A stretch of 64,000 bases of DNA from Acidimicrobiia bacterium (GTDB lineage Bacteria > Actinomycetota > Acidimicrobiia > Spongiisociales > UBA5794), in the NCBI GenBank assembly GCA_030431785.1, contig JAUIIM010000001.1, positions 3,323 through 67,322 on the forward strand, read 5' to 3'. Shown here one piece after another: positions 1 through 64,000 of this stretch. The notes beneath the pieces are model-generated. The model did no database searches and was not told where the DNA came from. It saw only the letters and a list, made by a program, of their open reading frames with translations. Every line of letters begins with the position of its first letter. Positions within the stretch are counted from its first letter, which is position 1. Both the position numbers and the translations under genes were made by a program.

Positions 1-463
1 CATGACGTATGACGAAATGGACGACGATCGGTTCGCGAGGGAACCGGGACTGAACCGTGCTCAGATGGAACTGATCTCATCGAGGACTTCCCTCCACAAC
101 CAGTGCTTCTACTGAACACTCAGCCACTCGTGGATGCTCCGTGCGAGCTCCCTCGCATTCGGCTACGACCTCGATGTCCGAGCGGTCGGCGACCGCACCG
201 TCGACCCCGGGGTGCCCGGTGGTGTGGCGATCCTCGACTTCGTCGATGCACTCCTCTTGCGCGATGACGCCGACCACGAGCGACGAGTCCTCCAAGATCA
301 GGTGGGTTCGGAAGGGCTCGTCGATGCAAGCGGTGTGTTTGCGAACTTCCAGATGATGAATCGCCTTGCAGAAGGGACCGGGATCCCGGTACCCGGGGCG
401 GTGATCGACCGGGAAGCCGACCTGATCGAGGCCCTGGGTTTGCATTCGATTCTCAAGAACTGA
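1..463 (+). CDS. AhpD/carboxymuconolactone-decarboxylase (CMD) family protein, 5'-partial; in-frame TGA at 113-115 (candidate selenocysteine codon; alternatively a nonsense/pseudogene)
   Basis: Frame-2 translation across the TGA reads ...AQMELISSRTSLHNQCFY[TGA]TLSHSWMLRASS..., which matches the CMD core ELIxLRVSxxNxCxYCxxxH with the TGA at the second Cys. The C-terminal FANFQMMNRLAEG resembles the family NxWNRLxxA tail. The ORF track only lists the post-TGA part (134..463). A small bulged hairpin at 132-151 lies downstream of the TGA. The antisense ORF 77..445 is judged a shadow. Confidence 0.5.
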
Positions 464-557
464 TCACCCCGCGAACGTGTCCTCGTCGCGGATTGCGTTG
501 GCGTGTCGGCGCTCCCGGGTTTGTCTACGCTGGGGTCGACGTCAGACAAGGAGCATC

Positions 558-2510
558 ATGAGCGAGTCGGGAATCGAGAATCTGCTGCAGGAAGATCGGC
601 TCTTCCCGCCCCTAGCGGATTTCGTAGCGACTGCCAACACCACCCAGGACCACTTCGACGAGGCTGCCGAGGACTACGAGGCGTATTGGATGCGTCAAGC
701 CCGCGAGCGACTCAGCTGGTTCAAGGAGCCGACGGTCGCACTCAACGACGAGAATGCCCCGTTCTACAAGTGGTTCGAGGACGGCGAACTGAACGTCTCC
801 TACAACTGCCTCGATCGACACCTCGATGCAGGGGGCGACAAGGTCGCCTACCACTGGATCGGCGAGCCCGGTGACAAGCGGACGATCACGTACAACGACC
901 TCGCCACCGAAGTGAACAAGTTTGCCAACGGCCTCAAGTCGCTCGGTGTCGAGCGTGGCGATACGGTCGCCATCTACATGGGCATGGTGCCTGAGCTTCC
1001 GATCGCGATGCTTGCATGTGCGCGCATCGGGGCCGCCCATTCCGTCATCTTCGGTGGGTTCTCTGCCGATGCGATCGTCGACCGCGTAGAAGACGCAGGC
1101 TCGAAACTGCTCATCACCTGCGACGGTGCGTGGCGACGCGGAACCATCGTCCCCCTCAAGGAATCCTGTGACGAAGCGATGTCCAGGACCGAGCTGATCG
1201 AGAACTGTGTCGTCGTCCGCAGGACCGAGCAGGACGTTTCGATGCAGGACGGTCGCGATGTCTGGTGGCACGACCTCATCGCCGACCAAGCCGATACGTG
1301 CGCGCCGGAACACATGAACGCCGAGGACCTGCTGTATCTGCTCTACACGTCGGGGACGACGGCCAAGCCGAAGGGCATCATGCACACGACCGGTGGGTAC
1401 CTCACCGGTGTGGCGACGACGCATTCCCAGGTCTTCGACCTCAAGCCGGGCTCCGATGTCTATTGGTGTGCTGCCGACGTGGGTTGGGTCACCGGGCACT
1501 CCTACATCGTGTACGGCCCACTGACGAATCATGCAACCAGCGTGATGTACGAGGGCACACCGGACTTCCCCGACAAGGATCGTTTGTGGTCCATCATCGC
1601 TGAGTACGGGGTCACCATCCTCTACACGGCACCTACGGCGATCCGGGCGTTCATGAAGTGGGGAGTGGAGTACCCGGAACGCCACGACCTCTCATCGTTG
1701 CGTCTCCTGGGAACGGTGGGAGAGCCGATCAACCCCGAAGCGTGGATGTGGTACCACGAGAACATCGGCGGCGGTCGCTGCCCGATCGTCGACACGTGGT
1801 GGCAGACCGAGACCGGTGGCATCATGATCAGCCCGATACCGGGCGTGACCGCCACGAAGCCGGGCTCGGCGACGAAACCGATCCCTGGCATCTTCGCCGA
1901 GGTGGTCGACACCGAAGGCGATCCCGTCCCCCTCGGCGGCGGTGGGTTCCTGACGATCACGAAACCGTGGCCATCGATGCTGAGGTCGATCTACGGCGAC
2001 GACGACCGATATGTATCCACGTACTGGTCGCGGTATCCCGGTCGATACTTCCCCGGCGACGGGGCCAAGTTCGACGAGAACGGCTACATCTGGGTCCTCG
2101 GTCGCGTCGACGATGTCATGAACGTGTCCGGGCACCGCATTTCGACGATGGAGGTCGAGTCGGCGTTGGTGTCACACCCCTCCGTTGCAGAAGCTGCGGT
2201 CGTCGGTGCGACCGATGATCTCACGGGTCAAGCCATCGCAGCGTTCGTCACGCTCCGCGGTGACGCTCAGGGCTCCGACGAGCTCCACGAGGAGCTTCGC
2301 CAACACGTCGCTGACAAGATCGGTGCGATCGCCAAACCCAAGTCGATCATCTTCACCCCCGATCTCCCGAAGACTCGTTCGGGGAAGATCATGCGGCGAC
2401 TGCTCAGGGACATCTCGGATCATCGGGCGCTTGGCGACGTCACGACGCTGGCGAACGCCGATGTCGTACAAGCCATCGCCGATCAGCAGACCGAGTACGA
2501 CGACGACTGA
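558..2510 (+). CDS. acs: acetyl-CoA synthetase (AMP-forming)
   Basis: YTSGTTAKPKG AMP-binding motif and full-length Acs-like sequence. AAGGAG RBS 5-10 nt before ATG 558; the track start at 477 is probably too long. Confidence 0.9.
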   Translation: MSESGIENLLQEDRLFPPLADFVATANTTQDHFDEAAEDYEAYWMRQARERLSWFKEPTVALNDENAPFYKWFEDGELNVSYNCLDRHLDAGGDKVAYHWIGEPGDKRTITYNDLATEVNKFANGLKSLGVERGDTVAIYMGMVPELPIAMLACARIGAAHSVIFGGFSADAIVDRVEDAGSKLLITCDGAWRRGTIVPLKESCDEAMSRTELIENCVVVRRTEQDVSMQDGRDVWWHDLIADQADTCAPEHMNAEDLLYLLYTSGTTAKPKGIMHTTGGYLTGVATTHSQVFDLKPGSDVYWCAADVGWVTGHSYIVYGPLTNHATSVMYEGTPDFPDKDRLWSIIAEYGVTILYTAPTAIRAFMKWGVEYPERHDLSSLRLLGTVGEPINPEAWMWYHENIGGGRCPIVDTWWQTETGGIMISPIPGVTATKPGSATKPIPGIFAEVVDTEGDPVPLGGGGFLTITKPWPSMLRSIYGDDDRYVSTYWSRYPGRYFPGDGAKFDENGYIWVLGRVDDVMNVSGHRISTMEVESALVSHPSVAEAAVVGATDDLTGQAIAAFVTLRGDAQGSDELHEELRQHVADKIGAIAKPKSIIFTPDLPKTRSGKIMRRLLRDISDHRALGDVTTLANADVVQAIADQQTEYDDD

Positions 2511-2522
2511 ACGGGTTCTGGT

Positions 2523-2572
2523 GCAACCCAGAGCTAGGTCGGGGAATATTCACCGTTCTAGCTCTGGGTTGC
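2523..2572. repeat. REP-like palindromic element copy 1 (15-bp arms GCAACCCAGAGCTAG / CTAGCTCTGGGTTGC around a GAATATTC-containing loop)
   Basis: Near-identical to the element at 47047..47096 in inverted orientation. Lies between the acs stop and the S10 peptidase start. Confidence 0.8.
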
Positions 2573-2590
2573 GAAAGGCAGAGGAGTGAG

Positions 2591-4108
2591 ATGACTGACG
2601 AGACGAAGAAGGACGCGACGGCGAAGTCCGAGGAGTCCAAGGACGAGAAGAAGCCTGAACCTCCTCACTTCGAGGATGCGCTGTCGACCACGCAGCACTC
2701 GATCGAGATCGATGGTGATCGGATCGGCTACACCGCAACGGCGGGTCGGATCGTCCTCAAGGAAGACGACGAAACGAAGAAGGCCTCGTTCTTCTTCACC
2801 GCCTACACGAAAGACGATCAGGATCCCGCGGATCGCCCGATCGTCTTTGCGTTCAACGGTGGCCCCGGTTCCTCGTCGGTCTGGCTCCACCTCGGGGTAT
2901 TCGGACCGAAGAAGGTCGTTCTGTCCGACGATGGCAACCTCGAGAAGCTTCCCGGGCAGTTGGAGGACAACCCACAGACGTTGCTGACCCATGCCGATCT
3001 GGTGTTCATCGATCCTGTCTCCACCGGCTACACCCGCGCGATCGAGAAGGACGAGGAACGTTCGTATCACCACTTCGAGAAGGACATCGAGTCCGTGGCT
3101 GCCTTCATCCGGATGTATCTCACCAGGTTCGGACGATGGTCATCACCGAAATTCCTCGGCGGAGAGTCGTACGGCACGACCCGTTCGGTGGGGCTCGCCG
3201 GTCATCTCATGTCGCGATATGGCATCTTCCTCAACGGAGTCATCCTCGTCAGCTCTGTGCTGAGCTTCCAGACCATCGGTCTCGACTCAAGTTCGTACAC
3301 GTTCCACAGAGGCAACGAACTGCCGTACGTCGTGTATCTCCCGTCCTACGCAGCGACCGCGTGGTTCCACAAGGCGCTCGATGAGGACCTCCAATCGAAG
3401 GAGCTGACGGAACTCTTGTCAGAGGTCGAGGAGTTCGCCGAGACGGACTACCTCTTGGCGCTCCAGGCAGGATCACGCCTCGATGCCGATAAGGCCGACG
3501 AGATCGCACAACGGCTTGCCCGCTACACGGGCATCGACAAGGACTTCGTGCAGAAGTCCAACCTCAGGATCGAGAAGTTCCACTTCATGAAGGAACTCCT
3601 GCGCGATGAAGGCTGGACCGTAGGCCGCCTCGACTCACGCTATCGCGGCGTCGACCGGTACACGGTCGGCTCGATGCTTGAGCACGATCCGTCTCTCGAC
3701 GTGTGGATGTCTCCGTACACGTCGATGTTCAACGACTACGTCAGACGTGAGCTCGAATACGAGAGCGACCTCGTCTACGAAATCCTCAACCCGAAGGTGT
3801 GGCCGTGGAACTACGAGAAGTTCCAGAACGCATACGTCGAAGTGTCCGAGACCCTGCGTGACACCATGTCGAAGAATCCGGGGATGCTCGTATACGTCGC
3901 AAGTGGCTACTACGACCTTGCCACCCCGTACTTTGCGACCGAGTACACGCTCGCCCACCTCGGCATTGAGGACGCACTGCGGGACAACATCGAGGTGTCG
4001 TACTTCGATGCCGGTCACATGATGTACGTGCACAAACCGTCCATCGAACGGCTAGGACCCGAGCTGCGGGCGTTCGTCGAGAAGGCGACTGCGTCGACAC
4101 AGGCGTAA
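2591..4108 (+). CDS. S10-family serine carboxypeptidase-like peptidase
   Basis: FAFNGGPGSSS and GESYGT motifs typical of peptidase S10. GAGGAG RBS before ATG 2591. Confidence 0.8.
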   Translation: MTDETKKDATAKSEESKDEKKPEPPHFEDALSTTQHSIEIDGDRIGYTATAGRIVLKEDDETKKASFFFTAYTKDDQDPADRPIVFAFNGGPGSSSVWLHLGVFGPKKVVLSDDGNLEKLPGQLEDNPQTLLTHADLVFIDPVSTGYTRAIEKDEERSYHHFEKDIESVAAFIRMYLTRFGRWSSPKFLGGESYGTTRSVGLAGHLMSRYGIFLNGVILVSSVLSFQTIGLDSSSYTFHRGNELPYVVYLPSYAATAWFHKALDEDLQSKELTELLSEVEEFAETDYLLALQAGSRLDADKADEIAQRLARYTGIDKDFVQKSNLRIEKFHFMKELLRDEGWTVGRLDSRYRGVDRYTVGSMLEHDPSLDVWMSPYTSMFNDYVRRELEYESDLVYEILNPKVWPWNYEKFQNAYVEVSETLRDTMSKNPGMLVYVASGYYDLATPYFATEYTLAHLGIEDALRDNIEVSYFDAGHMMYVHKPSIERLGPELRAFVEKATASTQA

Positions 4109-4192
4109 GTCAGAAGCCGGAACTCAGAAGTCAGACCACGGCGTCGGATCGATGATCGAGGATCGATCAAGGAGCGAGGCGACCGGTCGACT

Positions 4193-5758
4193 TCACTCCG
4201 TTCTCTGTTCTCCGTTGTCCGTTGTCTGCGACCTGAGGTAGCGAGCTACGGCCGCTGCGGCCGTCTTGCCTGAACCAACGGCGGGCGTCATACCCCCACC
4301 ACCGACCCACGCACCGGCGAGGAAGAGGTTCGGGATCGGCGTCCGGGGACTCCGTCGGAATCGCTGATTCACGACCGTCTGCTCCCGGCCGTACAGGGCG
4401 CCCTCGGGCTGGAGCATGTAGCGGGCGTTGGTCAACGGGGTTCCCACGTGGGCCGTGACGATCGAGTCACGGAGACCGGGAATACGCCGCTCGGCACGGG
4501 CGATGAGCTTCTCCGCAGCCTCCTGCTTGACACGCTGATACGACTCCTTCACCCGATAGTTCTCGAGGTCCCCGCCCGTACCCCACGCGTCACGATGATC
4601 CCACGGCGCAAGCGTCGTCAACACGAGCACGGTGCATCCGGCCGGGGCGTTGTCGGGGTCGGTCACGGTGTAGTTCGAGATGATCATGCCAGCGTCCTCG
4701 AAGCGTCCCTCGAGGGCCGCTGTGTAGTCGGCCTCGAGGTCGTACGTCGGCATGTCGAAGTACTCGTGATGGTCCCAACCCTCGGCCGCAAGATCGCGAT
4801 CAACCCCGAGGTGGACGACCAGGCTTGACAATGATGGTGTCTCCGACTGAGCGGTCTCTCCCCAGTCGCCGTCGACCAGGCCGTCGGGCAAGAGCGCGAG
4901 CGTCGATGTCGGGGAGGCATTCGAGACAACCGCACGGGCTCGGACAGTCAGCCCCTTGTTCGTCGTGACGACGACGCCTTCATCGGCCGGTTCGATGCGC
5001 TCTACATCGTTTCGGAAATGGATCTCGCCACCGTGCTCTTCGATGACCTCGGCGATGGCCCAGGTCATCGTTCCCGAACCACCGGTCGGATACCAGGCGC
5101 CCGCTGTCGTATACGAGAGGATGGTCATGGCGAACTGGCCAGCCGAGACCCGGGACGGCGGCAATCCGAGGTACCCCCACAGCGTGGAGACGAGCGCCTT
5201 CGCTTCTGGGGAGTCGAGATACTGGTCGATGAACACCGCCCATGGCACGTTGAACGCGACCGCCATGTCGGGGAAGTCGGTGAGCATCTCAGCGTCGTCC
5301 GGTCGGTGACCGCTTCGCCGGACCTCGGTGTATCGGGCGACGTCGTGCCCGACACGTTGGATCGCAGCGAAGAGCCCCCTGAAACCCGCTCCCTCTCCCG
5401 GCAGAACGTCCGAGGCGACGGCGGCGTATTGGTCGAAATCCGTGGGAATCGCCACCTCGAAGTCCGGGAATCCCACGGTGTAGAACGGATCGAGCTCGTT
5501 GAACTCGATTCGATCCATGATTCCGAGAGATTCGAACATGGGCCGAGCCCAACCGCCCTCTCCCAACCCGTCCAGTGCGTGCAACGCAACCTCGAACCGG
5601 AACTCCTCCTTGCGGAAGAAGTGTGCGTATCCGCCTGGCTTCGAGTGATGCTCGATGACGACGACCTTGTATCCGCGCTCTTGGAGATGCCGTGCGGCGG
5701 AGAGCCCCCCGAGTCCCGCTCCCACGATCACGACATCTGTTTCGATGTCGGGATTCAT
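4193..5758 (-). CDS. FAD/NAD(P)-binding oxidoreductase, phytoene-desaturase (CrtI-like) family
   Basis: N-terminal VVIVGAGLGGLSAARHL dinucleotide-binding motif. The start overlaps the upstream AI-2E gene stop (ATGA). Confidence 0.8.
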   Translation of the reverse strand: MNPDIETDVVIVGAGLGGLSAARHLQERGYKVVVIEHHSKPGGYAHFFRKEEFRFEVALHALDGLGEGGWARPMFESLGIMDRIEFNELDPFYTVGFPDFEVAIPTDFDQYAAVASDVLPGEGAGFRGLFAAIQRVGHDVARYTEVRRSGHRPDDAEMLTDFPDMAVAFNVPWAVFIDQYLDSPEAKALVSTLWGYLGLPPSRVSAGQFAMTILSYTTAGAWYPTGGSGTMTWAIAEVIEEHGGEIHFRNDVERIEPADEGVVVTTNKGLTVRARAVVSNASPTSTLALLPDGLVDGDWGETAQSETPSLSSLVVHLGVDRDLAAEGWDHHEYFDMPTYDLEADYTAALEGRFEDAGMIISNYTVTDPDNAPAGCTVLVLTTLAPWDHRDAWGTGGDLENYRVKESYQRVKQEAAEKLIARAERRIPGLRDSIVTAHVGTPLTNARYMLQPEGALYGREQTVVNQRFRRSPRTPIPNLFLAGAWVGGGGMTPAVGSGKTAAAAVARYLRSQTTDNGEQRTE

Positions 5759-7023
5759 GGATCTCCGACCACTGCGACCGGGGCTTCATCGGGGAACGGA
5801 TCGCGGTCCAAGAGTTTCGCCCACAGGTAGACACCGACGTCTCGCAGCGACGCGATGATCGGCACGGCGAGCAGGGAGCCGAGGAGTCCACCGACCTGGA
5901 AACCGACGATCAGACCGATCAGCACGATCGCCGGCCGGAGCTGAACAGCCGATCCCATGACCTTCGGTGCGATGATGTTCGCCTGCGCTTGGACCACAAC
6001 GACATAGATACCGGCCACGATCAGTGCGAACCAGTAGGACTCCAGATCCGGCCATCGCGTAGACCCCGACAGCAATGCCGCGAGGACACCAGGGATCGCA
6101 GCAAGAATCGGCCCGAACGTAGGGATCATGTTCAGGACGACCATGATCGCGCCCATGAGAAACGCACCGGGAAGTCCGACCACGAACAACACGACGAAGA
6201 CCAGAAAACCTGTGATCAGAGAGTTCACGAGCTGCCCGTACAGGTAGCCGGTCCAGACGCGTTTTTGTTTCCGCATCATGATCCACGCGTCGCGCTCGTA
6301 GCCGGGAGGGAACTGCTCGGCCATCGCACCGTGGAACCGCTCGCTGTCAGCGTTGAGGTACATCGAGATCAAGACCGTCGCAATCGCCGACGTCACCATC
6401 GCGAGGATCACGCCGGCAACCGTACGAACCCCACGGAACGAGTTCGAGACGACGTCAAGCACGACCTGGATGTCGAGCACGCCGGGTTGCTCCGTTCCAC
6501 CCACCGGATTCCCGAGGTCGTCGACCACGGCCGTCATGTCGATCGTGAGACCCCAGATCCGAAGGTGGTTGTTCTCGTCGATCTCCTCCAGGATCCATTC
6601 ACGGCCCTCGTTGACCAGCCCGACCGGGTCGAGCTCGATAACCGATTCCACGATGGAGTTCAGGACCAAGAACCCGAAGCCAAGGGTTCCGAGAAAAACC
6701 ACGAGGTACGCGACGAGCAGGGCGAGGCCACGTGGAATGTGGAGCCGGCGATGGCCAAACCGGATCAGCGGGGCAATCAGGAAGGCGATCAGGGAGGCCA
6801 GTGCAACCACACCGAGGACGTTCCTCACCAGATAAAGGCCGATCAGCGAGACGACGAACAACATGAGAATGACAGCGATCTTCGCTGCGTTGCTCCAAGG
6901 AGGAGAAGGCGGGTATGTGGCCACCTCCCCGGCCCTCTCGACGACGCCACCATCGGTGTCGGACGCTGACTCCGCCGCTGTGTTCTCGTCGGGCGTATCG
7001 CTCATGACGCTACGGTAGAGCAT
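5755..7023 (-). CDS. AI-2E family (PerM/UPF0118) transporter
   Basis: Multi-TM protein with AI-2E-like topology. Alternative start at MSDTPDEN (7005). Confidence 0.75.
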   Translation of the reverse strand: MLYRSVMSDTPDENTAAESASDTDGGVVERAGEVATYPPSPPWSNAAKIAVILMLFVVSLIGLYLVRNVLGVVALASLIAFLIAPLIRFGHRRLHIPRGLALLVAYLVVFLGTLGFGFLVLNSIVESVIELDPVGLVNEGREWILEEIDENNHLRIWGLTIDMTAVVDDLGNPVGGTEQPGVLDIQVVLDVVSNSFRGVRTVAGVILAMVTSAIATVLISMYLNADSERFHGAMAEQFPPGYERDAWIMMRKQKRVWTGYLYGQLVNSLITGFLVFVVLFVVGLPGAFLMGAIMVVLNMIPTFGPILAAIPGVLAALLSGSTRWPDLESYWFALIVAGIYVVVVQAQANIIAPKVMGSAVQLRPAIVLIGLIVGFQVGGLLGSLLAVPIIASLRDVGVYLWAKLLDRDPFPDEAPVAVVGDP

Positions 7024-7043
7024 CGACGATCACAGGGCTACAG

Positions 7044-7514
7044 ATGAACGTCTATCAACGGTTTTGGCGGCGCGCGGGCGGGTGGGCTCCCGTCCGCTGG
7101 CTGCTCTCCAAGATCCTCACACCTCTGGATGTAGCGCTACGGAACACCCGGTTTGCGCCGTCGAAGTTCGGCGTCGACATGCCGCTGTGCTATCTGACGA
7201 CCACGGGACGGCACTCGGGCGAACCACGCGTCGCCCCATTGCTCTTCGCCGACCTCGGGAACGAGGTCATCGGTGTTGCTGCTACGAACTTCGGAACGGA
7301 GTCGCACCCGGGTTGGTCGTACAACCTCGACGCACAGCCCGAAGCCACCGTCGAGATAGACGGGACGAGCCGCAAGGTCGTGGCACGACGAGCAACCGAC
7401 GACGAGGGCGCTGCTGTGATCGAACAGCTGTCACACACATGGCCGGCATACGACACGTACCAGGAGATCGCTCCACGGGACATCCGCATCTATGTGCTTG
7501 CGCCTTCGTCATAG
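7044..7514 (+). CDS. deazaflavin(F420)-dependent nitroreductase family protein (DUF385)
   Basis: MPLCYLTTTGRHSGEPRVAPLLF...HPGWSYNL...VEIDG pattern typical of the actinobacterial Ddn-like family. Confidence 0.8.
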   Translation: MNVYQRFWRRAGGWAPVRWLLSKILTPLDVALRNTRFAPSKFGVDMPLCYLTTTGRHSGEPRVAPLLFADLGNEVIGVAATNFGTESHPGWSYNLDAQPEATVEIDGTSRKVVARRATDDEGAAVIEQLSHTWPAYDTYQEIAPRDIRIYVLAPSS

Positions 7515-7535
7515 GCGAGCCGTACACTCGGAACA

Positions 7536-8255
7536 ATGAGTGACAGCTTGCAAACACCCCCTGAGTACAAGCCTCACCTCGGCGGCACTCGCCAGTACAT
7601 TCGCGACATCATCTTGGGAGTCAACGACGGACTGGTCTCCACCTTCCTCCTCGTCGCCGGTGTCGTCGGCGGTGGCCTCGACACGACCGATGTACTCCTC
7701 ACCGGTATCGCCGGATCAATCGCCGGACTCGTCTCGATGGCGATCGGCGAGTACCTGGCGACGAAATCACAGGACGAGGTCTTCGAGGCCGAGTTGACGC
7801 TCGAACGTGAGCACCTGAAATACCATCGACAGCATGAGCGGGACCAACTTGCCGGCATGTTGAGCGATATGGGGCTCGAGGGGGATGACCTCGAAACCGT
7901 CACCGACCTGATCGACAAGAACGACGAGGCGATGCTGAACATGCAGGGTGCCCTCGAGTTCGGGATCGTCGAGTCCGAGCGGCGGAGTCCCATCAAGGCC
8001 GGTTGGACGTCGGGTCTCCTGTTCCTGGCAGGTTCACTTCCATCGATCATCCCGTTCCTCTATGTGTCTGACGTCCACACAGGGTTCGTCCATGCGGCTG
8101 TCTTCGCAGGAATCGGTCTGTTCGCCGTCGGTGCCGTGAAGACCCTCGCAACCGGCAAGAACCTGTTCCTGTCGGGCGCCGAGAACCTGACACTCGGGTT
8201 CATCGGAGCAGCCGTCTCGTACTTCATCGGAACACTGTTCGAGGCGCGGATCTAG
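7536..8255 (+). CDS. VIT1/CCC1 family iron/manganese transporter
   Basis: GVNDGLVSTF motif plus two TM clusters separated by a cytoplasmic loop. Confidence 0.85.
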   Translation: MSDSLQTPPEYKPHLGGTRQYIRDIILGVNDGLVSTFLLVAGVVGGGLDTTDVLLTGIAGSIAGLVSMAIGEYLATKSQDEVFEAELTLEREHLKYHRQHERDQLAGMLSDMGLEGDDLETVTDLIDKNDEAMLNMQGALEFGIVESERRSPIKAGWTSGLLFLAGSLPSIIPFLYVSDVHTGFVHAAVFAGIGLFAVGAVKTLATGKNLFLSGAENLTLGFIGAAVSYFIGTLFEARI

Positions 8256-8287
8256 GGGCTGAACCCGCCGCCATTCCTGGTATGTGG

Positions 8288-8323
8288 ATTGTCGGAGCGC
8301 AGCGACCGTCCGATAGGGAGGGC
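8288..8323. repeat. single TGTCGGA-family octamer (GATTGTCGGA) plus related inverted copy CGACCGTCCGATAG
   Basis: Same motif as the tandem arrays at 11939, 15726 and 40683. Convergent intergenic region between the VIT gene and cobO. Confidence 0.4.
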
Positions 8324-8362
8324 GCAGCCCGATCGATCCGCCGGCCGGGCGAAGCTGAACGG

Positions 8363-8893
8363 CTAGAAATCGAGGCCTTTGCGGGCGGCGATCCCCTTGT
8401 CGAAGGCGTGCTTGACCTTGCGCATCTCGGTGACCGTGTCCGCCGCCTCGACGACCGCATCGGACGCATCTCGGCCGGTGATGATGACGTTCACACCCTC
8501 GGGCCGACCGGTGATCGACTCGACGACGTCCTGCTCATCGATCCATCCGAACGTCACCGGATAGGTCGCTTCGTCGAGGATGATCAGGTCGTAGTCACCC
8601 GAAGCAATTGAGTCCTTGGCCTGTCGCCATGCATCCGCAGCCGCCTGCTCCGTCGCCTCCATGTCGTCGGATTCCCAGGTGAACCCGTCCCCGCCGGTCA
8701 CCCACTCGACTCCGAGCTGGTCTGCCATCTTCTTCTCGCCCGTTTGCCATTTGTCGGACTTGATGAACTGGATCACCTTTACGTTCCAGCCCCGTGCCAC
8801 GGCCCTCAGCATCACACCGAAGGCTGATGAAGACTTCCCTTTGCCGTCGCCGGTGTTGACGATGAACAGGTCTCGTCGTGGTTTGTCGGTCAT
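8363..8893 (-). CDS. cobO: cob(I)yrinic acid a,c-diamide adenosyltransferase
   Basis: GDGKGKSS P-loop and CobA/CobO-like length. Last gene of the riboswitch-controlled B12 transport operon. Confidence 0.85.
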   Translation of the reverse strand: MTDKPRRDLFIVNTGDGKGKSSSAFGVMLRAVARGWNVKVIQFIKSDKWQTGEKKMADQLGVEWVTGGDGFTWESDDMEATEQAAADAWRQAKDSIASGDYDLIILDEATYPVTFGWIDEQDVVESITGRPEGVNVIITGRDASDAVVEAADTVTEMRKVKHAFDKGIAARKGLDF

Positions 8894-9672
8894 TGCGGAT
8901 TCCCTTCGGTTCGCAGGGATACGACGACGAGGCTTCCCTCGACTTCGATGACCCTGATCGTAGGTTCGAAGACATCGCCCAGTGTGGACTCTGTGAGCAC
9001 CCCCTCCGGAACCCCGGTCGCCACCACGTCGCCTTCATCGATGAGGGTGAGCTCGTCACAGAACTGGGCGGCTGCAGTGAGGTCATGGATCGCCGACAGC
9101 ACCGTGACGCCCCGCTCCTCCTGGATCCGCGCAATCAGCTCGAGCACCTCATGTTGCGCCGCTACATCGAGCGATGCCGTCGCCTCGTCGAGAACGACGA
9201 CCCGCGGCTCCTGGGCGAGAACACGTGCCAGAGATGCTCGTTGGGTCTCCCCTCCCGACAGTGACGCCACGTCGCGATTGACGAATTCGGTGAGCCCGAG
9301 GGTCGCAAGCGAGTCCCAGACGATGGCGATGTCCTGTGAACCCTCAGCGGCCAGAGGTCCCAAGTGTGGTGTCCGTCCGAGGAGGACGAAATCGAACACG
9401 GACATCCCTACCGGGAACACCGGTCGTTGTGGGACATAGGCAAGACGGAGGGCCATCGCTTTCCGGTCGTCCGGCGCATTTGCATCCCCGACCCGGATAC
9501 TGCCGTCGTAGTCGACTGCCCCGACGATCGCTTTCAGCAGGGTGGACTTCCCCGCACCGTTCGGACCGACGAGCCCCATCCACGTCCCCTCCGCGACGTC
9601 GATCGAGACATCGGTGAGGACATTCGTTCCGTTGTAGGAGACCGACACGCTCTCGACTGCGATTGCGGTCAT
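8890..9672 (-). CDS. ABC transporter ATP-binding protein (FecE/BtuD-like)
   Basis: Walker A GPNGAGKST, LSGGE signature and Walker B VVLDE. Real start is the ATG at 9672 (MTAIAVESV); the track ORF 8890..10515 is an over-extension through the permease gene. ATGA overlaps on both sides. Confidence 0.85.
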   Translation of the reverse strand: MTAIAVESVSVSYNGTNVLTDVSIDVAEGTWMGLVGPNGAGKSTLLKAIVGAVDYDGSIRVGDANAPDDRKAMALRLAYVPQRPVFPVGMSVFDFVLLGRTPHLGPLAAEGSQDIAIVWDSLATLGLTEFVNRDVASLSGGETQRASLARVLAQEPRVVVLDEATASLDVAAQHEVLELIARIQEERGVTVLSAIHDLTAAAQFCDELTLIDEGDVVATGVPEGVLTESTLGDVFEPTIRVIEVEGSLVVVSLRTEGNPQ

Positions 9673-10718
9673 GTCGCCACTCCCTTGCTCCGTCGCAACA
9701 CGAGCGCAAAGAACGGGGCACCGATGAAGGCGGTGACGACACCGATCGGTATCTCGGCAGGAGCCTGGATCGACCGGGCGAGGATGTCCGCGAACACGAG
9801 GAAAGCGCCACCGAGGAGGATCGAGAGAGGGACGATCACCCGGTACGAAGCCGAGGTCATGAGGCGGACTGTGTGGGGAATGATGATCCCCACGAAGCCG
9901 ATGAGGCCACTCACCGAAACGACGGCCGCTGTCCCGAGCGTGGCGAACCCGATGAGGATGAGCCGTATGCGAGCCGGCTTGACGCCGAGGGTGGAGGCTT
10001 CCGTGTCCCCGACCGACATGACATCGAGAAGCCGGCGGGAGGCAACGATGACGATCATCGACACGATCACGTAGGGAAGCACGAGCCGTACCTCTCCCCA
10101 TCCGGCCGTTGACAGGCTGCCGAGGATCCATCCATACACCTCCCGGATGGAGTCCGCTTCCTTCTGCTGGAGGTAGGTCTGCGCTGCTGTCAGGAACGCC
10201 GCTACGGCGACGCCGGCGAGGATCAGCGTCACGGCGGTCCTCCCGGCGCGCACGGTGTATCCGAGGACGTAGGCAAGCACCACCCCGAGGACGGCTCCCG
10301 CGAACGCAGCGACCGGGACGGGATCGATGAGCCAGTCCAGGTCCGGGCCGTAGGCGATGGCGATGGTCGCTCCAAGACCCGCACCTGCGCCGGCGCCGAG
10401 GAGGTAGGGATCGGCCAGCGGGTTGCGGAAGACCCCCTGGTAGGCCGCTCCGGAGACCGAGAGCATGGACCCGACGATCACTCCAAGAATGACCCGCGGC
10501 ATCCGGATCTGCCACACGATTGCATCGTCGCGTTCGGACAACCCGGACTCGACGTCGATGAACGGCAGCCGATCCAGCGCGGAGCGCATGATGTCAAGTG
10601 GAGCGATCGAAACGGCGCCGATCATGGCCCCCACGACGACTGCGGTCATCAGGAGCGCGGCCGCTCCACCGATCCACCACCAAGGCAGGCGGGATCCAGC
10701 GGGGCGACCGGCGTTCAT
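9669..10718 (-). CDS. FecCD-family ABC permease (BtuC-like)
   Basis: About 9-10 TM segments with FecCD-type conservation; translationally coupled to the ATPase. Confidence 0.85.
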   Translation of the reverse strand: MNAGRPAGSRLPWWWIGGAAALLMTAVVVGAMIGAVSIAPLDIMRSALDRLPFIDVESGLSERDDAIVWQIRMPRVILGVIVGSMLSVSGAAYQGVFRNPLADPYLLGAGAGAGLGATIAIAYGPDLDWLIDPVPVAAFAGAVLGVVLAYVLGYTVRAGRTAVTLILAGVAVAAFLTAAQTYLQQKEADSIREVYGWILGSLSTAGWGEVRLVLPYVIVSMIVIVASRRLLDVMSVGDTEASTLGVKPARIRLILIGFATLGTAAVVSVSGLIGFVGIIIPHTVRLMTSASYRVIVPLSILLGGAFLVFADILARSIQAPAEIPIGVVTAFIGAPFFALVLRRSKGVAT

Positions 10719-11704
10719 CAGGCGTTCGCTCCGAGGACGGTCTGCACCGCTTCGGTGACGGCCACGAGGAGGTCGACGATCCGCGGGCTCCAGCGAGAAG
10801 CGATGTCGTCATCGAGCTCGACGACGCCCCCGTCGGTGACTGCGGCGATCGTCTCCCAGCCGGGTCGGGCTGCGACGGTCTCGGCGTTCTGCCCGCAGCA
10901 AATCGTGTCCGCGAGGAGGATGAGATCGGGATTGGTGTCGATGATGTACTCGGCGGACAACTGCGGATAGCCGAACCCGTCGGGATCCGGTGCAGCGTCT
11001 GCGATGTTGACGAGCCCGGTTCCGGCGAGCAGCTGACCGATGAACGAACTTGACGTCGCCGTGAAGTATGTGTCGTCGAGCTCGTAGTAGTACGACAGGC
11101 CATCCGCCGAGTCCGGAGTGTCGTCGTAGAGGGCATCGATGGTCAACTGGGTCTCTGCCACGACGGCTGCAGCCTCGGCGATGTGGCCGGTCGCTGCTCC
11201 CGTCTGCTCCCACTGGATGTAGGCATCCTCGATACTGAAGGCGGTGCCGTGCAGGATGGTCGGGATCCCCAACGCTTCGAGTCCGGCGACGAGTTCGCCC
11301 GGATCGAACGAGAGGAACACGAGGTCCGGGTCATAGTCGGCGATCGCTTCCACGTTGGGGGTGAACGCGGACAGATCGGTGATCGGGGCCTCTTCGGGAT
11401 AGTTGGAGAAGCTGTCGACGGCGACGACCTGATCGCCCGCACCGATGGCATACAGCACTTCGGTCGAGGTGGCGGACATCGAGACGATGCGTTCTGGTCT
11501 CGACTCGATGGTCACTTCACCGGCCGCCGTGCTGATCGTGATCGGGAATCCGTCGTCGGCGGTGGTGGTGGTGGTCGTCTCGGCGACGCCCTCGGTCGTG
11601 GTGGTTGCCTCGACCATCGTGGTGGTCGTGTCACCGCCGTCGGATGACGAACAGGCAGCAGCGAACAGTGCCATCGCAGCGACGAGTAGGAACAAGCGTT
11701 TCAT
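10718..11704 (-). CDS. periplasmic-type substrate-binding lipoprotein (BtuF/cobalamin or siderophore class)
   Basis: Lipoprotein signal MKRLFLLVAAMALFAAACSS and cluster-A SBP-like sequence. Immediately downstream of the cobalamin riboswitch. Confidence 0.8.
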   Translation of the reverse strand: MKRLFLLVAAMALFAAACSSSDGGDTTTTMVEATTTTEGVAETTTTTTADDGFPITISTAAGEVTIESRPERIVSMSATSTEVLYAIGAGDQVVAVDSFSNYPEEAPITDLSAFTPNVEAIADYDPDLVFLSFDPGELVAGLEALGIPTILHGTAFSIEDAYIQWEQTGAATGHIAEAAAVVAETQLTIDALYDDTPDSADGLSYYYELDDTYFTATSSSFIGQLLAGTGLVNIADAAPDPDGFGYPQLSAEYIIDTNPDLILLADTICCGQNAETVAARPGWETIAAVTDGGVVELDDDIASRWSPRIVDLLVAVTEAVQTVLGANA

Positions 11705-11705
11705 G

Positions 11706-11935
11706 GGTTGTCTCCCTTCGGTGGAGGAGCCAACCGTTGCGAGTCGTGACCCCTCCTCCGAAGGTCGCCTCGCCTGCCGGTGTGGAGGCGACCTGGCTTA
11801 CCTCGTTGCGAGGATCACAGTTGCGGGACAGCGCCGGTTTCTCACCGGACTTCGCTCCAAAACGGCACCCGGGTCATCCCGGTACGCACGTTCAAGCATA
11901 CAGACAGTTGCCGACATCACGTCTCAGACGGACTG
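11706..11935 (-). promoter_or_regulatory. cobalamin (B12) riboswitch
   Basis: Minus-strand sequence GGUGCC...GAAGUCCGGUGAGAAACCGGCGCUGUCCCGCAACUGUGA (B12 box) followed by GGUAAGCCAGG and an expression platform where CCUCCACC can pair with the GGGAGA RBS. Ends directly at the btuF-like ATG. Confidence 0.85.
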
Positions 11936-11938
11936 GTA

Positions 11939-11968
11939 TGTCGGACTTTCGAATTGTCGGATTGTCAG
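11939..11968. repeat. degenerate TGTCGGA-family tandem array (TGTCGGAC..TTGTCGGATTGTCAG)
   Basis: Read directly. Divergent intergenic region 5' of the riboswitch. Confidence 0.6.
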
Positions 11969-12398
11969 TGCTAACCCGACATCTCGAGATTCTTGTCACC
12001 GATATCGTCCGGTCATGCGTTGTACCTACTGAGACCAACTTCGTGAGAGGTGAGGTGTGACGATTGCAGAACACACGGGCGAGCATGTCCCGATACGGGC
12101 GACGGCACGTGGCAAGGAGGACTTCTCGGTCTTCTACGAGCGCGAGGGGACGCAATCCAGGGTTGCGTCCCCTTCTCGTCTTAAACCTGATGGTGCCTAC
12201 CTCTACTCCAGCCCCTCCAGGCTCGCGGGCTCGCAGTCCCTCCTGGCGACAGCCGGTCTGCTCGACCGCCCGTCGCCTGTCCTCCCGCAAGGGGAGGACG
12301 CAAGTCAAGAGCGAATAGTGACGCCCTGCGTCCTCCCCCACTGTCCTCTGCTCGGTTCCGTGTCTTGCCAACCGGGATTCCGTTGTACCGTTCCTGTA

Positions 12399-12593
12399 TG
12401 AAGAAGATCGTCACTTTGTCGCTCGCCGTTGCTGCGGTCGTGCTCGGGGTGTTCATCGCCAAGCGTGACACCGTCGAACCCACACCTGACCACGGTGGGA
12501 CGTGGGAGCCACACGAGCCGTCCGAGCGATGAGAGTCGCGGTCGACACCAGAACCGAGGTCGGCAACCGAATGGTGCGGACGTTGCTCGCTGA
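12399..12593 (+). CDS. possible small membrane protein / leader ORF (MKKIVTLSLAVAAVVLGVFIAKRD...)
   Basis: ATG followed by a strongly hydrophobic signal/TM-like segment; the remainder is Arg-rich and overlaps the next gene out of frame. Not in the ORF track. Confidence 0.2.
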
Positions 12594-13245
12594 GGGCGAC
12601 GTTGCCTTCGTCGGAATCCTCAACGAAGCCGTGCCCTCCCGCAAGCGGTCGGGTTCGATCGATGACGTGTCCGGGTTCGACGTCCTGGTCACCGACGGTG
12701 AGGCGGACACGACGGATCTCCTCGCACAGGCCTCCGTGGCAGGGTGTCCCCTCGTCGTCTGGCCCGAACTCGCACGAATCGACTCGTCCGCAACTGTCCC
12801 GGTCGTCCACGACGCCAACGTGTCCGGCGCCCTCACCGCGGCGCTCGCGACACACCCAGCCACCGAGGTCAGCGTCGACGACACGCTGACCGTCGCGTGG
12901 ACGGAGCCAGGCAAGCCGCTGAAGCGGGGTCATCCACTGCCGTTTCCCGATCCGATCGGCGTGCTGTGGGGGAAGAAGAGAGACGACGGCCGATACGTAG
13001 CGTTCCGTGACGACGAGTGGGCCGGTGCAGTGATCGACATCGATGGAGCGAGTGGTCGCCGAATCGTCGGGGTCGCCGACCACGGGCCGTATCTCGAAGC
13101 CCTCATCCTTGCCGGTGTCACGATCGCAGCGGCTCGCGGCCACTACGCGACCGGAACCCATCCAGCGTCCTCTCAAGCCGAGCATCTCCTCCCCATCTTC
13201 GACGAACTTGAGACGGAGATCGCCGTCTGGCGTTCGGGCATCTGA
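12502..13245 (+). CDS. hypothetical protein (Rossmann-like N-terminus MRVAVDTRTEVG)
   Basis: Balanced composition and high GC3; a more likely ATG start is at 12529. The stop overlaps the next gene start (ATGA-type coupling). The antisense ORF 12181..13185 is rejected. Confidence 0.6.
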   Translation: MGATRAVRAMRVAVDTRTEVGNRMVRTLLAEGDVAFVGILNEAVPSRKRSGSIDDVSGFDVLVTDGEADTTDLLAQASVAGCPLVVWPELARIDSSATVPVVHDANVSGALTAALATHPATEVSVDDTLTVAWTEPGKPLKRGHPLPFPDPIGVLWGKKRDDGRYVAFRDDEWAGAVIDIDGASGRRIVGVADHGPYLEALILAGVTIAAARGHYATGTHPASSQAEHLLPIFDELETEIAVWRSGI

Positions 13246-15215
13246 TGCGACGACAGGTCACGCTCCTCGTCGCGGCAGTCGCGGTCGTGATGACGGCCTG
13301 TACGCCCTCATCGGACCCGGTCGAGACCACCACCACGCTGCCATCGGTCGCCGGCACGATCGATGCGCCCGAGTTCCCGCAAGGGATGGACTGGCTCAAC
13401 ACCGCAGCTCCCATCGCGATGAGCGACCTCAAGGGGAAGGTCGTCCTCCTCGACTTCTGGACCTACGGATGCATCAACTGCATCCACATCCTCCCCGACC
13501 TGCGACGCCTCGAGGAGGAGTTCGCCGAGGAATTGGTCGTGATCGGCGTCCACTCGGCGAAGTTCACGAACGAAGGTGCCACCGCGCAGCTGGCGGAAGT
13601 GGTCCAACGGTATGACATCACCCACCCCGTCGTGAACGACAAGGACTTCCTGATCTGGTCATCGTGGGGGGCGAACGCGTGGCCGACCGTCGCTGTCGTC
13701 GACCCCGCAGGGCGTGCGGTCGGGGTGCGTGCAGGCGAAGGGGTCTACGAAGCGATCCAACCGGTGATCGCACAACTCGTCGAAGAGTTCGATCGTGCCG
13801 ATGCCATTCGCCGTGAACCCCTCGAGCTGACACTTGAGGCAGAGTCCTCACCCTCGACTCCCCTCCGGTACCCCGGCAAGGTGCACGCGAGCGATGGACG
13901 TCTCTTCGTGGCAGACACCGGACACCACCGAATCGTGGAGGTCGATCCCGACACGGGCGAGGCGATCGGCGTGTGGGGATCGGGACAGCGCGGGTTCACC
14001 GACGGCGATGCCGCGACCGCTTCGTTCAGCGACCCACAAGGGCTTGCCTTCGACAGCTCCACGAGCGTCCTGTACGTCGCCGACGTCGGAAACCATTCGG
14101 TCCGATCGATCGACACTTCGACCGGGGAGGTCACGACCCTGGTCGGTGACGGCTCCCAGGGGTGGCCACCGACCGGTGGGACACTCGACGAGACAAGGCT
14201 CGCTTCACCATGGGCCCTCGAACTGGCCGAAGGACGACTCTTCGTCGCCAACGCGGGAACGCATCAAATCTGGTCGGTCGATCTCGATCGCGGCCTCGCA
14301 GAGCCGCTGATCGGCTCCGCCAGGGAGGGAACGCTGAACGGGCCGTTCGCCACCTCCGAACTCGCTCAGCCGAGTGGTCTCGCCCTCTCCGACGACGGAA
14401 AGCTCTACTTCGCCGACTCCGAATCCAGCTCAGTGCGGGTAGGGGACCTCGCCAACGGGCAGACATCCCTCGTCGTCGGCGGTGACGAAACACTCTTCGA
14501 CTTCGGAGATCTCGACGGCTCGGGCAACGAAGCCCGTCTCCAGCATCCTCTCGGTCTCGCGTTCGGTAGCGCCGGCGTCCTCTACGTGGCTGACACGTAC
14601 AACTCGAAGATCAAGCGCATCGACACAGGAACCGGAACCGTCACGTCATGGCTCGGCTCGGAACCGGGGTGGGCGGATGGAGATGCACCACTGTTCGACG
14701 AGCCCGGGGGCCTCGCTTTCGACGGCACGACCCTCTGGGTCGCCGATACGAACAATCACTCGCTCCGAACCATCGACCCGGTGACGGGAACTGTCAGTAC
14801 GTTGATCGTCACCGGCCTCGAGAAGTTCGAACCACCAACTTCCTACGCCGGTCCGGTCACCGAGATCGCAGGGTCCATCACCGCTTCGGCGGGACCGGGC
14901 ACGATCACGCTGGACTATGCGTTGCCCGACGGACACAAGGTGAACCCCGATGCGCCGTCGGCGGTGTCGATCACCGGCATCGGGATCGAACTGGCCGGAG
15001 ACGGTGACCTTACGGGCGCATCCTTGCCCATCGACGTGCCGGTCGAGTTCAGCGAGGGCTCGGGCGACGCCTACATCGACGTCAACCTCGTGTATTGCGC
15101 CGAGGAAGCGGAGAGCCTCTGCTTCATTGACCGAATGCGCTTCGTCGTGTCCCTCGTCGTAGGTCCGGCGGGCCCATCGAGCCAGATCACGATCGGGCGC
15201 GACGTGGAGAACTAG
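13245..15215 (+). CDS. secreted/lipoprotein thioredoxin-like (TlpA/ResA redoxin) domain fused to NHL-repeat beta-propeller
   Basis: Lipoprotein signal (...VVMTACTPSS), LLDFWTYGCINCIHILP CxxC redoxin motif, then about six NHL-type repeats (GHHRIVEVD, VADVGNHSVRSID, VANAGTHQIWSVD...). Confidence 0.85.
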   Translation: MRRQVTLLVAAVAVVMTACTPSSDPVETTTTLPSVAGTIDAPEFPQGMDWLNTAAPIAMSDLKGKVVLLDFWTYGCINCIHILPDLRRLEEEFAEELVVIGVHSAKFTNEGATAQLAEVVQRYDITHPVVNDKDFLIWSSWGANAWPTVAVVDPAGRAVGVRAGEGVYEAIQPVIAQLVEEFDRADAIRREPLELTLEAESSPSTPLRYPGKVHASDGRLFVADTGHHRIVEVDPDTGEAIGVWGSGQRGFTDGDAATASFSDPQGLAFDSSTSVLYVADVGNHSVRSIDTSTGEVTTLVGDGSQGWPPTGGTLDETRLASPWALELAEGRLFVANAGTHQIWSVDLDRGLAEPLIGSAREGTLNGPFATSELAQPSGLALSDDGKLYFADSESSSVRVGDLANGQTSLVVGGDETLFDFGDLDGSGNEARLQHPLGLAFGSAGVLYVADTYNSKIKRIDTGTGTVTSWLGSEPGWADGDAPLFDEPGGLAFDGTTLWVADTNNHSLRTIDPVTGTVSTLIVTGLEKFEPPTSYAGPVTEIAGSITASAGPGTITLDYALPDGHKVNPDAPSAVSITGIGIELAGDGDLTGASLPIDVPVEFSEGSGDAYIDVNLVYCAEEAESLCFIDRMRFVVSLVVGPAGPSSQITIGRDVEN

Positions 15216-15661
15216 CCGAGCGTTTGTTCGACAGTTTGCTCGTCGGAGATCGTCGACGTGGACCCGTTCGTGGGAACGTGCACGACGGGTCGTGGGCGCT
15301 GCGGCTCCGTCTCCACCGTTTCTTCGAGCGTGATGAATTCGATCCCGCCGACGACGTCAGACACCATGTTGTAGAGGATCGCAACGAGCGTGAGCAGCGC
15401 CGTCGCACCGATCACCCAGAGGATCGCAAGCATCAGCACGACCCGGAAGTACAAGTCACCATCAGGGGAGAACGCGATGGTGAGTCGACCGAGCATGTCG
15501 GCAAAGTCGTCCGGGATGCCGCGCTGGACCGCGATCGACCATGCGACCCAGATGCCGAGGGTCCAGATGAGTCCGATGACAAGGTTGATCAGGAACCCGG
15601 CCTTCAGGACGGTCCACGGATCCACCTTGCGAATGATGCGACGCACACGACGAATCGCCAT
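15212..15661 (-). CDS. DUF3566-like conserved membrane protein (Rv0007-like, downstream of gyrA)
   Basis: Start taken at MAIRRVRRIIRK (ATG 15661) with a GGAAGGAG RBS; two TM segments; conserved position after gyrA in Actinobacteria. Confidence 0.75.
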   Translation of the reverse strand: MAIRRVRRIIRKVDPWTVLKAGFLINLVIGLIWTLGIWVAWSIAVQRGIPDDFADMLGRLTIAFSPDGDLYFRVVLMLAILWVIGATALLTLVAILYNMVSDVVGGIEFITLEETVETEPQRPRPVVHVPTNGSTSTISDEQTVEQTLG

Positions 15662-15725
15662 GAGTGCTCCTTCCGACCGGAAGCCTACCGCTGTGCGCCA
15701 TATGCGCACGGAAGGTGGCGAGACC

Positions 15726-15757
15726 CGATTGTCGGATTGTCGGATTGTCGGATTGTC
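15726..15757. repeat. perfect tandem array 4 x GATTGTCG (TGTCGGAT family)
   Basis: gattgtcggattgtcggattgtcggattgtcg, between the gyrA stop and the DUF3566 start. Confidence 0.9.
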
Positions 15758-15781
15758 GGACCGAAGGGCCGGGCCGTCGGC

Positions 15782-18211
15782 CTAGTCCTCGTTCTGTGCG
15801 ATGGCGAGGGCGGTGAGGGTTGCTCCGTCGGCAAGGCTCATGACCTTGACCCCGGTGGTGTCCCTCCCCTGGCGTGAGATCTCCTTGGCGCCCTGACGGA
15901 TCACGATGCCGTCCGAGGACGTCATCACGACCTCGTGGTCCTCCGTCACGGCACGGGCCGCAGCGACGAGACCACGAACCTTCGTGAGCTTCATCGCCTT
16001 CACGCCCTTGCCGCCACGACCTTGCGTGCGGAAGTTCGAGACCTTGGTGCGCTTGCCGTAGCCACCGGTCGTCAGGATGAGCACGTCCTCCTCGTCATCG
16101 GCGACTGCCGCGGCGACCACCGAGTCCTCCTCATCCTTGAGGCGGATCCCGATCACCCCCTGGGAAGCACGGCCTGTCGGGCGGACGTCATCCTCGGAGA
16201 AGCGGATGCCTTGCCCGTTGCGGGTGAACATCATCAGATCCTTCTCGCCATTGGTGCGGCGCACGGCTACGACCTCGTCGTCATCCTTGAGGTTGATCGC
16301 AACGAGCACTTGATTTCGTGAGTCGTAGTCGGCGAACTTGGACTTCTTGACCATGCCGGACTTGGTGAACATCACGAGATACTTGTACGACTCGTAGTCG
16401 CGGGTATCGATGATCGCCTCGATCCGTTCGTCCGCCTCCAGGGGGAGGACGCTCTGGATGAGCGACCCGCGCGCAGTGCGGTCCTTCCTGGGCAATTCGT
16501 GTGCACGTACTCGGTAGACCTTGCCGCGATTCGTGAAGAACAGCAGATAGGCGTGGGCGGACGTGTGGAGCAGGTGCTCGATCACATCCTCTTCTTTCAG
16601 GTTCGAGCCCTTCACGCCGCGTCCGCCGCGTCCTTGCCTCCGGTAGGAGGATGCGAGCACAGACTTCACGTATCCGGAGGAGGTGACGCTCACGACGAGT
16701 TCTTCGTCCGCGATCATGTCCTCCAACGACATCGTCCCGGTGTCCGGGATGATCCTGCTACGCCGCGAGTCCGAGAACTTCTCCCGGATCTCCGTCAGCT
16801 CCTCGCTGATGAGCAGACGGCGCTTCTCCTCGTTCGCCAAGAGGTCGTTGAGGTAGGCGATCGTCGCTTCGAGCTCCTCGAGTTCCTCGCGCAGCTTGTT
16901 CGTCTCGAGTGCGGTCAGGCGACGAAGCGGCATGTCGAGGATGTGGTTCGCCTGGATCTCGGAGAGGTCGAAGTTCTCCATCAACGCAGTACGTGCCGCA
17001 TCGACGTTCGCCGACGAACGGATGATGCGGACGACTTCGTCGATGTTGTCCAGGGCGATGAGCAAGCCACGGACGATGTGCGCCCTCGCCTCTGCCTTCT
17101 CGAGACGGAACCGTGAGCGTCGCTCGATGACCTCGAGCTGATGGTCGACATAGTGATGGACGAGCTGTGCGAGGTTGAGTGTGCGGGGGACTCCGTCCAC
17201 GAGCGCGACGTTGTTGACCGAGAACGAGTCCTCCAGCTGACTGTGCTTGAAGATCAGGTTCTGGACGACCTGGACGTTGGCACCACGCTTGAGTTCGATC
17301 ACCATGCGCGTCCCATTACGGTCGGATTCATCGCGAAGGTCCGAGATGCCCTCGATCACCTTGTTGCGGACCGCATCCGCGATCTTCTCCATGACACGGT
17401 CGCGGGACACCTGATACGGGATCTCGGTGATGACGATGGCATGTCGGTCCTTACCGATCTCCTCGACATCGGTGACGGCACGCATCTTGATCGAGCCGCG
17501 TCCCGTCAGGAGGGCGTCCTTGATGCCCTTGTCACCGACGATGTAGGCACCCGTCGGGAAGTCTGGACCCTTGACGAACTCCATCAACTCCTCAGCCGAG
17601 GCGTCCGGATGATCGAGTGCATGGAGGACCGCGTCACATACCTCGCCGAGGTTGTGTGGAGCCATGTTCGTCGCCATACCGACGGCGATACCGGTGGAAC
17701 CGTTGACGAGAAGGTTGGGGAATCGGGCGGGGAGCACTTGCGGCTCGTCGCGCTCACCCGAGTAGTTGTCCACGAAGTCGACGGTGTCCTCGTCGATCCC
17801 ATCCATCATGTGCGCAGCAAGCTTGGCGAGCCGAGCCTCGACGTAGCGCATCGCCGCAGGCGGATCGTCGACCGTACCGAAGTTCCCCTGCGGATCGATC
17901 AACGGATACCGAAGAGCGAAGTCCTGTCCCAAACGCACCATGGAGTCGTACACGGCCTCGGGAGAGTGCGGGTGGAACCAACCAACGACATCACCGACCA
18001 CACGGGAGGCCTTGCGATAGGGGGTTCCGGGCCGGATGCCGCTGTCCCACATCGAGTACATCACGCGGCGGTGCACCGGCTTCAGGCCATCACGAACATC
18101 CGGGAGGGCACGCGAGACGATGACGGACATCGCATACTCGAGGAACGAGTCGCGCATCTCCTGGTTGATGTCGATCGCTTGGAACTCTTCTTGTATCGGT
18201 TCTTCAGGCAT
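15782..18211 (-). CDS. gyrA: DNA gyrase subunit A
   Basis: Full-length GyrA homology ([23 protein letters not shown]; C-terminal beta-pinwheel). Confidence 0.97.
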
Positions 18212-18241
18212 TGATCTTCCCTGTGTTGTCCGTGTCGGCGC

Positions 18242-20206
<1,965 letters not shown>

Positions 20207-20279
20207 TTATGACACGCTTGTAAGTATAGCCGGTACAGCAGCGTATCCCTTTATTCCCATGGCTTTTCGGGTCGATGGG

Positions 20280-20633
20280 CTAGCGGACGATCTTGATGCG
20301 GACATGGGCAACCAGCCCATCCTCGAAATGCTCGCCGATCGCTGTTTTGAGGTCTTCGATCTGGTACTTGAGGACGGTCGCCGCAGTGCCGTCGGGGACC
20401 TCGACGAGCAGTGTTCGATCCTTGACGCCGACCGGGGTCCCATAGGTCACCCAGTCCGGAGGAGCGATCGATTCCCAGTCGTTGACGATGTCGCCATGTC
20501 GGATGTCGACGCCGACCGAGGCCTTCTCGATGATGGTCCCGAGCAGCGACCGGATCTGCTTCGGCTGTCTGGGTTCGTTGTCGCGGAGATACTTCGCTCT
20601 CACGTCGTCACCTTTCCGTCGTCGACGAGCCAA
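20280..20633 (-). CDS. DUF721/DciA-like protein (Rv0004-like)
   Basis: Conserved position between recF and gyrB; overlaps the recF 3' end; start uncertain. Confidence 0.7.
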   Translation of the reverse strand: MARRRRKGDDVRAKYLRDNEPRQPKQIRSLLGTIIEKASVGVDIRHGDIVNDWESIAPPDWVTYGTPVGVKDRTLLVEVPDGTAATVLKYQIEDLKTAIGEHFEDGLVAHVRIKIVR

Positions 20634-21691
20634 CGCCGTCCTCCGATCGGAACTTCATCTTCGCGCGCCGTAGTGACAAATACCTGACCGCTCGGCATGA
20701 GATCGAGGACTCGTTCGGCCCGGGACTTGTCCAATTCGGAGAAGACATCGTCGAGCAGCAACACCGGGACATGGTCGCCCAAGTGATCAACCAGCCGGTA
20801 CGCACCGATACGCAAGGCGAGCGCCGTGGTCCGTTGCTCACCCTGGGAGGCCCGGTAGCGCGTATGGCGACCATCGAGATGGAGTTCGGGTTCGTCCCGA
20901 TGAGGACCGACGGTCGTCACGCGCAACCGGAGATCGTCCGGACGCGCCTGGCCGAGGGCCTCGACGAAGGCTCCGACGAGGTCGTCGTACTCGAGGACGC
21001 CGTCAGAGCCCCATGTAGAGCGATACGCCCACCGCAGCGTCCCTTCTCCCCCGACGACCGTGTACGCCTCTTCAAGATGGGGCTGAAGGGCTGTGGCGAC
21101 GTTCCGTCGGTGGATCAACACGTTGGCGCCGGCCTGGGCGAGTCGCTCGTCCCAGACCTCGAGCGTCACCGGATCGGTCTCACGCCCCTCCTGCCGCAAC
21201 AGCGTGTTGCGCTGACGAACCGCCCGGTCGTAGTCGGACTGGTCGGCGACGGCGCGAGGCCACAGTCGGGCAGCCAGGTCGTCGAGGTAGCCACGGCGTA
21301 TCGCCGCACCCCGTTTGATGACATCGAGGTCATCGGGCAGAAAGGCGACGATCGGGACGAGCCCGAGGAGGTCTCGCATCCGCTTCGGCTTCTTGCCGTT
21401 CACCAGGATCGTCCTGCGTCCTTCTAGCGGAAGCTCGCACTCCACCAATGTCTCAGAGGCCTTGCCGACATACTCAGCACGGACGATGGCTCGATCCGCA
21501 CCGGTACGGACCAGTGCGTCATCGGGCACACCGCGGAAGGAGCCGGTCAGACCGGTGTACCCGATCGCCTCGAGAATCGATGTCTTTCCTTCACCGTTGT
21601 CCCCGACGAGGACGTTGATCCCGGGCTCCGGTTCGAACCGCAGGCTGTCCCAGGAGCGGAAGTCCCTCAGCTCGATCCAGCTGAGCTGCAT
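20600..21691 (-). CDS. recF: DNA replication and repair protein RecF
   Basis: N-terminal Walker A VLVGDNGEGKTSILEA and C-terminal LLLDDVFSELD. Confidence 0.95.
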   Translation of the reverse strand: MQLSWIELRDFRSWDSLRFEPEPGINVLVGDNGEGKTSILEAIGYTGLTGSFRGVPDDALVRTGADRAIVRAEYVGKASETLVECELPLEGRRTILVNGKKPKRMRDLLGLVPIVAFLPDDLDVIKRGAAIRRGYLDDLAARLWPRAVADQSDYDRAVRQRNTLLRQEGRETDPVTLEVWDERLAQAGANVLIHRRNVATALQPHLEEAYTVVGGEGTLRWAYRSTWGSDGVLEYDDLVGAFVEALGQARPDDLRLRVTTVGPHRDEPELHLDGRHTRYRASQGEQRTTALALRIGAYRLVDHLGDHVPVLLLDDVFSELDKSRAERVLDLMPSGQVFVTTAREDEVPIGGRRWLVDDGKVTT

Positions 21692-21697
21692 CGCCGC

Positions 21698-22777
21698 CTA
21701 CAGACGGACGGGCATCAAGAGGTAGCGGAAGTCCTCGTCCGACGCACCGTGGATGAGCCCGGGCTTCAGTGGATCCGATGTCTCGATCACCACCTGCTCG
21801 TCGGCGACGGCGCTGATGCCATCCATCAAGTACCGGGTGTTGAACGCGATCGTCATCTCGTCACCCGAGTAGTCGGCCTCGAGGAGTTCGGACGCTTCAC
21901 CGACCTCTTGACGGATCACCGAGAGCTCAACACCACCCGAGTGCATGGCGAGCCGGACCGGGATGTGGTCCTCGGCGACGAGCGCAGCTCGTCCGACGGC
22001 CTCGATCAACCCTGCCTTGTCGACGGTGAGGCGGTTCGAGTGTCCATCGGGCAGCAGCTGGCGATAGTTCGGGAACGACGCATCGATGATCCTCACCGTC
22101 AGGCGACCCTGATCCGTGACGAAGGAGGCCTCCCGTTCACCGAGGATGACCTGCATCGAGCCTCCGCCGACCGTTCGCCCGAGTTCGCGCAATGCCCGGT
22201 ACGGGATGAGACGTGATCCCTCCGTTGCGACACCCGGCACCTCGCGGACCGCAAGCCGATACGAGTCGGTGGCGACGAGGCGCAGGCTTTCCTCGTCGGC
22301 CTCGAAGAGCACACCGGTGAGCGTGGGACGTGCATCGTCGGCAGACGCAGCGACGCCGACCTGACCGAGTGCTTTGATGAGCGCATCGCCGTCGACCGTG
22401 ATCTCCTCGCCCCCGGAACCGTCCGAGACCTTGGGGAAGTCCTCGGCAGACATCTCCCTGAGTTTGAACTCTGGTCCGTTCCCGGTGATGACCACGTGGC
22501 CGTCTTCGGTGGAAAGGGTCACGGCACCGGAGGGAAGTTTCCGAACGGCATCGGCGGCGAGCTTTGCCGGGATGACGGTCGATCCTTCCTCGGTGACCTC
22601 GACTTCGAGATACGTTCGGACCGTGACTTCGTTGTCGGTACCGGTGACCGTCAAACGGCCGCCAGCTACCTCGCACAGGACACCCTGAAGGATCGGCAAG
22701 GGGGACCGGGTGCCCACTGCTCGACCGGCTCGGGTGAGCACATCTGCCAGATCGTCTCGTTCTGCTCTGATTCGCAC
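21698..22777 (-). CDS. dnaN: DNA polymerase III beta sliding clamp
   Basis: Three-domain clamp with DnaN homology. Confidence 0.95.
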   Translation of the reverse strand: MRIRAERDDLADVLTRAGRAVGTRSPLPILQGVLCEVAGGRLTVTGTDNEVTVRTYLEVEVTEEGSTVIPAKLAADAVRKLPSGAVTLSTEDGHVVITGNGPEFKLREMSAEDFPKVSDGSGGEEITVDGDALIKALGQVGVAASADDARPTLTGVLFEADEESLRLVATDSYRLAVREVPGVATEGSRLIPYRALRELGRTVGGGSMQVILGEREASFVTDQGRLTVRIIDASFPNYRQLLPDGHSNRLTVDKAGLIEAVGRAALVAEDHIPVRLAMHSGGVELSVIRQEVGEASELLEADYSGDEMTIAFNTRYLMDGISAVADEQVVIETSDPLKPGLIHGASDEDFRYLLMPVRL

Positions 22778-22791
22778 GTCGGTCCTATCCC

Positions 22792-22970
22792 TGAACTTCT
22801 ATTGCTGCTGTCTGGATCATTTGAAAGAGTAGTAGTGGTAGTAGGCCCTGTGGATTGTGGATGAACGTCCGAAAGCCTTGCGGTGTCGGCGTTTCTCTAC
22901 CCACAGGGGGTGTGGATGGATCAAGGGTTGTCCACGGCGCGTTCCGTCGGTGCGTTCAGCGTGTGGATAT
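22792..22970. other. oriC (dnaA-dnaN intergenic): AT-rich DUE candidate, DnaA-trio TAGTAGTGGTAGTAG (22830-22844), GC spacer, and at least six DnaA boxes
   Basis: Boxes read as TGTGGATTG, TGTGGATGA, TACCCACAG, TGTGGATGG, TTGTCCACG and TGTGGATAT. The trio sits immediately 5' of a tandem box pair, as in the basal unwinding module. Confidence 0.8.
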
Positions 22971-22973
22971 CGA

Positions 22974-24362
22974 TCATCTTGTCCTCAGCTGTTGGGTGAT
23001 CTCCGTGACCTGGTCATAGATGTCCTTGTCGGTCTGGAGGAGATTGGTGATCTTCTCGACGGCGTGCATCACCGTCGTGTGGTCCCGGCCGCCGAAAGCT
23101 GCACCGATACGTGGCAGAGAGAGACCCGTCTGCTCACGACAGATGTACATGGCGACCTGGCGATGCCGAGCGAGAGGCTGTCGACGTGAGGGCCCCAGAA
23201 GCTCGGAGCGTGGGACCTCGTAGTACTGGCTCACGGTCCCGATGATCGAGTCAGCGGTCAGCGGGGCTGCCTGCTGGAGCTGGACGACGTCACGGAGAAC
23301 GTTCGCCGCGAGGTCGACCGTGACGGGCTCGGACGTCAGCTTGGCGAACGCCGTCACTCGGGTGAGTGCTCCCTCGAGCTCTCGGACGTTCTCGGCGATG
23401 TTCTCGGCGATGAAACCCAGCACCTCCTCGGGGATGCGCTGGTCACCCATCGCAGCGTTCTTGCGGAGGATGGCAAGGCGTGTCTCTACGTCAGGTCGTT
23501 GGATGTCCGTCGTGAGACCCCACTCGAACCGGCTGCGGAGTCGATCCTCGATCGTACGCAACTCCTTTGGAGCGCGGTCGGACGAGATCACCAACTGATT
23601 GCCGGCCTCGTACAACGAATTGAACGTGTGGAAGAACTCCTCGAGCACCATCTCCTTGCCCTCGAAGAACTGGACGTCGTCGAGGAGCAGGATGTCGACC
23701 TTGCGGTAGCGCGCCTTGAAGTCGTCCATCTTCTTGCGACGGATCGAATTGATGAAGTCGTTGAAGAACGTTTCCGAGGTCACGTACTTGACGACGGCAC
23801 CGGGAGACAGTTCGAGGCGGTGTTGACCCACGGCGTGGAGTAGGTGGGTTTTGCCAAGCCCGGATCCTGCGTAGATGAACAGAGGGTTGTAGTGGCGACC
23901 GGGTTTCTCGGCGACGGCCTGGGCGGCTGCGTGGGCGAATCGATTCGACGATCCGACGACGAAGTTGTCGAACGAGTAGCGGGCGAGCAGGTTCGAGGTG
24001 TCAGAGGGGGACGGCGGTTCGTCGATCCGGGAACCGATGTGATCGTCGAGGGAGGGTTGATATGGGCCCTCATCCTCAAGGGCCTCGGTTGCTTTCTTCT
24101 CGTTGACCGAGATCGTGACCTCGAACTTTCCCGACCACACCGATGAGGCGATCTCCCCGATCTGGTGGGTGTAGTTGTCCCGAACCCACGAGGCGTTGAA
24201 GCGATTCGGGGCTTCGAGCCTCAGGACGTCGTCGTCCCGCTCGACATCGAGCGGTTTGATCCAGGTTTCCCACTTCGCAGCGCCGATCACGTCGCGCATT
24301 CTGCTGTGGAAAAGCTCGATCTTCGAGTCCACCGTCTCGGGACTCGCTTGTGTAGCAGCCAC
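22974..24362 (-). CDS. dnaA: chromosomal replication initiator DnaA
   Basis: AAA+ Walker [13 protein letters not shown]; C-terminal DNA-binding domain. Confidence 0.97.
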
Positions 24363-24404
24363 CTTGTAATCCTCCGTGCCTCTTTGTCTTCAACAAGCCA
24401 AGCA

Positions 24405-24690
24405 ATTCACCTGTCCACACACCTATCCACAGGATGTGGAGAAGATGCGCCCACGGGGCTCGTTCGGTCGAGCCCGTGAGCTCAGCTCCGTGGGAAGAGC
24501 GGGTGGCGAACCCGTCAAGAGCGACGGCGAGTGTATGCACCGTTTGCGGAGCACTTCAAGAGTGGCAAAACCGCCGCAAGACCGTCCTGTGGATAGCGAC
24601 CGAATCGGCGGAGAACCCTTACGCCCCTTGACTTGTACGCCGAGCGAGATACCCCTCGGGCGGCTGTTGTGCACAGCGATTTCCACAAAA
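24405..24690. promoter_or_regulatory. DnaA-box cluster upstream of dnaA / rpmH promoter region
   Basis: TGTCCACAC, CTATCCACA, TGTGGATAG and TTTCCACAA read directly. Confidence 0.6.
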
Positions 24691-24834
24691 CCGCCTTGAA
24701 CGGAATTTCGCGACCGCTCCCGACTTTTCGCGGACCGGATCACTACTGACGGTTTGATGGACTCGGGACCTAGACTGCTCCCGACCCGTCATACGGCGGG
24801 TTCACCGCGTCCCGCATCTCAGGGGTACCTCATC

Positions 24835-24969
24835 ATGAAACGTACGTATCAGCCGAACAAACGGCGTCGCAAGCGCAAGCACGGATTCCGGTCGCGCATG
24901 CGCACCCGTGCCGGTCGTGCGACGATCAAACGTCGTCGCTCGAAGGGCCGTCAGGAGCTCTCTGCCTAG
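24835..24969 (+). CDS. rpmH: 50S ribosomal protein L34
   Basis: [28 protein letters not shown]... Confidence 0.92.
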
Positions 24970-25309
24970 GCAGGGACATATCTCCCTTCCGGGAGGTGGG
25001 TTCGCTCGTGTGTATCGGACGGGAATCCGTACCAGGAAGGGCTCGATCCTGGTGATCGAGACGCCGAGCGACCAACCCGATGCGACGCCGAGGGTCGGTG
25101 TGGTAGCAGGACGAAAGGTAGGACATGCCGTACAACGCAACAGGGCGAAACGTCGCCTGCGTGAGGCTGTCCGTCGCTGTCCACCGGATCCCGGGCTCGA
25201 CATCGTCATCACGGCACTCGATGACCTGTCTTCGGTCTCGTTCGACCGCTTGTGTTCCGACCTCACCCGTGCGTTCGAGGCAGGACGCATGAAGCGGGTG
25301 GCCCGATGA
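24908..25309 (+). CDS. rnpA: ribonuclease P protein component
   Basis: RnpA-like LP..R....FARVYRTG and [10 protein letters not shown] motifs. No ATG downstream of the rpmH stop, so the gene starts inside rpmH (ATG 24908 or GTG 24917) or at a non-canonical codon. Confidence 0.7.
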
Positions 25310-25596
25310 GCGAGCACACCGTGTCGTCCCCCCGACCGTCACTGGCGCGCCGCATTCTCTTGGCACCGATCCGTTGGTACCAACGATTTCTCTCCCCCCT
25401 TCTGGGGGCAAATTGCCGATACCACCCGACCTGTTCGCGGTACACCTATGAGGCAATCGAGATCCACGGCCTCAAGGGCGTGTGGATGGGCATCCGAAGG
25501 ATCGCCCGCTGTCATCCGTTCCACGACGGAGGATTCGATCCGGTCCCCGGGTCGCAGTCGTCCGTCCCCGACTCGATCGAGGGGAGTTCGGCGTGA
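25306..25596 (+). CDS. yidD: membrane protein insertion efficiency factor YidD
   Basis: [24 protein letters not shown] motif; ATGA overlap with rnpA. Confidence 0.85.
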
Positions 25597-26531
25597 GTTT
25601 CGCCCCCTGGGAGTGGTTGTTGAGCCTGCTCGGCACCCTGCTCTCGTTCTACTACGACCTAATTCCAGAATATGGAGTTTCCATCATCCTGCTGACTTTG
25701 ACGGTCAGCCTTCTGCTCTTCCCGCTGACGCTCAAGCAGACGCGTTCCATGAAGGCGATGCAGGAGGTCCAGCCTGAGGTCAAGCGTCTCCAGAAGGAAC
25801 TCAAGGGAGACAAGGAAGAACTCAACAAGCAGCTCATGGCGCTCTATCAGGAGAAGGGCGTCAACCCGGCCGCTGGATGTCTCCCCCTCCTCGTGCAGAT
25901 GCCGATCTGGTTTGCCCTCTATCGCGTGCTCTGGCAAGGAAACGGTATCCCCGAGGATTCGACGCTCAAACAGGTCCTCGACGCCGCCAACGACATGCTC
26001 TACACACGCGGTGATGACGGGAACCTCACCGGCACCCTGAAAGCCGGTGTCGACATCACCTCGGATGCCTTCGAGCACGTGCGCTTTCTCGGGATGAACC
26101 TCTTGGTGCGACCGTCACAGGCGGTCGATTTCGGAGACATCATCGGATCTCTTCCGTACATCGCCTTGATCGGCGTGATCGTAGTTGCCGGATTTTACCA
26201 GCAAGTCCAAACGACCCGCCGCAAGAAGACCGATCAGAATGGCGATCAGAACAACCAGATGCAGGGCGTACAGAACGCCATGAAGATCATGCCCGTGGTC
26301 TTCGGGTTCATCTCCTGGAACTTCGTCACTGGTCTCGGTCTCTACTTCGCCACCTCCAACCTCTTCCGCGTCGGACAACAGGCGATCATCCTCGGCATGG
26401 ACGACGATGATCCGGACGATGCCGGATCGACCGCAAAGGAGAAGTCGGACCCGGACACCCCGGATGCCCCGAAATCCAACGGTCCCTCGCCAAACGCGAG
26501 CAAGAAGCGCAACCGCAGACGAAGGAAATAG
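25593..26531 (+). CDS. yidC: membrane protein insertase YidC
   Basis: GTG start overlapping the yidD stop (GTGA); YidC/Oxa1 TM core with a basic C-terminal tail. Confidence 0.9.
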
Positions 26532-26540
26532 AGAAGCCTC

Positions 26541-27404
26541 ATGGAATGGGTAGAAGTCGAAGGCAACACAGTCGACGAGGCTGTGTCATTGGCCATGAAC
26601 GAACTCGGCATCGCCGATCGCGGCGATGCCGAGATCCAGGTCATCCAGGAACCGAAAGGCGGTTTCCTCGGGATGGGAGGTCGCACAGCGATCGTCAAGG
26701 TCTCGAAGGCGAAGCCAAAGTCGCGACGCCGACGCCGATCTCGCGGTGGACGAGGCGGGCGATCTGGTTCCAAGGACAACACCAGGGCCGACAACGAACA
26801 GCAGTCCAAGAACAAGGACGGCGGGTCGGCCAACGGACAGAAGAAGAAGTCCGACAACAAATCATCTCGTACGAACCGGAACTCCGGCGGCGGGAAGCCC
26901 AAGGGAGAGAAGAAGATGGACCGACAGGACCGGCCAGAGCAGGCTCCGATCGAGGAGCAAGCCAAGGTGGCGAAGGAATTCCTCGAAGGGCTCCTCGGTG
27001 CGTTCGGGCTCGAGGGTTCCGTCGAGACGAGAATCGAAGAGGAAGTGCTCTATCTCGACGTGAAGGGCGAGCAGACCGAGGCACTCATCGGGTCGAAGGG
27101 ATCCGTGATGTATGCGGTCCTGGAGCTGACCCGTACGGTCGTACAGCGCAAGACATATGGCGCTCCACGGATGCGCATCGACATCAACGGCTACGCAGAG
27201 CGACGTCGTGAGGCGCTTCGCATCTACACCGGAAAGCTCGCCGATCAAGTGATCGAAGAGCAGGGCGAGATCATGCTCGAGCCGATGAATGCGGCAGATC
27301 GCAAGGTCGTCCACGATGCCGTCGCCGAACTCGACAATGTGCGCTCGTACTCGGAAGGCGACGAGCCACGGCGAGCCGTGGTCATCGCATACGAGGAAAG
27401 CTGA
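26541..27404 (+). CDS. jag: Jag/KhpB RNA-binding protein (KH + R3H)
   Basis: N-terminal Jag_N, basic linker, KH and R3H regions. Confidence 0.85.
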   Translation: MEWVEVEGNTVDEAVSLAMNELGIADRGDAEIQVIQEPKGGFLGMGGRTAIVKVSKAKPKSRRRRRSRGGRGGRSGSKDNTRADNEQQSKNKDGGSANGQKKKSDNKSSRTNRNSGGGKPKGEKKMDRQDRPEQAPIEEQAKVAKEFLEGLLGAFGLEGSVETRIEEEVLYLDVKGEQTEALIGSKGSVMYAVLELTRTVVQRKTYGAPRMRIDINGYAERRREALRIYTGKLADQVIEEQGEIMLEPMNAADRKVVHDAVAELDNVRSYSEGDEPRRAVVIAYEES

Positions 27405-27440
27405 GCGACTCAGTACGGAGTACTCAATACCAGTACACAG

Positions 27441-27468
27441 AAGGGGCCCCGGGAAACCGGGGCCCCTT
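27441..27468 (+). terminator. GC-rich hairpin AAGGGGCCCCGG-gaaa-CCGGGGCCCCTT after jag
   Basis: Perfect 12-bp stem followed by cttctgcttgtttc. Confidence 0.5.
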
Positions 27469-27473
27469 CTGCT

Positions 27474-27489
27474 TGTTTCACGTGAAACA
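27474..27489. other. parS centromere-like site (TGTTTCACGTGAAACA, perfect consensus)
   Basis: Matches the ParB-binding palindrome read directly; upstream of rsmG-parA-parB. Confidence 0.85.
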
Positions 27490-27543
27490 CTGCTGAGTAC
27501 ACAGTGCCCAGTACTCAGGTCCCCAGAACCCAGAGGCAGCCGT

Positions 27544-27559
27544 TGTTTCACGTGAAACT
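27544..27559. other. parS site (TGTTTCACGTGAAACT, 15/16)
   Basis: Second copy about 70 bp from the first. Confidence 0.8.
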
Positions 27560-27567
27560 TCGTGGAG

Positions 27568-27603
27568 ACGAAGGGATGAAAGGACGAAGGGACGAAGGGA
27601 CGG
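27568..27603. repeat. octamer tandem array ACGAAGGG x4 (GAAGGGAC family)
   Basis: acgaagggatgaaaggacgaagggacgaagggacgg; reverse-complement family of the array at 48700. Confidence 0.85.
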
Positions 27604-27610
27604 CATGCTA

Positions 27611-27676
27611 GCCAGGAGCCAGGAGCCAGGAGCCAGGAGCCGGGAGCCGGGAGCCGGGAGCCAGCAGCCAGGAGCT
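27611..27676. repeat. heptamer tandem array GCCAGGA/GCCGGGA, about 9-10 copies
   Basis: gccaggagccaggagccaggagccaggagccgggagccgggagccgggagccagcagccagga. Confidence 0.9.
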
Positions 27677-27698
27677 CTGGCGGAGCTAGGATCGGGTT

Positions 27699-28331
27699 AT
27701 GGCCTCGTATCAGCAACTTTCGGATGATCTCGGGCTCGACCTTGAGCCCGTTCAGCTTGAGCAGCTGGAGCGATACGAACGATTCCTCAGGGACGAAGCG
27801 ATGGCGGCAGGCGGTATCGGGCCAGACGAAACCACTCGACTCTTTGACCGCCACGTAGGGGATTCCCTTGCCTACCTTACCGTTCTGCCGGATACCGACT
27901 CGGTCGTCGATGTCGGGTCCGGTGTCGGACTACCGGGGATCCCAATCGCTATCGCTCGGCCCGACACCGAGGTAGAGCTCCTTGATCGCGCCGGACGAAG
28001 GGTGGACCTTGCTCGTCGTGCGGTGCGTATCAGTGGCGCCAGGAACGTTGCGGTCACACTGGGAGATGTGCATTCCCGTACGAGGCCAGCATCGGTCCTC
28101 GTGTTCCGGGCCTCCCTCCCACCAGAGGCCGCGGCGAGGGTCGCGGGAGACCTGCTCGCCCCCGGAGGTACTGCCCTGGTCGGATTGTCACGCCTACCGG
28201 AACCTCCGGCGGTACCATCTCCCCTCGCGGACCTCGATTACGCAGTCGTGGATGCCTCGCGTGGGGCCTTGGCCTCCCCGTCGTGGATCCTCGTCATCAC
28301 CAAACGGACCGAAAGTGAGAACGCAGGATGA
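27699..28331 (+). CDS. rsmG: 16S rRNA (guanine527-N7)-methyltransferase RsmG/GidB
   Basis: VVDVGSGVGLPGIPIAI SAM-binding motif. Confidence 0.9.
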   Translation: MASYQQLSDDLGLDLEPVQLEQLERYERFLRDEAMAAGGIGPDETTRLFDRHVGDSLAYLTVLPDTDSVVDVGSGVGLPGIPIAIARPDTEVELLDRAGRRVDLARRAVRISGARNVAVTLGDVHSRTRPASVLVFRASLPPEAAARVAGDLLAPGGTALVGLSRLPEPPAVPSPLADLDYAVVDASRGALASPSWILVITKRTESENAG

Positions 28332-28337
28332 GACGTC

Positions 28338-29117
28338 ATGTCTGACGGCAAAGTCGTTGCCATCGCCAATCAGAAGGGCGGTGTCGGCAAGTCGACGACT
28401 GCCATCAATCTGGGTGCGGGCCTTGCCATACAAGGAGAACGCGTGTTGGTCGTGGATCTGGACCCCCAAGGCAACACGAGCTCCGGCCTCGGGATCGACC
28501 GTGGCGCTATCGAGCAATCCACCTACGATCTTCTCGTCGAGGATGATGTGTCGATCACGGACATCCTCGAGCCGACCTCCGTGCGAAACCTGCACGTCGT
28601 CCCGGCGACGATCGAGTTGGCGGGCGCCGAGATCGAACTGGTTTCCATGTTCTCGAGGGAACAACGGTTGAAGACCACGCTGTCCGAGGTCCTCGATGAC
28701 TACGACGTCGTGCTCATCGACTGTCCCCCATCTCTGGGATTGCTCACGATCAACGGGTTGACGGCAGCGGATGAGGTGTTGATCCCGATCCAATGCGAGT
28801 ACTACGCACTCGAGGGGGTGAGTCAGCTGACACGCAACATTTCGCGCGTCAAGCAAAGCATTAACCCTGAACTCGAGGTCGAGGGTGTGGTGTTGACGAT
28901 GTTCGACGGCCGGACGACGCTGGCGGCCGATGTGGCAGCCCAAGTCCGCGAACACTTCGGTGAGACGACCTACAAGACAGTGATCCCGAGAACCGTGCGT
29001 TTGAGTGAGGCCCCGTCCTACGGGGAGCCGATCGAGGCGTTCGATCCGATGTCACGAGGTGCCATTGCATATCGTGAGTTGGCCAGAGAGTTCAGGAGGC
29101 GACATGGCCGCGCGTAA
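28338..29117 (+). CDS. parA: chromosome partitioning ATPase ParA/Soj
   Basis: KGGVGKSTT deviant Walker A. Confidence 0.95.
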   Translation: MSDGKVVAIANQKGGVGKSTTAINLGAGLAIQGERVLVVDLDPQGNTSSGLGIDRGAIEQSTYDLLVEDDVSITDILEPTSVRNLHVVPATIELAGAEIELVSMFSREQRLKTTLSEVLDDYDVVLIDCPPSLGLLTINGLTAADEVLIPIQCEYYALEGVSQLTRNISRVKQSINPELEVEGVVLTMFDGRTTLAADVAAQVREHFGETTYKTVIPRTVRLSEAPSYGEPIEAFDPMSRGAIAYRELAREFRRRHGRA

Positions 29118-29961
29118 GAGTGGACTGGGTCGAGGGCTCGATGCCCTGATCCCGCAGGAACATCCAGCCGCCGGCTTTGCCGACGTCAAGGTCGATGCGA
29201 TCGATCCAAACCCCCAACAACCGAGGTCGGAGTTTGACCCGGCCGCGATCGACGCCCTTGCAGACTCCATCGCATCCGTCGGTGTCCTACAACCGATCGT
29301 GGTGCGGGTGGATGGCGACCGGTATGTCCTGGTGGCAGGCGAACGAAGGCTTCGAGCAGCGAAGCAGGCAGGTCTGGACTCGGTCCCGGCGGTGATCCGC
29401 TCTGAAACCGATGAGCAGACGAACCTCACGGAGGCGCTGATCGAGAATCTCCAGCGTGAGGACTTGTCGCCACTCGAAGAGGCGGCGGCCTTCCATCAGC
29501 TTATGGAAGAATATGGCATGACGCACGAGGCCGTGGCCGACAGTGTCGGGCGATCCCGGAGCGCAGTGACGAACACGGTGCGTCTGTTGAACCTCCCGGC
29601 CCCGATCCAGGCGATGGTGGCGAACGGCAGTCTCACGGCGGGTCATGCGCGTGCCCTGTTGGGGTCGGAGGACGAGACGTATGCGGTCCACATCGCTGAG
29701 CGCGCCGTTGCCGAGGGATGGACGGTGCGTCGGGTCGAGGAAGCGATTCGTCTCCGTGGCACCCAACAGACCGGCACCCGTGCTCCCTCCATCAAGGAGG
29801 TGCGCCCCGCTGCCATCATCGAGCTGGAGGACCGGCTTCAGGAGCGTCTCGGGACGAAGGTCAAGATCGACTACAAGGGCAAAGGTGGTCGGATCACGAT
29901 CAAGTACGCCTCCTCCGACGATCTTGAGCGGATCTACCGCCACCTGTTCGGCTCTGAATAG
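29104..29961 (+). CDS. parB: chromosome partitioning protein ParB
   Basis: Start taken at MAARKSGLGRGLDALI (ATG 29104); ParB box GERRLRAAKQAG; HTH. Confidence 0.9.
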   Translation: MAARKSGLGRGLDALIPQEHPAAGFADVKVDAIDPNPQQPRSEFDPAAIDALADSIASVGVLQPIVVRVDGDRYVLVAGERRLRAAKQAGLDSVPAVIRSETDEQTNLTEALIENLQREDLSPLEEAAAFHQLMEEYGMTHEAVADSVGRSRSAVTNTVRLLNLPAPIQAMVANGSLTAGHARALLGSEDETYAVHIAERAVAEGWTVRRVEEAIRLRGTQQTGTRAPSIKEVRPAAIIELEDRLQERLGTKVKIDYKGKGGRITIKYASSDDLERIYRHLFGSE

Positions 29962-29986
29962 CAAGTAGCCCATCGTCGATTGCGTG

Positions 29987-30008
29987 AACCCGATCGATGA
30001 TCCATGAT
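29987..30008. repeat. GATC-rich heptamer array ATGATCC x3
   Basis: cgatcgatgatccatgatccatgatcagg; shares 20 nt with 40658-40680. Confidence 0.8.
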
Positions 30009-30046
30009 CCATGATCAGGTGTCTGTAGGCGGTAAGCCGGTCGACC

Positions 30047-31021
30047 CTAGCTGCCTTCTCGATGCCCTCCGCGATACATCTCTGCAAGGGCTTGGGCCAC
30101 ATCGTGGCCGACTCGTCGGTCGAGGGTGCGTAGTGACAGGACGACGGCCGGAGCTCTGGTCTCTTTGAGGATGGGGAGGACTCGACCTGCGGGACGGACG
30201 ACGGCGAGGCGCGTCCCAAGATGTTCCGCGATTGCACGGCCCGCTTGCGATTCGCTGTGCTCTGAGCTGAAGTAGAAGATCCCTTCTTCGGACTGCTCGG
30301 CGATGGCAAAGCCGACGACGATGTCGACGTCCATCCGGCGGGACTTCTGCGCACGGAACAGTGGTGGGGGTGTGGTGTCCACGGAACGGCTGATCGTGGG
30401 CCGGCCTCCCATATTCTGGATGTCCGTTCTCGCCTCTGCCGCAGCAGACCAAGTCTGTGCCGCTTCCTCGGGCGAACGACACTCGGGGTCCAGATAGATG
30501 TGCTGTCCGGCGATCGAGCGGGGCAAGGTTTCGAGCCATTGGCGCTCCCGCACGGCTTCGCGGCCCTGCTTCTGCGTTGCCATGTCGACGAGCCTGAGTT
30601 CCTCGGCGACGGTGACGCCAGCAATACCATCCTCGGCCATGTGACGGTTGTGCTGAAAGTCGAGGAGTCCCTTCAACGTGTCAGGCCCGAAGACGCCGTC
30701 GACTTTCCCACTGTCGAATCCGAGCGAGTTCAGGCGGGCCTGGAGCTCGGCGACGTCGTCGCCCCGCATCATCGGCACACGGTGGTACAGCATTCGGTCT
30801 CCGAGCCGGTAGCCGGCTTCGACGAGCGACTTCCAGGTTTCGGGTCCGACGATGCCGTCGGGAGGGATGCCCCGCGACGACTGGAACTCGAGAACGGCAT
30901 CGAAGGTTGCGGCACCGAAGACGCCGAGTTCGTCTGGCGCACATTCAAACCCGAGCGCGGCAAGACGCTCCTGGACATCACGTACAGGTGCGCCTCGGTC
31001 GCCTTGGTGGTAGAGCCTCAC
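30047..31021 (-). CDS. cwlM: CwlM-like N-acetylmuramoyl-L-alanine amidase with two peptidoglycan-binding domains
   Basis: Two PG_binding_1-like repeats (VQERLAALGF...DGIVGPETW; LQARLNSLGF...DGVFGPDT) followed by an amidase_3-like C-terminus; conserved actinobacterial position next to trxA/trxB. Confidence 0.75.
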   Translation of the reverse strand: MRLYHQGDRGAPVRDVQERLAALGFECAPDELGVFGAATFDAVLEFQSSRGIPPDGIVGPETWKSLVEAGYRLGDRMLYHRVPMMRGDDVAELQARLNSLGFDSGKVDGVFGPDTLKGLLDFQHNRHMAEDGIAGVTVAEELRLVDMATQKQGREAVRERQWLETLPRSIAGQHIYLDPECRSPEEAAQTWSAAAEARTDIQNMGGRPTISRSVDTTPPPLFRAQKSRRMDVDIVVGFAIAEQSEEGIFYFSSEHSESQAGRAIAEHLGTRLAVVRPAGRVLPILKETRAPAVVLSLRTLDRRVGHDVAQALAEMYRGGHREGS

Positions 31022-31045
31022 AGCCTCATGCTGGCAGACGCGCTG

Positions 31046-31372
31046 CTAGTTGGTGAAGTCCTTGAGCTCTGACGCCAGTTGGGCCTTCGAGCGAGCTCCG
31101 ACGAGTCGACGCTTCTCTTCGCCCCCTTGGAACACGATCAGCGTAGGGATGCTCATCACGGAGTAGGCCGCTTGGAGCGACGGGTTCTCGTCGATGTTCA
31201 GCTTTGCGATGGTGAGCTTGCCGTCATAGTCAGCGGCGAGTTCCTCGAGCGGACCCTCCATCGCCTTGCACGGACCGCACCACTCGGCCCAGAAGTCGAC
31301 GAGCGTCGGTGTGTCCGAGGCGATGACCTCGTCGAAGCTGCTTTCGGTAACGGTCTTCGTGTTCTGACCCAT
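31046..31372 (-). CDS. trxA: thioredoxin
   Basis: WAEWCGPCK; ATG 31372 with GAAGGAGAA RBS (the track ORF is over-extended). Confidence 0.9.
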   Translation of the reverse strand: MGQNTKTVTESSFDEVIASDTPTLVDFWAEWCGPCKAMEGPLEELAADYDGKLTIAKLNIDENPSLQAAYSVMSIPTLIVFQGGEEKRRLVGARSKAQLASELKDFTN

Positions 31373-31427
31373 GGGTTCTCCTTCTCTTGGTGACCAATCG
31401 ATGAACGGTGATCGGCCACGAGTCTCT

Positions 31428-32348
31428 TCAGTGTTGTGATTCGAGCCAGCGTTCGGCGTCAAGGGCCGCCTGGCACCCGAGACCCGCGGCCGTGATCGCT
31501 TGCCGGTAAACCTTGTCTGTGACATCTCCCGCGGCATAGACGCCCTCGACCGATGTGCGTGTCGTTCCCGGCGCTACGAGGATGTAGCCGGCTTCATCGA
31601 GATCGATCTGATCGGCGAACACCTTCGTGTTCGGGTTGTGGCCGATCGCCACGAATACACCGTCGGTCGCGAGTTCACTCGTCTCACCCGTCTTGATGTT
31701 CTCGAGCTTGACCCCCTCGACGACGGTCTCACCGAAGATCTCGGTGAGCACCGTGTCCCAGATGACTTCGATCTTCGGATGGTCGAGCACGCGCTGGGCC
31801 ATGATCGTCGACGCTCGGAATTCGTCGCGGCGGTGGATGACGGTGACCTTCGAGGCGAACTTCGTGAGGAAGAGGGCTTCCTCCATCGCTGAATCGCCGC
31901 CACCGACGACGACGAGTTCCTTGTCCCGGAAGAAGAATCCGTCACAGGTGGCGCAGGCGGAGACGCCGAATCCGGTCAGGCGTTGCTCGCCTTCGATTCC
32001 GAGCCATCGTGCGGATGCACCGGTCGAGATGATCACTGACTCGGCCGAGTACTCGTCTTCTCCCACCCAGATCTTGAACGGACGCTCGGAGAAGTCGACC
32101 TTGGAGACATCGGAACTGAGGATCCTGGTACCGAAGCGTTCCGCCTGTTTCCTGATCTGTTCCATGAGTTCGGGACCCATGATCCCATCGGGGAATCCGG
32201 GGAAGTTCTCGACGTCGGTCGTGATCATGAGCTGGCCACCACGTTCGAACCCCTCGACCATCAATGGATCCAGGCCGGCGCGTGCCGCATAGATCGCAGC
32301 GGTCAACCCGGCAGGACCACTGCCGATGATGATCAACTTCTCTGTCAT
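31428..32348 (-). CDS. trxB: thioredoxin-disulfide reductase
   Basis: [23 protein letters not shown] motif and CATCDG redox-active disulfide; start at MTEKLIIIG (32348). Confidence 0.9.
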
Positions 32349-32653
32349 GAAGACTCCTGGTTGTTGCGGTCTTGCGGATAGCGGCGGATCCACAGGATGG
32401 CGCCACCGACCACAAGGAGGAGGCCGACGACTGCGTACGCGACCTCCACGCCCATAAGCGTTCCAAGGGCTCGGAATATTCCCACCAGAAGCCAGAACAC
32501 AGCCATGCAGATGGCGGTGAGCAGCACGATCGCAATCGCCGCCCAGGTGACGCCGACGGCGACCCGGTCGACCGTCATCTCGCGGATGCGCGTAGCGAGG
32601 TCTTCGAGAAGGTTTGCGACTCGTGCGGACAGTGGCGGTGTGGGTTCCGGCAT
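32345..32653 (-). CDS. small membrane protein (2 TM), hypothetical
   Basis: Start taken at MPEPTPPLS (ATG 32653); the N-terminal extension in the track ORF is low complexity; ATGA overlap with trxB. Confidence 0.5.
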
Positions 32654-32684
32654 GACCGGCAGACTAGTCGTGCGAGGGGTTCGG

Positions 32685-33515
32685 TTAGCGGTCGAGGTCG
32701 ACCACGGCGCAGGAGTCGAGATCGACCGCAAGGGTGGATTGGACGCCGTTCTGTCCGGCGATTCCGAGAACAACGACCTGACCGTCGCTACCAGTTCCGT
32801 CGTATGCCCCGAGTACGAACACGTCGGTCGTGTCCTCGGGGAGTGTCGGTGCCAGGAGTTCGAGACATGCCTCGATGGCGACCGGATCGAGCGAAACGCG
32901 AGACGAGTAGCCGATGTCCTCGATCGACTCCGCTGCCATCTCCTGCGAGTCGTCCTCGGCGGTCGCGCTCATCAGCTCCGCCGATGAGGTTCCGGAGAGA
33001 TCGGGCACGGAGATCCTGTCGTTCGTCGGCGACACCTCGACGATGCGCTCCAGGTCCTGTGGTGTGAACGGGACCTCCGACGGTGCAGAGCCTGCTTCTG
33101 CGCCGTCGTCACCTGTTGCTTCGTCGGTGGTGATCTCGGAGAACGCTGCCTCGTCGCCACCGGACCCGAGGGTGCCGGGGACGACGATCACGGCGACGAC
33201 TGCTGCGGCGGCTGCAAGACCGGTCATCGGCTTCCACCATCTCGCAAACAGGCCCGTCGACGCTGCACGGGGAGTTGCGACTGGCTCGTCGAGTGCGAGC
33301 TGTTGCGTGAGGCGCTGTCGGAGATCCGAGGATTCGTCGGCGGTCATCGCAACAGGTCCGAGACTGGAGAGTGTGTCAGACACGGAGACCTGTTCGGCGT
33401 AAGCCGTGGCGAATGCAGGGTCGGTCTCCAGACGCGCACGAGCCGCTGCCGCGTCATCCGGTGGCAGCGTCTGGTCGATGAGACCGATGATCAGTTCGAG
33501 GTCGCGGTCGTTCAT
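32685..33515 (-). CDS. anti-sigma factor (single TM), cognate of the adjacent ECF sigma
   Basis: ATGA-coupled to the sigma gene; one TM near residue 100; acidic extracytoplasmic domain; no zinc-finger motif seen. Confidence 0.55.
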   Translation of the reverse strand: MNDRDLELIIGLIDQTLPPDDAAAARARLETDPAFATAYAEQVSVSDTLSSLGPVAMTADESSDLRQRLTQQLALDEPVATPRAASTGLFARWWKPMTGLAAAAAVVAVIVVPGTLGSGGDEAAFSEITTDEATGDDGAEAGSAPSEVPFTPQDLERIVEVSPTNDRISVPDLSGTSSAELMSATAEDDSQEMAAESIEDIGYSSRVSLDPVAIEACLELLAPTLPEDTTDVFVLGAYDGTGSDGQVVVLGIAGQNGVQSTLAVDLDSCAVVDLDR

Positions 33516-34096
33516 GGTTCTCCGTCTACGTCTGTTGGATGCTCGGAGTCCGGATTCAGGTTCCCAAGTTTTCGGGCAAGCTGTTTGCGCGCTCGAAACA
33601 GGCGGCTCTTCACCGTGCCGCTCGGGACCTCGAGGATATCTGCGGCCTGCTCAACAGAAAGGCCCTGGAGATCGACGAGAACGACTGCTGCGCGGAACTC
33701 TTCGTTGAGGTCGTCGAGGGCAGCCTCGATACTGGGCCGCACGTCCACCGACTCGAACGCATCGCCTGCGGCGACGTCTTCGGGATCGTACGATTCGGGC
33801 AACTGGTCGGCCTGTTTGCGCTTCTTGCGGCGGAGGTGGTCGTAGCAGGTGTTCATCGCGACGCGGTACAGCCATGTGGAGAACGCTGCCTTTGCCTTGA
33901 AGCGGTCTGCCTTCCGGAACACGGTGAGGAACGTGTCCTGCGTTGCATCGAGGGCGGCTTCGCGATCTCGCATCATGCGCAGACAGATCGCAAAGACCCG
34001 GTCCTCGTGTGCATCCATCAGCTCGTTGAACGCGTCGATGTCGCCAGTGAGGTACCGGTCGATCAGCGCAACGTCGAGGTCGGCACGGTCTGTCAT
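33512..34096 (-). CDS. sigM: ECF RNA polymerase sigma factor (SigM-like by synteny)
   Basis: Region 2 (LYRVAMNTCYDHLRR) and region 4 (LSVEQAADILEVPSGTVKSRLFRARKQL). Confidence 0.9.
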   Translation of the reverse strand: MTDRADLDVALIDRYLTGDIDAFNELMDAHEDRVFAICLRMMRDREAALDATQDTFLTVFRKADRFKAKAAFSTWLYRVAMNTCYDHLRRKKRKQADQLPESYDPEDVAAGDAFESVDVRPSIEAALDDLNEEFRAAVVLVDLQGLSVEQAADILEVPSGTVKSRLFRARKQLARKLGNLNPDSEHPTDVDGEP

Positions 34097-34180
34097 CTCG
34101 GTGCGAGGTTAGGCGGGCCGGGGATCGGAGGACCGAGGAGCGTTGGAGAAGGACGTCGTCTGGCGGCATGCGAGAATGCC

Positions 34181-35470
34181 CTAGCCGCCAAACGATACGT
34201 CGTTGATGATGGCCTGATACGAACCGTCGGCGCGCTCAGGGAGATCGATGAGCCACAGTTGCCAGAGCCCGCCGCCGCGGACGGGAACTGGGAGCATCAC
34301 CTGGGATTCGAGGAGCGTGCCGCGAGCGATGTGCTCCCACTCTTCTGGATCGTCTGGGACGGCCGGCGCCCACCCGATGATGAAGGTCGTGCCCGGAGAG
34401 CCGCGGACACCGATGGTCGTGGGGGTGCCGTCGACGTCGAACACCAGCCCCACACCGTCCTTGAACTCTCGGATCGGCATGGAGTACGCCTCGGTCTGCC
34501 ACGTCGTACCGAGGTCGCCATCGACGACGCTGCCCACGGAATCGTCGCTCTCGGTTCCGTCGCCGAGAGGGTCGTAGACCTCGACCGACGCGGCGAGGCC
34601 ATCACCCGGATCTGGGCCCTCTACGACGATCGGTGCCGTCGTCGAGGACGAACTGCCTGAGTTGCCTGCGACGGGGTACAGGAACGGGGAGTCCGGGTCG
34701 AAGTCGGCAGCCAACCCGACCGCAGCGATCGCACAGATCAGGACGGTGATCACGCCGATGGTCGCAAGCGTGCGCCACGGTCTCGGGGCCGCCACCTCGG
34801 TCGGGGCCGACGACTTCTCGGCCTCGAGCTGGGCAGCCAGTGCGGTCGCGTCGAGGGTTCCGTCCATGGCAGCTGCCAGTGCCTCATCCACACCTGGCCC
34901 CACGCCTTCGAGCACGACCGAGGGCATGACCGTCTGATCATGCGATCCGGTCAGGGCCGCGCGGATCACCTCCGCCAGCGCCACCGTGTCTGCTGCCTGA
35001 TCCCTCCAGCGAGCTTCACGACCGAACGCACCGATCTTGGCCGGATGCGCCGCTGAGTAGTGGACGGCGGTGGTGTCGATGGCGCCGTGGACACCACCTG
35101 TGTCATGGAACCGAGCAAGCGCATTGCACAACCCGGCGGCGTTGCTGATGAACTCGCCGGGTGGGATCCCCTCGCCAGCGCGGATCCGGTCCTCGATGGT
35201 GACTCCGCCGTCCCACTCACTCACCGAATACGCGGATGCAGTGGTCTCAGCGGCGGCGAACACCTTCTGGAGGTGCAGCTCGGTGAGGGCTGCCGCAGAC
35301 CGTACGCCCGTCAGGAACTCGGTGTGGCGGTCATGGGATGCCTCCGGAGCGAGATAGCGGACCAGCACCGGACGATCGAGCGACGCATCCTGGGCGAGCC
35401 ATTCCTCGACATCCCCGTCACTTCCGAGCCGTATGTGAAGGCGGTATCGCTCAGGAAGCCGGGGGGGCAT
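34181..35470 (-). CDS. stand-alone pseudokinase - TM - extracellular domain protein (MviN/MurJ C-terminal module-like)
   Basis: N-terminus YRLHIRLGSDGDVEEWLAQDASLDRPVLVRYL mirrors a Ser/Thr kinase N-lobe, but the catalytic residues are substituted (VAIK Lys to Arg; HRD to HGA; DFG to AFG). Single TM, then an extracellular domain of roughly 190 aa. Confidence 0.75.
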   Translation of the reverse strand: MPPRLPERYRLHIRLGSDGDVEEWLAQDASLDRPVLVRYLAPEASHDRHTEFLTGVRSAAALTELHLQKVFAAAETTASAYSVSEWDGGVTIEDRIRAGEGIPPGEFISNAAGLCNALARFHDTGGVHGAIDTTAVHYSAAHPAKIGAFGREARWRDQAADTVALAEVIRAALTGSHDQTVMPSVVLEGVGPGVDEALAAAMDGTLDATALAAQLEAEKSSAPTEVAAPRPWRTLATIGVITVLICAIAAVGLAADFDPDSPFLYPVAGNSGSSSSTTAPIVVEGPDPGDGLAASVEVYDPLGDGTESDDSVGSVVDGDLGTTWQTEAYSMPIREFKDGVGLVFDVDGTPTTIGVRGSPGTTFIIGWAPAVPDDPEEWEHIARGTLLESQVMLPVPVRGGGLWQLWLIDLPERADGSYQAIINDVSFGG

Positions 35471-35472
35471 CG

Positions 35473-36207
35473 CTACTCAGCCCGGAGTACGGCCAACGTC
35501 TCCGGGAGGAGGACATACCCCTCACTGTCGTACAAGGAGATGGCCGGGGTGTTCTCTGCTTGCGTGTTGAGCAGCATTGCTTTCGACCCTGAACGCTTTG
35601 CCGCCCGTGCAGCCGCCCTGATGAGGCTTCGTCCCATGCCTTGACCTTGCCAGTCCGGATGCACGGCGACCCGTTGGAGGTACGAGATGGCGTGCCCGTA
35701 TCCGACGATCGCATAGCCGGTGCACCCGCCAGCACCGTCGGCGATGACGAACAGGTCGGCTTTCGCTGTGGCATTGAGCGCCTCAGCTATCGCCGTGCCG
35801 TCGAACTGCCAGAACGAGGCGAACGCTGCCATGTCGATTTCGAGCAACTCTGCGGTGGAGACCTCCCGGTCCCGGTGTACGAGGTGGTCGGGACCCGGGA
35901 TGTCTCGGTCGAGGGACAGACGAAGCAAGGCCAGGTCGATCGAAGGGACAAAGCCTGCTGCTTCCCACGCTTTGCGGGCCGACATCGCGAGTGGCGTGGA
36001 GAGGATTGCGGGTGCGCCCAGATCCCGGAGACGATTGACACAATCCTCCAAGAACGCCGAGCCGCCGCGGATCAGCCGGAGGTGTGCCTCCGGGTGCGAC
36101 GCGTTCCATGGACGCGCCTCGGACCGAGCCCAGCCGCGTCGAAGCGAGACGGCACCGGGCCAGGTACCACGTTGGAACACGCGATGTGAGGTGTCTGTCA
36201 GAGCCAT
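35473..36207 (-). CDS. GNAT family N-acetyltransferase
   Basis: C-terminal acetyl-CoA binding fold (QRVAVHPDWQGQGMGRSLI); start at MALTDTS (36207). The rest of the 531-aa track ORF is a shadow of the plus-strand HDAC gene. Confidence 0.75.
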   Translation of the reverse strand: MALTDTSHRVFQRGTWPGAVSLRRGWARSEARPWNASHPEAHLRLIRGGSAFLEDCVNRLRDLGAPAILSTPLAMSARKAWEAAGFVPSIDLALLRLSLDRDIPGPDHLVHRDREVSTAELLEIDMAAFASFWQFDGTAIAEALNATAKADLFVIADGAGGCTGYAIVGYGHAISYLQRVAVHPDWQGQGMGRSLIRAAARAAKRSGSKAMLLNTQAENTPAISLYDSEGYVLLPETLAVLRAE

Positions 36208-36261
36208 GGGCCCCCTCCGTCGGACTTGGCGCTGTGCCGGTAGCGTAGCGACCGTTGCGAG

Positions 36262-37299
36262 GTGCCTCATCCGTGGCACAATCAGACGATGCCTTTGCAT
36301 CTTGCGACGCACTCCTCCAGTTTGGAGCACCACACACCGCGAGGTCACCCCGAACGCGTCGATCGGATCACGGCGGTCACCGGGGCGCTGCGGTCGGGTG
36401 CGGTTGATGTCCTCGAGCTGGATGCTCCGAAAGTGCACGAGGACCTGCTTGCCTCCGTGCATTCCCGTTCCTATCTGGAGTCGGTCCGCACCTTCTGCTC
36501 CTCCGGAGGAGGGTCCCTCGATCCTGACACCTACGTCGTCCCTGCCTCCTATGAGGCAGCGCTCCACGCAGCAGGTGCAGGACCCGCACTCGTGAACCGG
36601 ATGCGAACCCATTCCGGCCCCGGATTCGTGGCGGTCCGCCCTCCGGGTCATCACGCCGAGCGCGATCGTGCGATGGGGTTCTGCTTGTTCAACAACATCG
36701 CAGTCACCGCCAAGTTCCTTGCGGAGATGGGTCAGCGGGTTGCGATCGTCGATTGGGATGTCCACCACGGCAACGGCACCCAGAACACCTTCTTCAAGGA
36801 TCCTTCCGTCATGTATGTGTCGTTGCACGAGTTCCCGTTCTATCCGGGGACAGGGTGGGTCTCTGAGCTTGGAGAAGGGGACGCCGTGGGGACGACGATC
36901 AACATCGCGCTCCCGAACGGCACCACGTCGACCGACTACCTGGCTGCGTTTCGACAGCTTGTGCTGCCTCCCGTTCGCCAGTTCGATCCGTCCTGGATCC
37001 TCATCAGCAACGGTTACGACGCCCACGTCGATGATCCACTCGGTGGCCTCCGGTTGGAGTCGGAGCACTACGGGTGGATGGCGGCAGCACTCTGCGACAT
37101 CGTCCCGAGTGACCGCATTGTCGCCTTCCTCGAAGGAGGCTACGACCTCGGTGCGCTTGAGAGCGGATCGATCGCTACTGCCCGGGGTCTACTCGGTGCC
37201 TATGGCGACTTCGAGCTCCCCGACGAGGTCGTCGGGCAGGCGCGGCGTGTGACCGACATGGCAGCCGACCTGATCTCCCGGCACTGGGATCTCGGTTAA
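36262..37299 (+). CDS. histone deacetylase/acetoin utilization (HDAC/AcuC) family protein
   Basis: PPGHHAE...GFCLFNNIA...DWDVHHGNGTQ...LEGGY motifs; the ATG at 36288 is an alternative start. Confidence 0.85.
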   Translation: MPHPWHNQTMPLHLATHSSSLEHHTPRGHPERVDRITAVTGALRSGAVDVLELDAPKVHEDLLASVHSRSYLESVRTFCSSGGGSLDPDTYVVPASYEAALHAAGAGPALVNRMRTHSGPGFVAVRPPGHHAERDRAMGFCLFNNIAVTAKFLAEMGQRVAIVDWDVHHGNGTQNTFFKDPSVMYVSLHEFPFYPGTGWVSELGEGDAVGTTINIALPNGTTSTDYLAAFRQLVLPPVRQFDPSWILISNGYDAHVDDPLGGLRLESEHYGWMAAALCDIVPSDRIVAFLEGGYDLGALESGSIATARGLLGAYGDFELPDEVVGQARRVTDMAADLISRHWDLG

Positions 37300-37362
37300 G
37301 GAGGGGCGAAGCTCCGCCGATACATCGGCATAGCACTGTTCGTCGCGAGAAAGCCACCCTCA

Positions 37363-38448
37363 ATGTCACAGGAAACCCCCACGCTCGAAGAGATGCTCGA
37401 GCGTTTGCTCAAGGTCGGGGGTTCTGACCTCCACCTGAAGGTCGGCTCACCTCCGACGTATCGCATCGACGGCTCGCTTCAGAGGGCCGATCTGCCGTCC
37501 CTTACCGCAGATCGCACCGAGCAACTCCTCGAAGCGATGCTTCCCGCACACCTCGAGCGTCCGGGTCCGGGCCACGACATCGACTTCTCCTGGGGACGGT
37601 CGGATCTCGGCCGGTTCCGCGTGAACTCCTATACACAACGCGGTTCGGTGAACATCGTCGTGCGCTCGGTTCCACAGGTGACAGAACGGTTGCCCGACCT
37701 CGGCCTTCCTCAAGCGGTTGCGAAACTGTGCAACGCCCAAAGTGGACTGATCGTCATCGCTGGTCCGACAGGTGCAGGCAAGACGACGACCTCCGCTGCC
37801 ATCCTCGACGAGATCAACCGGACGCGGCCGGCAAGCATCATCACGATCGAGGATCCGATCGAGGTCCTCCACACCGATCAGCAGTCGATCGTGTCCCAGC
37901 GCGAGGTCGGACTCGACATCGGTTCTCTCGCCGAGGGGATGCAGAGTGTCGTGCGCCAGGACTGCGATGTTGTCTACCTCGCAGAGATGCGGGACCGTGC
38001 AACCATCGAGGAAGCCCTCGTCGCGGCCGAGACCGGTCACCTGGTCATCACCACGATGTACACGATGGATGCGGTCGAGACCGTGCATCGCATCCTTGAC
38101 TCCTTCCCGCCGTACCTCGAGCGCCGCATCCGCCAGATGCTCGGGACGTCACTCACCGCGATCGTTGCCCAGCGGCTGCTGCCGAGCAACGACGGATCCG
38201 GGCGGGTACCCGCCGTTGAGCTGATGCTCAACACGGAGGCGACCCGAGATCGCCTGCTCGGTGTCGAGCCGATGGACACGTTGTACGAGACGATCGCGGA
38301 AGGCGGCTTCTACGGGATGCAGACACTCGACCAGGCGATCGTGCAGCTGTACGAGGCAGGAAGGGTCACGTTCTCGGATGCACTCATGTACGTTGCATCG
38401 CCACGCGAGTTCAAGCTAGCGACCGGTTCACTCACCTCCATGGGGTAG
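37363..38448 (+). CDS. pilT: type IV pilus twitching-motility ATPase PilT
   Basis: GPTGAGKTTT Walker A and PilT signature; about 360 aa. Confidence 0.9.
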   Translation: MSQETPTLEEMLERLLKVGGSDLHLKVGSPPTYRIDGSLQRADLPSLTADRTEQLLEAMLPAHLERPGPGHDIDFSWGRSDLGRFRVNSYTQRGSVNIVVRSVPQVTERLPDLGLPQAVAKLCNAQSGLIVIAGPTGAGKTTTSAAILDEINRTRPASIITIEDPIEVLHTDQQSIVSQREVGLDIGSLAEGMQSVVRQDCDVVYLAEMRDRATIEEALVAAETGHLVITTMYTMDAVETVHRILDSFPPYLERRIRQMLGTSLTAIVAQRLLPSNDGSGRVPAVELMLNTEATRDRLLGVEPMDTLYETIAEGGFYGMQTLDQAIVQLYEAGRVTFSDALMYVASPREFKLATGSLTSMG

Positions 38449-38534
38449 AAGACTCGATCTACGACCGCGAGCCTCGAGTGTTGCGGACCGAGACGAAGCA
38501 GGTCGTGCGCCGGTAGCGGAACTATCGTCCGTCC

Positions 38535-39137
38535 ATGCCTGATTTCTCTTGTGCCGATTGCGGCGACGGTTTCTCGCTGCCTCAGCACGTTCTCGACCGG
38601 TATCCGGGGTGGACACCCAACAAGTGCCGGTCGTGTCGAGACGCAAAGAAGACCTCGGCTACCGGTAGCCGCCCCCGGAAACCCGCCGAGATCGTCGATG
38701 ATCCACAGGAGGGCGTCTTCACCGACGGCAGCTCGGTCCCGAATCCTGGGCCGGGCGGCTGGGCGGCGGTTCGTGTCGTCGACGGGGTGGAGGTCGATTC
38801 GCTCTCCGGATCGCATCCGGACACGACCAACAACCGCATGGAGCTCGAGGCGCTCATTCACGCCGTGGACCTCGTACCCGAGGGCGAGTCGGCGACCATC
38901 TATTCCGACTCCAATCTTGCCGTGCAGACGATCAACGAGTGGGCCGCAGGATGGAAAAGGCGTGGGTGGAAGCGGAAGTCGGGACCCGTGGAGAACCTGG
39001 ATCTCGTAAAGGTGGCATTCGAGAAGTACCAGGAACGACCCGAGTTGGAGCTTGTGTGGATTCGTGCCCATGTCGGGTTCACATGGAACGAACGAGCCGA
39101 CGAGTTGGCCAACATGGCACGGGAGACCGGACGATGA
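38535..39137 (+). CDS. rnhA: ribonuclease HI with N-terminal CxxC...CxxC zinc-ribbon-like extension
   Basis: CADC...CRSC, then the RNase H fold (TDGSSVPNPGPGGWAAV; NNRMELEAL; YSDS; HVGFTWNERADELA). Confidence 0.8.
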   Translation: MPDFSCADCGDGFSLPQHVLDRYPGWTPNKCRSCRDAKKTSATGSRPRKPAEIVDDPQEGVFTDGSSVPNPGPGGWAAVRVVDGVEVDSLSGSHPDTTNNRMELEALIHAVDLVPEGESATIYSDSNLAVQTINEWAAGWKRRGWKRKSGPVENLDLVKVAFEKYQERPELELVWIRAHVGFTWNERADELANMARETGR

Positions 39138-40549
39138 GCGGTATTCGCCTTGCCCGCATCGTCGACGACCGGGTCCGTGAACTCGCGGCAGCGTTTGCCG
39201 ACGAAGGGTTCTCGCTCTACCTCGTCGGCGGTTCGGTGCGCGATGCGCTGCTCGGACGTGCAGTGTCGGACCTCGACTTCACCACCGACGCCAGACCCGA
39301 CGAGATCGAACGAATCGGTTCGGAGTGGGCGTCGAGCATCTTCACCGCAGGCAAGGAGTTCGGGACGATCGGCCTCGTCCGCGATGGTCAGACGTACGAG
39401 GTCACAACATTCCGGTCGGAGATGTATCGGGACGATTCGCGCAATCCGGTTGTTTCGTTCAGCAACAGCCTCGAAGAGGACCTGAGCCGGCGGGACTTCA
39501 CGGTCAACGCCATGGCACTGCGGATTCCGCCCGACGACGCCGAGGACCCCGAGATGATCGATCCACACGGTGGGTTGACCGATCTCACCGGTCGTCTGCT
39601 ACGGACACCCCAGGACCCCGAGGTGTTGTTCTCCGACGATCCGCTGCGCATGCTTCGCCTGTTCCGGTTCATGTCGACGTTGGAGTTCGACCCCGACCCT
39701 GAAGCGCTGGCTGCGGTCCGAGCCATGTCACCTCGCCTGTCGATCATCTCCCGTGAACGGATCAGGACCGAACTCGACAAGCTCATCGTCGGTCCCGGTG
39801 TAGTCGCCGCCCTGACAGAGCTGGTCGTCTCCGGTCTTGCGGACGAGTTCATCCCGGAGGTGCCGGCGTTGGCTGTCGAGCAGGACCCGATACACCGACA
39901 CAAGGACGTCCTGGAGCACTCGATCATCGTGACTGCCCAGGCCGACGCACATCTCGACGAGCCCCGACTCGTCGTCCGGCTTGCTGCGCTGTTGCACGAC
40001 ATCGGAAAGCCCGCGACCCGCGAGTACGTCAAGGGCGGGGTCACGTTCCACCACCACGAGGTGGTGGGTGCCCGCATGGCCCGCAAACGGTTGAAGGAGC
40101 TGCGGTATCCGAAGGACATCGTCGAGGACGTCTCCAAGCTCGTGTTCCTCCACATGCGTCCGCACACGTTCAAGATGGGATGGTCCGACTCAGCGGTTCG
40201 TCGCTATGTCCGGGACGCGTCACCATTGGTCGACGAGCTGAACAGCTTGGTCCGGGCCGATGTCACGACCGGAAATGAACGCCGCGCACGACAGATCTCC
40301 CGGCGTATCGACGAGCTGGAGGAACGGATCGAGATCCTTCAGCAGCAAGAGGAGCTCGATGCGCTCCGTCCCCCGATCGATGGAAACCAGGTGATGGAGT
40401 ACCTCGGGATTCCGCCGTCTCGCACGGTCGGCGACATCATGGACATGCTCCTTGAGCGTCGTATCGAGGAAGGCCCCTATTCGGAGGAAGATGCCTTTGC
40501 GATGCTCGACGACTGGTCCGACCGCCAGGAGCGGTCAGACCAGTCGTAG
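39134..40549 (+). CDS. cca: CCA tRNA nucleotidyltransferase / poly(A) polymerase family (HD domain)
   Basis: LYLVGGSVRDALLG, then DLDFTT, and an HD domain; ATG 39134 overlaps the rnhA stop (ATGA). Confidence 0.85.
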   Translation: MSGIRLARIVDDRVRELAAAFADEGFSLYLVGGSVRDALLGRAVSDLDFTTDARPDEIERIGSEWASSIFTAGKEFGTIGLVRDGQTYEVTTFRSEMYRDDSRNPVVSFSNSLEEDLSRRDFTVNAMALRIPPDDAEDPEMIDPHGGLTDLTGRLLRTPQDPEVLFSDDPLRMLRLFRFMSTLEFDPDPEALAAVRAMSPRLSIISRERIRTELDKLIVGPGVVAALTELVVSGLADEFIPEVPALAVEQDPIHRHKDVLEHSIIVTAQADAHLDEPRLVVRLAALLHDIGKPATREYVKGGVTFHHHEVVGARMARKRLKELRYPKDIVEDVSKLVFLHMRPHTFKMGWSDSAVRRYVRDASPLVDELNSLVRADVTTGNERRARQISRRIDELEERIEILQQQEELDALRPPIDGNQVMEYLGIPPSRTVGDIMDMLLERRIEEGPYSEEDAFAMLDDWSDRQERSDQS

Positions 40550-40550
40550 C

Positions 40551-40590
40551 TGCTGGCTGCTGGCTGCTGGCTGCTGGCTGCTGGCTTCTC
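40551..40590. repeat. heptamer tandem array GCTGCTG x5
   Basis: gctgctggctgctggctgctggctgctggctgctg, immediately after the cca stop. Confidence 0.9.
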
Positions 40591-40660
40591 TCTTGCAATC
40601 GCCGTGCGAGATCGGACCACGGCGGGCGACCAGCGGCGCGCTCAGACACCGATCGATGAT

Positions 40661-40681
40661 CCATGATCGATGATCGAGAAC
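40661..40681. repeat. GATC-rich heptamer array ATGATCS x3
   Basis: atgatccatgatcgatgatcg. Confidence 0.8.
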
Positions 40682-40682
40682 G

Positions 40683-40722
40683 TCCGACAATCCGACAATC
40701 CGATAATCCGACGATCCGACGT
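40683..40722. repeat. octamer tandem array TCCGACAA x5 (reverse complement of the TTGTCGGA family)
   Basis: tccgacaatccgacaatccgataatccgacgatccgacgt. Confidence 0.9.
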
Positions 40723-40781
40723 ACCGGGGTGGGAGCAAGGAGCTAGGAGCGCTCCCTGGCCAAGGATCGGCCTCGCCCCCA

Positions 40782-40810
40782 TATACGCATAACTCTGCTG
40801 TATGCGTATA
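40782..40810. promoter_or_regulatory. candidate ArgR operator (ARG-box-like palindrome TATACGCATA-N9-TATGCGTATA)
   Basis: Perfect 10-bp inverted arms with a 9-nt spacer overlapping the argC start region; argR is encoded in the same operon. Confidence 0.45.
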
Positions 40811-41842
40811 CTCGCTCACATGTATACAGCAGCCGTGCTCGGCGCTTCCGGGTACGGCGGTGGCGAGCTCATCAGATTCCTCGATGGACATCCGGAGTTC
40901 TCCGTGTCCGTCCTCACTGCTCACTCGAAGGCGGGACAACGCCTCGGCGATGTCCACCCACACCTTTCGGGAGGGGATCGGGAACTCGTCCCCTTCGATC
41001 CCGACGTATGTGACGTCGATGTCGCCTTCCTTGCCCTTCCCCACGGTGCCTCGTCGGGACCCGCGATGGCGCTCCTCGAACGGGGTGTGCGTGTGGTCGA
41101 CCTCGGTAGCGATTTCCGACTCGACAGCCCTGAGCGATATCTCGCTGCCTACGGAACGGAGCATCCCTATCCGGACCAGCTGGGGGCCTGGGCGTACGGG
41201 CTCCCCGAACTGTTCATCGACGACATCGTCGTCTCGGACCGGGTCGCTGCGCCCGGGTGCTACCCAACATCGGCGATCATCCCGATCGCTCCACTGATCG
41301 GTGGACTCGTCGAGACAAGAGGGATCGTGGTCGACTCGATGTCCGGAGTCTCCGGCGCAGGACGTGCGGCGACCGACGGGCTCCGATTCGGATCGATCGA
41401 CGAATCCGTCAAGGCATACAAGGTGCTCGAGCACCGCCACCAACCGGAGATGCGACAGGCGCTCTCGGCGGTTTCGGGTGCAGATGTCCGTCTTGTGTTC
41501 ACCCCCCATCTCGTTCCGATGCAGCGCGGCATCCTTTCGACCATCTACCTCACACCGACCGCCGGTACCTCGCTTGCAGATGTGCACGATGCGTTCGATG
41601 CGATGTACGAGGGTGCTTCGTTCGTCCGTCGCAGCGCCGTACCGCCGGAGACCAGGTGGGTCGTCGGATCGAACAATGCGCTCGTCTCGTACCACCTCGA
41701 TGCTGAGGAGGGTGTCCTCGTCGCTGTATGTGCAATTGACAACCTCGTGAAGGGTGCCGCCGGACAGGCGGTGCAAAGCGCGAATGTGATGTTCGGATTC
41801 GCACAAGAGACCGGACTCCCGACCGAAGGATGGATGCCGTGA
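40802..41842 (+). CDS. argC: N-acetyl-gamma-glutamyl-phosphate reductase
   Basis: AVLGASGYGGGELIR NAD-binding N-terminus; the start is more likely ATG 40820 (MYTAAVLG). Confidence 0.9.
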   Translation: MRILAHMYTAAVLGASGYGGGELIRFLDGHPEFSVSVLTAHSKAGQRLGDVHPHLSGGDRELVPFDPDVCDVDVAFLALPHGASSGPAMALLERGVRVVDLGSDFRLDSPERYLAAYGTEHPYPDQLGAWAYGLPELFIDDIVVSDRVAAPGCYPTSAIIPIAPLIGGLVETRGIVVDSMSGVSGAGRAATDGLRFGSIDESVKAYKVLEHRHQPEMRQALSAVSGADVRLVFTPHLVPMQRGILSTIYLTPTAGTSLADVHDAFDAMYEGASFVRRSAVPPETRWVVGSNNALVSYHLDAEEGVLVAVCAIDNLVKGAAGQAVQSANVMFGFAQETGLPTEGWMP

Positions 41843-42738
41843 CCGGTCACACACCACCGAGCCCAGCCAAGCCACGGATCGCCCAGACGATGGGGAAAGC
41901 AGGGATCTTCTCCGAGGCCCTGCCCTTCATCCGACGTTTCCGTGACACGACCGTGGTCATCAAGTACGGCGGTTCGGCAATGGTCGACGACGATCTTCGC
42001 GAGACGTTCGCGGACGATGTCGCGATGCTCCACTACGTGGGCATCAACCCGGTGATCGTCCACGGAGGCGGCCCCCACATCTCGGCGGCCATGGGGCAGC
42101 GAGGGATGGAGCCACAGTGGGTGGAGGGTCTCCGCGTCACCGACGAGAAGACCATGCGCGTCGTACAGAGCACACTCGTGGGGGAGATCAACCCGGACAT
42201 CGTGCGGTTGGTGAACAACCACGGCCCGGTTGCCGCTGGGATCTCCGGGCTCGACGCCAACCTGTTCATCGCCGAACCCGAGGACGAGCGACTCGGCTAT
42301 GTCGGACGGGTTGCCGAAGTGAACGCGTCGCTCGTAGAAGGTCTCCAACAGCAGGGGTACGTCCCCGTTGTCGCCCCGATCGCACGGGGCCATGCCGGTG
42401 ATACGTACAACCTCAACGCAGACACCGCTGCGGGCGCACTCGCTGCGGCGCTCGGGGCCTCCAAGCTCGTTTTCCTCACGGATGTCGAAGGGCTCTATCG
42501 GGACTTCGGCGACGACTCGTCCCTGATCTCGCGGATCTCGCCCCCGGAACTCAGAGATTTGGTCGCCTCCGGGGCTGCCTCTGCAGGCATGATCCCGAAG
42601 ATCCAGGCCTCGCTCGATGCGCTGGACAACGGTGTCAAGCAGGTCCACATCCTCGATGGTCGCATCCAACACTCGGTGTTGTTGGAGATCTTCACCCCGG
42701 AAGGAATCGGCACGATGGTCGCCGACGGTGTGACATGA
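41830..42738 (+). CDS. argB: acetylglutamate kinase
   Basis: [10 protein letters not shown] and VIVHGGGP motifs. Confidence 0.9.
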
Positions 42739-43193
42739 GGGGCGACACCGGGATGCGGCGCCGCCGAATACGCGCACTGATCGGCGAGATGGACATCTCG
42801 ACCCAGGACCGTCTCCGCGACGCTCTCGGTGCCGAAGGATTCGACGTGACACAGGCGACGGTGTCGCGCGATCTGTCGGCACTCGGTGCGAGACGCGTCA
42901 AAGAGGACGGCGAGTTTGTCTACCGGATCGTTGCGGAGGAACCGGGTGCGGCTGCCGTCGCCGCCCTTCGAGACGCTTTCGAAGAGTTCGTGGAACACAC
43001 CGACATCTCAGGGAATCTCATCGTCCTGCGGGTCCCACCGGGTGCTGCTCACCTCGTGGCGAGTCGTATCGATGAAGCCCGTGTGGAAGGCGCGCTCGGA
43101 ACGGTTGCCGGGGACGACACGATCCTCGTCGTGGCCGACGAGCAGGTAGGTCCGGCAGAAGTCATCAACAGAATGCAAGGAACGAGTCGATGA
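42735..43193 (+). CDS. argR: arginine repressor
   Basis: Winged-helix N-terminus (TQATVSRDL) and a C-terminal oligomerisation domain about 150 aa long. Confidence 0.85.
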
Positions 43194-44407
43194 AGAGAGA
43201 TATCAAAAAGGTGGTCCTCGCGTACAGCGGTGGACTCGACACCTCCGTGATCCTGAAGTGGATCAAGGAGGAGTACGGGGCGGAGGTCGTGGCGTACACG
43301 GCCGACGTAGGTCAGGGGGAAGAGGTCGAAGAGGCAAGGGTCAAGGCACTCGAGACCGGCGCCGTCGAGGCGATCTGTGAGGATCTCACCGAAGAGTTCG
43401 TGTCCGAGTACGTCTTCCCTGCGTTCCGGGCATCCGCGTTGTACGAGGGCTATTACCTCATGGGGACGTCACTCGCACGACCGGTCATTTCGAAGGGTCT
43501 CGTTCGCGCTGCCATCGAGACCGGTGCCGATGCCATCGCCCACGGTGCGACGGGGAAGGGCAACGACCAGGTCCGGTTCGAGTTGTCGGCCTATGCGCTG
43601 AAGCCGGACATCAAGGTGATCGCCCCGTGGAGGGAATGGGATCTGAAGGGACGCGCCGACTGTATTGCGTACGCCGAGTCGCACGGCATCCCAGTGCCGG
43701 TGACGACCGAGAAGCCGTACTCGATGGATGCGAACCTGCTCCACATCTCGTACGAGGGTGGGGTCCTCGAGGACCCGTGGAACGGTCCGCCCGCAGACAT
43801 GTTCCAGATGACCGTTGATCCGACCGATGCCCCCAATGAGCCGGAGTACGTGACGATCGGATACGAGGCCGGTGATCCGGTCTCGGTGAACGGTGTCGCG
43901 ATGTCGCCGGTCGAGATCCTCTCGACGCTCAACGAGATCGGTGGGCGTCACGGTGTCGGACGCGTGGACATCGTCGAGAACCGATTCGTCGGGATGAAGA
44001 GCCGTGGGGTGTACGAGACGCCCGGTGGAACGATCCTCTACCACGCCCATCGGGCAGTCGAATCACTCACGCTCGATCGTGAGGTCGCCCATCTCCGCGA
44101 CGAGTTGTCGAATCGCTACGCCGAGATGGTCTACAACGGCTTCTGGTTCGCACCGGAGCGGGAGGCACTTCAGCAGTTCATGGACGATCTCCAGAAGCCG
44201 GTGACCGGTGACGCTCGCATCAAGCTCTACAAGGGCCAAGCAATCGTCGATGGTCGGCGTTCGGACACTCATGCCCTCTACGACGAAGCGACCGTGACGT
44301 TCGAGGCCGATGATGTCTATAACCAAGCAGATGCAGAAGGCTTCATCAGGCTTCAGTCGCTACGTTTGCGTACCTTTGCCGAGAAGCGAATCGGAGAAGG
44401 GGAGTAG
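43190..44407 (+). CDS. argG: argininosuccinate synthase
   Basis: [15 protein letters not shown]-loop. Confidence 0.95.
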
Positions 44408-44409
44408 TC

Positions 44410-45801
44410 ATGTCACTGTGGGCTGGGGGACGATTCACCGATGGGCCGGACGATGTCCTGTGGCGCTTCACCGCGGATCCCATCGATCGCCGTCTCCTGC
44501 ATGTCGATGTCCTCGGATCGATTGCCCATGTTTCGATGCTCGGCGAGCAGGGTCTTATCGACACCGATGATGCCGCGACGCTGGCTGACGGACTCCGCCA
44601 GATCGAGGTCGAGGCAGTCGAAGGCACGTTTGCGTTCCATGACTCTGATGAGGACGTCCACACCGCTGTGGAACGGCGTCTCGGTGAACTGGTCGGTGAT
44701 ATCGCCGGCAAACTCCACACGGCGCGATCGCGCAACGACCAAGTGGCGCTCGACCTTCGTCTCTATCTCATCCGCGCCACGAAACGGAACATCGACGGGC
44801 TGCTCGGTCTCATCGATGCCCTCGTGTCCAAGGCCGAGGAGGCCGGTGACATCGTGGTCCCGTCCTACACGCACCTCCAGCAGGCCCAAGCGGTGCCGCT
44901 TGCGCATCATCTCCTCGCCTATGCGTGGATGCTGGTGCGCGACGGTTCACGGTTCACCGATGCGGTGTCGCGCATTGGCATCTCTCCGCTCGGAGCAGGG
45001 GCGTCGGGTGGCTCCTCGCTCGGCATCGATCCGTCCGCGACGGCTGCGGCGCTCGGGATGAATGCTTCGTTCTCCAACTCGATGGACGCCGTCGCGTCGC
45101 GTGACGTCGCCGCTGAGTTCGTGTGGTGTTGCAGTCAGGCGATGATCCATCTGTCACGCCTCTCGGAGGACCTGATCCTCTGGGCATCGTCCGAGTTCGG
45201 CTGGGTCACGTTCGGGGATGCGTTCACCACCGGCTCGTCTGCGATGCCACAGAAGAAGAATCCGGACATCGCCGAACTGGCACGTGGGCGAGCAGCCACG
45301 GTCATCGGGGACCTCACGACGATCCTCACGCTGCAAAAGGGGCTGCCGATGACGTACAACCGGGACCTTCAGGAGGACAAGCGGCCGGTGTTCCATGCCG
45401 ATGACACCCTCAGCGGATCGCTCGAAGCCTTGACCGGGCTCATCGGTTCGGCCGAATTTCACCCGCCGGCACCGGATGCGTGGGTCACCGCCTTGGACCT
45501 CGCCGAGGTGCTGGTCGAGCGGGGAGTTCCGTTCCGCGAGGCGCACCATGTCGTGGGGAAGATCGTCTCGAGCCTCTCGGCGGACGGTGCAACGTTCGCC
45601 GATCTCGATGGTGCCGCTCTGGTCGCCTTCGATCAGCGGTTTCATCCCGACGACATCTCACGTGTCGATCCGATTGCGTCCGTCACCCACCGAGTTTCAC
45701 CGGGTGGGGCGTCGATGGAGTCAGTCGAGGGACAGATCGCAGCGTTGCGGCAGCTGCTCGCTGGTGCCGACCCCGGACGGCAGTCGGACAACGCGGTCTG
45801 A
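44410..45801 (+). CDS. argH: argininosuccinate lyase
   Basis: Fumarate-lyase signature GSSAMPQKKNPD. Confidence 0.95.
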   Translation: MSLWAGGRFTDGPDDVLWRFTADPIDRRLLHVDVLGSIAHVSMLGEQGLIDTDDAATLADGLRQIEVEAVEGTFAFHDSDEDVHTAVERRLGELVGDIAGKLHTARSRNDQVALDLRLYLIRATKRNIDGLLGLIDALVSKAEEAGDIVVPSYTHLQQAQAVPLAHHLLAYAWMLVRDGSRFTDAVSRIGISPLGAGASGGSSLGIDPSATAAALGMNASFSNSMDAVASRDVAAEFVWCCSQAMIHLSRLSEDLILWASSEFGWVTFGDAFTTGSSAMPQKKNPDIAELARGRAATVIGDLTTILTLQKGLPMTYNRDLQEDKRPVFHADDTLSGSLEALTGLIGSAEFHPPAPDAWVTALDLAEVLVERGVPFREAHHVVGKIVSSLSADGATFADLDGAALVAFDQRFHPDDISRVDPIASVTHRVSPGGASMESVEGQIAALRQLLAGADPGRQSDNAV

Positions 45802-45818
45802 GCGTCTCACTTGTTCGC

Positions 45819-46007
45819 TCAGGCGGCCTGCGGGATCACGGTCGCCGGTGCGGCACACACCGCACATGCCGCCGTGTCGCACCCGTCGACGACCTCGACG
45901 GCAAGTCCGGCGTCTTCGAACCACGCCGTGAGTGCATCGTCGGTCATCGTCGCCAGCGATTCATCGATCACTATTCCGTTCATGTCGAGGTGAGTCATCG
46001 TCATCAT
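45819..46007 (-). CDS. possible small Cys-rich protein (MMTMTHLDMNGIVIDES...DGCDTAACAVCAAP)
   Basis: C-terminal 62 codons of the 222-aa track ORF have good GC3 and a CxxxxCxxC cluster; no clear RBS. Confidence 0.3.
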   Translation of the reverse strand: MMTMTHLDMNGIVIDESLATMTDDALTAWFEDAGLAVEVVDGCDTAACAVCAAPATVIPQAA

Positions 46008-46040
46008 GTGCACAACGTATCGACAGGGTGTGACAGATTT

Positions 46041-46065
46041 GCGGCTCCGCAGGCCTGCGGAGCCG
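46041..46065. repeat. perfect hairpin GCGGCTCCGCAGG-cc-TGCGGAGCCG
   Basis: Read directly. Confidence 0.6.
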
Positions 46066-46066
46066 A

Positions 46067-46134
46067 GACCGCTCGGCTGTTGCCTCGCTTCAAGATGCAA
46101 GACCGCTCGGCTGTTGCCTCGCTCAAAGATGAGA
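46067..46134. repeat. 34-nt tandem direct repeat x2 (GACCGCTCGGCTGTTGCCTCGCTTCAAGATGCAA)
   Basis: Two adjacent copies, about 90 percent identical. Confidence 0.85.
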
Positions 46135-46166
46135 GCGGTTGATCTGAGATCGAGGGCTATCCGACC

Positions 46167-46198
46167 ATCTGACAATCTGACAATCTGACCGTCTGGCC
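46167..46198. repeat. octamer tandem array ATCTGACA x3-4 (reverse complement TGTCAGAT; variant of the TGTCGGAT family)
   Basis: atctgacaatctgacaatctgaccgtctggcc. Confidence 0.8.
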
Positions 46199-46217
46199 GT
46201 CCGTTACTCTCGGGTGC

Positions 46218-46559
46218 ATGGAATACCGCAAGTACACCGATGCAGCACCGTTCGAGTTCGGGGATCTCCAGCTCCGCGAGTTGACACCAGATGCGTTCGA
46301 CCTCGCCTCGTTCGCCGAGATCGTGGTCCCGATCGGTGCGGACCGCGAGCCTCGTGTCTCCGCAAAGACGCACCGCATCTACATCTGTTTCGTCGGGGAG
46401 ATCGAGTTCTCGGTGGACGACGCCACGATTCGCATCACTCCGGGCGACGTGCTCCATATCTCCGAAGGCGAGACCTACGGTTTCCACAACGGCGGATATC
46501 AGGAAGGCCGACTCCTGTTGATCCGTGTTCCGGGTCCATCGCTGCCGGAGAACCTCTGA
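46218..46559 (+). CDS. cupin domain protein
   Basis: Small beta-barrel cupin-like sequence (ICFVGEIEF...GDVLHISEGETYGFHN). Confidence 0.65.
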   Translation: MEYRKYTDAAPFEFGDLQLRELTPDAFDLASFAEIVVPIGADREPRVSAKTHRIYICFVGEIEFSVDDATIRITPGDVLHISEGETYGFHNGGYQEGRLLLIRVPGPSLPENL

Positions 46560-46661
46560 GCCGAGCTGTCAGGAGTGCGGTACCCATCCGCCATCAACCG
46601 GATGTCGAGTTGGGGGCGAGTCGTTCGTCGGAAGGGTGAGAACCCGCATACGAGGAGGATC

Positions 46662-47012
46662 ATGATGGGTCACTATTTGCTTTCTGTCTGGCACGAAGAC
46701 GAGTACGAGGTCGAGTTCGAGAGCGATGAGATGCAACGCATCGTCGCCCAGGTCGATGCGTTCAATCAGGAACTCGATCGTTCCGGTGCGATGGTCTACG
46801 CCAACGGACTCCAACCCGCGTCGACGGCAAAGGTGATCAAAGGCATCGACCTGTCCGTCACGGACGGACCGTTTGCCGAATCGAAAGAGCAGATGGGCGG
46901 CTTCTGGATCATCGATGCGGAGTCCCATGAAGCAGCGATGGAGTGGGCTCGCAAGGGCGCCGCAGCCTGCGAGGGTCCCGTCGAAGTCCGAGCGATGCAA
47001 GGGCCGGAGTAG
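46662..47012 (+). CDS. YciI family protein
   Basis: Start MMGHYLL with GAGGAGGA RBS; YCII-like DGPFAESKEQMGGFWII motif. Confidence 0.8.
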   Translation: MMGHYLLSVWHEDEYEVEFESDEMQRIVAQVDAFNQELDRSGAMVYANGLQPASTAKVIKGIDLSVTDGPFAESKEQMGGFWIIDAESHEAAMEWARKGAAACEGPVEVRAMQGPE

Positions 47013-47046
47013 CCGGCAGAACGCCCCCACCGGCTCGCTGTTTTCT

Positions 47047-47096
47047 GCAACCCAGAGCTAGAACGGTGAATATTCCCCAACCTAGCTCTGGGTTGC
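47047..47096. repeat. REP-like palindromic element copy 2 (inverted relative to copy 1)
   Basis: gcaacccagagctag-aacggtgaatattccccaac-ctagctctgggttgc; one mismatch versus the reverse complement of 2523..2572. Confidence 0.8.
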
Positions 47097-47097
47097 G

Positions 47098-47754
47098 TTA
47101 GACGACGACGTAGCGCCAGATCATCACGAAATGGACGGTCGAGGCGGTCACCACCATCACGTGGAACAACTCGTGATAGGAGAACACGCGTGGCCAGAGC
47201 TTCGGTCGGTTGGTGACCAGCAGGATGATGCCGACGGTGTAGATTGCCCCACCCAGCAAGGCGAGTCCTGAAGCGAGCCAGCCGAGCTCGCTGACGAACT
47301 TCCAGGCGATGGTCAGCCCAAGCCAACCCATTCCGGCCCCGAGCGCCATCGAGAACGTCTGCTCTTCCCGCGGGAAGAAGATGTGCTGGACCGCACCGAT
47401 CAACACCGCTCCCCACGCAACGGCAAGAGCGGTCCAGCGCAGCGGTCCGTCAAGCGTGACGACGATCACCGGTGTGTAGGTGCCGGCGATCAACACGATG
47501 ATCATGGTGTGATCGAGTCGCTGCATCCGGCGCTTCCAGACTTCGCGCCACGGAATCGAGTGGTACAGCGAGCTCGTCGTGTACAAGGCGATCAGTGCGA
47601 GACCGAAGACGATGACAGCGGCCCGTGTTCCCCAGTTCGGCGCATGAAAGGCGAGGAAGATCGTGCCGAGCACGGCGGCGACCGCGGCGGAGCCGTGCAG
47701 GATCCCCCGAACAGGGTTCTGCATCTTGCCCAGTGTCCACCGTTGCGTTTCCAT
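47098..47754 (-). CDS. hemolysin III / PAQR family channel protein
   Basis: Seven TM segments; conserved His positions (HSIPW; HELFH). Confidence 0.85.
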   Translation of the reverse strand: METQRWTLGKMQNPVRGILHGSAAVAAVLGTIFLAFHAPNWGTRAAVIVFGLALIALYTTSSLYHSIPWREVWKRRMQRLDHTMIIVLIAGTYTPVIVVTLDGPLRWTALAVAWGAVLIGAVQHIFFPREEQTFSMALGAGMGWLGLTIAWKFVSELGWLASGLALLGGAIYTVGIILLVTNRPKLWPRVFSYHELFHVMVVTASTVHFVMIWRYVVV

Positions 47755-47840
47755 ACCGACGCCATCGTACCTCGCCGTACCGATAGCGAGAAGAAGGCTG
47801 GGAGTCCCCTACGATTTCCTCGGCACACCACGGAGGCCCG

Positions 47841-48623
47841 ATGTCGATGAAAGACGCTGCGCTCGGTCCGATCTATCGCGTATACACCGACCGCCTGCTG
47901 CGCGACCTCGATCGCAAGGCGTTGCCCCGCCACATCGGAGTCATTCACGACGGGCACCGTCGCTACGCCCGCGCCGAGGGTCTTCCCGACTACGCAGCGT
48001 CCTACCGGGTCGGAATGGCGAAGTTCGTCGAATTCCTCGGATGGACCGCAGATCTAGAGATCGAGGCAGTGACCTGTTGGCTGCTGTCCACGGAGAACCT
48101 GAGTCGTCCCGAGGCAGAGCTGGTTCCGTACTACGACGTCCTCAAAGAGATGTTTCGTCAGATCCCGGACTCGCCTGCCGGACAGGACGTGCGGGTCCGC
48201 TTCATCGGCAGTCTCGACCTGCTCCCGCCCGACCTCGTGGAGGCTGCGAAAGAACTCGAGGAAGCGTGTGCCGAGGGATCCAGGAAGGTCACGATCGCAC
48301 TCGCATACGGGGGCCGGCAGGAGATCGTCGATGCGGTGCGCGATCTCGTTGACGACCTGACGAGCCAAGGGGTCGCGTCGTCCGACCTTGCGAGCCACAT
48401 CGATCCCGAGGCGCTGTCGTCACGGATGTATGCGTCCGACCTTCCGGATCCGGATCTCGTGCTGCGCACCTCGGGAGAGGCACGGCTCAGTGGCTTCATG
48501 CTCTGGCAGGCCGCCTACGCCGAGTACTCCTTCGTCGACGTGTACTGGCCGGCCTTCCGATACATCGACTTCCTTCGTGCCCTGCGCGACTACACGAGAA
48601 GAGAACGTCGATACGGGAAATGA
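47841..48623 (+). CDS. uppS: isoprenyl transferase (cis-prenyltransferase, UppS family)
   Basis: HIGVIHDGHRRYA and RTSGEARLSGFMLWQAAYAE motifs. Confidence 0.85.
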   Translation: MSMKDAALGPIYRVYTDRLLRDLDRKALPRHIGVIHDGHRRYARAEGLPDYAASYRVGMAKFVEFLGWTADLEIEAVTCWLLSTENLSRPEAELVPYYDVLKEMFRQIPDSPAGQDVRVRFIGSLDLLPPDLVEAAKELEEACAEGSRKVTIALAYGGRQEIVDAVRDLVDDLTSQGVASSDLASHIDPEALSSRMYASDLPDPDLVLRTSGEARLSGFMLWQAAYAEYSFVDVYWPAFRYIDFLRALRDYTRRERRYGK

Positions 48624-48699
48624 ACCGACCTGGTGGTCGGTTCATTTGACTCGCTCGGCATAGCCTCGCTTCCGATCTCCGAGCTCTGAGCGCCCGCTT

Positions 48700-48838
48700 T
48701 GTCCTCTCGTCCGATGTCCCTCCTTCCCTTTGTCCCTTCTTCCCTTGATCCCTTCGTCTCTTCGTCCCTTTGTCCCTTCTTCCCTTGATCCCTTTGTCCC
48801 TTTGTCCCTTCTTCCCTTCCTCCCTTCCTCCCCTCGTC
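48700..48838. repeat. octamer tandem array TCCCTTNN, about 17-18 copies (reverse complement GAAGGGA family)
   Basis: tcccttctTCCCTTgatcccttcgtctcttcgtccctttgtcccttct... read directly; ends about 65 bp before the ppc start. Confidence 0.9.
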
Positions 48839-48904
48839 CTCAGTACTGCACGTGTCGCGTACCGAACTACCGTGGTTCGCATGGATGGTGTGGGTACCAG
48901 AGAG

Positions 48905-51595
48905 ATGGATGTGCGCGATCAGGCGTTGCGCGGAGACATCCGGCGTCTGGGGAATCAACTCGGTGATGCACTCGTGCGTCAGGAAGGGCGCGATCTCCTG
49001 GACCTGGTCGAGCAGGTCAGATCCGAGACACGCAAAGCGCGTAGGGGACGTACGACCGATGTCGATCCACTGGGTGAGGTTCTCGAAGGCCTCGACCTCT
49101 CGACACTTGAGCGACTGGTGCGGGCGTTCACGACGTACTTCTACCTCGCCAACGTTGCCGAGCAGATGCACCGTCTCGACGAACTCTCGGCGCGCATGCC
49201 GCGCAACCAGGGCTGGCTGGAGCGGTCGATCGACCGGATCGATGCTGCTGGCATTCCGATGGATGACGTTGCGGCGATGGCCGAACGCCTCGATGTGCGG
49301 CCGGTCTTCACCGCCCACCCGACCGAGGCGTCACGCCGCTCGATCCTGACGAAGTTGAACTCGATTGCCGACCATCTCCAGCAGCGTCTCGATCCGCGGA
49401 CGTCTGCCTCCCAACGCCGCACGATCGACCGACGCATCGCCGAGCTGATCGACCTCATCTGGCAGACGGATGAACTGCGGCGTGGACGTCCCGATCCGAC
49501 CGATGAAGCGACCTCGGTCATGTACTACTTCGACGAGTTGTTCCTGAGCGCGGTGCCGGATGTCCTCGACACGTATGCGTTCGAGATGAGCCGGATCGGC
49601 ATCGACATCCCACCGGATTCGAGTCCGCTGACGTTCGGCACGTGGGTGGGTGGCGACAGGGACGGGAACCCGTTCGTGACCGCCGATGTCACCCGTTCGA
49701 TCGTTGCGATCCAGTTCGACCATGCCCTGCGCAACTGCATCGAGAGCGTGCAACGCCTTGCGCGCGATCTGTCGACTTCTTCGCGGATCCGCGGAACGAG
49801 TGAGGAGCTCCGTACGAGTCTCGAGTTCGATCGGAGTGTGCTTCCCGACGTGTGGGACCGATACGGCGAACTCGATGCCGAGGAGCCGTATCGACTCAAG
49901 CTCGCGTACGTCCACCAGCGACTGGTGAACACCCGCAGGCGTCTGGCCGATGACGCGGAGCATGTGCCCGGCGTCGGCTACGCGTCCACGGCCGAGCTCA
50001 TGGAAGACCTCCTCGTGATCCATCGGTCTCTGGATGCACACGATGGCCACCTCGTTGCCACGGGGATGGTCGCCAGGCTCTGCCGAACCCTTGCTGCGTT
50101 CGGATTGCATCTTGCGACGATGGACATCCGTCAGCACGCGCTGAAGCATCGCGACGCCATCGTCGATCTCATGGGGTCGTTCGACCGAGACGAGCTGCTT
50201 GCGTCGCTGCGTGACGGGCTGGCGACACAAAGTCAAGACGTCGACGGCAGCACCTCCGAGGTTCTCCACGTGTTCGACGTGATCGCCGAGATGAAGGACA
50301 GCTACGGCGAGGACCTCGTGGAGAGCTTCATCATCTCCATGACGCGGGATGCCGACGACGTTCTGGCTACTGCCGTGTTGGCGACGCCTTCCGGGTTGAT
50401 CGATATCGGGAACGATGTGGCCCGGATCGGTTTCGTCCCGCTTCTCGAGACGATCGATGAGCTCCGCGCAGCCGGTGACATTCTCGAAGACCTGCTGTCC
50501 CAGGAGCCCTACCGCAAGATCGTCTCGCTTCGTGGTGACGTCCAAGAAGTCATGCTCGGCTACTCCGACTCGAACAAGCATGGTGGGATCACCACCTCGC
50601 AGTGGGAGATCTACAAGGCGCAGAGCCGACTTCGCGACGTCGCTGCCGATCACGGTGTGACACTGCGACTCTTCCACGGCAGGGGAGGAACCATCGGACG
50701 TGGTGGCGGCCCCACGTACGACTCGATTCTCGCGCAGCCGTGGGGCACGGTCGACGGTGCGATCAAGGTGACAGAGCAAGGTGAGGTCATCTCAGACAAG
50801 TACGCGATGCCCGAGCTGGCGAAGTCGACGCTTGAACTCACGTTGTCGGCCGCGCTCGATGCGTCACTGCTCCATACAACGCCTCGCCGATCGGATGACG
50901 ACCTGAAGCGTTGGTTCGATTCGATGGATGCCATCTCGAATGCAGCGTTTGGCAGCTACCGAGGTCTTGTCGAGACGGACGGCTTCTTCGAGTATTTCCT
51001 GCTGTCGACGCCTGTCGAAGAGCTTGGGTCCCTTCACCTCGGGTCCCGCCCGTCACGGCGGCCCGGAGGCACAGGATCGCTCGACGACTTCCGCGCGATC
51101 CCATGGGTGTTCGGCTGGACCCAGAGTCGGCAGATCATCCCCGGCTGGTTTGGCGTCGGTTCCGGCCTCGTCGCAGCGCGTGAGGCCGGGCACGGTCCCG
51201 TGATCGCGGACATGTTCAACCGTTGGCCGTTCTTCCGGACCTTCGTGTCGAACGTCGAGATGACCCTCTCGAAGACGGATCTGTCGATCGCCGAACGCTA
51301 TGTGCGTGATCTCGCCGGTGAAGAGCACCTCCCGGTATTCCACCGGATCCGCGACGAGTACGAGCGTACGGTCGAGGAGATCCTCGCCATCACTGGTGGC
51401 ACGGCCCTCCTCGAGTCCAACCCGGTGCTACAGAGGACTCTCCGAGTTCGTGATGCGTACCTTCATCCGTTGCACCGGTTGCAGGTGACCTTGCTCGGGG
51501 TCCATCGCGATGACTCGCCGGACGACGAGGAGCTACGACGAGCCCTGCTGCTCACCGTCAACGGCATCGCCGCCGGACTGCGGAACACCGGTTAG
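48905..51595 (+). CDS. ppc: phosphoenolpyruvate carboxylase
   Basis: Start MDVRDQALRGDIRRLG (alternative ATG at 48881; the track start 48770 reads through the repeat array). PEPC motifs VFTAHPTE and FHGRGGTIGRGGGP. Confidence 0.9.
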   Translation: MDVRDQALRGDIRRLGNQLGDALVRQEGRDLLDLVEQVRSETRKARRGRTTDVDPLGEVLEGLDLSTLERLVRAFTTYFYLANVAEQMHRLDELSARMPRNQGWLERSIDRIDAAGIPMDDVAAMAERLDVRPVFTAHPTEASRRSILTKLNSIADHLQQRLDPRTSASQRRTIDRRIAELIDLIWQTDELRRGRPDPTDEATSVMYYFDELFLSAVPDVLDTYAFEMSRIGIDIPPDSSPLTFGTWVGGDRDGNPFVTADVTRSIVAIQFDHALRNCIESVQRLARDLSTSSRIRGTSEELRTSLEFDRSVLPDVWDRYGELDAEEPYRLKLAYVHQRLVNTRRRLADDAEHVPGVGYASTAELMEDLLVIHRSLDAHDGHLVATGMVARLCRTLAAFGLHLATMDIRQHALKHRDAIVDLMGSFDRDELLASLRDGLATQSQDVDGSTSEVLHVFDVIAEMKDSYGEDLVESFIISMTRDADDVLATAVLATPSGLIDIGNDVARIGFVPLLETIDELRAAGDILEDLLSQEPYRKIVSLRGDVQEVMLGYSDSNKHGGITTSQWEIYKAQSRLRDVAADHGVTLRLFHGRGGTIGRGGGPTYDSILAQPWGTVDGAIKVTEQGEVISDKYAMPELAKSTLELTLSAALDASLLHTTPRRSDDDLKRWFDSMDAISNAAFGSYRGLVETDGFFEYFLLSTPVEELGSLHLGSRPSRRPGGTGSLDDFRAIPWVFGWTQSRQIIPGWFGVGSGLVAAREAGHGPVIADMFNRWPFFRTFVSNVEMTLSKTDLSIAERYVRDLAGEEHLPVFHRIRDEYERTVEEILAITGGTALLESNPVLQRTLRVRDAYLHPLHRLQVTLLGVHRDDSPDDEELRRALLLTVNGIAAGLRNTG

Positions 51596-51613
51596 TCGGG
51601 AAGGCGACGCTGG

Positions 51614-53356
51614 TCACGAGCAACCGTCGTTCCAGTCCGAATCGAACGAATCGAGCCATGCCGCCGTCGGTGCGCTCGCCGTCAAGCAGCCACTCTGGCC
51701 GTTGAGGGTCAGGATCGTGACGTTCGTCAGGGTTGCGAGTCCGTCGGGCACTGCACCTGTCAGGTCGTTGTCGTGGAACATGAACTGGTTGAGGTCGGTG
51801 AGATTTGCAACGGATGCGGGGATCGATCCGGAAAAGTCGTTGCCGAATCCGATGAGGTAGGCCATTTTGTGACCAGCGGGCCACTCGGGGATCGAACCAT
51901 CGAGTTGGTTGTTGGCGACGTTGAGAACTCGCATCTGGGTATTCGTCACGAAGCTCGCGGGGATCGATCCGGTGAGTTGATTCGAGTTCAGGTACACGTT
52001 GCGAAGCGTTGCGATGTCCCCGAGGTCTGAGGGAATGGTTCCGGTGAGCTGGTTGTCGCTGAGGGTCAGGCTGACGAGCATGGGGATGTCCGCCAGCTCC
52101 GTAGGGATCGTCCCCTCGAGCTGGTTCGAGTGGAGCTGTAGGAACTGGACCTGCGGGAGTTCCCCCAATTCCGTCGGGATCGTGCCGGTCAGCTGGTTGT
52201 TGCTGAGGTTCAGATAGATCACCTGATCCAAGTCCCTGAGTTCAGGAGGGATAGGACCAGAAAGGTCGTTGCTGTTCAGATACAGCCACCCGACGTTGGT
52301 CAGGTTCCCCAGCTCTGCAGGAATCGAACCGACGAGCTCGTTGTAGTCGAGCCAGAGGCGCTGGAGTCCCGTCAGGGTTGCGACATCGCCAGGAATCTGG
52401 CCCGCAATCTCGTTTTCGCTGAGGTCGAGCGTTCGCAACCCGATGCCGAGATCTCCGATGTCCGTGGGGAGTGTTCCGGTCAGGTTGTTGTCCATCAACT
52501 CAACCTCGTCGAGATGCTCAAAGTTGCAGGTGATACCGAACCAGGTGCATGGATCCGTCGTGGCGATCCAACCTGTGGAGTCGATCCATTCGGTCCCGTT
52601 CGTGGCATGGAACAGGTTCACCAGAGCGGCGCACTCCGTCTTGTCGAGGGTGGTCTGATGTCCGCACGCGTATGAGAGCGGTTGGCGATTCGAACCCGCC
52701 TCACCGACCGCCGGTTCACCGGCGAACCGCCACAAGAAGGTGGCGAACTGTGCCCTGGTCACGACATCATCCGGTGAAAAAGTCGACGGCGACGTCCCCT
52801 GGGTGATGCCTTCGTCGACCATCCAGGTGATCGGATCCGAGAACCACTGTCCATCCGGGACGTCGGAGAATCCCGATGATCCGGTCACTTCGGGTTCGCC
52901 GGCATAGCGATAGAAGAAGGTGGCGGCCTGTGCGCGGGTGAGATCTTGATCAGGCCCGTAGAGGTCTTCCGAAACACCGGCGGTGATTGCATGCAGGAGG
53001 AGCCATCCCACTGCATCGGAGAAGTAGTCCGCTTCCTCGACATCGTCGAACGATTGGTCGGCGCCGGGCAGTTCACCGCCGAAACGATGCAGGAAGGCGG
53101 CGAGATGGGCACGGGTGACCGGGTCGTGGGGTGAGAACGTCGTAGCCGACGTCCCTGACGTGATGCCCTGGTCGACCATCCAGTCCACCGGCGTCTCGTA
53201 GTACGAGCCGGGTTCCACGTCGTCGAACGCGAAGGCGACCGTTGCAGCGGCCAAGACACAGCCAAGCACCACTGCTATCACGATTCCCGACCTCTTGTTC
53301 CCAACCGTCTGCCGCACTTCCAATCCTTTCCATGGCTCAGGAGCACTATAGGACAT
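51614..53356 (-). CDS. cell-surface protein: signal anchor + three SLH domains + plant-type leucine-rich repeats
   Basis: Three repeats of FxDV..YY...VxWMVDxGITxGxS.xTFSP...VTRAQ.A.FLxRFAG (SLH), then about 12 LRRs of type LxxLxLxxNxLTGxIPxxLGxL, ending in a Cys-containing C-terminus. Confidence 0.8.
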   Translation of the reverse strand: MSYSAPEPWKGLEVRQTVGNKRSGIVIAVVLGCVLAAATVAFAFDDVEPGSYYETPVDWMVDQGITSGTSATTFSPHDPVTRAHLAAFLHRFGGELPGADQSFDDVEEADYFSDAVGWLLLHAITAGVSEDLYGPDQDLTRAQAATFFYRYAGEPEVTGSSGFSDVPDGQWFSDPITWMVDEGITQGTSPSTFSPDDVVTRAQFATFLWRFAGEPAVGEAGSNRQPLSYACGHQTTLDKTECAALVNLFHATNGTEWIDSTGWIATTDPCTWFGITCNFEHLDEVELMDNNLTGTLPTDIGDLGIGLRTLDLSENEIAGQIPGDVATLTGLQRLWLDYNELVGSIPAELGNLTNVGWLYLNSNDLSGPIPPELRDLDQVIYLNLSNNQLTGTIPTELGELPQVQFLQLHSNQLEGTIPTELADIPMLVSLTLSDNQLTGTIPSDLGDIATLRNVYLNSNQLTGSIPASFVTNTQMRVLNVANNQLDGSIPEWPAGHKMAYLIGFGNDFSGSIPASVANLTDLNQFMFHDNDLTGAVPDGLATLTNVTILTLNGQSGCLTASAPTAAWLDSFDSDWNDGCS

Positions 53357-53380
53357 GGGATTTGAGGGTTTCGGAGGCGT

Positions 53381-54067
53381 TCAGCGGCTCCGGAGGTCGA
53401 ACGGGATGTGGTCCTGATCGTTGAACGAGCGAAGACTCATCACATGATTCCCCGCAAGGGGCAGAACCTTCACACGGGCGATCGAGGCATGGAACAGCAC
53501 GAACTTCTCCCACTCCCATGGGGAGGGCGGGATGCCGAGCAGGTGGGTGAGACACACCGAGTTCGTCCCACCGTGGGCGACGATGACGATGCGACCATCG
53601 TCGTTGTCGCAGTGCCAGAGCGACGGGTCATCGGGATCCGGATAGATGCCTCGTTCGGCGAGGAGCGCATCGAGCGCAGTGGTCACCCGGTTGTGGAAAT
53701 CGCGGAACGACTCACCACCGTCCAACCCGTCCCACCATTCCTCCGGAGTCCGGTGACGGGTGGTCTTGAAGATGTCGATGACCTTCTCTTCGCTGACCCC
53801 GGTCCAGTCCGGCATCATCACCTCGACGAGGTCGTCGATCGTGTCGGGCTCAAGACCCGTGAGATTCGAGATCGGCTCCGCAGTTTGTTGCGATCGGAGT
53901 GCCGGTGAGACGATCAGCTCGGTCGCTGACCGCTTCGGGTCTTCGGCGATCCGCTTTGCGGCGAGATCTGCTTGCTTGTGCCCGAGGTCGGTGAGGAAGG
54001 GGTCGACCTGGGACAATCCGTCTACAGCCCATTGTGGCTGTCCATGTCTGATAAATACGATGTCCAT
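53381..54067 (-). CDS. histidine phosphatase (phosphoglycerate mutase-like) family protein
   Basis: IVFIRHGQ catalytic RHG motif; HGGT second His. Confidence 0.8.
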   Translation of the reverse strand: MDIVFIRHGQPQWAVDGLSQVDPFLTDLGHKQADLAAKRIAEDPKRSATELIVSPALRSQQTAEPISNLTGLEPDTIDDLVEVMMPDWTGVSEEKVIDIFKTTRHRTPEEWWDGLDGGESFRDFHNRVTTALDALLAERGIYPDPDDPSLWHCDNDDGRIVIVAHGGTNSVCLTHLLGIPPSPWEWEKFVLFHASIARVKVLPLAGNHVMSLRSFNDQDHIPFDLRSR

Positions 54068-54076
54068 CGGAGAAGA

Positions 54077-54094
54077 GTACTCAGTACTGAGTAC
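54077..54094. promoter_or_regulatory. 18-bp perfect palindrome GTACTCAGTACTGAGTAC (AGTAC-motif family) in a divergent promoter region
   Basis: Flanked by further GAGTAC/AGTACACAG copies (54070-54150). The same motif family occurs at 27407-27520. Confidence 0.5.
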
Positions 54095-54267
54095 TCAGTA
54101 CACAGTTGGGTGACGGACCCGATCGCAGCGTCTGTGTACTTTGTACTCGGCCCGAAGGGCCGGAAAATGAACTCGGGGCCGCCTTGCGGCGGCCCCGGTT
54201 CGGGCTTAGACGGGAGGTTAGGAAGGCATCCTGTCTGGCTACTGTATCGACCGGAACGAGAACGGAC

Positions 54268-54840
54268 TTGAGTACTTTCTTGAAGAATTTTTCTGACCCG
54301 AAATCGGCCCTGATCGAGCATCTGAAGGCACATGCCGTCAGAACAGACGGTCCTTTCGTCCTCCGTTCGGGCGAAACGTCGGATTGGTACATCGATGCAC
54401 GGCAGACGACGTTCTCCGGAGAAGGGGCGTTGCGAGTCGGTGCCGCAGTCCTCCAACACGTTCCCGATGACGTCGTCGCGGTTGGAGGGATGACCATGGG
54501 GGCAGATCCCATCGCCGTCTCGACAGCGATCGTGGCCGCAAGTTCCGGACGAGACCTCGCATCGTTCAGCATCCGCAAAGAAGCCAAGGACCACGGAACC
54601 GGTGGACGGCTGGTCGGACCGGTATCTGCGGGGGACCTGGTAGTCGTGGTCGAAGACACGACCACCACGGGTTCGGCCGTCGCTGAGGCGACCACTGTGC
54701 TCCTCGATGCCGGCGTTCATGTGGTGCTCGGTGTGGCACTCGTCGACCGCTCCGGTGGCAAGGCGACAGACCGCATGGCGGAACTCGGCGTCCCGTATAC
54801 CGCGCTCATCACACCGGACGAGTTGGGGGTGAGGGACTGA
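54268..54840 (+). CDS. pyrE: orotate phosphoribosyltransferase
   Basis: FVLRSGETSDWYID and VVVVEDTTTTGSA PRPP-binding motifs. TTG start at 54268 or 54279 is inferred; there is no ATG upstream. Confidence 0.8.
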   Translation: MSTFLKNFSDPKSALIEHLKAHAVRTDGPFVLRSGETSDWYIDARQTTFSGEGALRVGAAVLQHVPDDVVAVGGMTMGADPIAVSTAIVAASSGRDLASFSIRKEAKDHGTGGRLVGPVSAGDLVVVVEDTTTTGSAVAEATTVLLDAGVHVVLGVALVDRSGGKATDRMAELGVPYTALITPDELGVRD

Positions 54841-55469
54841 TGCACGCTTTCCGTTCCCCGCTGCGTCTCTTCGTCGTCGGATGTCTCGGGATCGTGTTGC
54901 TCATCGCTGCGCTGGACATCATGTTCTTCCATTGGCTCTCGACACCCCCGGACGGCTATCCGGGAGCACTGTCGACGCGAGGGCAGGCACAGCAGCGCGG
55001 TGACATCATTTGGGGAGCGACCTTTATCGGGATCGGGGTATTGCTGTTCGGGTGGGCCGTTGCCGAGCTGTTCCGCCGCAAACCGGTCGTCGACGTGAGA
55101 GACGATGGTCTTTTCGTCCAGATCGGGGCCAACCATCCGGATGTCCTCATCCCCTGGTCCGATATCTCCGACGTCCGATCGACCGTGCAGAAGGACCCGT
55201 TCGATGGGACCGAGCGTGAGCAGTTGATCGTGTCGATCACCGATGCAAAGGAGATCCCGGATGCCATCGCCGGTGCGCGGTGGGAAGGACACGACCTCTA
55301 CATCGACGCACACGATTGGACGCGACGCGTGACCGAGATCGCACTCTCCGCACGCGGAGCGAGGGAGGCAGCCCATCGTGCCGAGGAACCCCCCACCCCG
55401 ACGTCGCCGACCATGATGTGGGAGACGAGTGTCGAGATTCCCTACTCGGAACGGACGGACGACGCATGA
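54840..55469 (+). CDS. hypothetical membrane protein (two N-terminal TM, PH-like C-terminal domain)
   Basis: TGATG overlap with pyrE; hydrophobic N-terminus. Confidence 0.6.
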   Translation: MHAFRSPLRLFVVGCLGIVLLIAALDIMFFHWLSTPPDGYPGALSTRGQAQQRGDIIWGATFIGIGVLLFGWAVAELFRRKPVVDVRDDGLFVQIGANHPDVLIPWSDISDVRSTVQKDPFDGTEREQLIVSITDAKEIPDAIAGARWEGHDLYIDAHDWTRRVTEIALSARGAREAAHRAEEPPTPTSPTMMWETSVEIPYSERTDDA

Positions 55470-56224
55470 AGATCGGTGCCCATGTGAGCCCGAAGAAGCC
55501 ACTCATCGCCGCCGCCGAACGCGATGCCGAGGCGGTCCAGATCTTCCTTGCAAACCCGCAATCTTGGAAGGCGCCGCTTCCGCGCGACGATGCCGACGAG
55601 TTGAGGGCCTCGGACATCGACATCTACGTCCATTCGCCGTATCTGATGAACCTTGCCTCGCCGAACAATCGGGTCCGGATCCCGTCGCGCAAGACGTTGG
55701 CCCAGACCGTCGCTGCCGCACATGAGATCGGTGCACTCGGCGTCATCGTCCATGGAGGGAGCGTGGGCGAGGACGAGGATGTCAGCGTGGGCTTCGAGCG
55801 TTGGCGCAAGGCGCTCGACTCATTCGACGTCTCGGTACCGATCCTCGTCGAGAACACCGCAGGCAGGGGCAATTCGGTGATGCAGGATCTCACCAACTAC
55901 GGCCCGCTCTGGGAGGAGATCGGCGACTACAACGTCGGGGTCTGCCTCGACACCTGTCACACGTGGGCTGCCGGACAGGACATGACCACGGCCGTGTCCC
56001 TGATCGCCAGCCTCACCGATGGTGTAACGCTGGTACACGCCAACGACTCCAGGGATGAAGCAGGGTCGAATCGTGATCGGCATGCGAACTTCGGCAAGGG
56101 CATGATTCCCGAAGATCTCGTGCCGGCGATCATCCGGGAGGCAGGGGTGACGGCGATCGTGGAGACGCCGGACGACGACGGTAGTCAGGCAGACGACATC
56201 GCTTGGCTGCGAGCGCGCGTCTGA
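55466..56224 (+). CDS. nfo: deoxyribonuclease IV (endonuclease IV, AP endonuclease family 2)
   Basis: MKIGAHVS start (ATG 55466, ATGA overlap); VHSPYLMNLAS and CLDTCH motifs. Confidence 0.85.
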   Translation: MKIGAHVSPKKPLIAAAERDAEAVQIFLANPQSWKAPLPRDDADELRASDIDIYVHSPYLMNLASPNNRVRIPSRKTLAQTVAAAHEIGALGVIVHGGSVGEDEDVSVGFERWRKALDSFDVSVPILVENTAGRGNSVMQDLTNYGPLWEEIGDYNVGVCLDTCHTWAAGQDMTTAVSLIASLTDGVTLVHANDSRDEAGSNRDRHANFGKGMIPEDLVPAIIREAGVTAIVETPDDDGSQADDIAWLRARV

Positions 56225-56262
56225 CGGGAGCGGCCCCGAGGCTGATCCTGCGACCTGTCACA

Positions 56263-57768
56263 TCAGCCGTCCACGGTGATGCCTTCGGGTCCGATGCTCC
56301 AGCGCGTGGTGGTTGCAGCCTCGGCCAGCGCTTCGTCATGCGTGATCAGGACCACAGCTCCCGGGTAGTCCACCAACGCAGTCTGGACACGCTCGATCGA
56401 CGGAAGATCGAGATGGTTCGTCGGTTCATCGAGAACGAGGAGCCACCGCCGTGTCCCGAGCCCAAGAGCGAGAGTGAGCTTGCGGATCTCGCCCGGTGAC
56501 GGGTCGTCCGAAGCCAGCAGCGACGCCGGATCCGAACCGAGTGCGGCGACGATCGCCAGCACCGAACCGCGTTCGGTAGGATCGAGTGTGCGCACCGCGT
56601 CGAGCGTGGCTCTGGCTTCGTTTCCCGTCGTCTCCTGCGGGAGCACGAGGACCCGGTCGTGGGGGATCGTCAGATGTCCGAGCAGGGTCGTGACGAGCGT
56701 GCTCTTGCCAGCGCCGTTCAGACCCGCGACGTGGATCCTGTCGCTTCGGCGAATGACACAGTCGACGTCGAAGAGCGTGTGTGTCCCAGCGTCGACCGGC
56801 CCGCGATAGCGAGCAAGGATCTCCTTCCGCGCCGGTTCGAAGGGAAAGTCGATGCTTCCACCCTTGTCCTTCGGCACGGCAGACTGGTTGAGTTGATCCT
56901 GGACGGCAGCGGCGCGGCGGTTCATCTTCGCAACGGTTTGCGCACCGGTCTTCTGTCCACGTTCGTGTTTGTACGTGGCTGCCGAGCCGCGCGTATCCAG
57001 ATCGTGCTTCCCTGCTGCTCTTCGTTCCTTCACACGCCGAGCATCCTTCTCAGCGGTTGCCTGGTGGCGATCAGCCAACCGACGCTGCAGCTTGCGCTGT
57101 TCTGCCCGCAGCCGCTCGTTGCTTGCGGCGGTCTCTGCTGCCTCGGACTCCCACCCTGCCTTCGCCGCGGTGTATGCGCCGTTCCAGAGTTCGACGCTGC
57201 CACGGTGCACGCGGATCGTACGAGTCGTCAGCTCTTCGAGGAGCTGACGATCGTGGGAGACAACGACGCCGCACCCGTCGAACCGCCTGAGCGCATCCAC
57301 GAGCAGTCTTCGGCCGGACGCGTCGAGGTGGTTGGTGGGTTCGTCGAGGAGGAGGACATCGGGCTCGCCGGCGAGTGCGGCGCCGATCTGCCATCGTTTG
57401 CGCTCGCCCGGCGACAGAGATGCCCACCGCGACAGGTCGATCGGGTCGATGTGCAACTGGACGCGGAGCCGGTGGTCGAGAACATCCCAAGATGCACTGA
57501 ACTGTTCGATGGATTGCGTGAGGTCATCGACGCGCTGGTCACATGTCACGACGACCGCATGGCTCGGATCGATGGTCACCAAACCTTCCGACGGGCGCAG
57601 TTCGCCCGCGAGGAGGGACAGGAACGTCGACTTTCCTGCGCCGTTCGTTCCCACGAGGCCGGTCCAACCGGTCGGGATGGTGAACGAGGCGTCGTCAATA
57701 ACGGTGACCGACGTCGAATAGGAGAACGAGAGATGGGATACGAGTATCGATGACATGAACAACTCCAA
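56263..57768 (-). CDS. ABC-F family ATPase (tandem ABC domains, no TM)
   Basis: Two Walker A motifs (GTNGAGKST; GLNGAGKST) and two signature/Walker B sets with an inter-domain linker. Confidence 0.85.
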   Translation of the reverse strand: MELFMSSILVSHLSFSYSTSVTVIDDASFTIPTGWTGLVGTNGAGKSTFLSLLAGELRPSEGLVTIDPSHAVVVTCDQRVDDLTQSIEQFSASWDVLDHRLRVQLHIDPIDLSRWASLSPGERKRWQIGAALAGEPDVLLLDEPTNHLDASGRRLLVDALRRFDGCGVVVSHDRQLLEELTTRTIRVHRGSVELWNGAYTAAKAGWESEAAETAASNERLRAEQRKLQRRLADRHQATAEKDARRVKERRAAGKHDLDTRGSAATYKHERGQKTGAQTVAKMNRRAAAVQDQLNQSAVPKDKGGSIDFPFEPARKEILARYRGPVDAGTHTLFDVDCVIRRSDRIHVAGLNGAGKSTLVTTLLGHLTIPHDRVLVLPQETTGNEARATLDAVRTLDPTERGSVLAIVAALGSDPASLLASDDPSPGEIRKLTLALGLGTRRWLLVLDEPTNHLDLPSIERVQTALVDYPGAVVLITHDEALAEAATTTRWSIGPEGITVDG

Positions 57769-58031
57769 GAAGTGTGGATACGCCCTGATCGGCGCAGAGA
57801 AAGCGGGTTCTCAGTTGTTGTCTGTCATCCGTCCCTTTGGTCGACGTCCGCGATCCTACCGCTTGCCGGGGCATGCCGCGCCCCACCCGCGCTCATCGAC
57901 AGGTCGAAACAGGTCAAACAACCTACGAGATACGCCGATACGGGGGTGGGGTATTCCTAGAATCCGGCCAGCGCACGTCGGCAGAGCCCGCATCGACGTG
58001 CCATCGATTGGCACTCTTTGAGGTGGAGAAC

Positions 58032-61000
58032 GTGACATTCCGAGGCAGAGGACGGACCGCACTGCTCGTGGTGGCGCTGGTCGCCTCGCTGATCCCCTTC
58101 GCACCGGTGTTCGACGGTGCGGCAACAGCTGATGGGTCGCCCGACATCGGCGTCTCGGTCGCGGCGGACGCCGAAGTGCTCCACGGGTTGACCTCCAGTG
58201 TTGAGATCACAGCATCGAACAACAGCGGGACCGACGGGTACAACCTCTCGTACCGGGTCGTGCTGCCGGTCGGTGTCTCGTACTCGTCCGGACCCATTCC
58301 ACCGACGGTACTCAACGATGTCCCGACACTCGGTGAGACGACGCTGTTCTTCTCGAACTACTCGGACTTGCCTGACGGTGGCAACCAGCCCATCACGATC
58401 GTGGTCGCCCACGACCCCGCCGTGTACACACCGGGCGACACCTTCACCGTGTCCGCCGATGCCTACGTCAATGACGACGAACGCATCGTGCCGAAGATCG
58501 ACAACAGTGGTGTCGTGACCGATGGTCCCGGATTCGCATCCGGATCAGACAGCACCGAGGTCATCCCGTTCCAGGTCACGAAGACGGAACCGAGTCCTGA
58601 GAACGAGCTGCTGCGCGGGCTCCACGATCAGCAGACGGTGTATTCGATCACGATCACCACAGCACCGGAAGGTGGGTCATCGGACTTTGCTGTCGAGGAC
58701 TGGATTCCTGCTGGGATCGAGTTCCTCGGATGCGGCGGTGTCGACAACTCGACGGTCGGTGAGGAGTACCCGGGTTCGGGACCGATCGGTGGTGCTGCGG
58801 TCCCCGATTGTCCCGCCCCCACGCTCGTCGAGACGATCAGCACGGGACTCCCGCCAGGGCTCCCGGCCGGGACCTACACCCACGTCGTGTGGGACAACGC
58901 CGCGCTGGCGTCTGTGGGAGCTGACTCGATCGGTGCGAACTCGTCCGTCACATTCAACTACGCGGCTGCCATCCCCATGTTCGAGAACACGACCACCTGG
59001 GCGGGTTCGGAGCCGGATCCGACGAGCGGGCTCCAGGCCTCCAACATCGACAACAACAACGGTCCCTCGACCGCTGAAGGGGCCGGGGAGATCGGCTACA
59101 CCAACTACGTCGACGTGTCGGGCACCTACTCCGTCGATGCACAGGGCTACAGCGACGATGCGAACCACACGGTCACCGCCGAGGATCTCGCCATCGTCAA
59201 GACGGTGAACCCGACGCTTTCAGTCATCGGGACCGTCAGCACATGGACGCTCACAGTCCGAACATCGGAGTACGCCGCAGGATTGACCGGGGTAGCGGTG
59301 GAAGACACGGTGCCCAACGAGTTGTGTGCGGGTGCCACCCCGTGTGCTTCATCAGCAGGAGCCGCGACCCCGCCGTACACATCCTTCACGGAGAACGGCG
59401 ATGGGACCACGACGCTGCAATGGACGCTCGGTGATCTCGGAGACAACGCAACATCCACGATCACCTACTACACCGAGCAGCGAACGTTCGGTGGCGGGTC
59501 CGCAGTGTCTGCTGGTGACGGCTGGACGAACGACGTCACGGTCACGGGCACGAACGATGGGGTCGCTGTGGCGGACGATTCGAGCGCTTCGCAGCGCACG
59601 GTGCTTCCCGAGATGACGAAGGAGATCGCCGTCCCAGGCGCGATTCCGATGGTGTGCGGCGACGGGAGCGCTCTCTCGTGGGAGGACGGCTCGTCGGGTC
59701 TCTACCAGCCGGGCGACCGTGTCTGTTTCCGTCTCGCCATCGACATCCCCCAGATCACCGCCCGCGGGCAGCGACTCGTCGACTTCCTCCCTCCGGGATT
59801 CACCTATGAGTCCTGGGCTTTCGGTCAGAACAACACGGTGACCGAGGCGAACGTCGGATTCGACGGGTCCGGCGCAGGCGATGGAGTGCTGATCTGGTTC
59901 TCGACCCTCCCGGACTCTGACTTCCCGCCCGGGGACCACCTGGAGATCGTCGTTTCGACGTTCGCTGGTCCTCCTGCGGTAGGGGAACCAGGAGACCTGT
60001 TGGAGAACCTGGCGAAGTACCAGGGTGTGAGCACGGATGGTGAGGTCTACTTCAGCCGTGACGATGCAGATGTCGAGTGGGGCGAGCCAAGTATTGAGAC
60101 GGTGGACAAGTCGGCGTCGGCGACAACCGTCGTCTCGGGCGATGTGGTCGACTTCCAGATCGACGTCACGAACGACGGCAACGCTGAGGCACTGAACTCG
60201 GTTATCTGGGATGTACTGCCGGTCGGTCTCGAGTGCGGCACGGTGTCGAGCATCTCTGATTCGGGTGTCTGCCAGACCGGCCCGACACCGGATCGGATCG
60301 AATGGACGATCCCGTCGATCGGACCGGGCGCGACTGAGACGCTGACGTATCAGGTCACGATCCCATTGGGGGTCACCGCGGGTGAGTCGTGGACCAACGA
60401 AGTCGGTGTCCGCTCGTATCAGGGGCAGATCAACACCGGAATCACCGATTTCACGGACTACTTCCCCGCGAACAACATTGACGACGGCATCGATCCGGCC
60501 GACGAGAATGCCCCTGAGGCCCTGGACGACTGGACCTTGGTAACCCCGGATGTGGTCATCGACAAGTCGGGGACGACCTCACTTGTGGACCCCGGCAACA
60601 ACTTGAACGGTCAGGCGACCATCGGAGAGCAAGTCTTCTTCGAGGTCGAGGTCGACTTCCCCGGCGATGTCACGCTGTACAACCCATCCTTGACCGATGT
60701 GATCGAACCCGGGTACGTGTACCAAGGCGATGCGCTGTTCTGCGTCGGACCTTCGGGTCTACCCGACTGTACGCCAGCGCTACCGGTCTCGTGGGATGGG
60801 ACGCAACTCGAGGCCATCGGCCCAGCAGTCTTCCCTGTCCCGACAGGTGGTGAAACGCTCCGGATGACGTTCTCGGTGATCGTCGATGATGTGCCGGGGA
60901 ACACGCGTGGTACAAGGATCGACAACGATGCGACGGTGACCTGGGAGGACGTGTCCGGGAGTGAGTCGAGCTTGACGTCGAGTCACAACATCCGCGTCAC

Positions 61001-64000
61001 CGAGCCCAACCTGGTCGTCGACAAGACCAGCGATGACGCCGACGGGATAGTCGATGCCGGACAGACCGTCACCTGGACCATCGATGTCCTCAACGACGGA
61101 ACACCTACTTTCGTGTCGAGCGCCTACGACCTCGAGATCTGGGATCGGCTTCCCGCCAATCTCGCATGTGGGGATGTTTCGAACATCTCTGACGGCGGCC
61201 AATGCCAGACCGTCGACGGTGAGGACTACGTCATCTGGACTCCGTCCGAGTTCGCAGCTCTGGGTGAGGTGACGCGGAACAACTCAGTATCGGTGTCGTT
61301 CGACGTCACGATCCCCAGTCCGGTCGTCGCCGGAACTCCGTTCACGAACACCGTAAATGCGTACACGAGCAGCCTCGGTGGTACGGACCCCAACGAGCGG
61401 AGCGCCCCTTCGACTACGGCTGGCGAGGTCAACGACTCCGGCCCGGTTGGCTACTTCGCAACGGATGACGACACCCTCATCTCACCCGGTATCGACATCG
61501 CAAAGACCGTCACCCCCACCGACCAGACGGTCGGCGAGGGCGTCGAGTACACGCTTGAAGTGACGATTCCGGCCGGAGTCGTGGGATACGACCTCACGGT
61601 GATCGACGCCGTCCCGGCCGGTGTTGTCGTCACCTCTCCCGGGTACACCACGAGCAGCTCCTGTGACATGGGTGGCGCCTGTGTACCGTCGGTCGTCGTC
61701 ACCGAACTCCTCCCGAACGGATCGGACATCGGGTGGTTCCTCGGTGATCAGCCGCTTCCGGCTGTCGCCGATCGAGTCATCACCATCGTCTATGAAGCTT
61801 CAATCGATGATGTCGCAGGGAACACCGACGGGACCACCCTCACGAACACGGCGACGATCTACACGAATCAGTCCGACCAGATGGTCTCGCCACCTGGGAA
61901 TCAGGTGCCGGACGCACCGAACTACGACCTGTCGGGACCCAGCGACGACGCCACGGTGACCGTCTTGGAGCCAGACGTGTCGATCGTCAAGGAAGTATGG
62001 AACGGGTCTACCTGGGTCGATGCACGCCGTGCCGTCCCGAACGAGAGCCTGGACTACCGCCTCGTCCTCACGAATGATGGGACCTGGCCAGCCTATGGCC
62101 TCGTCGTGACCGACACGATCTCCGTCTTCTCCGGCGATGCAATGGTGCTCGGCACCGTGGCTGACGGCGCCGGCTACACCGTCTCGGACGACGATCCGAG
62201 TGACGGATCTCTGGCTTGGCTTGTCGACGGCCCGCTGGCCGGGGCAGGCGCCTCGCTCACGATCACCTACACCCTCGATGTGTGGGACGCCGATTCGGGG
62301 GATGAGGATCCAACAGGACCTGAGATCACGAACACTGCAGCCTTGACGGAGTATTGGGCGGTACCGACACCCGACCCGACGATCCACCGTGAGTACTCGG
62401 ACGGATCCGATTCAGTGGACATCGAGCTCGATCTCGCCTCGCTCGGGGACTACGTGTGGTTCGACGTGGACAACGACGGAGTGCAGGACGCAGGCGAGCC
62501 ACCGCTGGAGAACGTGGAGATCACCGTCACCTACCTCGGTGCCGATGGAGTCGCGGGCGGAGGAGACGACGAGGTCACCGTCGTGACCACTGACGTCGAC
62601 GGTCTGTACCTTGTCGAAGACCTTCCGGGAGGCAACTACACCGTGGCGGTGACCGACGGTGTCCCCTCCGGCATGGCTCCGTCGTTCGACTGGGATGACG
62701 GGACCACGAGCCCGGACGGCATATGGGTCGGTGCACTCGGTGAGGCAGAGGACACGCGAGACATCGACTTCGGCTACACGGGGACGGGCTCGGTCGGCGA
62801 CCACATCTGGTTCAACCGCAACGGCGATGGTGTCGTCGATGTCGACGAGCCGGGAATCCCGAACATCACCGGAACCGTCACCTGGCTCGGGTTCGAGAAC
62901 TCGGTCGGCGGTGGTGACGACATTGTGTATCCGTTCACGACTGATGCGAATGGCGACTACCTCGTCGACCTGCTCCCCGGAGGCGAATACGTCGTGACGG
63001 TCACGGGCGGGATTCCGGCGGGAATGGCGAACAACTTCGATGCCGACGGCGGCGACGACGACACATCCTCGCTCACGCTCGGTGCCGGCGAGGACAACCT
63101 CGATCAGGACTTCGGCTACGCAGGGGACTCGTCGATCGGTGATCTCGTATGGCACGATGACAACCGGAATGGCGTCCTGGACGGCGCAGAGGTCGGACTC
63201 GCAAACGTCGAGGTCGACCTTCTGTGGCCGGGATTCGACGGCATCTTGGGCACTCCGGACGACGACACCTTCACGGTGACCACCGACGGGAACGGGGCCT
63301 ACCTGTTCGAGGGCCTGAACCCCGGCGACTACACGGTGACCGTGAACGTCGGAACGGTGCCTGCCGGTTTTGTGAACACCTTCGACGAGGATGGGAACCT
63401 CGATGACACCGTGGATGTCACCCTTCCTGCCGCCACCGATCACCTGACCGCAGACTTCGGATATGACGGCGACGGCTCGATCGGTGACACGGTCTACTGG
63501 GACCTCAATGGTGACGGGACCCAGCAACCCGGCGAGCCCGGGATCCCGGGTGTCAACGTGTTCGTCCGCTACGCAGGCTCGGACGGGATCCTGAACACCA
63601 CCGATGACGTCGTCTACGTCCATATCACCGATGGCGATGGGGAATATCTTGCGCTTGACCTCGCTCCCGGCCTGTACTCGGTGATGGTCAGCGGGCCGGT
63701 CACGTCCTCGGGCATCAACACTGGCGATCCTGACGGGGGTGGTGACAGCATGTCGACGCTCACCCTTGCACCATCGACTTCCGATCTCGACCAGGACTTC
63801 GGCTACAGCGGCGATGCCACGATCGGTGACTTCGTCTGGTACGACATCAACGGTGACGGTGTACAAGACGCTGGGGAGCCGGGCCTGGATGGCGTCGATG
63901 TCGAACTCACATACTTCGGGCCGGACGGTCGAGAGGGCACGGCTGACGACCTTGTGTTCACCACCACGACGGCAGGTGGTGGTCTGTACGAATTCGACAT
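58032..64000 (+). CDS. giant secreted surface/adhesin-like protein, 3'-truncated by the window end: signal peptide, DUF11-type conserved repeat domains, then at least six SdrD-B/Cna-B-like repeats
   Basis: Continuous frame without stop from GTG 58032 (GGTGGAG RBS) to the window end, about 1990 codons. Signal peptide RGRGRTALLVVALVASLIPFAPVF. Repeats of GDxVWxDxNGDGxQDxGEPG...TTDxxGxYxFxxLxPGxYTVxV...DFGY. The ORF track omits it because it has no stop; the antisense ORF 62412..63866 is rejected. Confidence 0.8.
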   Translation, partial: MTFRGRGRTALLVVALVASLIPFAPVFDGAATADGSPDIGVSVAADAEVLHGLTSSVEITASNNSGTDGYNLSYRVVLPVGVSYSSGPIPPTVLNDVPTLGETTLFFSNYSDLPDGGNQPITIVVAHDPAVYTPGDTFTVSADAYVNDDERIVPKIDNSGVVTDGPGFASGSDSTEVIPFQVTKTEPSPENELLRGLHDQQTVYSITITTAPEGGSSDFAVEDWIPAGIEFLGCGGVDNSTVGEEYPGSGPIGGAAVPDCPAPTLVETISTGLPPGLPAGTYTHVVWDNAALASVGADSIGANSSVTFNYAAAIPMFENTTTWAGSEPDPTSGLQASNIDNNNGPSTAEGAGEIGYTNYVDVSGTYSVDAQGYSDDANHTVTAEDLAIVKTVNPTLSVIGTVSTWTLTVRTSEYAAGLTGVAVEDTVPNELCAGATPCASSAGAATPPYTSFTENGDGTTTLQWTLGDLGDNATSTITYYTEQRTFGGGSAVSAGDGWTNDVTVTGTNDGVAVADDSSASQRTVLPEMTKEIAVPGAIPMVCGDGSALSWEDGSSGLYQPGDRVCFRLAIDIPQITARGQRLVDFLPPGFTYESWAFGQNNTVTEANVGFDGSGAGDGVLIWFSTLPDSDFPPGDHLEIVVSTFAGPPAVGEPGDLLENLAKYQGVSTDGEVYFSRDDADVEWGEPSIETVDKSASATTVVSGDVVDFQIDVTNDGNAEALNSVIWDVLPVGLECGTVSSISDSGVCQTGPTPDRIEWTIPSIGPGATETLTYQVTIPLGVTAGESWTNEVGVRSYQGQINTGITDFTDYFPANNIDDGIDPADENAPEALDDWTLVTPDVVIDKSGTTSLVDPGNNLNGQATIGEQVFFEVEVDFPGDVTLYNPSLTDVIEPGYVYQGDALFCVGPSGLPDCTPALPVSWDGTQLEAIGPAVFPVPTGGETLRMTFSVIVDDVPGNTRGTRIDNDATVTWEDVSGSESSLTSSHNIRVTEPNLVVDKTSDDADGIVDAGQTVTWTIDVLNDGTPTFVSSAYDLEIWDRLPANLACGDVSNISDGGQCQTVDGEDYVIWTPSEFAALGEVTRNNSVSVSFDVTIPSPVVAGTPFTNTVNAYTSSLGGTDPNERSAPSTTAGEVNDSGPVGYFATDDDTLISPGIDIAKTVTPTDQTVGEGVEYTLEVTIPAGVVGYDLTVIDAVPAGVVVTSPGYTTSSSCDMGGACVPSVVVTELLPNGSDIGWFLGDQPLPAVADRVITIVYEASIDDVAGNTDGTTLTNTATIYTNQSDQMVSPPGNQVPDAPNYDLSGPSDDATVTVLEPDVSIVKEVWNGSTWVDARRAVPNESLDYRLVLTNDGTWPAYGLVVTDTISVFSGDAMVLGTVADGAGYTVSDDDPSDGSLAWLVDGPLAGAGASLTITYTLDVWDADSGDEDPTGPEITNTAALTEYWAVPTPDPTIHREYSDGSDSVDIELDLASLGDYVWFDVDNDGVQDAGEPPLENVEITVTYLGADGVAGGGDDEVTVVTTDVDGLYLVEDLPGGNYTVAVTDGVPSGMAPSFDWDDGTTSPDGIWVGALGEAEDTRDIDFGYTGTGSVGDHIWFNRNGDGVVDVDEPGIPNITGTVTWLGFENSVGGGDDIVYPFTTDANGDYLVDLLPGGEYVVTVTGGIPAGMANNFDADGGDDDTSSLTLGAGEDNLDQDFGYAGDSSIGDLVWHDDNRNGVLDGAEVGLANVEVDLLWPGFDGILGTPDDDTFTVTTDGNGAYLFEGLNPGDYTVTVNVGTVPAGFVNTFDEDGNLDDTVDVTLPAATDHLTADFGYDGDGSIGDTVYWDLNGDGTQQPGEPGIPGVNVFVRYAGSDGILNTTDDVVYVHITDGDGEYLALDLAPGLYSVMVSGPVTSSGINTGDPDGGGDSMSTLTLAPSTSDLDQDFGYSGDATIGDFVWYDINGDGVQDAGEPGLDGVDVELTYFGPDGREGTADDLVFTTTTAGGGLYEFD

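Follow-up and report, generated by a model that had tools for sequence, protein, structure and literature searches.

A 64,000-nucleotide stretch of actinobacterial DNA (hereafter the window) begins inside a gene whose in-frame TGA, at positions 113-115 of the forward strand, very probably places selenocysteine (Sec) at the redox centre of a protein related to AhpD. We put the probability at about 90% that window 2-463 is the 3′ part of a selenoprotein gene of NCBIfam family NF041238, in which UGA 113-115 is decoded as Sec and not read as a stop. Five observations support this reading directly: family membership, the UGA column, the downstream frame, the Sec/Cys pairing and an RNA-level constraint on a hairpin beyond the UGA. 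The family has been known as a selenoprotein since 2005 and is curated by NCBI, and the window gene is an ordinary member of it.

Frame 2 of the forward strand is open from base 2, at the window edge, to a TGA at 461-463, and its sole interruption is the TGA at 113-115. Our retranslation thus agrees with the earlier note, which had followed the frame through that single TGA into the open reading frame (ORF) at 134..463. The frame-2 translation is MTYDEMDDDRFAREPGLNRAQMELISSRTSLHNQCFY-stop-TLSHSWMLRASS...FANFQMMNRLAEGTGIP...ILKN-stop, and the local protein around the TGA is ...PGLNRAQMELISSRTSLHNQCFY-stop-TLSHSWMLRASS.... Bases 104-118 read TGC TTC TAC TGA ACA, that is C-F-Y-U-T with U as the in-frame TGA, within the longer motif E(68-70)-x11-C(104-106)-F-Y-TGA(113-115)-T-L-S-H(125-127).

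The window edge cuts the gene. Positions 2-463 hold the C-terminal 153 codons (residues 168-320) of a gene of about 320 codons, and the N-terminal 167 residues are encoded upstream of base 1. Codons 168-204 (2..112, +) form the start of the catalytic AhpD-like domain and include the invariant PGLNRAQMELISSRTS, Glu190 (68-70) and Cys202 (104-106); the Glu, Cys, Phe and Tyr of this part are invariant in our homolog alignment (A1). The UGA (113..115, +) would be residue 205, the U of CFYUT. Codons 206-320 (116..460, +), which match NF041238 in a conserved frame, complete the catalytic domain with His209 (125-127) and the FANFQMMNRLAEGTGIP tail, and frame translation gives the TGA at 461..463 (+) as the true stop of the gene.

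Public sequences supply the missing part and carry the same interruption. A 204-residue protein (P0012) from a 146,797-bp NCBI contig is 100% identical over its overlap with the window, its C-terminus matching 2..112, and a second protein from that contig (P0034) is exactly window ORF 134-460. A Logan contig (L001) agrees with the window at 599/600 bases, the TGA included. We took the missing N-terminus from P0012 and L001, outside the window, for scoring at full length. The mechanical ORF list has only 134..463 (+, 109 aa) at the locus, a spurious ORF that is the C-terminal fragment of the selenoprotein gene (100% identical to P0034). The earlier note had held that the ORF track splits the gene wrongly; it is split here and in the public databases alike.

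The rebuilt 320-residue protein (P0012, U and the window part) scores 229 bits against NF041238 with Cys at the Sec position and 220.6 bits with X, where the curated equivalog cutoff is 175. By this profile comparison the protein is a member of the family, the curated cutoff being exceeded. NF041238 is named 'AhpD_rel_CFYUT, alkylhydroperoxidase-related (seleno)protein', a name that matches the C-F-Y-U-T of the window, and the claim that AhpD-like proteins are an established selenoprotein family is borne out. The window fragment alone, with Cys for the stop, gives 139.4 bits (E = 1.7e-40) because it spans just profile positions 211-354 of 357. The full-length match to the 357-position profile starts at position 60 and the protein has only about 320 residues, so that its extreme N-terminus is shorter or divergent. 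Otherwise we see no difference of substance from the family: a CxxU motif, a SECIS-like hairpin past the UGA, and the existence of both Sec and Cys forms are held in common.

The family itself was reported in the Sargasso Sea selenoproteome as 'hypothetical protein 1', with four Sec sequences, a CXXU motif, a predicted SECIS element and a count of Cys homologs (Zhang, Fomenko & Gladyshev 2005, PMC1088965). A 2026 review (PMC13188914) equates NF041238 with 'hypothetical protein 1' and lists the family as a selenoprotein. In the sea, AhpD-like CxxU proteins rank among the most abundant selenoprotein families (PMC2398784).

General models of the superfamily recognize the protein less readily. The window fragment falls just below threshold for Pfam CMD (PF02627; 22.1 bits against a gathering score of 23) and for TIGR00778 (22.3 bits against 27.8), and far below it for TIGR01926 (33.8 bits against a cutoff of 81.8). 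It does match the AhpD-like structure 6k40 (E = 3.4e-6). As the PDB matches and NF041238 support homology, the sequence comparisons identify the protein as a divergent member of the AhpD/CMD superfamily, not a non-member. The AhpD/CMD catalytic core that the earlier note had recognized therefore stands on the structural matches and NF041238, with the Pfam model just missing it. The signature E-x11-C-x-x-C-x3-H is present, with U replacing the second Cys, and E190, C202, U205 and H209 are invariant across homologs. Alignment to the AhpD-like structures 6k40, 2prr and 2pfx sets the second Cys of their CxxC in the U column and the conserved His at +4, exactly where the TGA and His had been placed within CxxCxxxH. 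The same alignment upholds the proposed family C-terminal tail, as an MxNR tail.

Is the TGA peculiar to this genome? We scanned reference genomes and metagenomes with an alignment of N-terminal fragments, a single-protein scan before it having found nothing, and recovered 36 related loci at 35-59% identity; of the 14 that come from genomes, 13 are in Acidimicrobiia/Actinomycetota metagenome-assembled genomes. All 36 have TGA right after C-F-Y, and none has TGY, TAA or TAG, a recurrence well beyond what chance would give. The codon that follows C-F-Y was not selected for by the search, because the query for the tblastn confirmation consisted only of the part upstream of the UGA. Wherever a contig reaches far enough past the UGA, the frame stays open for 113-124 codons, and the blocks T[LM]SH and FGNFxMMNRVAEGTGIP are conserved in it. 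Third positions vary there while the amino acids stay, which indicates that the frame is conserved as protein.

We searched 1.84 billion cluster representatives exhaustively with a profile and obtained 803 relatives, 430 of them at E <= 1e-10. Among the best 150 of the 803, 135 end right after C-x-x (mostly CFY), 12 read through and 3 are fragments. The 12 read-through representatives have Cys (9), Gly (2) or Ser (1) at the UGA position, and the Cys-form homologs are full-length single chains. The check by homolog alignment that had been proposed thus returns a TGA column kept throughout the 36 loci and full-length Cys counterparts.

These data bear on the alternative named in the earlier note, a nonsense pseudogene or a sequencing error, to which we add an error of assembly; the TGA would then be a defect in an AhpD-like gene that once had Cys. 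Such a lesion would look to a gene caller as this locus does, since the callers take the TGA as a stop and split the gene. It would have to recur in 36/36 diverged homologs, each then followed by an intact, conserved frame, and at the same position in 135 of the best 150 cluster representatives. Moreover, a separate assembly carries the identical base, and the synonymous constraint on the downstream hairpin described below is unexpected in a pseudogene. The mixture of JGI, ENA, NCBI and Logan sources excludes an artefact of a shared assembly pipeline. We give the pseudogene or error explanation next to no credence. A reassigned genetic code is ruled out because UGA is otherwise an ordinary stop, indeed the commonest in the window, where it ends 23 of the 47 called genes, the selenoprotein gene itself included. 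Conservation of the column, the Sec/Cys pairing and the ordinary use of UGA elsewhere are three independent lines, and on this comparative evidence we conclude that the UGA is decoded.

A different possibility is that translation does stop at the UGA and reinitiates at the AUG at 134-136 to yield the 109-aa ORF, giving two polypeptides that assemble. That AUG (alignment columns 22-24) follows the UGA by 18 nt and reaches at least 90% conservation, and no Sec machinery was seen in the window; both findings would suit two genes. However, the AUG lies within the 5′ arm of the hairpin, and its conservation is explained by that position. If there were two genes, the six codons from the UGA to the AUG would not be translated, yet they keep their protein sequence (T-[LM]-S-H-V-R) while their third positions vary, and the invariant His among them matches the catalytic His of CxxCxxxH. 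Furthermore, two of the related loci have no in-frame AUG there (L008, V-Y-A-L; L015, T-W-R-L), and the Cys-form homologs are single chains. Two separate products are highly improbable on this evidence, and we return to a single chain with a decoded UGA.

The earlier note had proposed a small bulged hairpin as the SECIS element. The SECIS-like hairpin, GGAUGCUC-CGUGC-GAGCUCC (132..151, +), starts at the 17th nucleotide after the UGA, from which 16 nt (116-131) separate it. Its core stem pairs 136-139 with 145-148 around an apical loop at 140-144 that contains an invariant G141; A134 is bulged and U135/U149 form a mismatch. We aligned, without gaps, 34 unique segments of the UGA plus 57 nt, and the hairpin falls in columns 20-39 (window 132-151). 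Neither its core GCUC-N5-GAGC nor the G in the second position of the loop (column 29) ever varies. The loops found in the family are CGUGA, CGUGC, CGGGN, AGUUN and AGGUG. The bSECISearch rules expect a loop about 16-37 nt from the UGA and a G early in it. Here the loop begins 24 nt after the UGA, and 132-151 shows what is looked for in a bacterial SECIS, a hairpin shortly after the UGA with a G in its apical loop.

Covariation is uninformative for this hairpin because the stem never varies: neither two alignment registers nor RNAalifold gave usable covariation, and RNAalifold returns the 4-bp core alone. We used a synonymous-codon control in its place. Across 24 full genes we took the 34 columns in which the amino acid is conserved to 90% or more and has codons that are at least fourfold degenerate. 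Thirty-two of these columns use 3-6 different codons each (entropy 1.0-2.3 bits). Only two are synonymously frozen: at U+8 Leu is always CUC (24/24), and at U+11 Ser is AGC in 23/24. These two codons form the 5′ and 3′ arms of the hairpin stem. Because just these two stem-arm codons are frozen, the control shows what we read as purifying selection on the RNA beyond the protein constraint, at the place and with the spacing expected of a bacterial SECIS.

The folding energetics do not speak for the hairpin in this sequence. In isolation it is weak, at -7.3 kcal/mol (family mean -6.8), and the local fold z-score is only -1.52. In the 60-nt context of the window a non-conserved competitor, GUGCGAG/CUCGCAU (-16.2 kcal/mol), dominates and leaves the core helix at 3% ensemble probability. 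The proposed hairpin is thus conserved, synonymously constrained and located at the 17th nucleotide, whereas the window's own minimum-free-energy fold favours another, non-conserved hairpin. Rfam at its gathering threshold gave no match anywhere in the window; bacterial SECIS elements are poorly represented in Rfam.

The SECIS of the E. coli fdhF type is likewise a hairpin just past the UGA in the coding region; its small apical loop carries a conserved G(U), and beneath the upper stem one base is bulged or mismatched. In fdhF an upper stem-loop of 17 nt, set 11 nt behind the UGA, is enough as a minimal element. The window hairpin differs in its 16-nt spacer, its 5-nt loop and its invariant stem of only 4 bp (6-7 bp with the bulge or mismatch), and SelB binding to it is putative.

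We looked for the Sec machinery in the window and in related loci. NCBIfam scans of the 47 called genes found no selA, selB or selD in the 64 kb window, and ARAGORN found no tRNA gene of any kind there, tRNA-Sec included, nor a tRNA-Sec in 37 related loci. A tblastn search with E. coli SelA, SelB and SelD had no match in 281 kb (the window and about 217 kb of related loci). The search covers the window and the related loci, and it shows that the machinery is not linked to the selenoprotein gene.

This result is what favours a recoding of UGA to a residue other than Sec, either to Cys by a tRNA-Sec-like tRNA or by hairpin-promoted near-cognate read-through (to Trp, Cys or Arg), as the Sec machinery was seen neither in the window nor in the related loci. 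Mukai and colleagues are said to have described, in 2017, the recoding of UGA to Cys by Sec-like tRNAs in some bacteria. Against this stand the position itself, that of a redox Cys, where Sec is the norm, and a hairpin with the hallmarks of a bacterial SECIS (spacing, and a G early in the apical loop). A Cys would come more simply from a UGY codon, as in the nine Cys homologs. Furthermore, the family is curated as a selenoprotein (NF041238; PMC13188914), and a lineage of the same class has the full machinery: in Actinomarina, also of the Acidimicrobiia, selA, selB, selC and selD occur in 84/84 complete genomes (preprint 10.64898/2026.04.03.716425). Insertion of a residue other than Sec is very unlikely in our estimation. 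Since no Sec machinery was seen for the source organism, one may also imagine that this Acidimicrobiia lineage decodes UGA non-canonically, by a Cys-charged Sec-like tRNA or hairpin-stimulated read-through, or, more mildly, that a divergent SelB recognizes the invariant 4-bp hairpin as a SECIS of unusually small size; we regard this as quite a long shot. Selenocysteine at residue 205 remains the preferred reading.

Scanning the window for further genes with an in-frame TGA turned up antisense shadows and, besides these, a single junction, at 53381-53383 (-). This second candidate is rejected. Its TGA separates in-frame ORFs of 228 and 580 aa that are unrelated by Pfam (a His_Phos_1 histidine phosphatase, and a surface protein with SLH and leucine-rich repeats), as at an ordinary gene junction.

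How might the gene be expressed? From the above we infer decoding by SelB and a SECIS in the source organism. A ribosome arriving at the UGA would meet the hairpin 16 nt downstream, to which SelB-GTP-Sec-tRNA(Sec) would be bound, and Sec would be delivered to the A site. Another 115 codons would then be translated before the real stop at 461-463. The predicted product comprises two all-helical AhpD-like domains, an N-terminal one without a redox motif and a C-terminal one with E-x11-C-x-x-U-x3-H; it would thus be a tandem AhpD-like protein whose second domain alone is redox-active.

The N-terminal half is known to us from an AlphaFold model of the 204-residue N-terminal fragment only, in which residues 129-204 have low confidence. 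The model suggests that this half is a second, degenerate, redox-dead AhpD-like domain. A comparison of the N-terminal and C-terminal halves with hhalign is not significant (E = 0.026, probability 1.9%).

The classic AhpD-like selenoproteins (COG2128/TIGR01926 'AhpD-like 1' and PF02627 'AhpD-like 2'/CMD-domain) have the same fold, with Sec at the second Cys of CxxU and the E...CxxU...H signature (PMC2398784 table). They are single-domain proteins of about 180 aa, whereas the window protein has an extra N-terminal AhpD-like domain of about 165 residues that lacks a redox motif. The AhpD of Mycobacterium tuberculosis (PDB 1GU9/1KNC) has Cys and not Sec, is 177 aa long, forms trimers and has AhpC and lipoamide as partners, and its sequence similarity to the window protein is remote. 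Sestrin-2 (PDB 5CUF), a eukaryotic leucine sensor and stress protein, lacks Sec and has no sequence similarity to the window protein; the resemblance between the two comes from the model of the first 204 residues only.

In AhpD the second Cys is the nucleophile and is activated through a His/Glu relay. By analogy, Sec would make the nucleophilic attack and Cys202 would resolve it, the catalytic cycle would pass through a Cys202-Sec205 selenenylsulfide, and Glu190 and His209 would serve as the proton relay. A role as a selenol/thiol oxidoreductase, in peroxide or disulfide reduction, is on this analogy the most likely.

Gene order offers no further hint. In 15 loci, the window among them, the next gene downstream is that of acetyl-CoA synthetase (acs), in the same orientation. 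The gene directly upstream in 16 loci encodes a DUF1684 protein (PF07920, E ~1e-42), though this is not so in L001, the closest relative of the window. A crtI-family desaturase and an AI-2E-family transporter come next after acs in 6-7 loci. This synteny around the selenoprotein gene is conserved across the Acidimicrobiia (window 426-7029; L002, L008, L010, L026, L030 and L032). M. tuberculosis AhpD works with AhpC, whereas no AhpC or Prx partner is linked to the window gene; there is no Prx, AhpC or Trx gene beside it, the syntenic neighbours being acs and DUF1684, and these give no clue to the substrate.

Binning has assigned one of the syntenic loci, L002 (CAXMSN010000004.1), to 'uncultured Kiloniellales' (Alphaproteobacteria). 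The CFYUT gene of L002 shows 56% identity to the query and is followed by acs, crtI and AI-2E genes as in Acidimicrobiia; the contig is probably mis-binned, because that identity goes together with a synteny common to the Acidimicrobiia loci.

The practical point of these findings is one of annotation. Gene callers split the gene at the UGA, so the full-length protein is invisible in public databases. There, 135 of the best 150 representatives (of clusters at 50% identity) are stumps of about 205-215 aa that end in C-x-x, and the C-terminal pieces of about 110 aa are filed separately as hypothetical proteins without a Pfam domain. The scientific gain is small, the family having been reported in 2005 and having a curated NCBI model named for its motif. 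Our additions are modest: synonymous freezing pins the SECIS of the family to a very small hairpin, and the model hints at a redox-dead N-terminal AhpD-like domain.

The window as a whole comes from around the chromosomal origin of an actinobacterium with 62% GC. The origin region (15785-29958) includes, on the reverse strand, gyrA (15785-18211), gyrB (18245-20164), dnaA (22977-24362), recF and dnaN, and, on the forward strand, yidC, jag, rsmG, parA and parB. About 1.1 kb without a called gene (24389-25452) probably holds oriC together with rpmH and rnpA. The window also encodes an actinobacterial-type CCA-adding enzyme and a 'hi_GC' deazaflavin-dependent nitroreductase-family protein.

Three further loci deserve mention. 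At 31049-32393 (-), a thioredoxin gene (an ORF of 163 aa with an N-terminal extension of about 60 residues as called) and a thioredoxin reductase gene adjoin an ECF sigma/anti-sigma pair (32688-34096); the trxA and trxB products, encoded 30 kb from the selenoprotein gene, are possible reductants of the selenoprotein. At 13245-15212 (+) lies a 656-aa redox protein without an in-frame TGA, in which an N-terminal thioredoxin-like/AhpC-TSA (ResA-like) domain is joined to NHL beta-propeller repeats. Finally, a giant ORF of at least 2054 aa (57837-63998, +) runs past the end of the window; it contains SdrD-like repeats and fimbrial-type domains that form isopeptide bonds (TIGR04226, NF012181), and probably encodes a surface adhesin.

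What the first reader, a model, noticed from the sequence alone, without database searches (positions are those of the whole stretch)
2523..2572. REP-like 50-nt palindromic element present twice in inverted orientation
The elements at 2523-2572 and 47047-47096 are about 98 percent identical as reverse complements. Each has 15-bp arms GCAACCCAGAGCTAG/CTAGCTCTGGGTTGC, a 20-nt centre carrying its own GAATATTC mini-palindrome, and a following GAAA. Both sit right after stop codons (acs; hlyIII/yciI convergent pair). Conservation of the loop as well as the stem argues for a defined repeated element (REP/MITE-like, bidirectional terminator or small structured RNA) rather than chance hairpins.
Basis: seen in the sequence. 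Interest (0 to 1): 0.55.

Follow-up and report, generated by a model that had tools for sequence, protein, structure and literature searches.

The report
Two-copy palindromic repeat mirroring the replication origin
A 50-base hairpin-forming DNA repeat sits just after two unrelated genes in an uncultured Acidimicrobiia bacterium; it was inserted recently and looks like an ordinary small palindromic repeat, except that its two copies mirror each other across the chromosome's replication origin.

Summary
Window 2523-2572 and the reverse complement of 47047-47096 match at 49 of 50 bases. Each has exact 15-nt arms and a 6+GAATATTC+6 centre, and they are the two strongest local hairpins in the window (RNA dG about -35 kcal/mol, z about -9).

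The host is an uncultured Acidimicrobiia MAG. The same two insertions appear in contigs from three further sequencing runs. The element is missing from the orthologous, syntenic spacers of the nearest relatives (acs 90% and 86% aa identity, hlyIII 84%). It was also not found in 110 kb of relatives' DNA, GTDB species representatives, JGI metagenomes, viral contigs, plasmids, phages or Rfam. So it is a young, lineage-specific insertion at two unrelated 3' spacers.

It behaves like a REP- or MITE-type miniature palindromic repeat. It fails strict REP membership: there is no GTAG or CGTC tag and no RAYT gene in the window. It is not a canonical terminator, because no U-tract follows it. Genome-wide copy number could not be measured.

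One unexpected point: the window holds oriC. The two copies lie on opposite replichores, in the same orientation relative to fork movement, and their midpoint (24809.5) falls in the dnaA-rpmH spacer. The post hoc chance of that is about 0.01.

Interest is modest.

The parts
2523..2572 (+). Copy 1 of the 50-nt palindromic element (forward form: 15-nt arm, 20-nt centre GTCGGGGAATATTCACCGTT, 15-nt arm)
   Evidence: It is partly present at the start of the independent Logan contig L023.
2573..2581 (+). Possible 3' tail of copy 1 (GAAAGGCAG). It overlaps the approach to the RBS of the downstream peptidase gene, and its membership in the element is uncertain.
   Evidence: 5 of 9 positions match the copy 2 tail without gaps.
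47047..47096 (-). Copy 2 of the element (forward form on the - strand; centre GTTGGGGAATATTCACCGTT)
   Evidence: An identical copy is at the same locus in Logan contigs L001 and L020.
47038..47046 (-). Possible 3' tail of copy 2 (AGAAAACAG on the - strand); uncertain
477..2510 (+). acs (acetyl-CoA synthetase), the gene upstream of copy 1. It is head-on to replication, and its stop codon is 12 nt before the element.
   Evidence: Pfam; homologues, (the database gene call is 650 aa, so the true start is probably near 558)
2591..4108 (+). S10-type serine carboxypeptidase gene. Its start codon is 18 nt after copy 1. The acs->S10 order is syntenic in relatives.
   Evidence: L022; L024
46575..47012 (+). 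YciI-like gene, convergent with hlyIII. Its stop codon is 34 nt from copy 2.
   Evidence: a homologous gene lies opposite hlyIII in L021
47098..47754 (-). hlyIII-family gene, head-on to replication. Its stop codon is 1 nt before the forward form of copy 2.
24363..24834 (.). dnaA-rpmH intergenic region with a cluster of DnaA-box-like sequences (probable oriC/dnaA promoter). It contains the midpoint (24809.5) of the two copies.

Best explanation
The element is a young, lineage-specific miniature palindromic dispersed repeat. It is a non-autonomous REP/MITE-like sequence of about 50 nt, possibly up to 60 nt with a short 3' tail. It has been copied into two unrelated 3' intergenic spacers of one Acidimicrobiia lineage.

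Shown:
- The two copies are near-identical.
- Both spacers are syntenic with those of relatives, which lack the element.
- The element is stably present at both loci in several samples.

Inferred, mechanism of spread: it moves as a hairpin-forming single strand during replication, mobilised in trans by an enzyme encoded elsewhere in the genome. An HUH/Y1-type or other transposase is the model. This would explain why the copies on the two replichores are inverted relative to each other but identical relative to fork direction.

Inferred, consequence for the cell:
- Both copies are read in the same sense as the upstream gene (acs, hlyIII), beginning 12 nt and 1 nt after the stop codon.
- Each mRNA would therefore end in, or pass through, a hairpin of about -35 kcal/mol.
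- Such a hairpin is expected to block 3'->5' exonucleases and may pause RNA polymerase.
- Because it lies within 15 nt of the stop codon, it may also hinder terminating ribosomes, as E. coli REPs do.

I regard any dedicated cellular function as unproven and secondary to its nature as a selfish or neutral insertion.
For: - Identity and structure: 49/50 identity with exact 15-nt arms. CM scores are 95-100 bits against 11 or less elsewhere. Folding z-scores are about -9.
- Insertion at conserved sites, acs locus: acs->S10 peptidase is syntenic in L022 (acs 90% aa; spacer 52 nt, no hairpin) and in L024 (86%; spacer 14 nt). The spacer here is 80 nt.
- Insertion at conserved sites, hlyIII locus: the convergent hlyIII/YciI pair in L021 (84%) has a 35-nt spacer without the element, against 85 nt here. 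More distant relatives have 10-37 nt spacers.
- Real, not an assembly artefact: the element appears in Logan contigs from SRR24075716, SRR24075713 and SRR24075712. These contigs break exactly where 31-mers become shared between the two copies.
- Foreign-looking composition: CTAG is depleted in the window (24 observed, 65 expected), yet 4 of the 24 lie in the two copies. GAATATTC occurs 3 times against 0.28 expected.
- Orientation: both forward forms lie on the leading-strand template and are in sense with head-on genes (for origin and gene map). Y1/HUH elements insert into the lagging-strand template and so acquire replichore-dependent orientation (PMC6006769).
- The single C/T difference is C-G -> U.G in the forward-strand fold (cost 0.7 kcal/mol) but an A.C mismatch in the reverse strand (cost 3.2 kcal/mol).
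- The location matches REP statistics: downstream of ORFs, between unidirectional and convergent genes (PMC3733652). REPs within 15 nt of a stop codon stall ribosomes (Liang et al. 2015, as cited in PMC12306157).
Against: - Only two copies are known. No diverged copy was found in the 64-kb window with filters off or in 110 kb + 91 kb of other loci.
- Nothing turned up in GTDB representatives (11 chance-level hits, none with the 20-nt centre), JGI metagenomes (one chance hit in AT-rich DNA), viral contigs, or plasmids and phages.
- A multi-copy family is therefore not demonstrated.
- There is no GTAG/CGTC tag and no clear target-site duplication.
- No transposase or Y1_Tnp domain was found in the 47 predicted proteins of the window that I scanned.
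- The orientation argument rests on n=2, which is 50% by chance, and it is confounded with the orientation of the upstream genes.
- No expression data exist.
- The mirror symmetry about oriC is not predicted by simple transposition.
Confidence: 0.45

Rival explanations
1. A one-off, replication-associated duplication. A pre-existing 3' hairpin at one locus was copied once to the mirror position on the other replichore. The route would be strand switching or mis-repair between the two sister forks, which are equidistant from oriC at the same moment. This produces an inverted copy at equal distance from the origin. There is no family and no transposase.
For: - The midpoint of the copies (24809.5) lies within the 472-nt dnaA-rpmH spacer that carries the DnaA-box-like cluster.
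- The chance of this is 0.011 for two random sites, 0.004 for intergenic sites only, and 0.048 for a broader origin definition.
- Inverted orientation is exactly what fork-to-fork exchange predicts.
- Origin-symmetric rearrangements are the dominant structural variation in bacteria and are attributed to events at simultaneously positioned forks (PMC9584773, citing Tillier & Collins 2000).
- Only two copies were found anywhere.
- The Logan graph indicates the T variant is single-locus.
Against: - The symmetry was noticed post hoc, and n=1 pair.
- Known symmetric events are reciprocal inversions or translocations. A non-reciprocal copy of only 50 nt with no flanking homology has, to my knowledge, no documented precedent.
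- Both junctions are syntenic with relatives, so no inversion accompanied it.
- Neither locus in relatives carries a hairpin that could have been the donor.
- The exact replication start point is unknown. Actinobacterial oriC is often in the dnaA-dnaN spacer, and that would give distances of 20.3 and 24.2 kb.
Confidence: 0.2
2. A functional pair of origin-flanking DNA sites. The 50-bp palindromes, as cruciforms or as binding sites for a dimeric protein recognising the arms and the GAATATTC core, mark or insulate an origin-proximal domain of about 44.5 kb. Alternatively they act as polar barriers facing the origin.
For: - Placement is symmetric on both sides of oriC, with both copies pointing toward it.
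- The centre is conserved as well as the arms.
- The core is AT-rich in a 62% GC genome.
Against: - The element is absent from every relative examined even though the origin region is syntenic, so it cannot be a conserved chromosome-organisation device.
- The true parS sites are elsewhere, at 27474-27489 and 27544-27559.
- The conserved centre is equally explained by the youth of the duplication.
- No candidate binding protein is known.
Confidence: 0.07
3. Two independently evolved or selected transcription terminators or regulatory operators (a shared regulator site) that happen to be alike.
For: - Both sit at 3' ends of genes.
- The hairpin is strong.
- Canonical hairpin-plus-U-tract terminators are not enriched in this genome (7 found against 8.7 expected in 20 kb), so U-less hairpins might serve.
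Against: - 49/50 identity over stem and loop cannot arise by convergence.
- No U-tract follows on any strand.
- From my own knowledge, not checked here: actinobacterial RNA polymerase has been reported to need a U-tract for efficient intrinsic termination.
- The flanking genes (acs/peptidase versus hlyIII/YciI) share no obvious regulon.
- 50 bp is far longer than typical operators.
Confidence: 0.03

Closest known systems
REP / REPIN elements (repetitive extragenic palindromes mobilised by RAYT/TnpA-REP Y1 transposases)
   Same: - It is a short extragenic palindrome within the 21-65 nt size range.
- It lies downstream of ORFs between unidirectional and convergent genes.
- It forms a strong hairpin in ssDNA and RNA.
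- Its orientation is compatible with ssDNA, lagging-strand-coupled insertion (PMC3733652, PMC6006769).
   Different: - There is no GTAG or CGTC tag at either end.
- The palindrome is nearly perfect rather than imperfect.
- Only two copies are known, against tens to thousands for REPs.
- No RAYT gene is in the window.
- It is restricted to one species-level lineage and is not vertically persistent.
- According to PMC3733652, GTAG repeats were reported in Proteobacteria, Cyanobacteria, Chloroflexi and the PVC group; the word Actinobacteria does not occur in that paper.
MITEs such as Neisseria Correia/NEMIS elements (own knowledge)
   Same: - It has terminal inverted repeats (here the 15-nt arms).
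- It inserts into intergenic DNA next to genes.
- It shows presence/absence differences between related genomes.
- It is transcribed into hairpin RNA that can affect mRNA processing and stability.
   Different: - At 50 nt it is at or below the lower size limit for MITEs.
- No target-site duplication can be demonstrated; only the self-complementary terminal GC could be one.
- No parent IS is known.
E. coli REPs placed within 15 nt of a stop codon (Liang, Rudd & Deutscher 2015, as summarised in PMC12306157)
   Same: The hairpin begins 12 nt (acs) and 1 nt (hlyIII) after the stop codon. That is inside the distance at which REPs stall terminating ribosomes and lower expression of the upstream gene.
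   Different: There is no sequence relationship. The effect is untested here, and the organism and ribosome-rescue context differ.
Repeats at breakpoints of origin-symmetric (replication-associated) inversions (PMC9584773, PMC11602124)
   Same: It is an inverted repeat pair on opposite replichores, roughly equidistant from the origin.
   Different: Those repeats are usually IS elements, rRNA operons or longer homologies, and they are recognised because an inversion occurred. Here the repeat is 50 nt, and both junctions are collinear with relatives, so no inversion is seen.
Intrinsic (Rho-independent) terminators
   Same: It is a GC-containing stem-loop directly downstream of stop codons, at a convergent gene pair in one case.
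   Different: There is no U-tract. The 20-nt centre exceeds the usual 3-8 nt loop. The identical sequence is reused at two loci.

Membership tests
REP (GTAG/CGTC-tagged, RAYT-associated) | Short (about 20-65 nt) extragenic palindrome forming a stem-loop | tested here: met
   50 nt with a 15-bp perfect stem. Both copies are intergenic.
REP (GTAG/CGTC-tagged, RAYT-associated) | Conserved GTAG or CGTC tetranucleotide at one end (the guide/cleavage tag) | tested here: not met
   Read directly. The ends are ..GGT|GCAAC and GTTGC|GAAA for copy 1, and ..AAC|GCAAC and GTTGC|AGAA for copy 2. Neither tetranucleotide is at or next to either end on either strand. The definition is from PMC3733652.
REP (GTAG/CGTC-tagged, RAYT-associated) | High copy number dispersed over the genome | not testable with these tools
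   There are two copies in 64 kb. The rest of the 146,797-nt contig and of the MAG could not be retrieved. There were no copies in GTDB representatives, JGI metagenomes or viral contigs.
REP (GTAG/CGTC-tagged, RAYT-associated) | Cognate RAYT (Y1 HUH transposase) gene in the genome, typically flanked by REPs | tested here: inconclusive
   Pfam scans of 47 predicted proteins of the window found no Y1_Tnp or any transposase domain. The remainder of the genome was not seen.
REP (GTAG/CGTC-tagged, RAYT-associated) | Preferential location 3' of ORFs, between unidirectional or convergent genes | tested here: met
   Copy 1 lies between the co-directional acs and S10 peptidase genes. Copy 2 lies between the convergent YciI and hlyIII genes.
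MITE | Terminal inverted repeats | tested here: met
   The arms are 15 nt and exact. This is trivially satisfied by any palindrome.
MITE | Target-site duplication flanking the element | tested here: inconclusive
   The flanks share no direct repeat: TCTGGT/GAAAGG for copy 1 and TCTAAC/AGAAAA for copy 2. Only the terminal GC...GC, which is self-complementary, could be a 2-bp duplication. Empty sites in relatives are too diverged to align.
MITE | Presence/absence at orthologous sites in related genomes | tested here: met
   It is absent from the syntenic spacers in L022, L024, L021 and L013-L018.
MITE | Parent autonomous IS with the same termini | not testable with these tools
There was no match in plasmid or phage collections.
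Intrinsic terminator | Stable stem-loop immediately downstream of a gene | tested here: met
   dG is about -35 kcal/mol. The element starts 12 nt and 1 nt after stop codons.
Intrinsic terminator | U-rich tract directly 3' of the stem | tested here: not met
   The sequences following the stem are GAAAGGCAG (copy 1, + strand), ACCAGAACC (copy 1, - strand), GTTAGACGA (copy 2, + strand) and AGAAAACAG (copy 2, - strand). The terminator scan did not flag either site.
Any Rfam RNA family | Score at or above the family gathering threshold | tested here: not met
   There were 0 hits in the whole window at gathering thresholds. A local E-value search gave only sub-threshold noise: mir-2066 at 20 bits against a threshold of 100, and ar35 at 20 against 45.
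Integron attC site | R''/R' core sites (RYYYAAC ... GTTRRRY) with extrahelical bases | tested here: not met
   Read directly: the 3' end is GTTGCGA in copy 1 and GTTGCAG in copy 2. The fifth base is C, not a purine. The stem is perfect with no bulges. The consensus is from my own knowledge.
parS (ParB binding site) | Match to the 16-bp TGTTNCACGTGAAACA palindrome | tested here: not met
   The only parS matches are at 27474-27489 (perfect) and 27544-27559 (one mismatch), not at the element.

The most novel reading that the evidence does not exclude
The pair is not a transposon family at all. It is either the product of a single copy event between the two sister replication forks, or a functional device. 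In the first case a 50-nt hairpin was duplicated onto the mirror position of the opposite replichore, 22.26 kb from the origin on each side. That would be a non-reciprocal, small-scale counterpart of origin-symmetric inversions. In the second case the two origin-facing palindromes bracket a 44.5-kb origin domain. Either would make this a natural example of replication-geometry-directed sequence duplication or of a new origin-flanking element.
Probability: 0.12. Interest if true: 0.7.

Novelty: new member of a known kind. Interest (0 to 1): 0.3.

Why it matters
If it is what it most likely is, this adds a small, untagged palindromic repeat family from an uncultured Acidimicrobiia lineage. I found no paper that mentions Acidimicrobiia together with palindromic intergenic repeats. 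It is useful mainly as a strain marker and as a caution for assemblers, because contigs from three runs break inside it.

It would matter more if the origin symmetry is not a coincidence. It would then be a sequence-level footprint of an exchange between sister replication forks, or a new origin-flanking element. Either possibility can be tested simply by counting copies in the existing reads.

Tried and rejected
1. Stems-only pattern scan of GTDB representatives (CCAGAGCTAG N14-26 CTAGCTCTGG). It gave 11 hits in unrelated phyla, none with a 20-nt centre. CM scores were 14-24 bits against 95-100 for true copies, and about 14 hits are expected by chance. Rejected as unrelated.
2. Arm-plus-centre pattern in JGI metagenomes. 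The single hit is in AT-rich, eukaryote-like DNA and is a chance match.
3. The viral contig scan found nothing.
4. Plasmid and phage blastn found nothing.
5. Retrieving the source contig through exact-protein look-ups failed. The acs and YciI products are not indexed, and only short Logan contigs were returned. Genome-wide copy number therefore stayed out of reach.
6. I searched the protein database with the open-frame translations of the element, hoping to catch spurious ORFs that run through other copies. 25 candidates shared short words with the query, and none scored E<=10. This is uninformative, because even a perfect 16-aa match may not reach that threshold.
7. A covariance-model search for diverged copies found none. 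The weak hit at 12124-12185 (E 0.82) is a different hairpin that shares only GGGTTGCG.
8. An inversion of the 44.5-kb origin segment with endpoints at the repeats is rejected relative to the available relatives. Both junctions are collinear with L022/L024 and L021/L013-L018.
9. attC, parS, CRISPR repeat and sRNA readings are rejected (see the membership tests). No sigma-70-like promoter was found in positions 1-20000.
10. A second promoter/terminator scan failed because the coordinate range was too long, and I did not repeat it.

Full report
**1. The observation**

Direct reading confirms the finding.
- Positions 2523-2572 read GCAACCCAGAGCTAG-GTCGGGGAATATTCACCGTT-CTAGCTCTGGGTTGC.
- The reverse complement of 47047-47096 is identical except for C->T at element position 18, so identity is 49/50.
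- The 15-nt arm occurs four times in the window, with no further match at up to 3 mismatches.
- The pair is the longest inverted repeat in the window. Each copy is itself a near-perfect 25/25 palindrome, and these are the two longest local palindromes in 64 kb.
- The centre is symmetric: 6 nt, then GAATATTC, then 6 nt.
- As RNA the 50-mers fold at -35.3 and -34.6 kcal/mol (forward strand) and -34.0 and -30.8 (reverse strand), with z-scores of -8.7 to -9.0. As DNA they fold at -16 to -21.
- The 'GAAA' tail is offset by one base between the copies and is not clearly part of the element.

**2. Host and context**

Homologues of the flanking proteins are almost all from uncultured Acidimicrobiia/Actinomycetota MAGs. 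A 100%-identical acs product sits on an NCBI contig of 146,797 nt that I could not retrieve.

Copy 1 lies in the 80-nt spacer between acs (stop at 2508-2510) and a co-directional S10-type peptidase gene (ATG at 2591). Copy 2 lies in the 85-nt spacer between the convergent YciI and hlyIII genes. It is 1 nt from the hlyIII stop and 34 nt from the YciI stop. In both cases the 'forward' form of the element is in sense with the gene that ends just before it.

**3. It is real and stable in a natural population**

- Logan contig L001 (SRR24075716) carries copy 2 intact at the same locus.
- L020 (SRR24075713) runs from hlyIII into the element and stops at element position 48.
- L023 (SRR24075712) starts at element position 21 and continues into the peptidase gene.
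- These break points are exactly where 31-mers become shared between the two copies (positions 19-50 are identical). That fits a repeat of at least two copies. It also suggests the T variant exists at one locus only.

**4. It is absent from relatives**

- acs locus: the closest relatives keep the acs->S10 order but have spacers of 52 nt (L022, acs 90% aa) and 14 nt (L024, 86%), with no hairpin.
- hlyIII locus: L021 (84%) keeps the convergent hlyIII/YciI pair with a 35-nt spacer and no element. More distant relatives have a cupin gene 10-37 nt from hlyIII.
- A covariance model built from the copies finds nothing else in the window with filters off. It also finds nothing in 110 kb of relatives' loci.
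- Pattern scans found only chance-level matches in GTDB species representatives and JGI metagenomes. They found nothing in viral contigs, plasmids or phages.
- Rfam has no family for it.
- The element is therefore a recent, lineage-specific insertion at two unrelated sites in an otherwise syntenic backbone.
- Its composition also looks alien. CTAG is strongly avoided in the window (24 observed, 65 expected), yet each copy carries two.

**5. What the surroundings revealed**

Pfam annotation shows that the window is the chromosomal origin region:
- gyrA, gyrB, recF, dnaN and dnaA lie on the - strand, ending at 24362.
- rpmH (about 24835-24969), rnpA, yidD, yidC, jag and parA lie on the + strand.
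- Two parS sites are at 27474-27489 and 27544-27559.
- DnaA-box-like sequences cluster in and next to the 472-nt dnaA-rpmH spacer.

The two copies therefore lie on opposite replichores. Both forward forms sit on the leading-strand template, and both follow genes transcribed head-on toward the origin.

The midpoint of the pair, 24809.5, falls inside the dnaA-rpmH spacer. For two random sites this has probability 0.011. It is 0.004 if sites are restricted to intergenic DNA, and 0.048 if the origin is defined broadly from the end of dnaN to rpmH. The symmetry was noticed after the fact and concerns a single pair, so I treat it as a lead and not as a result.

**6. Mechanism**

My best-supported reading (confidence 0.45) is a miniature palindromic dispersed repeat of the REP/MITE kind.
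- It would be mobilised in trans, possibly as a single-stranded hairpin at the replication fork.
- That route gives Y1/HUH-mobilised elements a replichore-dependent orientation (PMC6006769), which is compatible with the inverted pair seen here.
- Its likely effects are at the RNA level: a 3' hairpin of about -35 kcal/mol on the acs and hlyIII transcripts.
- The one difference between the copies preserves pairing on the forward strand (C-G to U.G, cost 0.7 kcal/mol). On the reverse strand it creates an A.C mismatch (cost 3.2 kcal/mol). This is a weak hint that the forward-strand fold is the one that matters.
- The hairpin starts 12 nt and 1 nt after stop codons. That is within the 15-nt limit at which E. 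coli REPs stall terminating ribosomes (Liang et al. 2015, as summarised in PMC12306157).
- It is not a canonical intrinsic terminator, because no U-tract follows it on any strand. Such terminators are not enriched in this genome anyway.

**7. Membership**

The element meets the structural and positional features of REPs (PMC3733652). It fails the defining GTAG/CGTC tag. No RAYT or any transposase domain occurs among the 47 window proteins I scanned. High copy number could not be tested.

As a MITE it has inverted termini and presence/absence polymorphism. It has no demonstrable target-site duplication and no known parent IS.

I therefore describe it as working like a REP/MITE, but I do not file it as a member of the tagged REP superfamilies.

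**8. Rival readings**

- A single replication-associated copy between sister forks (0.2) would explain the mirror symmetry, the inversion and the two-copy count. It borrows from the accepted explanation of origin-symmetric inversions (PMC9584773). It has no precedent at this scale, and no donor hairpin is seen in relatives.
- A functional origin-flanking pair (0.07) is contradicted by the element's absence from relatives that have the same origin region.
- Convergent terminators or operators (0.03) are excluded by the sequence identity.

**9. Verdict**

The element is a genuine, recently inserted 50-nt palindromic repeat. It is ordinary in kind but belongs to no described family, and its placement about oriC is intriguing but unproven. 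The decisive test is cheap: measure the element's k-mer depth, or count its copies, in the existing reads and MAG.

Noticed in passing
window 15782-29117: The window contains the chromosomal replication origin region. gyrA, gyrB, recF, dnaN and dnaA are on the - strand. rpmH (about 24835-24969), rnpA, yidD, yidC, jag and parA are on the + strand. DnaA-box-like sequences cluster at 24305-24675. A perfect parS is at 27474-27489 and a one-mismatch parS at 27544-27559.
   Followed up: partly
window 15727-15760, 27567-27602, 27610-27675, 40549-40586, 40651-40677, 40683-40720, 46159-46195, 48716-48839, 54075-54106: There are many short tandem arrays with 7- or 8-nt units in intergenic DNA. Several form reverse-complement pairs at distant sites. 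GATTGTCG x4 at 15.7 kb pairs with TCCGACAA x5 at 40.7 kb (94%). GACGAAGG x4.5 at 27.6 kb pairs with a roughly 15-unit TCCCTTCT array upstream of ppc at 48.7 kb (87%). AGCCAGG x9 at 27.6 kb pairs with GCTGCTG x5 at 40.5 kb (81%). Their function is unknown.
   Followed up: no
window, whole: The tetranucleotide CTAG is strongly under-represented (24 observed against 65 +/- 7 expected from shuffles). Several of the remaining sites (e.g. 8252, 8363, 15212, 15782, 20280, 24966, 34181, 57957) coincide with the ends of ORFs listed.
   Followed up: partly
window 27438-27471: A perfect 15-bp GC-rich hairpin (CAGAAGGGGCCCCGG / CCGGGGCCCCTTCTG, 4-nt loop) lies directly after jag and 3 nt before the perfect parS site. 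Other unique 3'-end hairpins are at 40509-40547, 26601-26636 and 12145-12173.
   Followed up: no
window 45802-46217: The spacer between argH and the cupin gene is variable. It holds a 34-nt tandem duplication (46066-46131, 1.9 copies, 93%) and an ATCTGACA x4 array. Gene content between argH and hlyIII differs among relatives, and YciI is present only here and in L021.
   Followed up: no
window 51614-53356 and 62412-64000: There is a predicted surface protein with three SLH domains plus leucine-rich repeats (51614-53356, - strand). Near the window end is a 342-345-nt periodic DNA repeat (62766-63829) inside a large ORF with no Pfam match.
   Followed up: no
window 32474-32481: This is the third occurrence of GAATATTC in the window (0.28 expected). 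Its context, TCGGAATATTCCCACC, resembles the element centre GGTGAATATTCCCC. It has no flanking arms and is probably a coincidence.
   Followed up: partly
window 40535-41875 (-): This long ORF has no Pfam hit and is probably spurious. It overlaps the place where argC is expected on the + strand, by synteny with L013, L017 and L018.
   Followed up: no

Follow-up and report, generated by a model that had tools for sequence, protein, structure and literature searches.

Octamer arrays near the replication origin of an Acidimicrobiia genome are probably one unit family of slippage-prone intergenic repeats

A perfect tandem array of the octamer ATCCGACA, repeated 4.25 times (15727–15760, minus strand; TRF score 68), occupies the spacer between gyrA and a DUF3566 gene in an Acidimicrobiia MAG, and raises the question of whether such repeats are recognition sites for a protein or the product of slippage in weakly constrained DNA. 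Read in the TGTCGGAT register, the array contains three exact copies plus TGTCGGAC, with period 8. It is part of the window, the whole stretch of 64,000 nucleotides that we analysed, which covers the replication-origin (oriC) region, with ~62% G+C and a coding share of at least 82%. The minus strand carries dnaA (22974–24362), dnaN, recF and a DciA-family gene, as well as gyrB (18242–20164), gyrA (15782–18211, with its stop at 15782) and the DUF3566 gene (15212–15661, with its start at 15661), and to the right of the dnaA region are rsmG-parA-parB (from 27699) and the arg operon (argC at 40802). The window contains no tRNA and no Rfam family at the gathering threshold. Where homologues of the DUF3566 protein are named, the label is that of an Acidimicrobiia MAG, and the exact protein is on record only in NCBI and in Logan assemblies of a few sequencing runs.

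The initial annotation had placed the octamer at five intergenic loci, four of which hold. Besides 15727–15760, these are an array of five units with 90% matches between the CCA-adding enzyme gene and argC (40682–40721, plus strand, where the units read TCCGACAA, TCCGACAA, TCCGATAA, TCCGACGA and TCCGACG); an ATCYGACA-family array of five to six decayed units (46159–46201, plus strand; C-to-T variant units ATCCGACC, ATCTGACA, ATCTGACA, ATCTGACC and GTCTGGCC) upstream of a cupin gene (ATG at 46218); and a degenerate ATCCGACA-family array of ~4 units with 75% matches upstream of a BtuF-like gene (11939–11970, minus strand). The two-unit probe ATCCGACAATCCGACA, allowing up to 3 mismatches, produced 15 matches at six loci, as compared with 1.31 ± 1.10 in dinucleotide shuffles, and this count was reached in none of 100 shuffles. 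Four of the six loci are the intergenic octamer arrays, and the other two are intragenic matches with 3 mismatches, at chance level. The fifth proposed locus, at 8288–8323, has just a single 7/8 copy and a loose inverted partner, also at chance level. Within the window, enrichment is a property of the tandem probe and not of the octamer as a single word (6 matches versus 4.65 expected, four of the six within arrays). As the initial annotation had stated, all four confirmed octamer loci are outside called genes, and their period is off helical periodicity (8 bp versus ~10–11 bp for helix-phased operators).

The distance from the array end to the start codon is 65 nt at 15727, ~80–100 nt at 40682, 17 nt at 46159 and 235 nt at 11939. 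In all four cases ATCCGACA reads on the sense strand of the downstream gene and on the leading strand relative to oriC, a coincidence with a p of only ~0.1 and in which sense and leading-strand effects are confounded. Hairpin potential, evaluated by RNA and DNA folding, was not above that of shuffles, and a promoter consensus scan around two arrays returned no promoter-like site. The lone terminator-like match near the arrays was discarded, because it is the hairpin of a CTGCTGG array itself and not an independent terminator. Neither ATCCGACA nor TGTCGGAT has a GGG run, which leaves the octamer outside the G-quadruplex SSRs, in which each unit contributes a run of at least three G and four units can form a G4. 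The 15727 array was recovered in four independent Logan assemblies with an identical flank and at least 3.5 units, indicating that it is no assembly artefact; every contig broke inside the array, as expected for a perfect array in k=31 graphs.

Octamer arrays account for the smaller part of a broader set of arrays with period 7 or 8, most of which have other units and had escaped the initial annotation. Using TRF (score ≥40, period ≤12), we detected 15 arrays in the window versus 0–3 (~1) in 30 dinucleotide shuffles, and 11 of the 15 have period 7 or 8. Of 14 arrays, weaker ones included, 13 have no overlap with called genes, and spacers of all three kinds (tandem, divergent and convergent) contain arrays; the sole genic array (CTCCGTT ×4, 4196–4223) is located at the very 3′ end of its gene. 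The spacer at 40549–40750 consists almost wholly of four different arrays, in which the octamer array is accompanied by a perfect CTGCTGG ×5.4 (40549–40586), beginning at the stop codon of the CCA-adding enzyme gene, a sibling array of GATCGATG/ATCCATG ×3.9 (40649–40677) and GGAGCWA ×2.7, with SD-like AGGAG units (40732–40750). Upstream of rsmG are GGGACGAA ×4.5 (27567–27602) and AGCCAGG ×9.4 (27610–27675), and between uppS and ppc is TCCCTTCG ×14.5 (48717–48839), the reverse complement of the GGGACGAA unit. GATCCAT ×3.6 (29990–30016) is located between the convergent parB and peptidoglycan-binding protein genes, and GATCGAT ×3 (4145–4177) likewise between convergent genes, so that neither spacer holds a promoter that an array might tune. 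All of these sibling arrays are given as read on the plus strand.

The arrays share a vocabulary of units. ATCCGACA is found at four loci, GGGACGAA at 27567 and, as its reverse complement, at 48717, AGCCAGG/AGCCAGC at 27610 and 40549, and GATCGATG/ATCCATG (GATCSATG) at 4145, 29990 and 40649. The 20-mer CCGATCGATGATCCATGATC is identical in the 40649 array and at 29990–30009, and in the compound array at 40649–40721 units of ATCGATG, ATCCATG and ATCCGACA adjoin each other. Twelve pairs of arrays share a unit within one mismatch versus 0.94 expected, and none of 2,000 random draws reached 12. The recurrence of few units at different loci indicates that their seeding or spread is non-random.

Other sequences accompany the arrays in these spacers. 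On the minus strand, 48717–48839 reads GGGA(N)AA ×15, with 15 GGG tracts and 5-nt loops, directly upstream of ppc; from its sequence it would qualify as a canonical G-quadruplex motif, and its unit recurs at 27567–27602 upstream of rsmG. A look-up for sizing the 48717 array in other strains found no uppS product on record identical to that of the window. A pair of parS sites (TGTTTCACGTGAAACA; one is perfect, the other has a single mismatch, and chance expectation is 0.01) is present at 27474–27489 and 27544–27559, interleaved with repeat arrays just upstream of rsmG-parA-parB. The GTTTCACGTGAAAC motif in the window is parS; a Bifidobacterium origin, to which this motif had at first pointed, was discarded, as DUF3566 homologues assign the window to Acidimicrobiia. 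Motifs of the GAGTACTCAGTAC type have 10 matches versus 0.63 expected, at 54075–54103, 27413–27430, 27495–27507 and 54136–54148, and at the first of these positions they form the perfect 20-bp palindrome AGTACTCAGTACTGAGTACT. These motifs look more like an operator family than a microsatellite.

Comparison of strains revealed a rapid turnover of the arrays. Contig L066 shows 99.55% identity to 36035–40521 of the window and 98.9% to 40801–47076, and in it the 279 bp at 40522–40800, with four arrays including the octamer array, are replaced by an unrelated segment of 96 bp with another heptamer array, CGACGAA ×4.3. A contig of another sample breaks exactly at the boundary of this hypervariable argC spacer. 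The C-terminal tail of the CCA-adding enzyme also differs between strains (L066 4488–4527 versus window 40522–40549) and in L066 is partly encoded by the CGACGAA array, indicating that repeat turnover reaches 3′ gene ends; the CTCCGTT array at 4196–4223 is a similar case. Paired ARG-box-like palindromes (TATACGCATA ... TATGCGTATA) overlap the argC start (window 40782–40815, L066 4565–4598); argR belongs to the same operon as argC, and the left ARG box, at the edge of the hypervariable segment, varies between strains. Transcripts of argC may be leaderless, with TATACT ~7 nt before the ATG at 40820.

The initial annotation had also called for a comparison of copy number between strains. Pure copy-number change was found in the sibling heptamer array AGCCAGG, whereas the octamer family showed presence or absence and SNPs within units, its 15727 contigs breaking inside the array. 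Contig L068 is 99.97% identical to the window over the adjoining 3.6 kb, yet has AGCCAGG ~×2.6 in place of ×9.4, and at the 27567 site it contains GGGATGAA units in place of GGGACGAA. The cupin-proximal array has an equal copy number between strains. Three of the five SNPs in 241 nt around this array are in it or adjoining it, and they swap ATCCGACA and ATCTGACA, indicating that the variant is a mutational decay of one unit and, as first proposed, a member of the family. Directly upstream of this array, a 34-bp unit (AGACCGCTCGGCTGTTGCCTCGCTCAAAGATGCA) is repeated 1.9 times (46066–46131), and sister strains keep it with one SNP.

We then compared orthologous spacers of more distant relatives. 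The octamer array was absent from the gyrA-DUF3566 spacer of L057 (DUF3566 82% identical), L054–L056, L189 and L191 (74%). The spacer is 120 nt in the window and 84, 72, 81 and 116 nt in L057, L189, L191 and L054–L056, respectively; those of the relatives are thus shorter by 4 to 48 nt, and by 36–48 nt in the three most compact, and the 34-nt array explains the excess only with respect to these three (L057, L189 and L191). A −10-like TAGGCT and the SD are conserved in the relatives, which places the 15727 array ~17 nt upstream of the inferred −35. L057 has a 7-bp array of another unit, ACAGAGG. A flank-anchored metagenome scan for the 15727 locus returned no match.

The 11939 array is roughly 70–100 nt upstream of an AdoCbl riboswitch (11775–11867, minus strand; 47 bits, E=2.5e-7, just below the Rfam gathering score of 50), which precedes genes for the BtuF-like binding protein, FecCD, an ABC ATPase and a CobA adenosyltransferase. 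L189 and L191 both retain the riboswitch with strong conservation. Where the window has its degenerate array, L191 contains CTGACGA ×5.1 and AATCGGA ×2.7, and L189 has no arrays. A look-up with BtuF returned the same strain only. The arrays of other units in L057 and L191 show that the clade shares a proneness to repeats, and not their units or positions.

To examine the octamer beyond this genome, we scanned a collection of 185,579 species genomes, to which that of the window does not belong, for TGTCRGAT ×3. This yielded 49 stretches in very diverse phyla, two of them in the Acidimicrobiia MAGs L021 and L026 as ATCTGACA ×3 upstream of genes, a share near expectation; metagenomes contained at least 120 stretches. 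In viral contigs the target octamer had one match and composition-matched control octamers had five and none; with such small numbers, controls were about as common, suggesting that the octamer itself is not special. The notable point is its recurrence within one genome. By eye, arrays worldwide had seemed to stand in sense orientation just upstream of starts, an impression that did not survive a mechanical test of 101 non-redundant arrays drawn from many phyla (14 sense-only, 7 antisense-only, 78 neither; p=0.19). Classification by ORFs only was too noisy for use in high-GC contigs.

Three other settings of the octamer emerged from these scans. In L026, another Acidimicrobiales MAG, octamer arrays at 3683–3725 abut in inverted orientation (ATCTGACAATCTTACAAT|ATTGTCAGATTGTCAGATTGTCAGAT) as a long palindrome. 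Low-GC (34–41%) metagenome contigs (L069–L188) contain 45 inward-facing pairs of the form (ATCCGACA)2–5 ... (TGTCGGAT)2–5 and no outward-facing ones, with a spacing of 388–396 bp in most and 213–246 bp in a few (for example, L097 6245–6683, L082 2929–3372 and L118 10081–10520). The interior of these pairs is 75–95% conserved in 24 aligned copies, and conservation falls outside the arrays, so that they look like a putative MITE-like multi-copy element of ~0.44 kb with tandem octamer termini; Rfam returned nothing for it. By comparison, the window has no inward-facing inverted pairs and no conserved core adjoining its arrays. Finally, Microcoleus genomes (L003, L004, L020, L028, L030, L040 and L045) contain (A/G)TCCGACA arrays of up to 23 units, with variants, followed by the conserved hairpin-containing sequence GGGAATGAATTCCCTGTCTCATAGCTAAAGTC..., suggesting an element-associated repeat.

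Between the two origins initially put forward, slipped-strand microsatellites and sites for a lineage-specific DNA-binding protein, the change from ×9.4 to ~×2.6 in AGCCAGG and the presence or absence and unit mutation of the octamer favour the first. In our view, the octamer arrays probably represent one unit family among long simple sequence repeats (LSSR) that are shaped by slipped-strand events in weakly constrained spacers. Microsatellites of 7–8 bp would arise, expand, contract and decay by slipped-strand mispairing, with small-scale recombination probably contributing to their turnover. We infer that the arrays lack a sequence-specific function and would be hypermutable filler, not recognition sites; their only likely effect would be incidental, by altering DNA length or sequence upstream of promoters or in leaders. 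The shared vocabulary and the 20-mer common to 29990 and 40649 argue against simple independent slippage. Reuse of units would most probably reflect both biased seeding from favoured oligomers (ATC/GAC/CGA-rich) and mutations that, within compound arrays, turn units of one type into those of another.

Alternatively, the shared vocabulary could be due to an active, sequence-selective process, either repeat-spreading recombination or transposition or a repeat-binding protein, in place of passive slippage. Such a process is suggested by units and a 20-mer that are identical across loci, by wholesale spacer swaps at ~99% identity and by the octamer termini of the mobile-looking element. We regard it as unlikely, if worth keeping in mind; were it true, intergenic spacers would be programmable, hypervariable cassettes in a free-living bacterium.

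The arrays might also be tandem operator or upstream sites for a lineage-specific regulator or nucleoid-associated protein, with one octamer per monomer, that modulates the adjacent promoters. The octamer recurs at four promoter-containing spacers, its vocabulary is non-random and ATCTGACA ×3 precedes genes in L021 and L026; moreover, the 15727 and 11939 arrays are placed alike with respect to the inferred transcription start (roughly −50 to −85), which could reflect a weak upstream-element role. However, arrays are not kept at orthologous promoters of relatives, the argC array is dispensable in the sister strain, SNPs decay the units and two Acidimicrobiia in 49 genome matches is close to what would be expected. 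The neighbours are unrelated (DUF3566, btuF, argC and cupin), and argC has its own ARG boxes; the distance from array to start or promoter varies between loci, and arrays of unrelated units are distributed alike. Operators and iterons have conserved orthologous sites and phasing of ~10–11 or 17–22 bp, whereas here the sites are absent in relatives and the 8-bp period would present successive sites on different helix faces. Together, non-conservation, dispensability, unit decay, 8-bp phasing and variable placement make a dedicated DNA-binding protein unlikely enough for us to give it little weight.

An origin of the arrays as the footprints or termini left by a small mobile element, or by recombination that spreads repeats, would explain the shared units but is quite improbable. 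The 45 inward-facing pairs around the ~0.44 kb element in low-GC contigs and the conserved hairpin sequence adjoining the Microcoleus arrays point in this direction, as do the limited vocabulary, the identical 20-mer at two window loci and the 279-bp segment that behaves as a strain indel. Nevertheless, arrays in the window are single, those in opposite orientation being ~25 kb apart and facing outward, and no conserved sequence adjoins them. Likewise, the excess of the gyrA-DUF3566 spacer over that of nearer relatives roughly equals the array alone, and in an unsystematic look we noticed no transposase gene adjoining arrays.

Still more doubtful is a function in RNA, with the C/A-rich, unstructured AUCCGACA repeats in 5′ UTRs binding S1, Csp or Csr-type proteins or keeping the ribosome-binding site open, a role of the sort proposed for the TAACTGA repeats of Beggiatoaceae (PMC4679880). 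In addition to this precedent, folding predicts no structure in the repeats, ATCCGACA reads in the sense direction of the downstream gene at all four loci and 17 nt separate the end of the 46159 array from the ATG. However, the 15727 and 11939 arrays are upstream of the conserved −10-like element, and are thus probably not in the gene's own transcript; the argC array is 80–100 nt from the start, arrays are not conserved and the 101 arrays from many phyla had no significant sense bias (14 versus 7, p=0.19). Such a role is possible for the cupin array only. Lastly, chance similarity or assembly artefact has next to no likelihood and is refuted for the four main loci: the single octamer is unenriched and 8288–8323 is at chance level, but 15 matches versus 1.3, 15 TRF arrays versus ~1 and independent assemblies that reproduce the arrays contradict it.

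The reading that we prefer, slippage-prone repeats in weakly constrained spacers, agrees with repeats described elsewhere. The initial annotation considered recurrent short tandem motifs unusual for bacterial chromosomes; this has to be tempered, since several genomes, high-GC and cyanobacterial ones, are known to have dispersed families of 5–11 bp SSRs (PMC4692102, PMC4679880). According to the account in PMC4679880 of Mrazek et al. 2007, some non-pathogens of high G+C, Actinobacteria among them, have an excess of 5–11 bp repeats, and of heptamers in particular. In the same study, as summarised in PMC4679880 and PMC4692102, LSSR whose unit length is not divisible by 3 occur only in non-coding DNA, Actinobacteria rank with the genomes richest in LSSR and units near 7 bp are favoured. 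The window arrays resemble LSSR in being head-to-tail short units beyond chance, 13 of 14 of them outside genes, and differ in having a focal unit of 8 bp and an uncultured Acidimicrobiia as host.

In Xanthomonas (GGGAATC) and Nostoc (GGGGAYT), one unit is dispersed over many intergenic loci, typically with ~4 units (Rehm et al. 2015, PMC4692102); close relatives differ widely in array length and sequence, neighbours belong to all functional classes and a function was not demonstrated (PMC4692102). Our arrays share with them the dispersed unit, the variability between strains and the lack of a functional pattern among neighbour genes, but those units have G-tracts and form G-quadruplexes, whereas ATCCGACA lacks G-tracts. 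In the window, G4-type sequence is confined to the sibling GGGACGAA arrays (27567 and 48717), a parallel to the Xanthomonas GGGAATC. The TAACTGA heptamers occur at many loci in distant phyla, including Beggiatoaceae, Cyanobacteria and Bacteroidetes (MacGregor 2015, PMC4679880), and, as in the window, there are compound spacers, relatives with shorter repeat-free spacers and contigs ending in repeats (PMC4679880). Most sets of TAACTGA are found a few nt from the start codon; of the four octamer arrays, just the one at 46159 comes near a start. The cyanobacterial STRR heptamers of Calothrix PCC 7601, as cited in PMC4692102, comprise a small vocabulary at many chromosomal sites. They are similar to our arrays in this small vocabulary of short tandem units, and differ in consisting of other heptamers in another phylum.

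Phase-variation SSRs of host-adapted pathogens have mostly 1–7 bp units situated in ORFs, promoter spacers or leaders of surface and virulence genes. By analogy, slippage-driven changes in length near promoters could alter expression here as well; in contrast, neighbours in the window are housekeeping or metabolic genes, and two of the four octamer arrays are upstream of the inferred core promoter (−35). Judging by these likenesses, the kind of repeat appears to be one already described in other bacteria, and the Acidimicrobiia lineage and the 8-bp unit to be what is new.

If this reading is right, an uncultured Acidimicrobiia and an 8-bp unit would join the short list of bacteria with dispersed 5–11 bp SSRs. 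Simple independent slippage does not explain the restricted vocabulary of units, a puzzle common to all such families. The strain-resolved evidence indicates that spacers turn over on a time-scale of 0.03–1% flank divergence, and the arrays are natural high-resolution strain markers. Short-read MAGs also become fragmented at these repeat sites, since each perfect array ends a contig in the Logan assemblies. Finally, the arrays warn against taking recurrent intergenic motifs for regulator sites.

Follow-up and report, generated by a model that had tools for sequence, protein, structure and literature searches.

The open reading frame at 34181..35470 (minus strand, stop codon included) of the 64-kb stretch of DNA analysed here, hereafter the window, was confirmed to be a genuine, conserved gene for a catalytically dead, kinase-like membrane protein. 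We consider it fairly probable that this protein corresponds to the regulatory C-terminal module of actinobacterial MviN/MurJ, encoded on its own, and serves as a non-catalytic sensor or scaffold of the cell wall that would act in trans on MurJ. Few bacterial pseudokinases have a proposed function, and the tail of mycobacterial MviN is one of them. Here the MviN-type module turns up in non-mycolate Actinomycetota as a gene of its own, which is strongly conserved and keeps the same place on the chromosome. The pseudokinase is encoded separately throughout 44 Acidimicrobiia species genomes, where the flanks, of up to 10 kb, contain no murJ.

The pseudokinase gene starts with ATG and encodes 429 amino acids. 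More than 300 full-length homologs were found, the best 120 listed being 59-90% identical to the window protein, and the N-terminal MPPRLP was invariant among close relatives in a 15-sequence alignment. Sequence and family matches, the predicted fold and a motif survey placed a cytoplasmic kinase-homology domain at residues 1-220 (34811..35470, minus strand, as are all the following segments). It is followed by a single transmembrane (TM) helix at residues 232-254 (34709..34777), seen in the sequence and as a helix in the AF2 model, by a Pro/Ser/Thr-rich, low-confidence extracytoplasmic linker at residues 255-290 (34601..34708), and by an extracytoplasmic CBM32 / F5-8 type C beta-sandwich at residues 291-429 (34184..34600) that was assigned from Foldseek and profile matches. 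The linker was delimited by AF2 confidence and by alignment: the pLDDT is ~50 at residues 256-290, and this stretch is variable among close relatives. Sixteen residues join the last helix of the kinase domain to the TM helix, which is flanked by a PRPWR motif on the cytoplasmic face and an acidic DFDPD motif outside. An earlier annotation of the gene, made from the sequence alone (the sequence-only reading), had described a separate pseudokinase gene without a MurJ domain, with an N-terminal Ser/Thr kinase fold of 170 aa, one TM helix and an extracellular domain of roughly 190 aa. The protein does begin at the kinase N-lobe and has the single TM helix, and the order pseudokinase-TM-ectodomain was correctly called. 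The sizes of the two domains were not: the kinase domain spans ~220 aa, and the folded ectodomain only ~140 aa, preceded by a disordered linker of ~35 aa, for an extracytoplasmic region of ~175 aa in total.

Truncation of a MurJ-pseudokinase fusion through a frameshift or misassembly was rejected as the source of this arrangement; nothing was seen in its favour, and we give it practically no weight. In-frame stops lie just upstream of the pseudokinase gene, and immediately beyond is the complete gene for a 244-aa GNAT acetyltransferase (35473..36207, minus strand; Pfam Acetyltransf_1/7), the upstream neighbour that had also been recognised from the sequence. Because the GNAT stop codon is 2 nt ahead of the pseudokinase ATG and the in-frame stops are so close, a MurJ domain encoded in frame upstream is excluded. 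MurJ-like sequence was present in no frame of the window or of the related loci, and a protein of 427-430 aa with an identical N-terminus recurs in hundreds of independent assemblies. Given the 2-nt gap, the GNAT and pseudokinase genes probably share a transcript or are coupled in translation.

Profile searches and structure prediction both recovered the kinase fold. NCBIfam PknB_PASTA_kin matched residues 4-150 (E 3e-11), the PDB match was the kinase domain of PknB (E 1e-10), and the Pfam Pkinase/PK_Tyr_Ser-Thr score was 16.8 bits, which is under the gathering threshold of 23.1. The AF2 model built from a deep alignment had a bilobal kinase fold with a mean pLDDT of 90.9. An earlier model from a shallow alignment, in which the kinase domain was poor (pLDDT 64), was kept only for its well-predicted ectodomain. 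The top Foldseek matches of the AF2 model were bacterial kinases and the kinase-homology domain of Rv3910, the mycobacterial MviN, with PknE, Stk1 and Rv3910 (3uqc, 3oun, 3ouk, 3otv) at E ~1e-10.

Alignment with PknB showed that the intact Lys-Glu pair, HRDxxxxN and DFG of an active Hanks-type Ser/Thr kinase have all been replaced. The catalytic Lys40 of the PknB VAVK motif corresponds to R38 and the alphaC Glu (PknB E59) to G55, HRD has become H128-G129-A130, the catalytic-loop Asn is Ala, and DFG reads A148-F149-G150. The Lys-to-Arg, HRD-to-HGA and DFG-to-AFG replacements had been predicted by the sequence-only reading; the loss of the alphaC Glu and the catalytic-loop Asn adds to them. According to the motif survey, this pattern of loss is kept across the clade. 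The activation segment is also reduced, with 10 residues from AFG to the alphaF Asp compared to 37-39 in active relatives, and in the AF2 model the AFG motif runs straight into a helix (158-174). The clade conserves R38, and some Lys-to-Arg pseudokinases retain nucleotide binding (PMC12599244), which would suit a non-canonical nucleotide-dependent activity, for example ATP binding by way of the beta3 Arg, a mode suggested for ActPs2, or a different chemistry like that of SelO. We regard such an activity as very improbable, because none of the alphaC Glu, HRD Asp, catalytic-loop Asn and DFG Asp remains, the sequence of the Gly-rich loop (LGSDGDVEE) is acidic, the activation segment has been lost, and the MviN domain itself binds neither ATP nor Mg (PMC12599244).

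PknB is the best sequence match of the window protein, and PknB, Stk1 and StkP have the same layout, in which a single TM helix links a kinase domain in the cytoplasm to a sensor that faces the wall. The N-lobe dimer residues R10 and L33 of PknB align with R8 and L31, of which L31 is invariant and R8 is present in at least 90% of the family, while the residue equivalent to PknB D76 in the same interface is Ala in the window's clade. From these positions we infer that the surface through which PknB-type kinases dimerise back to back has been retained in the N-lobe. In contrast to the PknB type, the window protein is catalytically dead, has lost its activation segment and carries a CBM32-like sensor instead of PASTA repeats.

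The closeness to PknB fits the possibility that the protein is a degenerate PknB-type receptor-kinase paralogue that came to lie at this locus by chance and acquired its architecture by domain shuffling, and thus is no MviN orthologue. Apparently active kinases with the same ectodomain (12 of the 87 sequences in alignment A4, with more in the survey) and an apparently active kinase of this kind in the same locus position, with murJ absent (L058), also favour that view. We nevertheless find it improbable. Fused, separate and orphan forms all occupy one locus position and can be aligned at full length, and a fused protein (P0237, MurJ::PK::F5/8C) aligns with the window protein over both domains, the ectodomain signature included. 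The ActPs3/MviN type has the activation-segment deletion as well, and the active kinase at L058 is equally consistent with an ancestral active receptor kinase at the locus. That fused, separate and active-kinase forms share the locus position supports homology to MviN.

The proposed homology to the C-terminal half of MviN/MurJ was thus upheld by the mviN position next to sigM, within a locus whose synteny extends from CCA to parB, by the P0237 alignment and by the structure and profile matches to Rv3910. Structures of the Rv3910 kinase-homology domain occupied Foldseek ranks 3-13, and their target-normalised TM scores of 0.72-0.73 were the highest of the 50 matches listed (rmsd ~3.1-3.3, 237 columns). 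The broad family profile matched Rv3910 at E 3.6e-26, above all eukaryotic kinases listed, and PknB more closely, at E 6.5e-47. Among the sequence searches, this broader profile alone matched the Rv3910 structures; they were missed by the close-family profile, and phmmer with the protein alone gave no match to them even at E up to 10. Since the sequence is nearer to PknB and the single protein misses Rv3910, the link to MviN depends on the gene order, the domain architecture and the fused intermediate.

Like the Rv3910 module (kinase-homology ~681-963), the window protein combines a kinase fold that lacks catalytic residues and has a truncated activation segment with one TM helix and an extracytoplasmic domain of the sugar-binding type, and it is encoded at the same origin-proximal cluster position, by sigM, trxB, trxC and cwlM. 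Unlike Rv3910, it is not fused to a 14-TM flippase, has no murJ in its flanks (up to 10 kb), lacks the 140-aa linker that binds CwlM in Mtb, and has a short juxtamembrane linker of 16 aa. Its motifs also differ (VLVR/HGAID/AFG compared to VALT/LSIDH/Y-- in Mtb MviN), and the similarity is visible only by family profile. A 2023 study described the MviN pseudokinase tail as confined to bacteria with arabinogalactan (PMC10166564).

Compared by description, the window protein also resembles the ActPs3 family (PMC12599244; bioRxiv 10.1101/2025.01.12.632604) in its occurrence in Actinobacteria, the decay of each of the three catalytic motifs, the activation-loop deletion (~40 residues in ActPs3) and a TM segment on the C-terminal side of the kinase domain. 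Constraints of that family include an ATP pocket occupied by aromatic side chains, F724 and W789 in Mtb (PMC12599244). Two differences were noted: the beta3 Lys-to-Arg replacement, present here as R38, is described as the hallmark of ActPs2 and not of ActPs3, and non-MviN members of ActPs3 are without a carbohydrate-binding domain according to the review (PMC12599244), whereas the window protein and its relatives have one.

In the model, this ectodomain is a discoidin / galactose-binding-like CBM32 / F5-8C fold, for which sugar binding is predicted. Its Foldseek matches included CBM32 modules, with E from 1e-7 to 1e-5 and a TMt of at most 0.70, and the ectodomain profile matched a sialidase galactose-binding domain, the F5/8C domain of chitobiase and galactose oxidase at E ~5e-4. 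Pfam F5_F8_type_C was present in 21 of 87 family members, the MurJ fusion also had a Pfam match of this type, and the window protein itself had no Pfam match in its ectodomain. The motif DPxGDGxE...DGDxxTxWxTExY...KxGVG...WLxW is conserved.

The genome scan was performed with the close alignment A1 and covers the Acidimicrobiia lineage only. The order GNAT-pseudokinase was found in all 44 species loci. No murJ was located within the window or in the fetched flanks of these genomes, and tblastn gave no match to murJ or to DUF6049, the Rv3909-like gene, either in the window or across 50 related loci, whose flanks reached 10 kb at most. When protein databases were searched with MurJ queries, only close relatives from the query lineages came back, none of them named Acidimicrobiia, and these searches are uninformative on the location of murJ. 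In a neighbour-joining tree the Acidimicrobiia proteins formed one clade; the tree has unresolved deeper branches and no support values, and is silent on the direction of fusion or fission.

Other arrangements were found at the six orthologous loci examined outside the lineage. Four have separate murJ and pseudokinase genes (L005, L006, L010, L057), one has a MurJ fusion (L011) and one has an apparently active kinase without murJ (L058). The slot equivalent to mviN is filled by the fusion in L011, and L006, L010 and L057 have the two separate genes there. Among the closest relatives, a MurJ fusion occurred in 1 of 104 two-domain representatives. The loci with adjacent genes, that of an Acidothermus sp. 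MAG (L010) and the other three, resemble the window in encoding a stand-alone kinase-like-TM-F5/8C protein (445-649 aa) flanked by CCA, sigM, trx and cwlM (L057 has no sigM, and L005 is too short for its flanks to be seen), but they have DUF6049 and murJ directly upstream where the window's lineage has the GNAT gene. The sequence-only reading had taken the separate gene to imply a split of the flippase from its regulatory pseudokinase. This was not borne out: with separate genes at four of the six loci and fusion in 1 of 104 representatives, the unfused state may be ancestral. In the window's lineage murJ is not even adjacent, which is more than a simple split.

Directly downstream of the pseudokinase gene, at a distance of 84 nt, is a gene for a SigM-type ECF sigma factor (33512..34096, minus strand; Sigma70_r2 and r4_2), in agreement with the predicted sigM adjacency. 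Its NCBIfam SigM PRK09643 match had an E of 5e-54 and 183 bits compared to a cut-off of 190. The start of the next gene, for a putative membrane anti-sigma factor (32685..33515, minus strand), overlaps the sigM stop by 4 nt; the assignment draws on its conserved position and an NCBIfam anti-sigma match at E 1e-6, below the cut-off.

The adjacency of pseudokinase and sigM outlives murJ, being present in 40 of the 41 Acidimicrobiia loci that extend past the gene and in L058. It is also seen at loci with separate or fused genes (L006, L010, L011), and the pseudokinase stop overlaps the sigM start in L006, L008, L012 and L058. The pseudokinase could accordingly be viewed as mainly the sensor arm of a SigM/anti-SigM envelope-stress unit, perhaps together with Trx and the CwlM-like protein, and not as a MurJ accessory; the membrane anti-sigma factor would be modulated by its ectodomain and dead kinase domain, and fusion to MurJ in mycobacteria would be secondary. 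The pseudokinase domain is dispensable for mycobacterial MurJ function (PMC6180346), as would be expected from that role. On balance we think the role unlikely. Adjacency of genes is no proof of interaction, L034 has no sigM downstream, and in L057 murJ and the pseudokinase gene are followed directly by trxB, sigM being missing. In the window, the tightly coupled neighbour is the GNAT gene, compared to the 84-nt gap on the sigM side, and we know of no anti-sigma system with a pseudokinase partner.

A related reading, for which the chances also appear low, is that of an ancient, self-standing wall sensor of Actinomycetota that was primarily tied to the sigM/anti-sigM/Trx/CwlM cluster, its fusion to MurJ being a secondary event in the mycolate lineage. 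Such a sensor would have originated as an active receptor kinase, of which L058 still has an apparently active form at this locus, followed by repeated loss of catalysis. If this is true, mycobacteria would have captured a sensor of the SigM pathway as the pseudokinase tail of MviN, and the Acidimicrobiia would show a MurJ-independent function of the module.

As a free-standing MviN-type module, the reading that we prefer, the protein would cross the membrane once, with its kinase-like domain in the cytoplasm and its CBM32-like, putatively glycan-binding domain toward the cell wall. The ectodomain may read glycan of the wall, in the form of peptidoglycan or of a precursor. Homodimers formed in response to the ligand, or a pair with a genuine PknB-like kinase, could then relay the signal to proteins in the cytoplasm by which the export of peptidoglycan precursors is controlled. 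The pseudokinase would thus serve as a non-catalytic sensor and scaffold, acting in trans on a MurJ encoded elsewhere. The action in trans is an assumption, since murJ was found nowhere in the accessible sequence data.

Recruitment of FhaA had also been raised by analogy with mycobacteria. In Mtb MviN, the juxtamembrane T947 is phosphorylated by PknB and docks the FHA domain of FhaA, and FhaA recruitment is known for mycobacteria only (PMC12599244, PMC6180346, PMC10166564). In the alignment of the protein's own family, the 16-aa juxtamembrane linker is without a conserved Thr. Because the linker is short and has no such Thr, a docking site of the pT947-FhaA type is not evident, and no FHA, PknB or PstP genes were found within the 64-kb window. 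The results recast the MviN-type module as an independent wall sensor, and these natural "domain-separated" versions would make it possible to study what the pseudokinase and the ectodomain each do, apart from the essential flippase. In practice their usefulness is limited, since metagenome-assembled genomes are the only source of this lineage.

The remaining genes of the cluster are also on the minus strand. A small conserved membrane protein of ~102 aa (32345..32653) has counterparts of 95-118 aa at this position in L001, L002, L008 and L012. It is followed by trxB for thioredoxin reductase (31428..32348, with the start inferred at MTEKLII), to which Pyr_redox_2 genes correspond at the equivalent position in related loci, and by a 108-aa thioredoxin (trxA/trxC, 31046..31372), for which a thioredoxin of the same length is found there. 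No ORF in the window encodes as many as 10 TM segments, and a scan of 29900-36700 for promoters and terminators gave nothing over chance. The CwlM-like protein (30047..31021) has two PG_binding_1 domains by Pfam and is 37% identical to Acidothermus CwlM over its first 187 aa only; Pfam recognised no Amidase_3 signature in its C-terminal domain. The mycobacterial order is pcnA-...-mviN-sigM-anti-sigM-trxB-trxC-cwlM-parB-parA-gid (Rv3907c-Rv3919c region), and the window order is CCA...pseudokinase-sigM-anti-sigma-trxB-trxA-cwlM-parB, an origin-proximal envelope cluster.

The pseudokinase gene (34181-35470, minus strand) is a real gene. Its open reading frame starts with ATG and encodes 429 aa, as the sequence-only reading had described, and full-length matches were found in more than 300 proteins, with identities of 59-90% among the best 120 listed. 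Nearly all of these homologues are 427-430 aa long, those named by organism belong to Acidimicrobiia or Actinomycetota MAGs, and the N-terminus MPPRLP is unchanged throughout an alignment of 15 close relatives. The upstream neighbor is indeed a GNAT acetyltransferase gene (35473-36207, minus strand; 244 aa; best match RimI-like, below the cut-off), whose stop codon lies 2 nt ahead of the pseudokinase ATG. This stop and the in-frame stops just upstream of the ATG leave no room for a MurJ domain in the same frame immediately upstream, and that possibility was excluded.

Residues 1-220 form a bilobal, cytoplasmic kinase-like domain. The earlier claim of a kinase fold with replaced catalytic residues held in profile and structure comparisons: the protein matched NCBIfam PknB_PASTA_kin (E 3e-11) and the PknB kinase domain from the PDB (E 1e-10), its AlphaFold2 model, built on a deep alignment, had a mean pLDDT of 90.9, and the top Foldseek matches of the domain were PknE, Stk1 and the kinase-homology domain of Rv3910, the M. 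tuberculosis MviN. In the alignment with PknB, Lys40 (of VAVK) is replaced by R38 and Glu59 by G55, HRD reads HGA (128-130), Ala takes the place of the catalytic-loop Asn, and DFG reads AFG (148-150). AFG is separated from the alphaF Asp by 10 residues, compared with 37-39 in active relatives, which indicates that the activation segment is deleted. The Acidimicrobiia clade has the motif signature VL[VI]R / HGAID / (A)FGR. In the model, the domain is followed by a TM helix (residues 232-254) and, after some 35 disordered linker residues, by a beta-sandwich ectodomain (residues 291-429) that has the CBM32 / F5-8 type C fold. Foldseek matched the ectodomain to CBM32 modules (E 1e-7 to 1e-5, TMt up to 0.70), and profile matches at E ~5e-4 included the galactose-binding domain of a Micromonospora sialidase, F5/8C domains of Bacteroides chitobiase, and galactose oxidase. 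Pfam F5_F8_type_C was matched in 21 of 87 relatives.

The window spans the replication origin region, with gyrA, gyrB, recF, dnaN and dnaA on one side of the origin and yidC, gidB, parA and parB on the other. Next on the minus strand come a cwlM-like gene, trxA and trxB, then genes for a small membrane protein and an anti-sigma factor, and then sigM (NCBIfam SigM, E 5e-54), the pseudokinase gene and the GNAT gene; the plus strand continues with a deacetylase gene, pilT and the genes for RNase H and the CCA-adding enzyme. The same order is found in mycobacteria in the region Rv3907c-Rv3919c, with mviN (Rv3910) between Rv3909 and sigM; the mviN slot is thus filled by the pseudokinase gene. The small membrane protein (32345-32653, minus strand; ~100 aa), between the anti-sigma factor and trxB, was found in every related locus examined and showed weak similarity only, to Holin-X and RseC-type families.

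The sequence by itself does not pick out MviN. The single protein, searched with E allowed up to 10, gave no match to the structures of Rv3910, and a broad family profile matched PknB at 6.5e-47 and Rv3910 at 3.6e-26, the latter above every eukaryotic kinase listed. Orthology is instead indicated by the position in the same slot of an extended syntenic cluster, by the shared architecture, including an ectodomain signature that aligns with the MurJ-fused homologue P0237, by the common activation-loop deletion, described as the hallmark of ActPs3, the family to which MviN belongs, and by the target-normalised TM-scores of Rv3910 (0.72-0.73), the highest among the 50 Foldseek hits listed. On these grounds, homology to the MviN module is well supported. 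ActPs3 is defined as a group of actinobacterial pseudokinases that have lost every motif, have a deleted activation loop and carry a TM segment at the C-terminal end, and its members except MviN are described as lacking a carbohydrate-binding domain (PMC12599244; bSTK atlas preprint). In contrast, the window protein and its relatives have a domain of sugar-binding type.

The lineage is fixed for the orphan state. In species-representative GTDB genomes, sampled with flanks up to 10 kb, a GNAT precedes the pseudokinase in 44/44, and of the 41 loci that reach far enough, 40 have sigM next after it. The exception, L034 (11290-16788), carries another gene set starting past an inverted repeat that resembles a hairpin, and this suggests that the locus was rearranged or that the contig is chimeric. 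Four typical loci (L031, L039, L045, L049) are on contigs of MAGs labelled Kiloniellales, Acidobacteria or Armatimonadetes; probably these contigs were mis-binned or the bins carry wrong labels. By tblastn, MurJ and DUF6049 had no match in the flanks of the 44 genomes, and they likewise had none in the window and in six close and more distant Acidimicrobiia loci; murJ, fhaA and pknB of the lineage were not found within the reachable flanks of up to 10 kb.

An exhaustive profile search returned ~32,000 proteins at E <= 0.001. The kinase-like domain was combined with the ectodomain in 104 of the best 150 representatives; about 100 of these are stand-alone, with the kinase-like domain first, and P0237 (1116 aa) alone has an N-terminal MurJ domain. 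Roughly a quarter of the 104 retain VAVK/HRD/DFG and, judged by these motifs, look like active kinases. Four states were found at the orthologous locus. The gene is fused in L011 (MurJ::PK::F5/8C, then sigM). It is separate and adjacent in L006 (Actinomycetota MAG) and L010 (Acidothermus), with the order DUF6049-murJ-(small ORF)-PK-sigM-anti-sigma-trxB-trxA-cwlM, and in L005 and L057, with murJ directly upstream. L058 has an apparently active kinase (7929-10136; 735 aa; VAVK/HRD/DFG intact; homologous ectodomain, 38% identity) before sigM, in the order CCA-pilT-deacetylase-GNAT-DUF6049-...-sigM with murJ absent, which suggests an active receptor kinase as the original form of the gene at this locus. 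The window has the orphan pseudokinase (GNAT-PK-sigM). Small ORFs that separate the kinase-like gene from murJ or DUF6049 (L006 9550-9957, L010 6361-6798, L058 7533-7742; 135, 145 and 69 aa) have a common C-terminal motif, ...L/I-x-x-x-G-P-L-x-x-W-x-x-V....

The arrangement had been read from sequence as one in which flippase and regulatory pseudokinase were split apart. The MviN-type module stands, while the direction of the event is unproven: murJ and the pseudokinase are separate genes at 4/6 comparison loci outside the lineage, so the fusion may be the derived state, and the NJ tree is too weak to order fusion and fission. Overall, the observation is confirmed and its interpretation is partly supported: the gene encodes an unfused MviN-type pseudokinase, a putative sensor, and has no murJ linked to it in the sequence covered. 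Across non-mycolate Actinomycetota, separate genes for the module and its sugar-binding-type domain are widespread at this locus, of which no published account was found in the literature searched.

The protein combines a catalytically dead, cytoplasmic kinase fold with a CBM32-like domain outside, and its gene is placed among envelope genes in a conserved, operon-like arrangement, from which we infer a non-catalytic sensor and scaffold. Its R8 and L31 align with PknB R10 and L33, which are back-to-back dimer-interface residues; L31 is invariant in the family, R8 is present in at least 90% of members, and the PknB D76 equivalent is Ala in the Acidimicrobiia clade. The MviN equivalents L750 and D793 are required for dimer contact (PMC12599244). 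In a plausible model, a glycan bound outside would control whether the protein homodimerises or pairs with a true PknB-type kinase, and this would in turn control partners that govern the export of peptidoglycan precursors through a MurJ whose gene lies elsewhere. The main rival, that the pseudokinase is functionally part of a SigM / anti-SigM unit, draws on its continued adjacency to sigM in loci from which murJ is missing. For the proposed sensor and scaffold, the mycobacterial FhaA step cannot simply be transferred. In mycobacteria, T947 of the pseudokinase domain is phosphorylated and FhaA recruited, while CwlM binds the MurJ linker region instead (PMC10166564, PMC6180346); the window protein lacks that linker region and has no conserved Thr in its 16-aa juxtamembrane segment.

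The CwlM-like protein (30047-31021, minus strand) has two PG_binding_1 domains and no Amidase_3 match in its C-terminal ~145 aa. LDPECRS is present where we would expect the amidase metal-site motif DPGHGG, and the protein may be a purely regulatory CwlM. Related Acidimicrobiia loci also lack Amidase_3 there, and it is retained in CwlM of L006 and L010. Two unusual envelope proteins are encoded elsewhere in the window (51614-53356, minus strand; 13245-15215, plus strand), one with SLH domains and leucine-rich repeats and the other with a thioredoxin-like domain and NHL repeats.
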